Source of the DNA: Candidatus Thalassarchaeaceae archaeon
GTDB taxonomy: Archaea > Thermoplasmatota > Poseidoniia > Poseidoniales > Thalassarchaeaceae
Assembly (NCBI GenBank): GCA_963582685.1
Contig: CAUZSM010000003.1
Coordinates: 1-32,894 of the forward strand
Direction of reading: 5' to 3'
Length of the DNA stretch: 32,894 bases
The notes beneath the pieces were generated by a model. It was not told the origin of the DNA, ran no database searches, and worked only from the letters and a program-made list of their open reading frames with translations. This document shows positions 1 through 32,894 of the stretch, piece by piece. Position 1 is the first letter of the stretch, and each line of letters begins with the position of its first letter. A program made the translations under genes and the position numbers.

Positions 1-691
1 GGTTGGCGCTGCCGTCAATGGTCAGGTCAAATCCGGCATCACCATACAGGAACATATTGTATGGAGCAAGGCCAACTGCGGGCGTGGTGTAGGTGGTTGA
101 CGCACCATGGTCAACAATTTCCACACGGTCAATAATCAGGCTATTCGGCGCCCAATTGCTGTCGAAGGTCACTTGGAAATCAGAGCGAGGTGCTGTGAAT
201 TCGATTTCGTGTACACCTTCGGTCATATCCTCCTCAAAGGAGTCCCAAAGCACAGTCCATCCAGTGAGGTATGAATCTGCATGCGAGATGATTCTCAGAG
301 TGAATGCGCCGCTTGCTTGACCCGAGGGGACCATCATTGTCGGTGCACCAGCGCTCACAGAGTATGCATCCGCGCGCATTGACTGTGGCCGCTGTTCAGC
401 AGTCAGCGAGCCGCTATTCATATTCAATTGGCCACCATCCAAGATGGTGATACTTGAATCGGTTCCAACGACAGTGATGTCGTTACTGATGGTGAGCGAT
501 GCGCCACTATGGACGACCACCTGTGCGTTCAACTGGCTACTGACATCCCAAGTCTCATCCCCGGTAATATCGTGTGTCGTTGCGCTCATCGGAGCTGAGC
601 CGGCTGACACCGTTCCGACTGAAATGGCCGGCAGCATAGCGATTATCATCAGCAAAACTAGGGTGAACTGCAGGCGTGCTGTTCGGGTCAT
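1..691 (-). CDS. Secreted/surface protein, 5' part only (runs off the window start); probable beta-helix-type protein
   Basis: Not in the ORF track. Read by hand: ATG at 691, open for 230 codons to position 2. It begins MTRTARLQFTLVLLMIIAMLPAISVGTVSAGSAPMSATTHDITGDETWDVSSQLNAQVVVHSGASLTI and ends at the window edge with GFDLTIDGSAN. It has a Sec-type signal peptide (basic, hydrophobic, VSA) followed by beta-strand-rich sequence. Confidence 0.85.
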   Translation of the reverse strand, partial: MTRTARLQFTLVLLMIIAMLPAISVGTVSAGSAPMSATTHDITGDETWDVSSQLNAQVVVHSGASLTISNDITVVGTDSSITILDGGQLNMNSGSLTAEQRPQSMRADAYSVSAGAPTMMVPSGQASGAFTLRIISHADSYLTGWTVLWDSFEEDMTEGVHEIEFTAPRSDFQVTFDSNWAPNSLIIDRVEIVDHGASTTYTTPAVGLAPYNMFLYGDAGFDLTIDGSAN

Positions 692-716
692 CGTGCCTGT
701 CTCAGCGGCCCATCAG

Positions 717-722
717 TATCAA
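717..722 (-). promoter_or_regulatory. Putative TATA-like box (TTGATA) for the 691 gene
   Basis: It lies 25 nt upstream of the ATG with no SD, matching the spacing of the boxes before carS and purD (leaderless-type). Confidence 0.4.
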
Positions 723-750
723 TCCCACGCTCATTCGACTGCCGGATGGA

Positions 751-771
751 TTGAAGGCTGAATGCATTCAG
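751..771 (+). promoter_or_regulatory. Putative TATA-like box TTGAAG (751-756) plus perfect 14-bp palindrome CTGAATGCATTCAG (758-771)
   Basis: The box is 24 nt upstream of the carS ATG at 781, and the palindrome lies between the box and the start. Confidence 0.45.
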
Positions 772-780
772 GCGACTCTC

Positions 781-1461
781 ATGAGTGGAATAGAGGTAGT
801 CAGCGGTGGCTCAATCGGTAGTTGGAGTCTGGATATCCTCACTGTCCTCTGGCTATTTCTGCCCGGCTACTTGTCTAACTCGGCTGCACAATTGTGGGGA
901 CGAGCAATACCGCGCATTGTCGGGATGGCTCCCAAACCAATCGATGGTGGGAGATGTCTGAAGGATGGCTATCGCATTCTTGGTGATGGCAAGACTTGGC
1001 AGGGACTGATTGGTGGAACATTCGCCGGAGGTGTATGGGGTGTAGTGCTGCACGCGCTAGCCAACGGCAATCATGACTCTGGCTCAAGGCCGTTCGTTGA
1101 CCTGCTGACAGGTGTGGATGCATCTGCCTGGTTCTGGTTTGGAAATGAGTGGGGCGCGGCTTTCATCATCGGACTGGTTCTCGGCTTTGGTTGCCTGTTT
1201 GGTGATTGCTTGGGCTCCTTCATCAAGCGCCGACGCGGCTTGAAGCGTGAAGGGAGTATTTCCAGCGAATCACTGTTTCTGGACACTTTGCCGTTTGCAA
1301 TAAGCACATTCCTGTTCGGGCAATTGTTGCTGACTGATACATTGGCCGGTAGCGCACAAGTCAGGCCAGCGATGCTGTTCTTGTTGCTACTCACTCCTCT
1401 CATCCATCGAGGTGTGAACAAACTCGGTTATCGATTGAAACTCAAGGACGTACCATACTAA
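781..1461 (+). CDS. carS: CDP-archaeol synthase (CDP-2,3-bis-O-geranylgeranyl-sn-glycerol synthase)
   Basis: Family motifs LPGYLSN, PIDGG, GDGKTWQG, GDCLGSFIKRRRG and the C-terminal TPLIHRGVNKLGYRLKLKDVPY, with several TM segments. The start is placed at ATG 781 because the 676 start overlaps the divergent gene. Confidence 0.92.
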   Translation: MSGIEVVSGGSIGSWSLDILTVLWLFLPGYLSNSAAQLWGRAIPRIVGMAPKPIDGGRCLKDGYRILGDGKTWQGLIGGTFAGGVWGVVLHALANGNHDSGSRPFVDLLTGVDASAWFWFGNEWGAAFIIGLVLGFGCLFGDCLGSFIKRRRGLKREGSISSESLFLDTLPFAISTFLFGQLLLTDTLAGSAQVRPAMLFLLLLTPLIHRGVNKLGYRLKLKDVPY

Positions 1462-1503
1462 TCCATACATCTTACAGAATTACTAGGATGGCCAGAGGCA
1501 CTA

Positions 1504-1528
1504 TTGAAGGGCTGAAAGCACTTCGGCC
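1504..1528 (+). promoter_or_regulatory. Putative TATA-like box TTGAAG (1504-1509) plus imperfect inverted repeat GGCTGAA-N5-TTCGGCC
   Basis: The box is 24 nt upstream of the purD ATG, the same spacing as for carS, and the two leaders have similar sequence. Confidence 0.45.
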
Positions 1529-1533
1529 ACCGC

Positions 1534-2808
1534 ATGGGTCGATGTGTATTGGTGGTCGGTGGAGGAGGCCGCGAGCATGCATTGGCGATCGGCCTTTCCG
1601 AGAGCGATTCGGTAGCCGAGGTCCATGTCGCACCCGGTAATGCCGGCACGGCGAATGTAGCCACCAATCATCAGGTCAGTGATGGTGATGTCGACGCTCA
1701 GGTCGCTCTTGCTCACCGATTGGGTGCAGATTTGGTAGTTGTTGGCCCAGAGGGGCCACTTGTCAAGGGATTAGCCGATGCGTTACGCGCTGATGGCATC
1801 CCCTGCTTTGGCCCTCATTCAGAAGGTGCGATGCTTGAAGGCAGCAAAACTGTGGCGAAATCCACCATGCAGAAACTTGGTGTTCCCACCGCACAAGTCA
1901 TCCGACTCGATTCTAGTTCAGACTTGGATTCTGACCTTGATGAATTCGCACCTCCATGGGTCATCAAGCGTGATGTGCTAGCCGGTGGAAAAGGTGTTCT
2001 CGTCACCGAAGACCGCGACGATGCGCGCGATTTCATCACTTCAAGCATAGATAGTGACGGGTTTGTACTGCTCGAAGAATTTCTCTCCGGTGAGGAAGCG
2101 AGCATGTTGGTGATGATGGACGAATCCGGCTTCCTTGCTCTACCCTGCAGCCAAGACCACAAGCGGGTCGGCGAAGGAGATACCGGATTGAACACAGGTG
2201 GAATGGGGGCATATGCCCCTGCTCCTGTCGCAACTGAGGAAGTCAGAGCACGTGCCATTCGCGAAATTGTTGAGCCAATGCATGCACATTTGTCATCACA
2301 GGCTACACCGTATCGAGGCTGCCTATATGTTGGCCTGATGATTGACGAGAGTGGCGCTCCCAGCGTAGTCGAATTCAATGTCAGATTCGGTGACCCCGAA
2401 ACTCAGGTGACCGTGCCACTGATCGCCAGCGATCTATGCGAATTACTGCTCGCTGTCGCTGAAGGCAGACTCTCATCTTGCGAAACTACATTTCACGATG
2501 CACACGCATTGACAGTGGTGCTTGCCAGTCAAGGATATCCGGGTCCACCGGTCAAAGGACTCCCAATTGGCGGTGAACTCTCTGCACTAGGGGAAACTGG
2601 TTGTTTGGAGGGGTGGGCGTTCGTCCATCACGCTGGAACTGGTGAGGATGAAGATGGGGTACTGATTTCAACAGGAGGTCGGGTGCTTGCAGCAACAGGA
2701 ATTGCCTCCTCACTACATGGGGCAAGAGAACTTGCTTATCAGAAGTTATCAGCCATTTATTTGGAGGGTTCTCATTTTCGAAAGGACATAGGTCACAGAG
2801 CCCTCTAG
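1534..2808 (+). CDS. purD: Phosphoribosylamine--glycine ligase (GAR synthetase)
   Basis: Motifs GGGGREHAL, APGNAG, VVVGPEGPL, LEGSK, LAGGKGV, QDHKRVGEGDTGLNTGGMGAYAP, EFNVRFGDPETQ, GGRVL and FRKDIG. Confidence 0.98.
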   Translation: MGRCVLVVGGGGREHALAIGLSESDSVAEVHVAPGNAGTANVATNHQVSDGDVDAQVALAHRLGADLVVVGPEGPLVKGLADALRADGIPCFGPHSEGAMLEGSKTVAKSTMQKLGVPTAQVIRLDSSSDLDSDLDEFAPPWVIKRDVLAGGKGVLVTEDRDDARDFITSSIDSDGFVLLEEFLSGEEASMLVMMDESGFLALPCSQDHKRVGEGDTGLNTGGMGAYAPAPVATEEVRARAIREIVEPMHAHLSSQATPYRGCLYVGLMIDESGAPSVVEFNVRFGDPETQVTVPLIASDLCELLLAVAEGRLSSCETTFHDAHALTVVLASQGYPGPPVKGLPIGGELSALGETGCLEGWAFVHHAGTGEDEDGVLISTGGRVLAATGIASSLHGARELAYQKLSAIYLEGSHFRKDIGHRAL

Positions 2809-2822
2809 GGGTGACATAGGAA

Positions 2823-2840
2823 AGTGCGATTCGGCGCACT
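2823..2840 (+). terminator. Hairpin after purD (AGTGCG-N6-CGCACT)
   Basis: 6-bp stem 14 nt after the stop codon, with no U-tract. Confidence 0.25.
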
Positions 2841-2876
2841 GTGCCACATCCTCGCGCGCATGCATAAGGCGAACGA

Positions 2877-2882
2877 TTAAAA
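2877..2882 (+). promoter_or_regulatory. Putative TATA box TTAAAA for aglB
   Basis: The only TATA-like run in the purD-aglB spacer. A GAGGGG SD-like site at 2943-2948 precedes ATG 2955. Confidence 0.4.
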
Positions 2883-2954
2883 CAAGGCCTCCGGTGGCGG
2901 CGACGCTGATGAGAGCGTATGCTGTCATCTGAAACCCAAGATGAGGGGACAATA

Positions 2955-5900
2955 ATGGAAGAAGAAGATGTTGTGACCACCAATCGTATTCCGTTCCTCG
3001 GAATGCTCTCAGCACCACTCGTCATCGCAGTAATGCTGTTGACGACCATTGGTCTGACTTGGAAGGTCATAGACTATGATGTAAGCCACTGGAACACCAT
3101 CCTGTTGGCGACTGGCGTCATGCTAGTCGCCGCAGTCCTCGGCAAGGTACCCGGCCTAATCCCATCTGACTCAATCCCTCTCTCACCCGCTTCGAAGTCT
3201 GCTTTGTTCGCTGCGATAATTGCTGCAATCAGCTATGCGATGCTATACTACGACATGTCTCTGCTCGCACTTGCCTTCGGCATCATTGCCGTTGGAGTGC
3301 ACGTGCTAGACAAGGCAGGTTGGCACGAAGAGGAGAACATCCTCGTCGCTGTCGTCGCTGGATTCATCTTTGCGATTCAAGTAGCCGCAGCAGGCCACGA
3401 GTGGATACCTGAAGACTCATTTGCAGGTCAGGCATACAATCTGATTGACATCGAGAGAACGACCACCGTCTTCCTGTTCTTCGGAGCATGGACTGCGATG
3501 ATTATCGACGGAGCAATCCTAGCATTGCTGTTCAGGGGTCGGCTATCCGAGCCCGGAAAAGGGCCTTGGTTCCGAAATTTGGACAATGTTGCTGGTAATA
3601 ATTTCCTACCACTTTACATTGCTTTGGGAATTTGGTGGTGCGCTCACATCGCTGCACTGGTTCAACTGCAAGGATTGGAGAATCCAGATGCTATGTTCCT
3701 AGGAGTACATCTGACCTACATCGGTGCTTTCAGCACTGGTTTGGTATTGCTATTCGTTGCTTTCTGCTGGGCAGAACGGTGGCGCACTTTGGGTGCGGTT
3801 GTTCTGTTGAATTACTTACTATTCTGTGTGGGATCATGGCAATCCAAGGACATGTTTGGCCTTGGCGACGTCGATTTCCTGACTGGAGATATGGGTAACC
3901 TGACTTGGTTCCTGTTGTTCTTCTGGCTCAATGCTGGCATTATTTACCTCGGCTTCGTCAATAAGCTTGGTGATGCCGGTGGGCGTCGCGAACACGGTGG
4001 CGCAAGACAATGGTGGTCTGCAAATTGGTATGGCATTACGGTCGGTGGCGCACTACTAGTCGCCCTAGCAATCCGAACGTTGTGGAATGTTCTGCCTGCA
4101 CTCAACGGCACAGGGCCAGGCGAGTGGGACATGACCGGTGGTTCTGACCCGTGGTACATGAAGCGTGCAATCGACTACATCATCGCGCACAATAGCCATT
4201 TCGTCATTGACATGGACCGTTCTTACCCACTTGGTTCCATCAACCCGCGACCGCCTCTATTCACCTGGACCCTTGCCCTTGCTGGCAAGTTACTCAACCC
4301 ATTCGTAGCGGGTGATGTGAACGAGGCAGCATGGTGGGGTACTACTGCGATGCCGGCAATTTACGGAGCACTCACTGTTCTTCCCATCGCTGCAATGGCT
4401 CACAAGCAATTCGGCAAGGGTGCCGGTGCAACCGCTGCGTGGTTGATGGCACTGATGCCCGGTCACGTTGGTCACTCGACCTTCGCTCTGGCTGACCACG
4501 ACGCTTTTGTCATGCTGTTTACCTCTCTTGGAGTATACTTCTGGATGATTGCGGTCGGTGCGGCCGGCAGCGATAAACTGCTGGAAGATGCACATTGGCA
4601 TCCACGACATTTGGCTCGAGGGATATCAGCAGCATTCCAGTATCGCTCCAAAGCGATGGCCTATTCGATACTGGCTGGTGTCTCATTTGCGACAGTAGCC
4701 CTAGGATGGAAGGGATTCGTCTACATTCTTGCTATTATCTTCGTCGCGTATTTCCTACAGACGTCAGTCAATATGCTGCGTCGCCGCGACAACATGCCGG
4801 TCACCGCGGCGATGATTGTGATGGTGGGAACAGCCTTCCTGCTGCCATTGCCTTTCTATGCCAACCCAGAGTTGTCTCTGCTGTTGGACGCTAGTGGTTT
4901 CCAGCCGATGTTCTACATTCTGTTTGCCGTTCTCGCTAATGGCTGGGTTGTCACAGCATACCGAGACAAGCCGTGGCTGATGGTCATCGTTACCGGTTTG
5001 AGTCTTCTCAGCGTAGTGCTTCTCGTGCTGTGGATGTTGCAGAATGTGTTCAACGTGTACAACGGTTGGGACGTCCTGTTCACAGGTGGTTATTACTTCA
5101 CCAAGAACAAGATATTCGGCACCATTGCTGAGGCGCAAGCACCGAGTCGAGGTATGCTATTCGGTTCGTTCGGACCGATTGTAATGCTGCTCGCACTCGG
5201 CGCGGGAATCGGCGCACTGTGGAGCGGCATTCGCCACAGAAATCATGTACATCTTTTCTTATCAATTTGGACTCTTCTCGGTATCTACATGGCATGGTCT
5301 GCTGGTCGATTCGTGTTCAACGCCACACCAGTGATGGCAGTGATGGGAGCATGGGCAAGCGTGTACATTTGGCGACTCGCTGGTTCACGTGAATTCGTCA
5401 AGACTTGGAGACGAAGCGGCATCAGTACTTCGGGTGCACGCTTCAAGTCTACATACAGGGCTAGCAAGAAGCATCCCGCGGTTCCTGCAGTGCTATTGGT
5501 GTTCATTTTGATGTTCAGCCAGCACGCAATCTATGGAATCGACTCCGGCATACCAAGAGGTGATACCAATGAGAAGCGCATCGACCAGACCTTCTTCGAT
5601 TTGGCTCCAGATGTGATGCGGGCTGATTTGTTCGGTTGGTCATTGATGCCTAATGACCGCGGTGGCAATTCCTACTCAGGCTACGGTGTCGGTGATGAAG
5701 AAGTGACCTCCTGTAGAGGCACATGCTGGTACATGGGTACATTCGGACCTGGTTTCAACGGTCGGTCATGGAATGATGCCTATGATTGGCTTGAGCATCA
5801 GGACGCAGATGAGGACTTCTCGGAGAGACCGGCATTCGTCTCTTGGTGGGATTATGGATTCCAAGCACTTACACAGGGTCAGCACCCGACAGTGGCTGAC

Positions 5901-8900
5901 AACTTCCAGTCAGGTATTCCGGCTGCTGGAAACATGCTGCTGTCCAACAGTGAGCAAGACACCCTCGGGCTATTCATTGGTACTCTTGATGAAGGAGACC
6001 GCCGTTACAAGTTGAACAACGATCCAGATGGATATGAAACCAGTCAGCATACTAATGCGTTTGAGAACGCGATGCGAAGTCACTTCCAGTATTCTACCAC
6101 ATACGACATTTGGATTGATGTGACCACTGCTGGCGATATTGACATTGTAAAGGAGCGTTCGTTCCGTGTCACTGCATCCGCTGATGACGTCATATTGGCT
6201 GAAGGCCATCCAGTCAACGAAGATGGTTCGGTTGCAACCAGCGTAACGCTATATCGATTGTACGAAGACTATGTGTTGCTTGATGAATTCACCTCAGAGA
6301 GCGAGATGATTCAGGCGTGGGATGTAAACAGCAAAACCGATTGGGGCGAGGATGGAATCGGTACAACCACGTCGCACTACATCATCGGTGATTATTGGTA
6401 TACCAAGGATATGGTCGAAGATTTCAACGATGTCGGTACATCACTTCATCGACAGAACGCGCGCCTTGCCATGGCACGAGAGTTGCTGATTAACACCATG
6501 TCAATGGATGACATGGTTGCGCTGTTCCATGACCTCACTTCAATCGATTACGAGGTCGTCAACTATGATGCACCACCCGGTGAGACCATAGTTAGGAATC
6601 ACGACATCCGTTACTTTGCAGTTGATAATCGGCTATACCCGATTGGTGGATACCAATATGCGGAATCTTCGTTCCACTACGGCAATCCGACCGGCATTTT
6701 CTACGCCCCGACAACTCTAGCTGGTCTTGACCCCAACAACTACCTCGAAACCGTGTACATCACTCAGCGTGGTGACCGACCAGAGCAGGAGATGACATCA
6801 GCTGAATACGAAGAAGCATACATCGCCGATATTCTTGCCAGTCAAAGCGGGTCTGGTGCGGACATCATCACTTTGACTGACGTTCGCGTAGACCAGCAGG
6901 AAGCATTCTTCGATACGATGATTGCACGTACCTACGTCGGCTACGGTGGTCCTCATCTTGGACTTCAGGGCCGTCTTGCTCAGCCTGCTCAGCATTTTGG
7001 TGGAAGGGGAACCCCCGAGACCGCACTGGCCTATGCACCACCTCTACCCGGTGCGATGATGCAACACTTTGTGCTAGCAAATTGGTATGACCCCACTGCA
7101 CTGGAGAATGAACTCTCAGTTGGCTCTGCCAATACCGGTGTCAAGATACTGAAGTACTACTCTGGTGCAACTCTGGAGGGCGATGTCGTCCTTGGAGACC
7201 TTGGAGTGGTTCCCAATGCCAAGATTCTCATCGAGCGCGACGCGTTCAGTGGAGAGGAGGTCGAAGCAGAAGACGGTACTGTAACCGATAGGGACCCGCG
7301 TACCTACTGGATCCCGATAGGTGCCACACAGGCTGATGACGAAGGCCACTACTCATTCAGAGCACCTGCTGGAAAAATAAGAGTCAGCGCATTCATGGGT
7401 CTCTCTGACCTTGATTCTGCTCGTGTTGACCTAATTTCGTCTGGGACTTCCGGCTCAGCCTCTTGGGTTACCGACATATTGCAGGATGGTAATGATGACC
7501 GCGAGATCAATCCGATAACCGGAATCCTCGCCAACGTCAGCGGAGCCACTTGGCTCGGTGAATCAGTCATCAATATTTCAGCGGTTGATGGACACAGTGA
7601 CGGCGAGGCGGTGTTGAGCAGCGATGTCACTGTAGAAGCCAGTGGTGCAACAGGTCGCATCACATGGGAAGGGCACGAGTCCTTCAATGGCGATCCTATT
7701 GCCAATCTGGAAGTTGACATCATCAACATCTGGGGTGAGACCGTCCAGCCACCATACACCATCACTACCTCAACCGGTTTGATTGAGGGAGACCGCGAAT
7801 TCCGTGGCACCGGTGAAGTGACCTTCACTGGTCCGGGTTTTGTGGAATCCGATGGAGTTGTGACTGCAACTGACTTCACTGGTACATACACTCGAGATAT
7901 CCTGCACGAACATTCGTTCACAGGCAGTGGAGATATCACCGGACGTGGGACACTCGTAGGTACTTTGGACGAGAATGCAACCGCCGTTGCCGATACTTGT
8001 GACAATGGTACTGTGCCCGGAGGTTTCGATGCCTGCTACGATGATAATGAACAGCACTGGATTATCGATGGTACTGCTATTGGCGCTGCGGGCCGCTTTA
8101 CTGCTAATGGCACATCTCAATTCTTATCGGTGATGAATCGTCAGACTTTTGTCGGCGCGGGAGTGTTCACTATTGATGCAAGCAATGAGTCCCTTGAAAC
8201 TTATGGAACCATCAATGGAACTGGTCTATTCAGTGGAACTGGAATCTACAGCGGGCCCATGGTTGAGCCCGGAACTTTCCACCTCGTGGATGCGATTCCA
8301 GGAGTTTACCACGTGCGTATTAATTTCCCCAATGGTGAGACACGACAACTACCAATGCCACTTGAAATCGGATTGGAGCATTTGACTGACATCGAACTAT
8401 GGTTACCGGGTTCATATGTACACGGTGTGGCAGAGACAGTTGACGGTGATTTTGTTCAGAGCACCTTCGAGTTGCTGGAAGAAGATGACAGGGACGCCGA
8501 GCCTACCGGGCTCTGCGAGGATGTTCTTTGGGCGCCCTGCCTGATAGAGAGTGATGAGAACGGCAGCTTCGGCTTCGGGCCGTTGACTGAAGGTGACTTC
8601 ATACTGACTTTGGATATGGATGATGATGGGTTCAATGAGTACGAATCTACACAAATCCGAATCATGGGAGATTCTGCTCAGAATGTCAGCGCTAGTAATG
8701 TAAACCACATCGTGACGATGCATGACCTCAACATCTCTCTGTACAAACGGGTTGGAGATGACGTGGAGATTGTCGAAGGACAAAACTTGACTTTCACAAC
8801 CCCGTTGATGCCGATAGAGATTGTTGCCCGAGATAATGGCAATGGCTCATACAATGTTGAGTTGCCTATGGGTGAGTGGATAGTCAACAGCAGTCTTGAC

Positions 8901-11900
8901 GAGAATTATCTGATTTACGAGGAGCTAGTCATCGAGGACGAAGACATTGATTTGGACCTGTATTACCAACAGAGTGCATGGTTGAATGGCACAGTTGTGC
9001 ACGAGTCTGAGAAGGAAGGTGACCCTCCGGTCGGATATGATAATCTGGCGGTGAGATTCCAATGGGGTGGAATCACCACGGTTGAATACACCGAGACTTT
9101 CACAGCAGATAATGGCACTGAGATTGATGGCTTCTTCAGCATCAGATTACCTGTTGGAGTTGGCGTTAACATCACGACTGAAACAGGGATTAGCCACGAC
9201 ATTGCGGGTGTCCATATCGATGTGTTAGAAGATAACCCAATGCTGAATTTGGTTCCGGAGGAAGCATACAACATCGCTGGTCATCTATTCCTATACCGTG
9301 ACACCAACCCATACACCAGCAATATTCCGGGATGGATGATGAATCCAATTTTTATCGAGGCCACATCGGATAATCTCACTTGGCAATTATTCATCGACAA
9401 CCAAGGTAAGTTCACTGGAATGTTGCCCTATGGTAACTGGAGCATTACTGTGAATGACCCCGTATTCAATTCTGAAACAATCGTTCAATACATGTTTGAG
9501 GACAACAACAGCGTGCAACTCATCGCGCATCCTGCCAAAATCCCAGTTGTCGTGACAACTTACCTCGACCATTCACTGGATTCCAATATATCGAATGGGA
9601 CCTTATTGGGCATCGATTTCAGTATCATTCCTACATCCTTTGGTTCAGGTGAACGCGAGAACATCACCGCTGATGATATTCGATGGGAGAATGGGACGAT
9701 TTCGTTGTTACTTGAGCCGGGAACATTCGAATTTGAAACCGAGTTACCTGACGTCAGTAATGGAACTGATTACAATCGGCAGATTGCAACATCGGAAACT
9801 GAATTGGGGTTGATGATTGGCAACGAGACTTGGAATCTTGAAATTGGTTTGCTACCCGAGTGGAGAATCAGTGCACAGTTGAATAACGAGTCTGGTGAAG
9901 GATTGGCCAACTGGCCAGTCCGCTTCGAGGAGAGTGACGGTGTTCGCACCTTCACACGAAACATGGACGAGAACGGTAGCCTGCTCGCCTATCTGCCTGA
10001 AGGTGAATGGATAGTCATCGTAGACCCATTCATTCAGGGTGAAGGCGTGATGGAGGAGTTGCGCAGCACATTATCAATCGATGCTGCGAGTAGTGGAATA
10101 CAGTGGACGACCACTGAATCTGCCCACGTCAATATCACATTGCGTGAGATCGAGATGAACGAGAATCTCAGTAGTTTTACTATCAGTGCTGTCAGCGAGG
10201 ACGGATATGGTGAGATGATTCTCGGCCCTACCGATGACACCGGTAGCATCGATGCACGTATCTATCCCGGGACGTGGACCTTCAGTATGAACCGGACTGA
10301 CAACAATATGCGCTGGGTACTGGAGAATGTTACCGTCACTCTAGCTGCAGGTTGGGCTAATGATAACCTCACTCTCGAAGCCAACCGCTATGTCACAGTT
10401 GGTGGAAATCTATTCTGGGATCTTGATGGCGATGGTGGTTGGGACTTCGATGAAGGCATTGAGGATGCAACTGTTGAACTGGTCGGGGGTAACTTCGGCC
10501 CAGTTAACATGACCACCACGCAATACGGCACTTGGACACATTTTGTCCCAGTACACGCGAATTACTCGGTCACTGCAATCAAGGAAGGCTTCAGTCCTGA
10601 GACTGTAATTTACGAGATTGAAGCGGTGGCGAACTCTACCGACATGATGCTGCTTGCGGGCAGTGTGAATGTCGAAGGTAACCTGACCTACATCATTCCT
10701 GAACTATGGGATGACATAGCAGAACGCATGGAGATTGTATTGCTGCCGTATGGTGAACTTGACAGAGAGCCCCTAACTCCAGATAAGACCCTTGACAATG
10801 GCAGTTGGACCGGTCACTGGTCCACCGCTATCGAGCCCGGCAAGTGGGTTGTATACGCCTACGATGCCACTGGACACTACAATGTGACCCTCGGCCTTCT
10901 CGACGCGTCGATTGGAGATGGCGGCAATCTTGACCTAATCGTCTCTGAGGGTGGCCGTCTCTCCTTTGGAACTTCTTGGTTTGACTTCGATGGTGTTGAG
11001 CACCATCTTGCAGAGACAGATGTGCCGAATGCTCCGATGACAACAGCACCGGAACTCATCGTTGATGCTGGGTCTGACATCAAGTGGAATGTGACAGTCG
11101 ATGAGGACGGCCGATTTGACATGCTGTTGCCAGCGGGCAGTTACTCGTTTGACTCTACTTTCTGGACGGTAGAACGGGGCATAGACATGCGCTACTCTGG
11201 TGGCCTATCTTCAACCTCTGCTCCTATGCAAGATTCACCTGAGGATTCTCAAATTGAGTTCAACCGAAGGCTTGACCACTCCCTAGAGTTCAACACTGGA
11301 AATACCACGAATAGCACCTACGACGTGGAAAATGACTGGCACCTGATTGAGGTTGCTGGTGATGATGTTGAGTACAAGATTGTCGAGATGGATATTGAGG
11401 TGACCTACGCCGGTAACGAGGCAGTCGACGAGTATGTGTTCAACGCGGTGCTGAATGGTTTTGAGGCAGAATACTGGACAATTGAAGCATACAACGGAAC
11501 GGATGCAAATGGAACCGAGGAGTGGCTGACAAATGTGGTATTCACACTGGGTCTAGAGGATGACCTCTTCGAAACCATGCGAGTCAGAATTATCCCGGCG
11601 AATATGACCACAGCCCGTACCTATGATAGTGGGCATTCGATGATTGTCGAACTTTCACACATGGACGGCTCAAGCAGTGAGCATCACATCACTCTGAAGG
11701 TGCCGCAGTTTTACGGATTTGAATTGGAGACCGACCTAACGGACTACGTGATTGGTATCCAGCCGGGTACTGAAGAGATTATCCCGTTGATGTTCTCCAA
11801 CACCGGCAATGGCGATGACACCTATACAGTAAGTATCGATGACAGCGAGATGCCGGAAGATTGGGCCGCCGCTGGTGCAGATATCATACCCATCGGTGCG

Positions 11901-12485
11901 GCTAGCATACAATCATTCTCAATGAGTCTGCATGCACCAAGCAACACCGAGGATGTATCATTCAGCTTGTGGATAACGGTAACTAGCGAGGGCGGCGATG
12001 AATACCCTGTGATTGAAATCCCGGTCGAAGTTGCTCTACCCAGCCTGCAGATATCTGATGCTGGAGTGCTGTCCGGTGCCCAGAAGGGCTACGCAGTCGC
12101 CAATGAGATTAACACCTTCTTCGTCACAGTTGAGAATACTGGAATTGTCGATGCAGACATCATCACCGTGTATATCTACAGTGAAGACGGAGATGAATTG
12201 GCCAGCGCCTCAGGCCCGGTGTCTAAGCAAGATTCGTACTCATTCCAAATGGACGTCGACACCACTGGCCTAGGAATAGGCAACCATCACTTTAACTTCG
12301 TAATCAACTCAACCGGACTGGTGCTTCAGGAAGAGCCTGACGACTACACTATGACCATCAATATCCAGAAGTCGGATTCTGATGGAGTAGAATGGTGGAT
12401 TGGCGTAGTTGTATTGTTCATCTTCGTACTGCTGCTATACGGTGGCTGGAAGTTCACCGCACGCCGACCAGGGCAGCCGTTCTGA
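2955..12485 (+). CDS. aglB: Giant STT3/AglB oligosaccharyltransferase with extra N-terminal membrane domain and long C-terminal beta-sandwich (carboxypeptidase-regulatory-like/SdrD-B/CARDB-like) extension ending in a TM anchor
   Basis: The STT3 motifs occur in the expected order: GSDPWY (Asp at 4146), ADHD (4494-4502), TIAE (5121-5132), WWDYG (5844-5858) and VADNFQ. A repetitive acidic beta-rich region follows, ending WWIGVVVLFIFVLLLYGGWKFTARR. The start is placed at ATG 2955 because of the GAGGGG site; ATG 2919 is an alternative. Confidence 0.93.
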   Translation: MEEEDVVTTNRIPFLGMLSAPLVIAVMLLTTIGLTWKVIDYDVSHWNTILLATGVMLVAAVLGKVPGLIPSDSIPLSPASKSALFAAIIAAISYAMLYYDMSLLALAFGIIAVGVHVLDKAGWHEEENILVAVVAGFIFAIQVAAAGHEWIPEDSFAGQAYNLIDIERTTTVFLFFGAWTAMIIDGAILALLFRGRLSEPGKGPWFRNLDNVAGNNFLPLYIALGIWWCAHIAALVQLQGLENPDAMFLGVHLTYIGAFSTGLVLLFVAFCWAERWRTLGAVVLLNYLLFCVGSWQSKDMFGLGDVDFLTGDMGNLTWFLLFFWLNAGIIYLGFVNKLGDAGGRREHGGARQWWSANWYGITVGGALLVALAIRTLWNVLPALNGTGPGEWDMTGGSDPWYMKRAIDYIIAHNSHFVIDMDRSYPLGSINPRPPLFTWTLALAGKLLNPFVAGDVNEAAWWGTTAMPAIYGALTVLPIAAMAHKQFGKGAGATAAWLMALMPGHVGHSTFALADHDAFVMLFTSLGVYFWMIAVGAAGSDKLLEDAHWHPRHLARGISAAFQYRSKAMAYSILAGVSFATVALGWKGFVYILAIIFVAYFLQTSVNMLRRRDNMPVTAAMIVMVGTAFLLPLPFYANPELSLLLDASGFQPMFYILFAVLANGWVVTAYRDKPWLMVIVTGLSLLSVVLLVLWMLQNVFNVYNGWDVLFTGGYYFTKNKIFGTIAEAQAPSRGMLFGSFGPIVMLLALGAGIGALWSGIRHRNHVHLFLSIWTLLGIYMAWSAGRFVFNATPVMAVMGAWASVYIWRLAGSREFVKTWRRSGISTSGARFKSTYRASKKHPAVPAVLLVFILMFSQHAIYGIDSGIPRGDTNEKRIDQTFFDLAPDVMRADLFGWSLMPNDRGGNSYSGYGVGDEEVTSCRGTCWYMGTFGPGFNGRSWNDAYDWLEHQDADEDFSERPAFVSWWDYGFQALTQGQHPTVADNFQSGIPAAGNMLLSNSEQDTLGLFIGTLDEGDRRYKLNNDPDGYETSQHTNAFENAMRSHFQYSTTYDIWIDVTTAGDIDIVKERSFRVTASADDVILAEGHPVNEDGSVATSVTLYRLYEDYVLLDEFTSESEMIQAWDVNSKTDWGEDGIGTTTSHYIIGDYWYTKDMVEDFNDVGTSLHRQNARLAMARELLINTMSMDDMVALFHDLTSIDYEVVNYDAPPGETIVRNHDIRYFAVDNRLYPIGGYQYAESSFHYGNPTGIFYAPTTLAGLDPNNYLETVYITQRGDRPEQEMTSAEYEEAYIADILASQSGSGADIITLTDVRVDQQEAFFDTMIARTYVGYGGPHLGLQGRLAQPAQHFGGRGTPETALAYAPPLPGAMMQHFVLANWYDPTALENELSVGSANTGVKILKYYSGATLEGDVVLGDLGVVPNAKILIERDAFSGEEVEAEDGTVTDRDPRTYWIPIGATQADDEGHYSFRAPAGKIRVSAFMGLSDLDSARVDLISSGTSGSASWVTDILQDGNDDREINPITGILANVSGATWLGESVINISAVDGHSDGEAVLSSDVTVEASGATGRITWEGHESFNGDPIANLEVDIINIWGETVQPPYTITTSTGLIEGDREFRGTGEVTFTGPGFVESDGVVTATDFTGTYTRDILHEHSFTGSGDITGRGTLVGTLDENATAVADTCDNGTVPGGFDACYDDNEQHWIIDGTAIGAAGRFTANGTSQFLSVMNRQTFVGAGVFTIDASNESLETYGTINGTGLFSGTGIYSGPMVEPGTFHLVDAIPGVYHVRINFPNGETRQLPMPLEIGLEHLTDIELWLPGSYVHGVAETVDGDFVQSTFELLEEDDRDAEPTGLCEDVLWAPCLIESDENGSFGFGPLTEGDFILTLDMDDDGFNEYESTQIRIMGDSAQNVSASNVNHIVTMHDLNISLYKRVGDDVEIVEGQNLTFTTPLMPIEIVARDNGNGSYNVELPMGEWIVNSSLDENYLIYEELVIEDEDIDLDLYYQQSAWLNGTVVHESEKEGDPPVGYDNLAVRFQWGGITTVEYTETFTADNGTEIDGFFSIRLPVGVGVNITTETGISHDIAGVHIDVLEDNPMLNLVPEEAYNIAGHLFLYRDTNPYTSNIPGWMMNPIFIEATSDNLTWQLFIDNQGKFTGMLPYGNWSITVNDPVFNSETIVQYMFEDNNSVQLIAHPAKIPVVVTTYLDHSLDSNISNGTLLGIDFSIIPTSFGSGERENITADDIRWENGTISLLLEPGTFEFETELPDVSNGTDYNRQIATSETELGLMIGNETWNLEIGLLPEWRISAQLNNESGEGLANWPVRFEESDGVRTFTRNMDENGSLLAYLPEGEWIVIVDPFIQGEGVMEELRSTLSIDAASSGIQWTTTESAHVNITLREIEMNENLSSFTISAVSEDGYGEMILGPTDDTGSIDARIYPGTWTFSMNRTDNNMRWVLENVTVTLAAGWANDNLTLEANRYVTVGGNLFWDLDGDGGWDFDEGIEDATVELVGGNFGPVNMTTTQYGTWTHFVPVHANYSVTAIKEGFSPETVIYEIEAVANSTDMMLLAGSVNVEGNLTYIIPELWDDIAERMEIVLLPYGELDREPLTPDKTLDNGSWTGHWSTAIEPGKWVVYAYDATGHYNVTLGLLDASIGDGGNLDLIVSEGGRLSFGTSWFDFDGVEHHLAETDVPNAPMTTAPELIVDAGSDIKWNVTVDEDGRFDMLLPAGSYSFDSTFWTVERGIDMRYSGGLSSTSAPMQDSPEDSQIEFNRRLDHSLEFNTGNTTNSTYDVENDWHLIEVAGDDVEYKIVEMDIEVTYAGNEAVDEYVFNAVLNGFEAEYWTIEAYNGTDANGTEEWLTNVVFTLGLEDDLFETMRVRIIPANMTTARTYDSGHSMIVELSHMDGSSSEHHITLKVPQFYGFELETDLTDYVIGIQPGTEEIIPLMFSNTGNGDDTYTVSIDDSEMPEDWAAAGADIIPIGAASIQSFSMSLHAPSNTEDVSFSLWITVTSEGGDEYPVIEIPVEVALPSLQISDAGVLSGAQKGYAVANEINTFFVTVENTGIVDADIITVYIYSEDGDELASASGPVSKQDSYSFQMDVDTTGLGIGNHHFNFVINSTGLVLQEEPDDYTMTINIQKSDSDGVEWWIGVVVLFIFVLLLYGGWKFTARRPGQPF

Positions 12486-12498
12486 TTCGAGCACACAC

Positions 12499-12516
12499 AG
12501 CAGCCGCAGGGCTGCT
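12499..12516 (+). terminator. Hairpin after aglB (AGCAGCC-GCAG-GGCTGCT)
   Basis: Perfect 7-bp stem with a 4-nt loop, 13 nt after the stop. There is no real U-tract. Confidence 0.35.
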
Positions 12517-12613
12517 TCCCAGCAATATGGACGTTGGACGTAGCCTACGCACCCAGCCCCGTTCAGCGAAGGGGAGATGAACCTAGGTGGGAACCCCACC
12601 CCGAGGCAGAGCC

Positions 12614-13882
12614 ATGTCCACGGGCCCATACCGTCATCTTGAGTACCTCCCTGAGCCCGAGGACCCACGAATGCTCACCGCAATCGACCCCGACGCACCG
12701 GGATACCCTCCAGAAGCATATGGCGTGGGCGTTGAGCACGCTGAGGCATGGCGTCAAGCCACTCGAGAGGCTATGAGCCGGCCAGAGAAGCAACGTCCCT
12801 TTGGCATCTTCATCGTGATAACACTGGTTGCTGTATTGTTAATCTCCTATCCCTGGGTAGTGGATTTTCTTGGACCAACATTCACTCCTGACTCACAGTG
12901 GGCCTACGATGACACGGGTATCACCGAATTGCAGGAAAACTACGGGTTGACTGGGGCCGGTGTGCGCATATGCATCGTCGACACAGGCGTGGACCTCAGT
13001 CATCCTGACCTAAGTGGTATCAATCTGGTAGCGTACAAGGATTTCATTGCAGGGGATGATTCTACCGTGCAAGACCGTGGTACGGATATGCACGGCACCA
13101 TGATGGTGGGGATTCTGGCTGCAGACGGACACTTGAGGGGTGCTGCGCCAGGAGCCGATATCATCGTCGCTGCTGCACTGGGTTCTGATGGAACTACACA
13201 ATCTGAATCGATTGTTGCTCAAGCTGTACTGTGGTGTTGGTCAGAAGCTGAAGCCGATATCATCAGCCTTTCCTTGGGTGGAGACCCAGACCCGGAGAAT
13301 CCTCTTGGTTCAGAAACAGCAAATGCTGTTCGAAAGGCGTTGGAGAATGGAGTATTTGTTGTGGCTGCTGCAGGAAACTCCGGTGGGGCTGGAACCGAGG
13401 TCACTGATGTGTCCGTTCCAGCCAATGTTGACGGAGTGATTGCTGTGGGGGCGATTGAGCGCAGTGGTGACTTGTGGAACAAGACGGCGACAGGTTCGGC
13501 AACTGAGGGTGCAGAAGGAGACATTCGTGAGGAGCCACATCAGAAACCTGAGGTGGTAGCCCCAGGTGTGGGCATCATTTCCACCTCCTCGACTGCATTG
13601 GCCATCCCGTATTCAAGCAGTACCGGCACGTCTGATGCGACAGTCTTCGTGACCGGCGCTCTGGCTCTTATCTTAGAGCGGCATGGATCAGATTTGACTC
13701 GCGCAGGTATTGATGCCGACCGTGCAGACATCGATTTGGTCAAGCAAGCCCTTGCGGATTCATGCGTCAGAAGTGATTTGCAGGGCGACTCGCACCACCT
13801 CCGCTATGGCTACGGTTCTCTTGACGCAATTGCCTGGGAAAGGGCAGTAGCAGATGCGATTTCTGCACGCGGGCCGGAATGA
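12614..13882 (+). CDS. Membrane-anchored S8 (subtilisin-family) serine peptidase
   Basis: Catalytic triad motifs IVDTG, HGTMMVG and GTSDA (13625-13639), oxyanion motif AAAGN, KPEVVAPG and C-terminal YGYG. One N-terminal TM (FGIFIVITLVAVLLISYPW). The start is uncertain (GTG 12587 or ATG 12614). Confidence 0.92.
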   Translation: MSTGPYRHLEYLPEPEDPRMLTAIDPDAPGYPPEAYGVGVEHAEAWRQATREAMSRPEKQRPFGIFIVITLVAVLLISYPWVVDFLGPTFTPDSQWAYDDTGITELQENYGLTGAGVRICIVDTGVDLSHPDLSGINLVAYKDFIAGDDSTVQDRGTDMHGTMMVGILAADGHLRGAAPGADIIVAAALGSDGTTQSESIVAQAVLWCWSEAEADIISLSLGGDPDPENPLGSETANAVRKALENGVFVVAAAGNSGGAGTEVTDVSVPANVDGVIAVGAIERSGDLWNKTATGSATEGAEGDIREEPHQKPEVVAPGVGIISTSSTALAIPYSSSTGTSDATVFVTGALALILERHGSDLTRAGIDADRADIDLVKQALADSCVRSDLQGDSHHLRYGYGSLDAIAWERAVADAISARGPE

Positions 13883-13889
13883 GCATACG

Positions 13890-14067
13890 ATATCATTGGA
13901 TGAAATTGATATTATTATTTGATATAAACGGGTGATTATGATACTCTGGTAGTATTTTTACAGTATTCACTACAAAATATCTCAAAACCATAAGATATTA
14001 TTAGTTAATTTTGATACTCCCACAATTGCAGTGGTGGGGGCTGTTATATGGAAAGCAGTGATGGGGG
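13890..14067. promoter_or_regulatory. AT-rich intergenic regulatory region with repeats and TATA box (TTATAT 14044-14049)
   Basis: 32 G+C in 130 nt over 13891-14020 (~25%), inverted repeat ATATCA-N11-TGATAT (13890-13912), and direct repeat GCAGTG(G/A)TGGGGG at 14028-14040 and 14055-14067. Confidence 0.55.
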
Positions 14068-14088
14068 TGCCTTGACGGAGTTGTCAAA

Positions 14089-17000
14089 ATGGAAGAATCA
14101 CACCGCCGAAAGAGCCTGCTACTGAGCCTTCTCTTTGTATCGAGCATGTTGATAGGACTCGTTGGAGTAGTCCCGACAGCAATGGCCAGTAACGAAACTC
14201 AGGCTGGAACAATAAGTGGCCCTGAAACATGGACTGGAACGCACACTCTTACTGGAGATGTGGTAATTGCTGCTGGAGCCACACTCATCATTCAGCCAGG
14301 AACTACTATCACCATGCCCAATGGGACTCACATCGATGTTAGAGGCGCAATGTGTGCTGGCGACGTCGCTTGTGGTGCTAATGGGATGGCCAGCAATAGC
14401 AGCCGTATCATCTTCAATTGGAATTCACCGGCTAATGATCAGGCCAACGGCTCGTGTTACGGGTTGTTCCCGATAGGTGGTTCACCTCAGCACTGGAATA
14501 GAGACCCTTCTTGTTATGAGGGAATTTTGATGCGTAATACCGTCGATATTGGTATGACCAAGTTGAACCACGTCACAATCAGTAATGCCTACGGAATGCC
14601 ACGCTGGGTCAATGAAATAAATCAGGTTCGTTATGGTGCACTTGTTCTAGAAGGTGCAAGCCCTACAATCACGGGCATCAAATTCACTGACATCAACACT
14701 ACCAGCCTGCTGGTTCTCGACCTTGCTGCACCTACTATTCTTGGTGGGGAATTCACCACAGGGAAGGATGCGACTGAACTGGTTGGCTCAGCCATCCAGT
14801 CATATGGTGCAGGTAGCGCTCTAAGCCCACTAATCATCAACTACGCCATCTTTTCTGGAACTAGCAATGGCTGTGCGCAAGAAGACGATGGTCGTCACGT
14901 GCTTTGGGGTGAGAAGTCGTTTGTCGCCATCACCGGAGCAGTAGTCGGTAGTGCCGGCGCCTCAGCTGGTGACTATGGTATGAGATTCGATGACTCGGCG
15001 GGTTTTGTTCGAAATTCTTACTTCCATACCGATTGCAACGGAGTGGACCTTAACGACAAGCGAGTTGTCGGAAATACTCCGTACCAGATGTTTGTAGAAA
15101 ACAATCAGGTTACCACCGAGGAACGCTCACCACTTACCGCATTCAATCATGCATGGGTGGCCTTCAACAACAACATCATCGAGGGCGCAAGCGATGGTTC
15201 TGGCATTCAGATTTCCTCGTCAGAAGTTGAAATCAACGGAGGCACAATTGGTCCAATTGGTGGGTGGAATGGAATCTGGTCTATCGGCGAATCTGATGTA
15301 TCGGTAATTGGCACATCAATTCAGGGCACTGCCAAGGAGGCAATCATCGCAGGCGAATACCATTATGGTGACGGTGGTTGGAGTGGAATCCCAACACCTC
15401 AGAAGAATCGAATGTACATGAAGAATGTCGACATCAGCGGCACTGGTGGGGAATGCACGAGTGAGAAAATTTGGCGTACCATCATTGGACCTAGCGGCGA
15501 GGAATTTACCTGCCCTGCTATCCACGCTTATCGCACTTCATTGACCTTGATTGACAGTGATGTGAATTGGGGAGGTACTGATGCAGACGTCATCCGTGCG
15601 ATTGGTTCCATCCTCGATGTGCGCGATAATGACTTGAACGGCTCTGGTATCGGCGCTCGTATTGTCAATCACAATACTTGGCCTGGACCAGACTACGGCA
15701 GCCTTGCTTTCTTCTCTATGAACCGCTGGTCTTCCAGCATTCAGCAAGGGTATAACATCACCAAGAGTAGCGTAACTGTGCAGTCTGAATCCATTCAGAA
15801 TACTGCTCCCGGAGTTTACCCGGTCAGCCTTTCTTGGCCTGACACAGAGGCGAGTGACGAATCCTTCAATGGTTGGAACTCTGCGGTATATTTGACTCAG
15901 TCAAAGGTTTGGCCTCCGCAAGAATTCCCGTTGGCCATGGAAATCGTCAACAATTCGACGACCTTCACCTTCGCCAACCTTACCAATTTGGATAACTCCA
16001 AGATTTTCATCGACACATCTCCAGTGATGTGGGCAGTGCAGATTCGCAAGGCCGAAATCGTTCGCTTCAGAACCATTGTCGATGGTGTTCGCGTGAGTGA
16101 TGCTTCGGTGTTGATTGAGGATGCACACGGCAGAGATTTGTATTCTCTGACTACTGATAGCCAAGGCTGGACGCCTGAAATATCGTTACCGAGCGACTTC
16201 CACTTAGATTTCCGTGGACTGCAAGGTGGAGATAATCCAGATGGTTTCGCCACCGATGCACTGGAGAATTCGTGTTCTGATGGCGTGGATAATGATGGAG
16301 ACCTGCTCTATGATGCGCAGGACCCAGATTGTGCACAGGGAGCAGGAACTCGCGAGATGTCGAAGTATTACGTGACCGCGTATCGTTTCGGTAAGGGATA
16401 CAAGAATTACAACTTTATTCTGGCTGACCAAACCGGAGTACTTGCTGAGATTGTGGCTCTAGAAAATAAGGCTCCGAGCATTACTATAACTCATAATGAC
16501 GGCCATTCGTTCAAGCGTGTCATCAATTTCACTGGCTCCGCCCACGACGGTGATTGGGCTGGTATCTATGGCTCCAATCAGATGGACGATGAGGACCGCA
16601 ACACCCTTGCTCAGTGGGATGAACAGGGTATCGTAGAACAGGTGCAGATCAAGGATCCATTCACCAGTGATTGGGTTGATATGCGATTGGCCGTTGACAC
16701 TAGCAACTCTGGTGGAGAGGTGACATACAATAATCACCCATTCCGCAATTGGTACTTCTCGTACGACATGAGTGACCAGCCGGAAGGAGACTACACCTTT
16801 GAGTTTCGTTCCTTTGACGGTATCGACTACTCTCCGATTATCACTCGTACTATCAAACTGAACACTGAACCGCCGACAATTTGGGTGGATTCACCTGCTG
16901 ATGGCACCGTCATCGAAGACGGTATCGTCCACTTCTCAGGTCGTGCCAGTGATGCCTACAACGGAATCTTTGGCTCGGATATCGGTTCAGTATGGTTCGA

Positions 17001-18522
17001 TGTGAGTGGCCCGAATGGATACTACACTAATTTCGAGAAGCCCGGTGGCCAGTCCTGGTCGGCTGATTGGGATGTTGTGTATTTGGATTCGGGAGCCTAT
17101 GATGTCTCAGTTTGGGCTTCTGATTCGTCTTTCTGTATTCAAACACAGGGTGAGTGCAACGCTGTGACTCTGAGTCTGACTATCGACAATGACAACGCAT
17201 TTCCTTGGGTATCCCTGCTGAGTCCGTACGATGGGCAAACCATCACTTCTAGTGAGAACACACTGCTTTCAGGCGTGGCTCGGGATACCGATGGTCAGGT
17301 CACTAAGGTTGAGATTACCATCCTTGACATGCAGCAACCCACTGAAGACGGATATCTGGAAATGCCCGAAGGCCCACACAGCATCGTGACCAACATGCAG
17401 CCGAATGGTGGATGGGCAGTCGAGTGGGATACGAGATACCTCCTTCACAACTTCCACTATTTGGTGCAGGTGCGCTCTTTTGATGGATGGAATTACAGCG
17501 ATATTGCGCAGGCGGAGATTATCATTGATAACCCGCCAGATGCAGATAACCACCGACCGATTTTCAACAGCAGTTTGTGGTCTGAACTCTACCGAATCGG
17601 CGAAATACTGATCTTCTGCGAAGATGGCAGTACCGCTCAGAATCGTTGTGGAGATGGTGCATACGTCGACCTATCGATATTCTTCACTGACGAGGATGGA
17701 GATACGCTTCAGTACTACGTATTGGATGACGAGCAGATATCTGCCGACGACCTTTACGATGAATTGATTATGGTCGACGTTAATGGTCGCGCCAACTACA
17801 ATCCTCTGTTGATGTCTTTCCACGACCCAAACATGGATTCTTGGGGATTGCAGGGTGTGATTTTCTTCGCTATTGACCCCGACGGGAGTAGAGCGTATTC
17901 TACACCAATTGACTTTGTGATTCAGCCGGTTTCCTTCTCGTCTGAGAGGGTTGATGATGGAGCAATTTCTCAGGCAGCAATGGCTGTGTTCAACGGAACT
18001 GGGCGCCCAACAGAACTTGTTGTAGCAAAAACCGCCTCCGGACTTTTCCTCAATTCAACTGAGGTTGGGGATGATGGTAAGTGGACGCTTGGGCTACCTG
18101 GAAACCGTATGGACCGCGGCTACAATACCATCGTGTTTGAGTACGGTGGCAACCAGATGCCTACTTATGATGACAATGTCGTCATCGTCGGATCTGTCGA
18201 TGACGGAAGCGCAAGCTGGCTGGTTACCACACTCATTGTATTGGCAGTCATCGTTGCTCTTGCGGCTGCTGGAGGCGTTTTCATGTATTTCTTTGTTGAA
18301 TTCGAAGATGAGGAGGACGAGGACGACCTCGAACCTGAGGAAGAGGAAGACCCGTATGCTTGGGCTAAACAGTCACAGCAGGCCAGCGCTGCTGGCGCAA
18401 TTGCAGGTCAAGCAGCTCAGCAACAGAGTGCAACTGAGGGTGCCAGCCAAGTCCAGCAAGGCTATCCTGGTTGGCAGTGGGATGCGGCAACCAACGAGTG
18501 GGTGCCGGACAACAAGCAGTGA
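14089..18522 (+). CDS. Large membrane-anchored surface protein: signal peptide, parallel beta-helix-like region, Cys/Asp motif, Ig-like domains, C-terminal TM and acidic cytoplasmic tail
   Basis: Signal peptide ending AMA. Beta-helix-like repeats (FNNNIIEG..GIQISSSEVEINGGTI) and Ig-like repeats (NKAPSITIT..NFTGSAHD; NTEPPTIWVDSPADG..FSGRASD; PWVSLLSPYDGQTI..LSGVARD). TM WLVTTLIVLAVIVALAAAGGVFMYFFV. GGAG precedes the ATG. Confidence 0.85.
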   Translation: MEESHRRKSLLLSLLFVSSMLIGLVGVVPTAMASNETQAGTISGPETWTGTHTLTGDVVIAAGATLIIQPGTTITMPNGTHIDVRGAMCAGDVACGANGMASNSSRIIFNWNSPANDQANGSCYGLFPIGGSPQHWNRDPSCYEGILMRNTVDIGMTKLNHVTISNAYGMPRWVNEINQVRYGALVLEGASPTITGIKFTDINTTSLLVLDLAAPTILGGEFTTGKDATELVGSAIQSYGAGSALSPLIINYAIFSGTSNGCAQEDDGRHVLWGEKSFVAITGAVVGSAGASAGDYGMRFDDSAGFVRNSYFHTDCNGVDLNDKRVVGNTPYQMFVENNQVTTEERSPLTAFNHAWVAFNNNIIEGASDGSGIQISSSEVEINGGTIGPIGGWNGIWSIGESDVSVIGTSIQGTAKEAIIAGEYHYGDGGWSGIPTPQKNRMYMKNVDISGTGGECTSEKIWRTIIGPSGEEFTCPAIHAYRTSLTLIDSDVNWGGTDADVIRAIGSILDVRDNDLNGSGIGARIVNHNTWPGPDYGSLAFFSMNRWSSSIQQGYNITKSSVTVQSESIQNTAPGVYPVSLSWPDTEASDESFNGWNSAVYLTQSKVWPPQEFPLAMEIVNNSTTFTFANLTNLDNSKIFIDTSPVMWAVQIRKAEIVRFRTIVDGVRVSDASVLIEDAHGRDLYSLTTDSQGWTPEISLPSDFHLDFRGLQGGDNPDGFATDALENSCSDGVDNDGDLLYDAQDPDCAQGAGTREMSKYYVTAYRFGKGYKNYNFILADQTGVLAEIVALENKAPSITITHNDGHSFKRVINFTGSAHDGDWAGIYGSNQMDDEDRNTLAQWDEQGIVEQVQIKDPFTSDWVDMRLAVDTSNSGGEVTYNNHPFRNWYFSYDMSDQPEGDYTFEFRSFDGIDYSPIITRTIKLNTEPPTIWVDSPADGTVIEDGIVHFSGRASDAYNGIFGSDIGSVWFDVSGPNGYYTNFEKPGGQSWSADWDVVYLDSGAYDVSVWASDSSFCIQTQGECNAVTLSLTIDNDNAFPWVSLLSPYDGQTITSSENTLLSGVARDTDGQVTKVEITILDMQQPTEDGYLEMPEGPHSIVTNMQPNGGWAVEWDTRYLLHNFHYLVQVRSFDGWNYSDIAQAEIIIDNPPDADNHRPIFNSSLWSELYRIGEILIFCEDGSTAQNRCGDGAYVDLSIFFTDEDGDTLQYYVLDDEQISADDLYDELIMVDVNGRANYNPLLMSFHDPNMDSWGLQGVIFFAIDPDGSRAYSTPIDFVIQPVSFSSERVDDGAISQAAMAVFNGTGRPTELVVAKTASGLFLNSTEVGDDGKWTLGLPGNRMDRGYNTIVFEYGGNQMPTYDDNVVIVGSVDDGSASWLVTTLIVLAVIVALAAAGGVFMYFFVEFEDEEDEDDLEPEEEEDPYAWAKQSQQASAAGAIAGQAAQQQSATEGASQVQQGYPGWQWDAATNEWVPDNKQ

Positions 18523-18529
18523 CCCAAGT

Positions 18530-18553
18530 GACCTTGAGGCATATCTTAGGGTC
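18530..18553 (+). terminator. Hairpin after the surface-protein gene (GACCTTGAG-N6-CTTAGGGTC)
   Basis: 9-bp stem including two G-U pairs, 7 nt after the stop. Confidence 0.3.
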
Positions 18554-18610
18554 CAACAACCATGAGTTTGAAAGGTGAGCCGACAATGAAGGGTATTCAG
18601 GGGTGATGAG

Positions 18611-21130
18611 TTGGTTCATCTAAAACCGGGTGTGCAGGAACGCATAATGCTGCACCTTCGCAATTATGTCGATTACTCTGACTCTGTTGAGGTGCCTTTT
18701 GCGCTATCACAGATGGGAATTGCCAACGCAGTTGCAATTGCCCGCTCAAATGTGCCTCGAGCGATTGCAGGTTTGAAGGACTCAGGTCTACTCATAGAGA
18801 GGCAGGCCCACGTGCGCGGGGTCAGCAGGAAACGAAAGGCGTACTTCCTCACAGATACTGGAGTGGTTCAGGCGGAGGAAACCTGGAAGTTACTCGCCGA
18901 GAGTCCAATACGGCTTGTTGACGATGATGGGGTAACTCACACAACCACGCTAGCCGGTTCAATTGAGATGGCTGACTTCAATATGCGTCCAGTAGATGTG
19001 TTGCGTTATGTCGACGACAATGGCATGCTCGACCTGAGGGTACTGAATGAGGACCTGATACTGAGGGACCTTTCCAAACATGTGGAGAAACAGTTGGTTA
19101 CGACGTTGGGAGATTTGCCTCGCACTCGTTCCTTCTTCGGCCGCGAACAGGAGATTGAGAACATCGAGGATCTGCTCGAGGCTCGCTCGACTTCGCTGTT
19201 GTTGCCCGGAATTGCCGGTATCGGCAAGACAGCGCTCGCAGGAAAAATCATCGAGATTTTTACCCACAAGCGAAATTTGCTCTATCATCGATGTCAGGAT
19301 TGGGAGGGGAGCAGAGCTTTCCTTGAGTCATGCGCTGAATGGCTTTCAGCAATAGGTGACGATGGCCTATCGGATTACCTCTCATCAACCGCTGTGCCAC
19401 AGCCCGCTGTGGCGGTGAACATCATCGTAAGTGCACTTGAGGAGGTTCCAGCTCTCATCGTGGTTGATGACTTGCACAAGGTCAGTGATGAGGTGTTATT
19501 TGCAGTCATCCGAGGTATTTCGCAACGCATGAACGAAATGGACGAGTTCGGCTTCGTGATGTTTAGTCGCTCATTCAGGCCCGTGGTTCCTCTCAAGGAC
19601 GCAGAAGGCAACATCTCGACACTGGTCATGCCTGTTGAAGGACTAGACCAGCGGTCCTGCCGATTACTGCTTACCGCAATGCCTGAAATGGACACTACAA
19701 CTTTCCTCCACATCTACACGTTGTCGCGCGGGCACCCTCTGGTTCTGCAATTGATTAACCGAGGTTCTGTTGGAAGCACATTCCACGAGACGCTTGAGAA
19801 GTTCGTCGAGCAGGAGATATTCAGTAGACTCACTGGTGCTGAAAAGAGTGTATTGGGTGCTATTGCCATCTATCGTGAACCGATGCCTCTTGAAGCGATT
19901 TCCAACCATGGAGTGCAGACAGATGTTCTCGATGACCTAGTAGAGAAGGGATTGGCTCGGCAGGCTGACAGTGAGACCTACGATGTCCACGACCTAATTC
20001 GCGAATTCCTATTGCGAACTCTCGATGAAAAAACTCGGCAGGAGTTGCACGTTGCAGCATGTGATTGGTATCGCGAGCACCATAACGAACCCGAGCAGAA
20101 AGTCGAACAGATTTACCATCTTCTGAATTGTGGAGATACCGACTCTCTTGGAAATGCCCTCGACGAATTTGGTCGTGATCTACTGAAGGGTGGTCACGTT
20201 GAGTTGATTGGTTTGCTTGCGGGCCTAGATAGCAGTAGTTTCGCACCGCTGACTTGGGCGAATATTCTCGAAATTCGTGGTGACATTCTGTCCATGCAAG
20301 GCAAGTGGGCTGAAGCTGAGGAAGAATATGGTGAAGCAATGCCCATCACAAGAGAGAATGGTGCGCGTGATGGCGAGGCACGTTTGCTTTCATCCACCGC
20401 TGATATCAGTGTGCAACGGGGTCAGTTGGACCAAGCATTGGAGATGCATAATCAATCTTTGGAGATATTCATTGAGATTGGTGATGCGATTGGTGCTGCC
20501 CGAACCTACAATAATATGGGTCATATTTTCCGGCATCGTAAGGATACTCGTAGTGCATTGGAAGTCTATGGTAACGTTGAGGAGCTACTTGAAAGTGAAT
20601 CTGGCCCTGAATTGACTGGCGCCCGCATCAAGTTGGCCGCCGCATTCCTAGAGATGGGCGAGATTGACAGAGCCAGAGAGCACGCACTTACCGCCTTCGA
20701 TGAGACTGAACAGAGTGGCGATATCTCACTACACGCTCGAGCAAGAGCAGTCCTTGGTCGCATGTACGCACGGTCTGGCGACCCTGATTTGGCCCTCCAT
20801 CATTACTCTGAGGCATTGGAGCAGATGGCAGACGAAACAGACCAACATTCCGCAGTTGAAGTCAGGATAATGCTTGGGGAGATATTGGTGGATGCAGGTC
20901 GTACTGAAGATGCTACTGAGCACTATTTGGACGGTTTGGCGATGGCAGAAGCCAACGACCTTCGTCTGCTAATCGGAGAGTTGCTAGCTCGGCTGGGCGA
21001 AGCCGCTCCCGAAAAGCACGAGAGAATGGATTACTTGCAACGGGCGCTTACTGTTTTCAGAGAACTTGGCGCTAAGGAGAGAATGCGTGAAGTACAGAAT
21101 TCCGTTCACAAGTCCATCATGGGCCGCTGA
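18611..21130 (+). CDS. Winged-helix + STAND (NB-ARC/MalT-like) NTPase + TPR protein, putative transcriptional regulator
   Basis: N-terminal HTH-wing (SQMGIANAVAIARSNVPRAIAGLKDSGLL..RKAYFLTDTG), FFGREQE, Walker A GIAGIGKT (19208-19231), Walker B LIVVDDLH, GHPL, MHD-like VHDL (from 19985) and ~6-7 C-terminal TPR-like repeats. TTG start preceded by GGGGTGA. Confidence 0.88.
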   Translation: MVHLKPGVQERIMLHLRNYVDYSDSVEVPFALSQMGIANAVAIARSNVPRAIAGLKDSGLLIERQAHVRGVSRKRKAYFLTDTGVVQAEETWKLLAESPIRLVDDDGVTHTTTLAGSIEMADFNMRPVDVLRYVDDNGMLDLRVLNEDLILRDLSKHVEKQLVTTLGDLPRTRSFFGREQEIENIEDLLEARSTSLLLPGIAGIGKTALAGKIIEIFTHKRNLLYHRCQDWEGSRAFLESCAEWLSAIGDDGLSDYLSSTAVPQPAVAVNIIVSALEEVPALIVVDDLHKVSDEVLFAVIRGISQRMNEMDEFGFVMFSRSFRPVVPLKDAEGNISTLVMPVEGLDQRSCRLLLTAMPEMDTTTFLHIYTLSRGHPLVLQLINRGSVGSTFHETLEKFVEQEIFSRLTGAEKSVLGAIAIYREPMPLEAISNHGVQTDVLDDLVEKGLARQADSETYDVHDLIREFLLRTLDEKTRQELHVAACDWYREHHNEPEQKVEQIYHLLNCGDTDSLGNALDEFGRDLLKGGHVELIGLLAGLDSSSFAPLTWANILEIRGDILSMQGKWAEAEEEYGEAMPITRENGARDGEARLLSSTADISVQRGQLDQALEMHNQSLEIFIEIGDAIGAARTYNNMGHIFRHRKDTRSALEVYGNVEELLESESGPELTGARIKLAAAFLEMGEIDRAREHALTAFDETEQSGDISLHARARAVLGRMYARSGDPDLALHHYSEALEQMADETDQHSAVEVRIMLGEILVDAGRTEDATEHYLDGLAMAEANDLRLLIGELLARLGEAAPEKHERMDYLQRALTVFRELGAKERMREVQNSVHKSIMGR

Positions 21131-21613
21131 TCAGAAGTCCGGATGCTCTTCTGTCACCGTGACTTGCCCTGCCTTGAGCACTACCCACACTGTATCCACT
21201 CCTGATAGACTGATACTACCGCTATGAGAAGTCGCTGCAGCACCACTAATCGGTTGGCGGATTTGCTTACTACCACCAGCATCGGTGATGAATACTGCCT
21301 CATCATCAAGAATCAACTGCAGTTGCAGACTGCTTGAAGTTGAAATGTGTAGTTTCACCGGTTCGGAGTAGGATGCGTTTGCATCCAGTCTTGCAGCCTC
21401 ATCCGCTCTTTCCACAGCCGCTGAAATTGATAGCAGATTGTCTTCCATCGCGTTGTCCGACCACCGCTCCTGTGTTGCAACCTCAATGTCCCATATCCAC
21501 AGACTGAATGTTGTAAGGAAGAGAAGACCGAGCAGGAATGTGAACACATAGCCCATTTCGGTTGCCGCAGCACTCTCGTCATCGGCTAGACGAGTCAATT
21601 CTCTCCTTGCCAT
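21131..21613 (-). CDS. Small archaeal pilin-like protein (class III signal peptide-like N-terminus)
   Basis: MARRELTRLADDESA|AATEMGYVFTFLLGLLFL: charged leader, Ala, then a hydrophobic helix. SD GAGGTGA at 21626-21620, and TGATG overlap with the upstream gene. Confidence 0.75.
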   Translation of the reverse strand: MARRELTRLADDESAAATEMGYVFTFLLGLLFLTTFSLWIWDIEVATQERWSDNAMEDNLLSISAAVERADEAARLDANASYSEPVKLHISTSSSLQLQLILDDEAVFITDAGGSKQIRQPISGAAATSHSGSISLSGVDTVWVVLKAGQVTVTEEHPDF

Positions 21614-23937
21614 CAGGACTCACCTCGTGTTGATTGGCTTGAGAGTGATGAATACTGCAGATTGAACATGACTTCCCCACCTCCAGCATGGTACACCATC
21701 TCAGACATAGATGGGTTGAGTTGCACCCAGCCAACGTAGTCATCAAGCCTGTCCAATTGACCTGGGAATGTCAACCAATCTGCTGAGAATGTCAGTTCAC
21801 TGCTAGCTTCTGCAGCCACAGCGGCCCCATATGGTCCATCCCAGCCCATTCTTACCTGCCAAGCGTTGGTCGAGACCAATTGTTCTCTACATTCGAGCTT
21901 TAGCACGATTTCCATCGCACCACCTCCACTCACTGAATCTTTCGTCGGCATCAAGACCGGGATTGTTGCTGCAAGTCTCGGTCCCGGACCTTCTCGTGTT
22001 GGAGGTGATATGATGATGTCCGGTTGGTATTCGGGGTGATTTGTACCAACAAATCCTCCTCGGGTAGCGATTTCAAGATTTGAAACGCTTGAATCGAAAA
22101 CGTAGGATAGTCGCGGCAGGTGTAGCGCCCAAGCCACGCCAAGTATTGCTTGCGGGTCATCGCCAACCTCTCCCCGTATCTGCACAGAGAAGCCAAAGGG
22201 GTGGGTGCCATCGGCCCAAGAAGATCTGACATCATGGTCCTGCATGTAGGAGATGTCCTTCCATGGTAGCAGGGCATCCATCCATCCTGACGCGTGCAAA
22301 CTGATGATGACGCAGCGGTCATCACCGCCTTCCATCACTTCGGCTTGCCCATCGTCTCCGCTGACTAACCAAGCACGCAGCGGACCTGCGCCAATCGATG
22401 CAGCCAAATCGAAGGAACCTGTGACCGTATCTGAAAGGGCTATTGACACTCCATCGGTTGTCTGTACCAGTGTCCCGCTCGATTGGTTAGAATCAGCGAT
22501 ACCCCCTGAGATGTCCCAGCCGCTGATGAACGATGCTGGCTGCAACAGCAAACTTACCTCACCTGTGCTCGGATTTGCCGAATCACCCCCGCTAGTTGGG
22601 ACCTCAAAGTCCCATTCACCACCACTGGTTCTGCCAGTATCACTGGCTGGGATGACATCCATACTTCCCGGACGCCATCCATCAGCAGCAGCTGAAGAGC
22701 CACCGACAGTCGTTGAATCGGTTAGCCAGTGAACTCTAATCGGCCCGTTTGCCTCAATCCAACTGGATGCATCACCATCCCATGAGATGCGCAGTGAATC
22801 GAGAGCAGAGATAGTCTGGTACAGCCCATTGATTCTCGTAGTCACGGTAGTGGTGGCGAGATTCTCGATAAGCAGGCTACCGTCCATTGCCGGTGGGAGG
22901 TAATTGTGGCCACTCCAGGAACCCTGTTGGTCTGGCCAAGCAATGCTGCCGGGACCGCTACCGTCCAAATCTGCTGCATTTCCGGTGGCGATTACCATTC
23001 GAGCGGGCGATGAGGTGATGAGCGCTAACCTCTCAGAAGTTGATGCAGAGATGCTGCCGGTCCACGAATGGATGCTGGAAGAGGCACTGGGTGGGTGCGA
23101 TGAAACACTGTGCACTGATGAAGTCCCACTACCACTTCCCGACGAAGTTTCCCAAGAAACATCGAAAGGCTGCTCAGAGATGAGGTGAATGAGATGTTGC
23201 CCCTCAATCAGTGGAACAGTCCATGACCTGCCGTTGTCAGCGTATGAAGGGGTATCAGGAGTGACTAGCATTGCCCCTCCATCTCCTCTCCAAGCAATGA
23301 CTCTGACGGCTCTTTCACTGTGCACCCATGCTTCTCCAGCGGCACTGGTCACTCCCGTCTGCACCCAGACGCCATCAATTGGCATTCTGTAGGTCGTCTC
23401 TGTCACACCTTGCTCAAAAGTGAGGTCATAATTTCCCAAACCAGATTCGATTGAGGTGTAAGATGTTGCACTGAGAGTCAAGTTTGCCATCGGAATCCGA
23501 TGGTGGAATAGCGCTTCTGCACTGGCGCGAAGGTCGGTCACGCACATTGTCTCGACTCCATATTGTGGGTATTTTATGCGGATATCATCGTCGAGGTCGA
23601 GTGCCCCCTCTATTCTGAATTCGCTGTCCTGCTGAAGGGTCGCCGAATACCATGTCCCACCATGCAGCATGCTCCAACCGAGAATACCGGTATGCGGTCG
23701 CACATCCATATTCGCCTCATCGCCAATGACTCCAGACTCTGAAAGTCGCGTGGTTTCCGCTGCGAAATCCTCCATCTGAGCCCCCATCGTCTCTCGCTCG
23801 ACGGCTCCATGCAACTCATCGATGAGCGGCATGATGGTTACCATCATTCCAGAGATGATGCTGATTACCCCTGCGAAAAGAAGAACTGTCGCAATGGTGG
23901 CTGACACCGCATCATCGTCTCGTTCACGTCGAATCAG
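21613..23937 (-). CDS. Large pilin-like protein with class III signal peptide; probable non-canonical CTG start
   Basis: The reading frame extends upstream of the track's GTG 23907 as (L)IRRERDDDA|VSATIATVLLFAGVISII. There is no ATG, GTG or TTG between the in-frame TGA (23985-23983) and 23907. CTG 23937 overlaps the upstream stop as CTGA and has AGGTGG 7 nt upstream. The CDS is solid; the start is less certain. Confidence 0.8.
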   Translation of the reverse strand: MIRRERDDDAVSATIATVLLFAGVISIISGMMVTIMPLIDELHGAVERETMGAQMEDFAAETTRLSESGVIGDEANMDVRPHTGILGWSMLHGGTWYSATLQQDSEFRIEGALDLDDDIRIKYPQYGVETMCVTDLRASAEALFHHRIPMANLTLSATSYTSIESGLGNYDLTFEQGVTETTYRMPIDGVWVQTGVTSAAGEAWVHSERAVRVIAWRGDGGAMLVTPDTPSYADNGRSWTVPLIEGQHLIHLISEQPFDVSWETSSGSGSGTSSVHSVSSHPPSASSSIHSWTGSISASTSERLALITSSPARMVIATGNAADLDGSGPGSIAWPDQQGSWSGHNYLPPAMDGSLLIENLATTTVTTRINGLYQTISALDSLRISWDGDASSWIEANGPIRVHWLTDSTTVGGSSAAADGWRPGSMDVIPASDTGRTSGGEWDFEVPTSGGDSANPSTGEVSLLLQPASFISGWDISGGIADSNQSSGTLVQTTDGVSIALSDTVTGSFDLAASIGAGPLRAWLVSGDDGQAEVMEGGDDRCVIISLHASGWMDALLPWKDISYMQDHDVRSSWADGTHPFGFSVQIRGEVGDDPQAILGVAWALHLPRLSYVFDSSVSNLEIATRGGFVGTNHPEYQPDIIISPPTREGPGPRLAATIPVLMPTKDSVSGGGAMEIVLKLECREQLVSTNAWQVRMGWDGPYGAAVAAEASSELTFSADWLTFPGQLDRLDDYVGWVQLNPSMSEMVYHAGGGEVMFNLQYSSLSSQSTRGES

Positions 23938-24965
23938 GTAACCACCACCTGCTGCATCACTACATCGAGGTGGATCGAAGCATCAGTTGGATGCATCGTC
24001 ATGCCCTCGCTGCCAGATAGACGGCCGTAGGGACCAAAGCCGACGAAATCATCGAGAGTGTCTGTGACACGATTCAACTCAAAGTTCTCGTTCCAATGGT
24101 GGAGGTAACGCGGTTCTCTGGTTGATTCACCGGGGAATGTCATCTCAATCCTCAGATTGCGTGCGGAATCGTCGAAGAATGATATTTGACCTTGGCTAGT
24201 AATTTCGATGCGATTTAATGCTGAATCGATAGAACTGCTCGTTTCGATATCCAGCAGGACGAGGCTGACACGAGATTTGCCGTCGAGCATCTCGTCGAAG
24301 CCGAGTCTCGGATATGCTTTGACTACAAGTGGCTGATTGGGAAGTTGCTCCACCCTTGCACCATTGATGAGGTCAATGTTGAACGGACCATCCTTGAGTG
24401 GAGTGGAAAGTCGCATTCCATCCAATACTGTCTGAATCTGCCTGTGAATCACTTCTCCACTGCTATCTCTCACCTCGATACGGAACCAGTCTGACAGTGA
24501 AATGTTGACCTCGTGTTCGCCGCTGCCCGATATCGTCCATGATTCGTTGGCGATAGCGGTGGTGATCTCCACGCTGGCCGGAGTTCCGTTTAGAGAGGTG
24601 ACGTTGATGGTTCCAGCATAGGACAGCACCACTACTCTGTCGTTGCCGACCAAGTCCGCAGAAACGACCCAAGTCTCGGCACTACCCAGCGGAGCAATTG
24701 AGTTTGCTAACTGTGATGATAGAACAACAATTCCACTACCTTCTGGTGCATCAGCAGCGATGAGCACTCGGTCGTTGAATTGGGTCGCAGCAACGCTTCC
24801 AGCCACCCACTTTCGGTTATCAGTGAGGTCCTCAAGGAAGGGTTGCATAACTAGAACGACACCGGCCATCACAGAGATTACCATAGCCAGCAGCATGGTC
24901 ACGCCGATTATCTCCGAAACCGCCCTCAGGTCGGGCGATTCGCGGGTGATGAGGGCGGGGCGCAC
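23934..24965 (-). CDS. Archaeal pilin-like protein with class III signal peptide
   Basis: DLRA|VSEIIGVTMLLAMVISVMAGVVLVM matches the archaeal prepilin pattern [KR][GA]|VS.[VI]IG, followed by an amphipathic helix and a beta-rich domain. Confidence 0.82.
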   Translation of the reverse strand: MRPALITRESPDLRAVSEIIGVTMLLAMVISVMAGVVLVMQPFLEDLTDNRKWVAGSVAATQFNDRVLIAADAPEGSGIVVLSSQLANSIAPLGSAETWVVSADLVGNDRVVVLSYAGTINVTSLNGTPASVEITTAIANESWTISGSGEHEVNISLSDWFRIEVRDSSGEVIHRQIQTVLDGMRLSTPLKDGPFNIDLINGARVEQLPNQPLVVKAYPRLGFDEMLDGKSRVSLVLLDIETSSSIDSALNRIEITSQGQISFFDDSARNLRIEMTFPGESTREPRYLHHWNENFELNRVTDTLDDFVGFGPYGRLSGSEGMTMHPTDASIHLDVVMQQVVVT

Positions 24966-25005
24966 AAGGCGAAATGGGTGCGTCCGTTCTTATTGGTTCG
25001 CCATC

Positions 25006-25026
25006 ACACCTCCTAACGGGAGGTGT
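25006..25026. promoter_or_regulatory. Perfect inverted repeat ACACCTCC-N5-GGAGGTGT upstream of the pilin-like operon
   Basis: 8-bp arms. On the minus strand the 3' arm contains the SD GGAGGTG, directly before ATG GCG AAC CAA TAA (25004-24990). Confidence 0.55.
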
Positions 25027-25051
25027 CTTGAAATAATCACATTGCAGGGAT

Positions 25052-25855
25052 TCATTCAGCGACAATTCGCTCTGAACCTGACTGTCCAAGTACATGGCTG
25101 AACTCAGGGCCGATTTGAGTGGATATTCGCATGTCTCCGGACCAATCTTCCAATGCGAATAGCACCTCACTTTCAGCCATATGTGGGGCGTTATTTTTCT
25201 CGGATAGATGGCACAAAACGATGGTCTCAACATCGTCGGATACAACCTCAGTCAGAATCTCGGAGACTTGTTTATTCGACAGGTGGCCTCCGCGGCCAGC
25301 AATTCTCGCTTTCAAAGAGGGTGGATAGGGGCCTAGAGCCAGCCGTTTTGCGTCGTAATTTGCCTCGATTGAAATGTGATTGCATCCATGTAGGTGACCA
25401 ATCAATTCCTTTGTCGCAGAACCGAGGTCAGTCACTACTGCTCCCCGCGCCCCGCGCCGGTCGCTGAAGATGAAGCCAACATTCTCTGCTCCATCGTGTG
25501 GAATTGGCACTGGTAAGAGTGAGATTTCATCCCCAAATTGCAGCCTTTCCAGTGCTTCAAAGATTTGGCATTGGTTGACAGGGTCCAGACCCAATCCCGC
25601 GCAGGTCGTAAAATTGGCATGAATGTCTGCGCCCCATCGCTTTTGGAAGATGGCTGCACCCTGTCCGTGGTCAGTATGGTGGTGGCTTAGTACAATGGCG
25701 TCAATTTCATCTGGTTTCACGCCAATTGTTGCAAGTCTTTTCTCCATCTGACGGCCGCTGAATCCGCAGTCGATTAGCACCTTGGTTTCCTCGGTTGAAA
25801 GCAGCGTGGAATTACCGCGACTGCCAGTTCCGAGGTGGGTAATCTCAAGCGCCAT
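25052..25855 (-). CDS. yycJ: MBL-fold metallo-hydrolase, YycJ/WalJ-like (putative nuclease/phosphodiesterase)
   Basis: Motifs LGTGSRGN, LIDCG, SHHHTDH (HxHxDH), PHD, TDLG, EANYD..L..GPYP..LK.RI...GHLSN and HLSEKNN. The start is placed at ATG 25855 (MALEITHLG). Confidence 0.88.
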   Translation of the reverse strand: MALEITHLGTGSRGNSTLLSTEETKVLIDCGFSGRQMEKRLATIGVKPDEIDAIVLSHHHTDHGQGAAIFQKRWGADIHANFTTCAGLGLDPVNQCQIFEALERLQFGDEISLLPVPIPHDGAENVGFIFSDRRGARGAVVTDLGSATKELIGHLHGCNHISIEANYDAKRLALGPYPPSLKARIAGRGGHLSNKQVSEILTEVVSDDVETIVLCHLSEKNNAPHMAESEVLFALEDWSGDMRISTQIGPEFSHVLGQSGSERIVAE

Positions 25856-26012
25856 TGCAACCGTATCGCATCCGCTCCACGACATACCTTGAATCAACCG
25901 CTTCATGACAGGCATTCAAGGCCATTTTTGCACACTCTGCTGCGTTCCGTGGACGGTTGGCGTCCGAACGGTGCTCCATCACCATCATAAGCGTATGAGA
26001 TTCGACAGAGAG

Positions 26013-26034
26013 TGTGGGTTACACCCACAGGTGG
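26013..26034 (+). promoter_or_regulatory. Palindrome TGTGGGT-TAC-ACCCACA abutting SD-like AGGTGG
   Basis: 7-bp arms (26013-26019 and 26023-26029) ending 9 nt before ATG 26039. Confidence 0.35.
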
Positions 26035-26038
26035 CTTC

Positions 26039-29000
26039 ATGCGTCGTAAGCAGACTGCACTTCTGATTTCTCTCCTCATCATTGGTGGGATGGTATTCGT
26101 CTCACAGATTCGACCGAATAGTGGTGTTGAATCCACTCACCCAGGCGATGCTACTGGTGGAGGGCCTCCGATTACCGACTATGACAAGGACGGTATGCCG
26201 GACCTGCATGAAGAGGCTTTCAGCGAGGCGATTGAACTATCATTGGGAGACCGTTCAAAGACGATTAATGGCCTCGATTGGCAGAATGGCTCTGACAATA
26301 GCAGCGACTTCGATCTCGATGGATTAACCGCCTTGATGGAATTTTGTTGGCCTTACGACCTTGATTCCTGTTTTACCAGCAACCGTACCAGCCTACCAGG
26401 AAAGCCACCTTCACTTTCAGAAACCGGTCTGCGCTGGTTCCTCGACCCTCGTGTGGCTGATACAGACGGCGATGGTCTACCCGACGGATTTGAGGTAGCT
26501 ATGTGCATGGGTGAGACTGGTTACCTGAATGAATCCCATGTCTGGACCTGCCTCGCTTTTGACCCGTTGAATTCTACTGATGGTGACTTGGACTCAGACC
26601 GCTGTCCAGACTTGACTCTTGGCTGCGGGGATGGCTTTGATGTGGACCGAGATGGTGTCATTGAGCAACATGAATTCTACACCAATGCGGAGGAATATTC
26701 GTGGGGTGCACCTGACAACTGGACAACTGAGTTCGATGGGCTGCGCTGGGGTGAGCGGCCAACCGGCGATGACGGCTGGCTTGGAACCGACCCGATGCGC
26801 AATGATTCGGACTACTATCGCTGGGTTGGTAATCGCGCGCTCGCGCAAACTCAGAAGGGCGACGGAATCGAAGATGGCTGGGAGGTATTCTTTGGCCTAG
26901 ACCCGCGTAACCGAAGCGATGCGATTCGCGACAATGACCTCGACGGTTGGGACTACAACCGCGATGGTGCGGTATCACCGGACACTTCTGGGGCTACCAT
27001 TGCTCTGGGTGAGGCATTCAGCAATCTCGAGGAGTACATTGTTTACCTCGATGATGGTAATTGGGTGACTGCAGGGGTCAAATCGGTATCACACGGAATG
27101 AGCGGAGAGGAAGTTACAGTTCTCGACCAAGGCTCTGACCCGATGATATTGCATCATGACGCGCATTCGTTATCCGCCGATGATGAGAACGAATTACTCT
27201 ATGTCGGCACCCGTCGCGGAGTCACTCTGATTGATACGATTGCAGGGACTTCCACTCATCTTGAATTACCTGCTGGGGTTGACCTTCTCGATATGTATCG
27301 ATGGGAGGCTGGAAGTAGCGATGGACTGCTATTGCTTGCAACTACCGCCGGCCTAGCCACATATTCACTGGAATCAGATGGCACCATTGGGCCGATGATT
27401 GATGAATACGAAATGGAAGCAGTCGAAATCATAGCTCCTCTTATCACCGGCTCCGGTTCTCTGGATATTGTTGCAGCCGGGGCAGACCAGATGACTTGGC
27501 GAATCATCTTGGATGAGCAGGGTCGGATTGACGCGGTCAGCACTGTCGATCAATTGACGATGGCTCTGCAAACTCAGAACAACACCACAGTTCAGGCATT
27601 TGCCCATGCGGTGGTACCAGGTGGTGGGACCCATCTCTTCGTAGGCACTAATCGAGGGTTGCTGATGGCAAATAGCACTGACCTTGCCGGTGGCTTCGCG
27701 ACCAGTTGGATATTCGATATCACCAATGCAGAGGACTACGTTGCTCCTGCTGACATCTACGTAATAGCACACTCCGCGAACGTGCGCAGTCTTGTTGTCG
27801 ATGGACCTCGTGATAGTAATGGTGAAATCACATCTTCACAGGTATTGTGGGTTGGCACAGCCGGTGGAGTGCATCAATTCGACTTACTTGTCGGACCCGC
27901 AGACCCCCTATCTGGATTCAATCGCGAAGGGATGCACCACACTGGGGAGGAAGATGCGAACGATGTGTACGATATCCTGCCACTCGGTTCCGAAGTCGTG
28001 ATTGGATCACAATGGGGTACTTGGGTTCTGGATGGCGACCATGGCTTCGTTTCAGGTCTAGATGTAGACCATACACGAATCCCCGGCAAGATTGCTGACC
28101 TCGCAGTCCTTGACATCAACGGCGAGGTCACTCTTTTCGCCGGTCTCGACCCCGGTCGTTACGCCAACTCGATACTCATTGACCCGCTCTCCAACGACTC
28201 TGACGCTGATGGAATGCCTGATGGCTGGGAGTTCGCTTTTGGATTGGACCCAACCGACCCATATGACCGGGACGATGACGCCGATGCAGATGGGGTGAAC
28301 TTCGACCCGGATGTTGACGATTACTTTGACAGGAGTTGGACCAATCTCGATGAGTTCCGTTACGTCGCCATAACGCCTGAGGGCTGGAATAGCACCGACC
28401 CACGCGTAGCGGACACAGATGGTGACGGCCTGTACGACGGAGTAGAGTATTGGGGCTTCTTCCTTGAAGAGACCAATTTCACCTGCTATTATCTCAACTC
28501 AGAATACGTTTGTGACGAGGATATCGGCAACGCCGCACGACAAGTCTACATCGAGGGATGGCAGAACTCTGGATCTGGAGGTGGTACTGATTCCTCCACA
28601 GACCCAACCAATACCGATTCCGATGGGGATGGAATGCCTGACGGCTGGGAGATAGAATACAGGCGTTGGATTGGCTCCTCCTTCCACGGTGGCAACGAAT
28701 GGTCTCTCGACCCCAATGACCCGTCCGATGCAGATGACGACGCAGATGGTGACGGACTTGACAACCTCTGTGAATACAAGTGGCAGCTCGTTCTTGATGA
28801 AGCCAGATTGAATGGGCTTGCTAGTCACAACGAGAGTTCAGATGCGGCACAGGATTGGGTTTCTACCGACCCGAATTTGAAGGACTCAGATATGGATGGG
28901 CTTCCAGACGGATGGGAAGCTCGATACTCCTGCGTGTGGAGCATTCAGAATGTTGGCATCAATCCTCTCAACGGTTCTGATGCATTCAACAACCCGGATG

Positions 29001-31693
29001 GAGATGGATATGACATCGACCACGATGGAGTATTGCAATCTGGTGAGCAGTTCAACAATTGGATGGAGTACTACATTTCCACTCTGATAATGCTTGGTAA
29101 CGTCAGCCAAGATGGCGCTGAGATGCCGCACTCCACTGACCTTTGGGATTCTTCGTGGACTAGTTCCGCAAACGAGCCCTTTGGCACCACCGTAACTGGT
29201 GAAGTCCTTGCTGATACACCCTATGCTCCATTCGAAGACAGAGGCAGCAGTGACCCATTGAACCGTGACACAGACGGGGATGGAATGCCTGACGGCTGGG
29301 AAGTCTGGTTCGCGCGATGGGATACCTTCGTTGAGAATTGGACCATGAATCCCGTCAATGAATTGGATGCCTCAGGAGACCCTGATGGAGATGGCATGAC
29401 CAATTGGGAAGAGTACAACAGCATCGATGCGAATCGTTCTGAGACTGACCCTGAGAAGACTTCACCACAGTATTACGTAATTGTGGCGCAGGGGCAGGCT
29501 GTCCTACAGGTGTGGAATGCTGCTGGCAGTATGACATCTTTCGGCGCATTTGTCAATGATGCTCAGGCGAATAGCAGCGGATGGACCTGCGACCCGAATA
29601 ATCCAGACAGCGATGGTGATGGTATGCTGGACGGCATCGAGGTTCTGTTCACCCAATGGAATCAGTCCGACGCGACTTGGACACTCAATCCACTGGTTGC
29701 CGGTGATGGCCATTACGATGCTGACAAGGACGCACTCACCGACTTGCAGGAACTCAATCTCTCCGTGCAGAACCCAGTCAATGGGGGCCTAGCACCGCCC
29801 GATGCTCCGAAGATGTGGGAAGAGGCGATTGCGCTGAATCAAGGAGCAGCCACCGCGCGTGTGTATTCGATGCTATTCAACAAGCAGGGCCGCGCCCTGA
29901 TTGCTCTGCAACAGTTCAGCCTCTGGCAGCAGACAGGCATTGCCATGCCGCTGCTACAGACAATCATCGGTATCACTGACCCTACTAATAATGACACAGA
30001 TGCCGATGGCATGATTGATGGATACGAGTATTGGTTTACAGAATGGGATCTCGACGGCAATCGCTGGCAGATGAATCCTCTAACCGATGAGGACGTCGGA
30101 ATTGACAGCGACAATGATTCTTGGGATTGTAACCGTGATGGTCAAATCGACGACAATGAGACCTATGACAATCTCAAGGAATATCAAGCGAGAATCTACG
30201 GACGCTACGATCAGAGATTTACAATTCCGGCTTCCTTCGGGCTGATTGACTATGGTGATGACGCGATGACCGCGTTCCAGCAAGAGAATCAGATGTCCTA
30301 TGGAGAGGCACGAGGTGCGTTGCACGATATGTTCGTCAGTAAGAACGTGATGAGTTCAGAGAGAATGCTGAAGATAAACGAAGCATATTCTGACAATTGG
30401 AATCGAAGTTTGTTAGGCATTAGTGACCCCACTCACCCGGATAGCGACCTAGATGGCATGCCTGATGGCTGGGAATACTGTTATTCCCGCTATATGGAGG
30501 TCCAGCCAGTCAACACTTGGCGTTGGACCCTGAACCCGGTGAATCCACTCGATGTTGACTATGACCCTGACGAGGATGGGTGGTTTGACCGCACCTCTGC
30601 CGACATACCAGCACCACAAGGTACCTGGTCCCAGCGTTTGTTCTATCCTGGCTTGGTCGAGGACCAGATTAGCCCCGGCAACGGCCCATTATTCTTCACC
30701 AATTTTCAGGAATGGGAATGGGGGACAATCCCAATTTCCAACGACAGCGATGTCGATTCTGTCAAGATGATTCACGTTGGCCAAGGCAATAACACCGTCT
30801 CCTATCACCGCGATTGGAACTTCACTGATGGTCGTGAGGTGTACAAGTATGGAACCAATCCCGGTGACAATGACACCGACGGCGACATGCTGCCTGACTT
30901 CTACGAATATGGTTTAGGCTGGAATGAAACCAATGACAACTATTCTTCATATCGCCATGTCAGTGTGGTCTGGGAGGATTTTGGTTCGACCAAGAAGCCT
31001 CTAAATGTCACGATTGGAGGCAGCGGGCTCGTGTTCGCCCGCCCGAATTTTGATTGGGTGTGGGCAACCTTTGACCCCCGAGACCCTGCGGACGCAGTCA
31101 ACGATTACGACAATGATGGCGGTTGGGACTGTTCAGGCCCCACTTGCAACTACATTCCCTACAATAATTTCCAGGAGTTCTTCGGCAATACTACTCTGAC
31201 CAGCGCGACGAATGTACGCAGTACTCCGTTACTCTACAATGGCCAGCAGATTACCGAATGGTGGCAGTTGCGTGCGTGGTTGCTGCACATTGCTGAACCC
31301 GATGATTTGTATGCGAATTATTTCCGAATGTATCGTGTTAACTACACCGACGATAGGTACGCCCACATCGTCAATGACCACGACACGGATTACATGGTGC
31401 TGAACCCAAGCGATGACACGCATTTGGTCAAGGGTGACTGGACTGATGATTATGAGCGCCGTTTCGGCACTTTCGATAAGTTCCCCGACATTGGCGCAGG
31501 CGAATACGTCTGGGGTTGGTGGCATCTCGATATGGATGGCGACAACATTGCCGATGGAACAGACCCCCTTGACTTCGATACCGATGGTGATTGGCTGAAC
31601 GACTGGTTCGAGATTGATGATGACATGCTTGACGGTATTCGCGGTAATGGTGGCTCGCCAATACGCTACGATGACCGTACTACAACCGGTTGA
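26039..31693 (+). CDS. Large secreted acidic protein with >20 thrombospondin type 3-like DxDxDG(M/L)PDGWE repeats and an inserted beta-propeller-like domain
   Basis: N-terminus MRRKQTALLISLLIIGGMVFV. Repeated DTDGDGLPDGFE, DSDADGMPDGWE and DSDGDGMPDGWE units, each followed by LDP/LNP. Propeller-like strands LYVGTRRGV, LATTAGL, LFVGTNRGL and LWVGTAGGV. No C-terminal TM. Confidence 0.88.
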   Translation: MRRKQTALLISLLIIGGMVFVSQIRPNSGVESTHPGDATGGGPPITDYDKDGMPDLHEEAFSEAIELSLGDRSKTINGLDWQNGSDNSSDFDLDGLTALMEFCWPYDLDSCFTSNRTSLPGKPPSLSETGLRWFLDPRVADTDGDGLPDGFEVAMCMGETGYLNESHVWTCLAFDPLNSTDGDLDSDRCPDLTLGCGDGFDVDRDGVIEQHEFYTNAEEYSWGAPDNWTTEFDGLRWGERPTGDDGWLGTDPMRNDSDYYRWVGNRALAQTQKGDGIEDGWEVFFGLDPRNRSDAIRDNDLDGWDYNRDGAVSPDTSGATIALGEAFSNLEEYIVYLDDGNWVTAGVKSVSHGMSGEEVTVLDQGSDPMILHHDAHSLSADDENELLYVGTRRGVTLIDTIAGTSTHLELPAGVDLLDMYRWEAGSSDGLLLLATTAGLATYSLESDGTIGPMIDEYEMEAVEIIAPLITGSGSLDIVAAGADQMTWRIILDEQGRIDAVSTVDQLTMALQTQNNTTVQAFAHAVVPGGGTHLFVGTNRGLLMANSTDLAGGFATSWIFDITNAEDYVAPADIYVIAHSANVRSLVVDGPRDSNGEITSSQVLWVGTAGGVHQFDLLVGPADPLSGFNREGMHHTGEEDANDVYDILPLGSEVVIGSQWGTWVLDGDHGFVSGLDVDHTRIPGKIADLAVLDINGEVTLFAGLDPGRYANSILIDPLSNDSDADGMPDGWEFAFGLDPTDPYDRDDDADADGVNFDPDVDDYFDRSWTNLDEFRYVAITPEGWNSTDPRVADTDGDGLYDGVEYWGFFLEETNFTCYYLNSEYVCDEDIGNAARQVYIEGWQNSGSGGGTDSSTDPTNTDSDGDGMPDGWEIEYRRWIGSSFHGGNEWSLDPNDPSDADDDADGDGLDNLCEYKWQLVLDEARLNGLASHNESSDAAQDWVSTDPNLKDSDMDGLPDGWEARYSCVWSIQNVGINPLNGSDAFNNPDGDGYDIDHDGVLQSGEQFNNWMEYYISTLIMLGNVSQDGAEMPHSTDLWDSSWTSSANEPFGTTVTGEVLADTPYAPFEDRGSSDPLNRDTDGDGMPDGWEVWFARWDTFVENWTMNPVNELDASGDPDGDGMTNWEEYNSIDANRSETDPEKTSPQYYVIVAQGQAVLQVWNAAGSMTSFGAFVNDAQANSSGWTCDPNNPDSDGDGMLDGIEVLFTQWNQSDATWTLNPLVAGDGHYDADKDALTDLQELNLSVQNPVNGGLAPPDAPKMWEEAIALNQGAATARVYSMLFNKQGRALIALQQFSLWQQTGIAMPLLQTIIGITDPTNNDTDADGMIDGYEYWFTEWDLDGNRWQMNPLTDEDVGIDSDNDSWDCNRDGQIDDNETYDNLKEYQARIYGRYDQRFTIPASFGLIDYGDDAMTAFQQENQMSYGEARGALHDMFVSKNVMSSERMLKINEAYSDNWNRSLLGISDPTHPDSDLDGMPDGWEYCYSRYMEVQPVNTWRWTLNPVNPLDVDYDPDEDGWFDRTSADIPAPQGTWSQRLFYPGLVEDQISPGNGPLFFTNFQEWEWGTIPISNDSDVDSVKMIHVGQGNNTVSYHRDWNFTDGREVYKYGTNPGDNDTDGDMLPDFYEYGLGWNETNDNYSSYRHVSVVWEDFGSTKKPLNVTIGGSGLVFARPNFDWVWATFDPRDPADAVNDYDNDGGWDCSGPTCNYIPYNNFQEFFGNTTLTSATNVRSTPLLYNGQQITEWWQLRAWLLHIAEPDDLYANYFRMYRVNYTDDRYAHIVNDHDTDYMVLNPSDDTHLVKGDWTDDYERRFGTFDKFPDIGAGEYVWGWWHLDMDGDNIADGTDPLDFDTDGDWLNDWFEIDDDMLDGIRGNGGSPIRYDDRTTTG

Positions 31694-31699
31694 AAATGC

Positions 31700-31734
31700 C
31701 ACCGGGATACGGCCCTATGGGCCTATTCCCGGTG
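31700..31734 (+). terminator. Strong interrupted hairpin after the repeat-protein gene
   Basis: Outer stem CACCGGGA/TCCCGGTG and inner stem GGCCC/GGGCC with a TAT loop, starting 6 nt after the stop. Confidence 0.45.
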
Positions 31735-31787
31735 AGGGACGGTTTGATAGTCCTTGAGTGAACCCCCAACCTTTGGGGCGGACTCCT

Positions 31788-32894
31788 ATGAGTGAGCAAT
31801 CCACACGTATTGGCACCCCCCTATTGCTCGTATTGCTCATGGTGATGTCAGTTTTTTCTCAAGCCATACCAACCCCTGCAGAAGTAGGTCAACTCTCTGA
31901 TGACGAAATTGCTGGCACCAGCGGCGGTACTCGTCACATCTACACTTTCGCCGACGGCAGCAGCGAGGCCATCGCTCTGTATCAGATGGGAACTCCTGCT
32001 AGGAACGTCAAGGTCGCCGTACCCCTTGGTGCGGAAGTAACCGCTGCCGAAGTCACATTGTCAGGAGCCAGTGCAACTGGATGGGCGAGCCATATCGACA
32101 ACCTGCGTGTCGATTGGGAAGATGGCACCCCAATCGACGTAGATCCAAGGCAGAATCAACTGACTTTGGCCATGGGTGATTCTGAGGAGTGGTTCATTCC
32201 TCATGATTTGGATTCGCAAAGTTCCTCATCCACTGCTTGGTATGACAATGGCTCATACTCGATTCGCCAGCCTCATACCACCAACGTCAGCGAATCACGC
32301 TTCTCCAGTCAGAGAACTTTGCAGTCGGGAACCCTAGCGACCTACAATGCTGCAGTGTTCAAGTATCGTGGTATGCTATTCGCTTCGACTTGGGATTCGA
32401 ATACCATCTCAAACACTGTGAAGGTGCTTTCTTCCAACAATGCATCACAGATCACTACACCACCAAACAACTCGCCGCTGCGTCCGGATTTGGATTTCAC
32501 CAGTTGCAGTGGCCCCACTCCGCCAAGTTCCTGGCAGAGTTATGGTTGGAGAGACTGGGCTGTAACTGATGACGAGAGAGTCTTCGGGATATTGTCCTCA
32601 TATCGAGGAAGCAACGCAGTCCAATACCATCGTGTGGTTGAGTGGGACATTCGCGACCCCTTGGCATGGAAGTGCATCGCCTCGTACGATGTCAGCACCC
32701 AATCCTACGGAGATTATACCGGGATATCGTATGATAGGACACGAGACAGCATTTGGATTAACCACAATGTCCGCAAGACGCTGGTGCAATACGAGTTCAA
32801 CGGCGATGGGACCTTCACTCGAAATAGCACGGACTTCTACACCTACTTTATGTCATCAGGGCAAGTTAGAGGCATGGCTGTCCACGGGCAGATG
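31788..32894 (+). CDS. Secreted protein, 5' part only (runs off the window end); possible beta-propeller region
   Basis: Not in the ORF track. ATG 31788 is open for 369 codons to the window end: MSEQSTRIGTPLLLVLLMVMSVFSQAIP..VAVPLGAEVTAAEVTLSG..WAVTDDERVFGI..GISYDRTRDSIWI..VRGMAVHGQM. It has a signal peptide, and the later strands look like propeller blades. Confidence 0.85.
   Translation, partial: MSEQSTRIGTPLLLVLLMVMSVFSQAIPTPAEVGQLSDDEIAGTSGGTRHIYTFADGSSEAIALYQMGTPARNVKVAVPLGAEVTAAEVTLSGASATGWASHIDNLRVDWEDGTPIDVDPRQNQLTLAMGDSEEWFIPHDLDSQSSSSTAWYDNGSYSIRQPHTTNVSESRFSSQRTLQSGTLATYNAAVFKYRGMLFASTWDSNTISNTVKVLSSNNASQITTPPNNSPLRPDLDFTSCSGPTPPSSWQSYGWRDWAVTDDERVFGILSSYRGSNAVQYHRVVEWDIRDPLAWKCIASYDVSTQSYGDYTGISYDRTRDSIWINHNVRKTLVQYEFNGDGTFTRNSTDFYTYFMSSGQVRGMAVHGQM

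Follow-up and report, generated by a model that had tools for sequence, protein, structure and literature searches.

Archaeal N-glycosylation has AglB as its signature enzyme. The studied members of the family, as tabulated in Table 3 of PMC5131992, have 754 to 1054 amino acids (aa) and 13 to 15 transmembrane helices, and they end in a free soluble domain. The residue roles in the Archaeoglobus fulgidus enzyme (AfAglB; D47, D161/H163 and E360) and the subunits of the eukaryotic oligosaccharyltransferase (OST) are described in PMC7226087. A second protein of relevance here is NOMO of the endoplasmic reticulum (ER), whose architecture and spacer role are treated in PMC8327139 and PMC11169918; according to the former, NOMO is rod-like and its length sets the width of the ER lumen.

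The window that we analysed, a stretch of 32,894 nucleotides from a Poseidoniales (Marine Group II) genome, encodes an AglB of quite different proportions, in which the STT3 enzyme is flanked by an extra membrane module on the N-terminal side and by a long, membrane-anchored array of domains on the C-terminal side. This giant, doubly anchored AglB is a real but unstudied design. We found no description of it in the literature searched, on AglB, STT3 or oligosaccharyltransferase of marine group II, Poseidoniales, Thermoplasma, Thermoplasmata, Thermoplasmatota or Aciduliprofundum and on S-layers and glycosylation in marine group II, where the AglB survey of Nikolayev et al. 2020 may mention such lengths; nor is it described in the accessible parts of PMC9723583, PMC3750248, PMC5155288 and PMC11407970. 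Below we discuss the integrity of the gene, its parts, their distribution in the phylum, and how the whole may function.

Integrity of the gene

The gene is placed as follows:

2955..12485, + strand: giant AglB gene, 3176 aa and stop, starting at the ATG at 2955.

The reading frame is uninterrupted from 2919 to 12485 (+ strand), and would yield 3188 aa from an upstream in-frame ATG at 2919. The ATG at 2955 matches the start of database form P0002 (3176 aa, 100% identity), and the Met it encodes is the first Met of the 31 aligned homologs, in an invariant column. Positions in the protein are nevertheless given in the 3188-aa numbering (ATG 2919) throughout. It is the largest frame of its genome, and the only STT3/AglB gene that a Pfam STT3 search detects there (the genome is 93.5% complete, in 184 contigs).

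The earlier note had read the locus as a single giant AglB of ~3,180 aa, and other genomes bear this out. Among the matches listed, 114 of 120 homologs have 3141-3298 aa, with 37-100% identity over ~100% coverage. In all 76 Poseidoniales genomes that hold the N-terminal module, it shares one frame with STT3; 59 of these frames have at least 2965 aa, and the 17 shorter ones stop at contig ends (15) or at stretches of N (2), leaving no true split. The long frame is also present in closed contigs. Two independent seawater metagenomes covered 30/30 and 27/30 bins of the gene with zero indels. Purifying selection acts on all parts of the protein, dN/dS against a same-genus genome being 0.095, 0.056, 0.046, 0.10, 0.098 and 0.081 for six successive parts. 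The three-part fusion is thus confirmed as genuine. Two RNA libraries yielded 4 and 6 short contigs, covering 7 and 6 of 30 bins, with DNA carry-over possible. A scan for bacterial-type promoters and terminators stayed at chance level (12 found versus 12.8 expected, and 5 versus 7.4, respectively).

The catalytic part

The enzyme proper and its external core comprise the following features:

4029..5534, + strand: STT3 transmembrane domain, aa 371-872, the catalytic membrane part (PF02516; aligns with residues 4-443 of 5GMY/3WAJ).
4146..4157, + strand: DPWY, aa 410-413, D410 being the counterpart of AfAglB D47 (alignment to solved AglB-L).
4494..4502, + strand: DHD, aa 526-528, counterpart of AfAglB D161-H162-H163, metal site (alignment).
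5121..5132, + strand: TIAE, aa 735-738, E738 being the counterpart of AfAglB E360 (alignment).
5535..7139, + strand: external catalytic core and conserved block, aa 873-1407, ~530 aa (conservation 0.7-0.87).
5844..5858, + strand: WWDYG, aa 976-980, pocket for the +2 Ser/Thr of the sequon (alignment, AglB C-terminal domains).
5997..6428, + strand: variable insertion within the core, aa ~1027-1170, ~140 aa (columns ~150-265 of alignment A4).

The STT3 domain has 13 helices and matches Pfam STT3 (PF02516) over aa 409-807 at 58.6 bits, above the cut-off of 24.5. All four motifs align with GGNDPWY, DHH, TIAE and WWDYG of A. fulgidus AglB-L, so that the core first described from the window as intact is indeed so, and they are invariant in 32 sequences (DHD occupying columns D514, H515 and D516 of alignment A1). 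The position of AfAglB R154 is occupied by histidine. The match to TIGR04154, a model of the archaeosortase A system-associated STT3 subfamily, covers model positions 4-477 of 831 and scores 191.4 bits, below the cut-off of 450, and we do not assign the protein to that subfamily.

Around WWDYG, the external core can be aligned with 3VU0 and 3VGP, the C-terminal domains of AfAglB-S. The solved structures align no further than the WWDYG region, after which comes a conserved block, kept across Thermoplasmatota (BLAST, alignment A4). In this block, when the DK or MI motif that completes the Ser/Thr pocket was sought, an invariant VDxRL(F/Y)P was observed. The core contains no sequons (3.5 expected). 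Its insertion is present only in the three Poseidoniales rows of A4, coincides with a gap between the BLAST blocks against other families, and shows a dip in conservation to 0.46-0.49. The AglB_L1 peripheral domain (PF18079), which a 928-aa form (L021) possesses, was not detected in the giant AglB by Pfam scan. The genome also encodes eight GT2 genes and a Wzx-type flippase candidate.

The N-terminal membrane module

The first addition precedes the STT3 domain:

2955..4028, + strand: extra N-terminal membrane module, aa 13-370 (hydropathy; start of the AglB-L alignment).

Solved AglB-L aligns only from profile position 353, leaving ~355 additional residues at the N-terminus, in agreement with the ~350 aa of extra membrane protein proposed before. 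Read by hand, the hydropathy profile gives about ten helices, and the positive-inside rule places both ends of the module in the cytoplasm. Its loops carry conserved motifs on both membrane faces (alignment). The module is restricted to Poseidoniales, being present in 75/75 of their genomes versus 0/45 genomes of the same class outside the order; by family, the counts are 25/25 (f1), 50/50 (f2), 0/43 (f3) and 0/2 (f51). A search of 1.84 billion representatives returned 35 matches. There was no consistent Pfam match in 12 sequences, and no match in the PDB to profile positions 1-352. Two possible origins were rejected by hhalign: a duplication of STT3 helices (probability 0.2%) and kinship with the N-terminal extras of families f23, f12, f28 and f18 (at most 0.5%).

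The C-terminal array and its anchor

Four features follow the core:

7140..11618, + strand: array of ~12 transthyretin-like domains of the CarboxypepD_reg/NOMO type, aa ~1408-2900 (motifs; Pfam matches of homologs).
11664..12338, + strand: two pre-anchor Ig-like domains, aa ~2916-3140 (choice-of-anchor T / NPCBM_assoc / CARDB / DUF11 type).
12381..12449, + strand: C-terminal transmembrane anchor, aa ~3155-3177 (hydropathy).
12450..12482, + strand: basic cytoplasmic tail KFTARRPGQPF, 11 aa with a final F (hydropathy, alignment).

The ~1,750 aa of tandem beta-sandwich-like domains in the earlier note are better divided into the external core (aa 873-1407, ~530 aa) and the array in the wider sense (aa 1408-3150, ~1750 aa), and the beta-sandwich nature of the latter is only indirectly confirmed. 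The hallmark motif of the array was located in nine places, with three more found by eye. Pfam models of beta-sandwich domains gave no match at E<=0.1 in the giant AglB itself, and the CarboxypepD_reg (PF13620) match at 10452-10613 scored 21.4 bits, under the cut-off of 32.3. The domain was recognized, however, in 14/14 homologs, in 13 of them above the cut-off, and in all long AglB forms of other families. The pre-anchor domains match choice_anch_T at 30-36 bits, below the cut-off of 70; matches to this model were seen in 10/17 anchored forms, and homologs show NPCBM_assoc (5/14) and CARDB or DUF11 (3/14). The domain types first guessed, CarboxypepD_reg, SdrD_B and CARDB, were all found in homologs by Pfam scan. 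Recent tandem duplication within the array was rejected: internal comparison gave no more than two weak matches, at 34% and 56% probability, and the domains are old and diverged.

The array is acidic (net excess of 228) and crowded with sequons. Between aa 1451 and 3150 there are 45, versus 16.0+-3.5 in shuffled sequences, with none of 2000 shuffles reaching 45. The density is 2.65 per 100 aa, where the median for the genome is 0.33 and the 99th percentile lies at 2.64; the proteome is itself rich in sequon-bearing surface proteins. Over 31 homologs, 26 sequon columns are kept in at least 50% and seven in at least 90%. The enrichment points to a potential for N-glycosylation, with occupancy predicted. 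Conservation is 0.53-0.75 near the core (aa ~1180-1800) versus 0.37-0.59 in the distal array, and the first array domain of Poseidoniales has an acidic insertion of ~23 aa that other families do without.

The hydrophobic helix at 3156-3174 is the sole one beyond aa 872 and is found in 31/31 aligned homologs. Given the helices on the N-terminal side and this single C-terminal one, sequence logic supports the earlier proposal that the extracellular region is tethered at both ends. All 31 homologs end in PF or AF. The giant AglB is the only large frame of the genome with a transmembrane helix and a '...PF' ending; one other frame, of 235 aa, ends similarly, and we rejected the tail as a general sorting signal. 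Models of sorting signals found no match in the last 250 aa, there is no PGF-type motif before the helix, and PF09721 (exosortase family) gave no match in the genome, a weak negative, as the control was positive only in M. jannaschii.

Distribution in Thermoplasmatota

The array and anchor extend well beyond Poseidoniales. They are homologous and collinear in 14/18 loci of other families and in 63/66 named Thermoplasmatota loci; the anchor is present in 16/20 loci across the phylum. BLAST matches to other families have ~21% identity and are collinear up to the C-terminal end, and Pfam scans find the same domain types recurring in their arrays. On sequence comparison, array and anchor are shown to be inherited from a common ancestor of most Thermoplasmatota AglBs. 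The C-terminally extended AglBs that had been mentioned for Thermoplasmata therefore exist, as forms of 2070-2760 aa, and the transmembrane anchor first described as new is present in the window but is not new to the gene. Of the added parts, the N-terminal module alone is new and restricted to Poseidoniales.

The anchored AglBs of other Thermoplasmatota have the same parts in the same order as the giant AglB: the STT3 domain, the core, a transthyretin-like array rich in sequons, a CARDB/NPCBM_assoc/FixG_C-like Ig domain, one helix and a tail of basic character. Their chains are shorter by 400-1100 aa, and lack the N-terminal module, the core insert, the '...PF' ending and the S8 protease neighbour discussed below. 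Their arrays match Pfam far better (5-7 stretches of CarboxypepD_reg), the Poseidoniales array having diverged. An example is a 2081-aa protein of Aciduliprofundum sp. MAR08-339 (P0157), named by NCBI 'putative membrane protein, required for N-linked glycosylation'; further anchored forms come from metagenome-assembled genomes labelled Methanomassiliicoccales, DHVE2 and Thermoplasmata.

The usual AglB of a whole phylum is thus two to three times longer than those studied and membrane-tied at both ends, and its largest version is the biggest gene of an archaeal group among the most abundant in the surface ocean. Aciduliprofundum and Methanomassiliicoccus are cultured genera, and shorter homologs in relatives of cultured organisms make the ideas below on the role of the array testable.

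Possible functions

On balance, and with a slight lean only, we favour the interpretation that the giant AglB is a catalytically competent AglB and, at the same time, a heavily N-glycosylated, doubly tethered, NOMO-like surface arch. The array would lie outside the cell, and could receive N-glycans at ~45 sites from its own catalytic site, or from that of a neighbour, while being threaded out beside it. As both ends of the array stay in the membrane, the result would be a flexible, acidic, glycan-covered arch, and by this geometry each enzyme molecule would also help to build the surface coat or serve as a spacer over the membrane. The role of spacer may be likened to that of NOMO, a beads-on-a-string protein setting distance in the ER. 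Only Poseidoniales have the N-terminal module, the '...PF' tail and, directly downstream, a gene for a membrane-anchored S8 protease. These three are additions of that lineage, candidates for docking of the tail or of the protease, or for handling of the lipid carrier.

The protease invites a different reading, in which the giant AglB is a precursor: one chain would be glycosylated in cis and then cut by the S8 subtilase, or by another protease, into an AglB of normal size and a separate, C-terminally anchored surface glycoprotein. The neighbour in question is

12587..13882, + strand: membrane-anchored S8 subtilase gene, 101 bp downstream of the giant AglB (Peptidase_S8 match).

It lies directly downstream on the same strand in all 32 evaluable Poseidoniales genomes, a strict conservation compatible with cleavage of the giant AglB. 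The protease shows a single helix, at aa ~74, and a catalytic domain predicted to be outside, and its best-scoring model, below the cut-off, is the membrane-tethered processing protease mycosin. The acidic insertion of the first array domain could form an exposed loop, and the pre-anchor domain with its anchor resembles free-standing surface proteins, as the choice_anch_T matches suggest. The array and anchor, however, are equally conserved in families without an adjacent S8 gene (none in 80 other named Thermoplasmatota loci, nor in 17 of a further other-family set). Moreover, CarS, PurD and Big_7 are likewise syntenic, so that the adjacency may only reflect conserved gene order, and no cleavage motif is known. 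Nor was a separate array candidate found downstream of three short AglB forms, or as a gene of its own in five short-AglB genomes with the window array as query, an empty result that carries little weight. We consider cleavage of this kind unlikely.

The earlier note had offered two roles for the fused parts, that of accessory subunits or a substrate-holding scaffold, and that of a structural envelope component. In the former, the N-terminal module would dock the Sec translocon or handle the lipid-linked glycan, and the array would tether large nascent surface proteins near the active site. The higher conservation of the core-proximal array hints at a job near the enzyme, the many giant surface proteins encoded in the genome are potential substrates, and the loop motifs of the module are conserved on both membrane faces; a tethering role has also been suggested for NOMO, in PMC11169918. 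But Pfam, PDB and sequence searches relate the module to no known subunit, flippase or component of the translocon, a separate flippase candidate is encoded elsewhere in the genome, and 45 sequons of its own would be needless for a scaffold. We rate this proposal as quite improbable; given the 45 sequons of an acidic array, many of them conserved in position, a structural envelope component appears to be the better fit.

That the locus is an assembly chimera, a read-through of separate genes or a pseudo-enzyme with STT3 as a mere anchor is hardly credible: the genome is fragmented and the TIGR04154 score is under its cut-off, but other genomes repeat the same frame in 59 long versions, closed contigs contain it too, independent metagenomes are free of indels, every part is under purifying selection with catalytic motifs invariant, and this is the sole STT3 of a genome rich in sequon-bearing surface proteins.

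The favoured reading, of an enzyme that is also a glycosylated surface arch, can be carried further, although we regard the extension as doubtful. The AglB of Thermoplasmatota, including lineages without a wall, could be a principal structural element of the cell surface, self-glycosylated in cis and forming an arch that determines how thick a glycocalyx or pseudo-periplasm is; the Poseidoniales module, '...PF' tail and S8 protease would then close or remodel the arch. If this is true, the enzyme and its main product are one molecule. Marine Group II cells are uncultured, and to our knowledge nothing is known of their envelope. An array serving as a self-made glycoprotein coat or spacer would bear on how cells without a classical wall build a surface, on the first thing that viruses and grazers encounter at a Marine Group II cell, and on the ways in which enzyme and substrate can become one molecule.

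Comparison with known systems

The closest described enzyme is A. fulgidus AglB-L (3WAJ/3WAK/5GMY), whose solved chain has 875 aa. Both proteins have a 13-helix STT3 membrane domain followed by an external core after its last helix, and they can be aligned at the first acidic motif, at the D-x-D/H metal motif, at TIxE and at WWDYG; the reaction is presumably the same as that of studied AglBs. The giant AglB differs by the addition of ~355 N-terminal aa, the ~140-aa core insert, ~1750 C-terminal aa and a 24th helix, by His at the R154 position, and by the lack of a detected PF18079 domain.

Eukaryotic OST (STT3 with Ost1/2/3/4/5, Wbp1 and Swp1) likewise combines STT3 with additional membrane helices and lumenal beta-rich domains. 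In the giant AglB, however, the extra parts are covalently fused, and PDB searches with the Poseidoniales and Thermoplasmata profiles matched no OST subunit.

S-layer-type archaeal glycoproteins are acidic, sequon-rich strings of Ig-like domains whose terminal part is a hydrophobic helix with basic residues. The giant AglB shares with them the acidic sequon-rich array, a pre-anchor domain of the choice-of-anchor kind and the terminal helix, but has no signal peptide, begins as a polytopic enzyme and lacks a PGF-type motif.

[quoted passage not shown] Both have ~12 non-cytoplasmic transthyretin/Ig-like domains, one C-terminal helix and a short cytoplasmic tail. Against the profile of the Thermoplasmata forms, NOMO2 (9C7V_B) scores an E of 1.3e-24, second only to AglB, while the next array protein has 0.0024; against the Poseidoniales profile its E is 0.011. 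The Pfam models NOMO_5th and NOMO1-like_9th match arrays of other families. The similarity is at the level of repeats and is non-collinear, one profile stretch matching NOMO2 at three places. NOMO carries a signal peptide and exists as a free type I protein, whereas the array of the giant AglB is fused to a polytopic enzyme; with neither collinear full-length homology nor a free type I form, the array does not belong to the NOMO family proper. A NOMO-type array beside STT3 also makes a poorly understood ER protein approachable from the prokaryotic side.

An Intact AglB in a Single Frame

The giant AglB is encoded by an open frame of 3188 aa (2919..12485, +), to which residue numbers refer here, and this is the largest stop-to-stop frame of its genome. 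The ATG at 2955, chosen as the start in the earlier note, is also the start of an identical database protein (P0002, 3176 aa) and is in register with the invariant first Met in an alignment of 31 homologs. The STT3 motifs that the note had reported were each recovered in the translation:

aa 410, DPWY
aa 526, DHD
aa 735, TIAE
aa 976 (motif start), WWDYG

The Pfam STT3 model matches aa 409-807 (58.6 bits, cut-off 24.5), and NCBIfam TIGR04154 matches aa 375-867 with 191 bits, under its 450-bit cut-off. Residue by residue, GGSDPWY, DHD, TIAE and WWDYG align with GGNDPWY, DHH, TIAE and WWDYG of Archaeoglobus fulgidus AglB-L (5GMY/3WAJ), where the counterparts are described as D47, D161/H163, E360 and the pocket for the +2 Ser/Thr (PMC7226087). 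A histidine aligns with R154 of the A. fulgidus enzyme. The STT3 match is the single one in the assembly, which is 93.5% complete. Judged from its sequence, the giant AglB is an intact and conserved AglB, the sole one in its genome, with all catalytic motifs and a predicted enzymatic activity.

Among 8000 database proteins scored, 276 matched with E ≤ 0.001; 114 of the 120 listed are 3141-3298 aa long, with 37-100% identity and about 100% coverage, and the remaining six are 2614-2953 aa, two of them labelled partial. Of the 121 genomes examined in this class, 76 carry the N-terminal module: 25/25 of the window's family, 50/50 of its sister, and 0/43 and 0/2 of two other families. It is in frame with the rest in all 76, the frame being at least 2965 aa long in 59; the 17 shorter frames end at a contig edge (15) or break exactly at runs of N (2). 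The stop codons that might have divided the gene in relatives were sought among the 76 module-bearing genomes, and no natural split was found. In a comparison with a genome of the same genus (amino-acid identity 93.7%), the dN/dS values are 0.046 (core), 0.056 (STT3 helices), 0.081 (anchor and tail), 0.095 (N-terminal module), and 0.10 and 0.098 (array, by halves). Two RNA libraries contained four and six short, near-identical contigs spread over all three parts; because such libraries may carry over DNA, this is only a hint that the gene is transcribed. A study of transcription in coastal Marine Group II lists an 'oligosaccharyltransferase', which may be this gene, among those more abundant when a Thalassarchaeaceae genus was active (PMC9723583).

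Membrane Topology and the N-Terminal Module

The alignment with solved AglB-L starts no earlier than profile position 353, so that about 355 N-terminal residues are extra, in agreement with the additional membrane part of ~350 aa first noticed. Hydropathy, read by hand with the positive-inside rule, predicts about 10 helices in this module, with both ends cytoplasmic. The STT3 helices would extend to aa 872, after which the sole hydrophobic stretch is a helix at aa 3156-3174, followed by KFTARRPGQPF. The proposal that the extracellular region is tethered at both ends therefore stands as a prediction from hydropathy. The C-terminus matched none of the sorting-signal models, and a search of the genome, for which the control was weak, found no exosortase-family gene; the terminal helix is thus most simply read as a permanent anchor. 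In all 31 aligned homologs the tail consists of basic residues closed by PF or AF; AglBs of other families terminate in plain basic residues.

Across 1.84 billion representatives, a complete HMMER scan turned up the N-terminal module in just 35 proteins, ten of which are 3146-3228 aa long and match at the N-terminus; the other 25 (91-1992 aa) were taken for fragments, and the one checked, P0145, runs on into STT3. No Pfam family recurred in the module among 12 sequences. Comparison rejected the idea that it is a copy of the STT3 helices, and also a kinship with the 215-240-aa extension of AglBs in families f23 and f12. The latter (L009 aa 1-215 in f23, L010 aa 1-240 in f12) are 41% identical to one another. 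As they are unrelated to the Poseidoniales module, AglB has acquired N-terminal additions on more than one occasion.

Anatomy of the Core and Array

The 31 homologs are well conserved (0.7-0.87) in the STT3 domain and near WWDYG. Conservation drops in a variable insert (aa ~1027-1170), recovers in a block spanning aa ~1190-1490, and stays at about 0.45-0.55 from there to the C-terminal end. When three Poseidoniales rows were aligned with 17 loci from other families, the insert was confined to the three, and the block (IRYFAVDxRLFP...GIFYAP...FY..M..R.Y.GY...P.PG) was common to the phylum. The first beta-sandwich domain begins directly past it, at aa ~1408. In Poseidoniales this domain carries an acidic insertion of ~23 aa (aa ~1440-1465, window ~7236-7310) that is absent in the other families and may be an exposed loop.

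The earlier note suggested scanning for CarboxypepD_reg and CARDB. The scan was positive in the homologs: CarboxypepD_reg was found in 14/14 (13 above cut-off; aa ~1800-1900, 2390-2460 and 2490-2570), NPCBM_assoc in 5/14 (aa ~2920-3000) and CARDB or DUF11 in 3/14 (aa ~3020-3090). The window's own AglB had no Pfam beta-sandwich match at E ≤ 0.1, and of the two families only a 21-bit CarboxypepD_reg match, at 10452-10613; a choice-of-anchor-T match covers aa 2916-3037 (30-36 bits). D..G.f...lP.G.y.v, the hallmark of transthyretin-type domains, is found at aa 1473, 1772, 1973, 2160, 2257, 2350, 2439, 2626 and 2728, and three further copies were spotted by eye, from which we estimate about 12 transthyretin-type domains plus two Ig-like domains before the anchor. 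The domains resemble one another weakly (hhalign 34% and 56%); they are old and individually conserved, not the product of a recent repeat expansion.

The array is rich in N-x-S/T sequons. The stretch aa 1451-3150 has 45, whereas shuffling its residues 2000 times gave 16.0 ± 3.5 and never as many as 45; the core (aa 873-1450) has none, against 3.5 expected. All 31 homologs are alike in this: their arrays carry 32-64 sequons, and the 480 residues past WWDYG carry 0-5. At 2.65 per 100 aa, the array lies at the 99th percentile of the 716 genome frames of at least 300 aa (median 0.33), eight of which equal or exceed it. Sequons are kept by at least 50% of the homologs in 26 alignment columns and by at least 90% in seven, despite an array identity of merely 36-46%. 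Conserved sequons lie at positions 1524, 1537, 1681, 1751, 2211 and 2445 of homolog P0003, to which about 13 is added for the 3188-aa numbering. Acidic residues of the array outnumber basic ones by 228. The sequon excess, the acidity and the basic tail fit an extracellular, heavily N-glycosylated segment, the glycosylation being predicted.

Spread Through Thermoplasmatota

STT3 matches were found in 349 of 401 Thermoplasmatota genomes. Among 150 listed of the 392 matches, frame lengths fall into tiers of ~900-1050, ~1130-1450, ~2070-2850 and ~3120-3300 aa, the last containing Poseidoniales only. In genus g24 of family f5, 0/11 genomes had a match; those listed are ~99% complete, and this lineage may be without AglB altogether.

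The survey of AglB length and architecture called for earlier revealed long anchored forms in many families. Twenty loci were fetched, one from each of 20 genomes: 16, representing 16 families (frames 2073-3183 aa), have a C-terminal helix and basic tail, one is truncated by the contig end, and three (928, 1298 and 1427 aa) lack a terminal helix. It is likewise missing from eleven additional frames (926-1607 aa) of ten further families, one of them obscured by masked bases. Eighty named public records were retrieved with the core alignment, labelled Thermoplasmata, Methanomassiliicoccales, DHVE2 group, Aciduliprofundum sp., Proteinoplasmatales and similar, with two oddly labelled contigs. Of their 66 frames closed C-terminally, 62 pass the helix-plus-basic rule and one more does so by eye, which leaves three short frames (568, 1075 and 1717 aa) that do not. 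The anchor had been thought new in this gene, a view at odds with its presence in 16/20 loci and 63/66 closed frames. In family f7, the last 30 residues of the giant AglB of locus L013 contain, by eye, a PGF-like motif just ahead of the helix and an RRRR stretch; this C-terminus passed none of the sorting-signal models, and an archaeosortase might act on the array in that family.

BLASTP of the giant AglB against the long forms gave three collinear blocks: STT3 with WWDYG (30-35% identity), the core (23-29%), and array matches of ~21% that reach the very C-terminal end (e.g., query 2433-3182, subject 1705-2413). Arrays of other families match CarboxypepD_reg (2-7 stretches), SdrD_B, NOMO_5th and NOMO1-like_9th strongly, and their long forms have a CARDB, NPCBM_assoc or FixG_C Ig domain immediately ahead of the helix. 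The 1300-1430-aa forms have two array-type domains and lack the helix, and the canonical AglB_L1 domain is present in the 928-aa form. The collinear matches to the C-terminal end, the shared domain types and the widespread anchor indicate, at the sequence level, that array-plus-anchor is ancestral to a large part of Thermoplasmatota and not particular to the window's gene. An STT3-core tree made by a quick method places the Poseidoniales clade, fully supported and on a long stem (1.34), among anchored forms.

Neighbouring, Surface and Glycan Genes

Other genes were noted in the window and in its genome:

12587..13882 (+), S8 subtilase gene, directly downstream of AglB
18611-21130 (+), STAND-type NTPase between surface-protein genes, with an HTH-like N-terminal region and C-terminal TPR repeats
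21131-21613, 21613-23907 and 23934-24965 (-), three consecutive ORFs, each starting with a single N-terminal helix
26012-31693, TSP3-repeat protein, 1893 aa
Contig C7, 14482-15234 (-), Wzx-type flippase candidate (Polysacc_synt)
Contig C7, 17687-18193 (+), GT2 gene near the flippase candidate, on a contig other than AglB's

The last of the three ORFs has a weak DUF7289 match, and together they may be a pilin-like or surface-structure gene set; with the TSP3-repeat protein, they give the window the look of a cell-surface gene island. A set of giant type I surface proteins of 1272-1750 aa is encoded on other contigs of the genome (C12:12942, C23:10856, C25:12364, C24:5068, C108:1 and C29:6443). 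They have a helix 90-160 aa from the end and an acidic cytoplasmic tail in which DDDG.EWW.D..G.WWY recurs. In the window, the Big_7 protein of 1477 aa (14089-18522) starts with a signal peptide, has its helix at aa 1381 and ends in a related acidic tail containing W. This type of tail may be a common cytoplasmic docking motif of surface proteins.

Possible Role of the Tethered Array

We lean toward the view that the giant AglB is an active enzyme joined to a glycan-covered, doubly tethered loop that serves as a coat element or spacer. The chain past helix 13 would be threaded outward alongside its own active site, so that the array sequons could be modified in cis or by adjacent molecules; insertion of the last helix would follow and leave a glycan-covered loop. 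With ~14 beads of ~3 nm each, an estimate based on figures for NOMO, its reach would be roughly 20 nm, sufficient for a coat element or spacer. GT2 genes and the Wzx-type flippase candidate lie elsewhere in the genome, and those on C7 likely belong to a glycan assembly cluster feeding the giant AglB.

Alternatively, the giant AglB could be a precursor cleaved by the S8 protease, which we consider unlikely. The S8 gene directly follows AglB in Poseidoniales: 39 genomes were covered by both the module and S8 searches, and in 32 of these the best ortholog shares contig and strand with AglB, at 9.6-9.8 kb past the AglB start; in the other seven AglB is truncated by the contig end. No S8 gene was found near AglB in other lineages (0/80 named loci and 0/17 further loci). 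The protease is predicted to keep ~70 residues in the cytoplasm and to cross the membrane with a single helix, its catalytic domain lying outside, and its top model is a mycosin, scoring below cut-off. CarS, PurD and the Big_7 surface protein are also syntenic with AglB, and part of the adjacency is thus mere conserved gene order. An accessory or scaffold function of the fused parts, as first proposed, seems quite unlikely. When contigs from two other seawater metagenomes were mapped along the frame, they covered 30/30 and 27/30 bins with eight substitutions and no insertion or deletion. An artefact is barely credible.

Comparison With Known Systems

The enzyme family is known, and the proteins are public under generic names: 'STT3 domain-containing protein', 'carboxypeptidase regulatory-like domain-containing protein', 'glycosyltransferase family 39 protein' and 'peptide transporter'. 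The 2081-aa form of Aciduliprofundum sp. MAR08-339 is named 'putative membrane protein, required for N-linked glycosylation'. Nothing in the literature searched describes an AglB that is giant or doubly anchored, although the survey of Nikolayev et al. (2020) or paper supplements may mention one; the phylum-wide array-plus-anchor is, as far as we have seen, undescribed. To it the Poseidoniales AglB adds a predicted membrane module that is without detectable relatives. Studied AglBs have 754-1054 aa and 13-15 helices according to Table 3 of PMC5131992.

Against solved structures, a profile of 24 Thermoplasmata giants matched A. fulgidus AglB-L first (E 3.6e-29) and human NOMO2 of the BOS complex second (9C7V_B, E 1.3e-24, 88.8 bits); the array protein after NOMO2 reached just E 0.0024. 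The Poseidoniales profile matched NOMO2 weakly (E 0.011). One profile stretch matched three places of NOMO2, which argues for a likeness of a repeated domain pair, not collinear homology. NOMO is described as a type I protein with 12 Ig-like beads and a single helix at its C-terminus; in purified form, NOMO1 is a flexible ~24-nm rod with eight visible beads, and lengthened NOMO widens the ER lumen (PMC8327139). It is part of the BOS complex of the multipass translocon, for which PMC11169918 mentions a suggested tethering role of NOMO. The layout of NOMO and of the giant AglB array is thus alike; the array of the window's protein, however, is fused to an enzyme.
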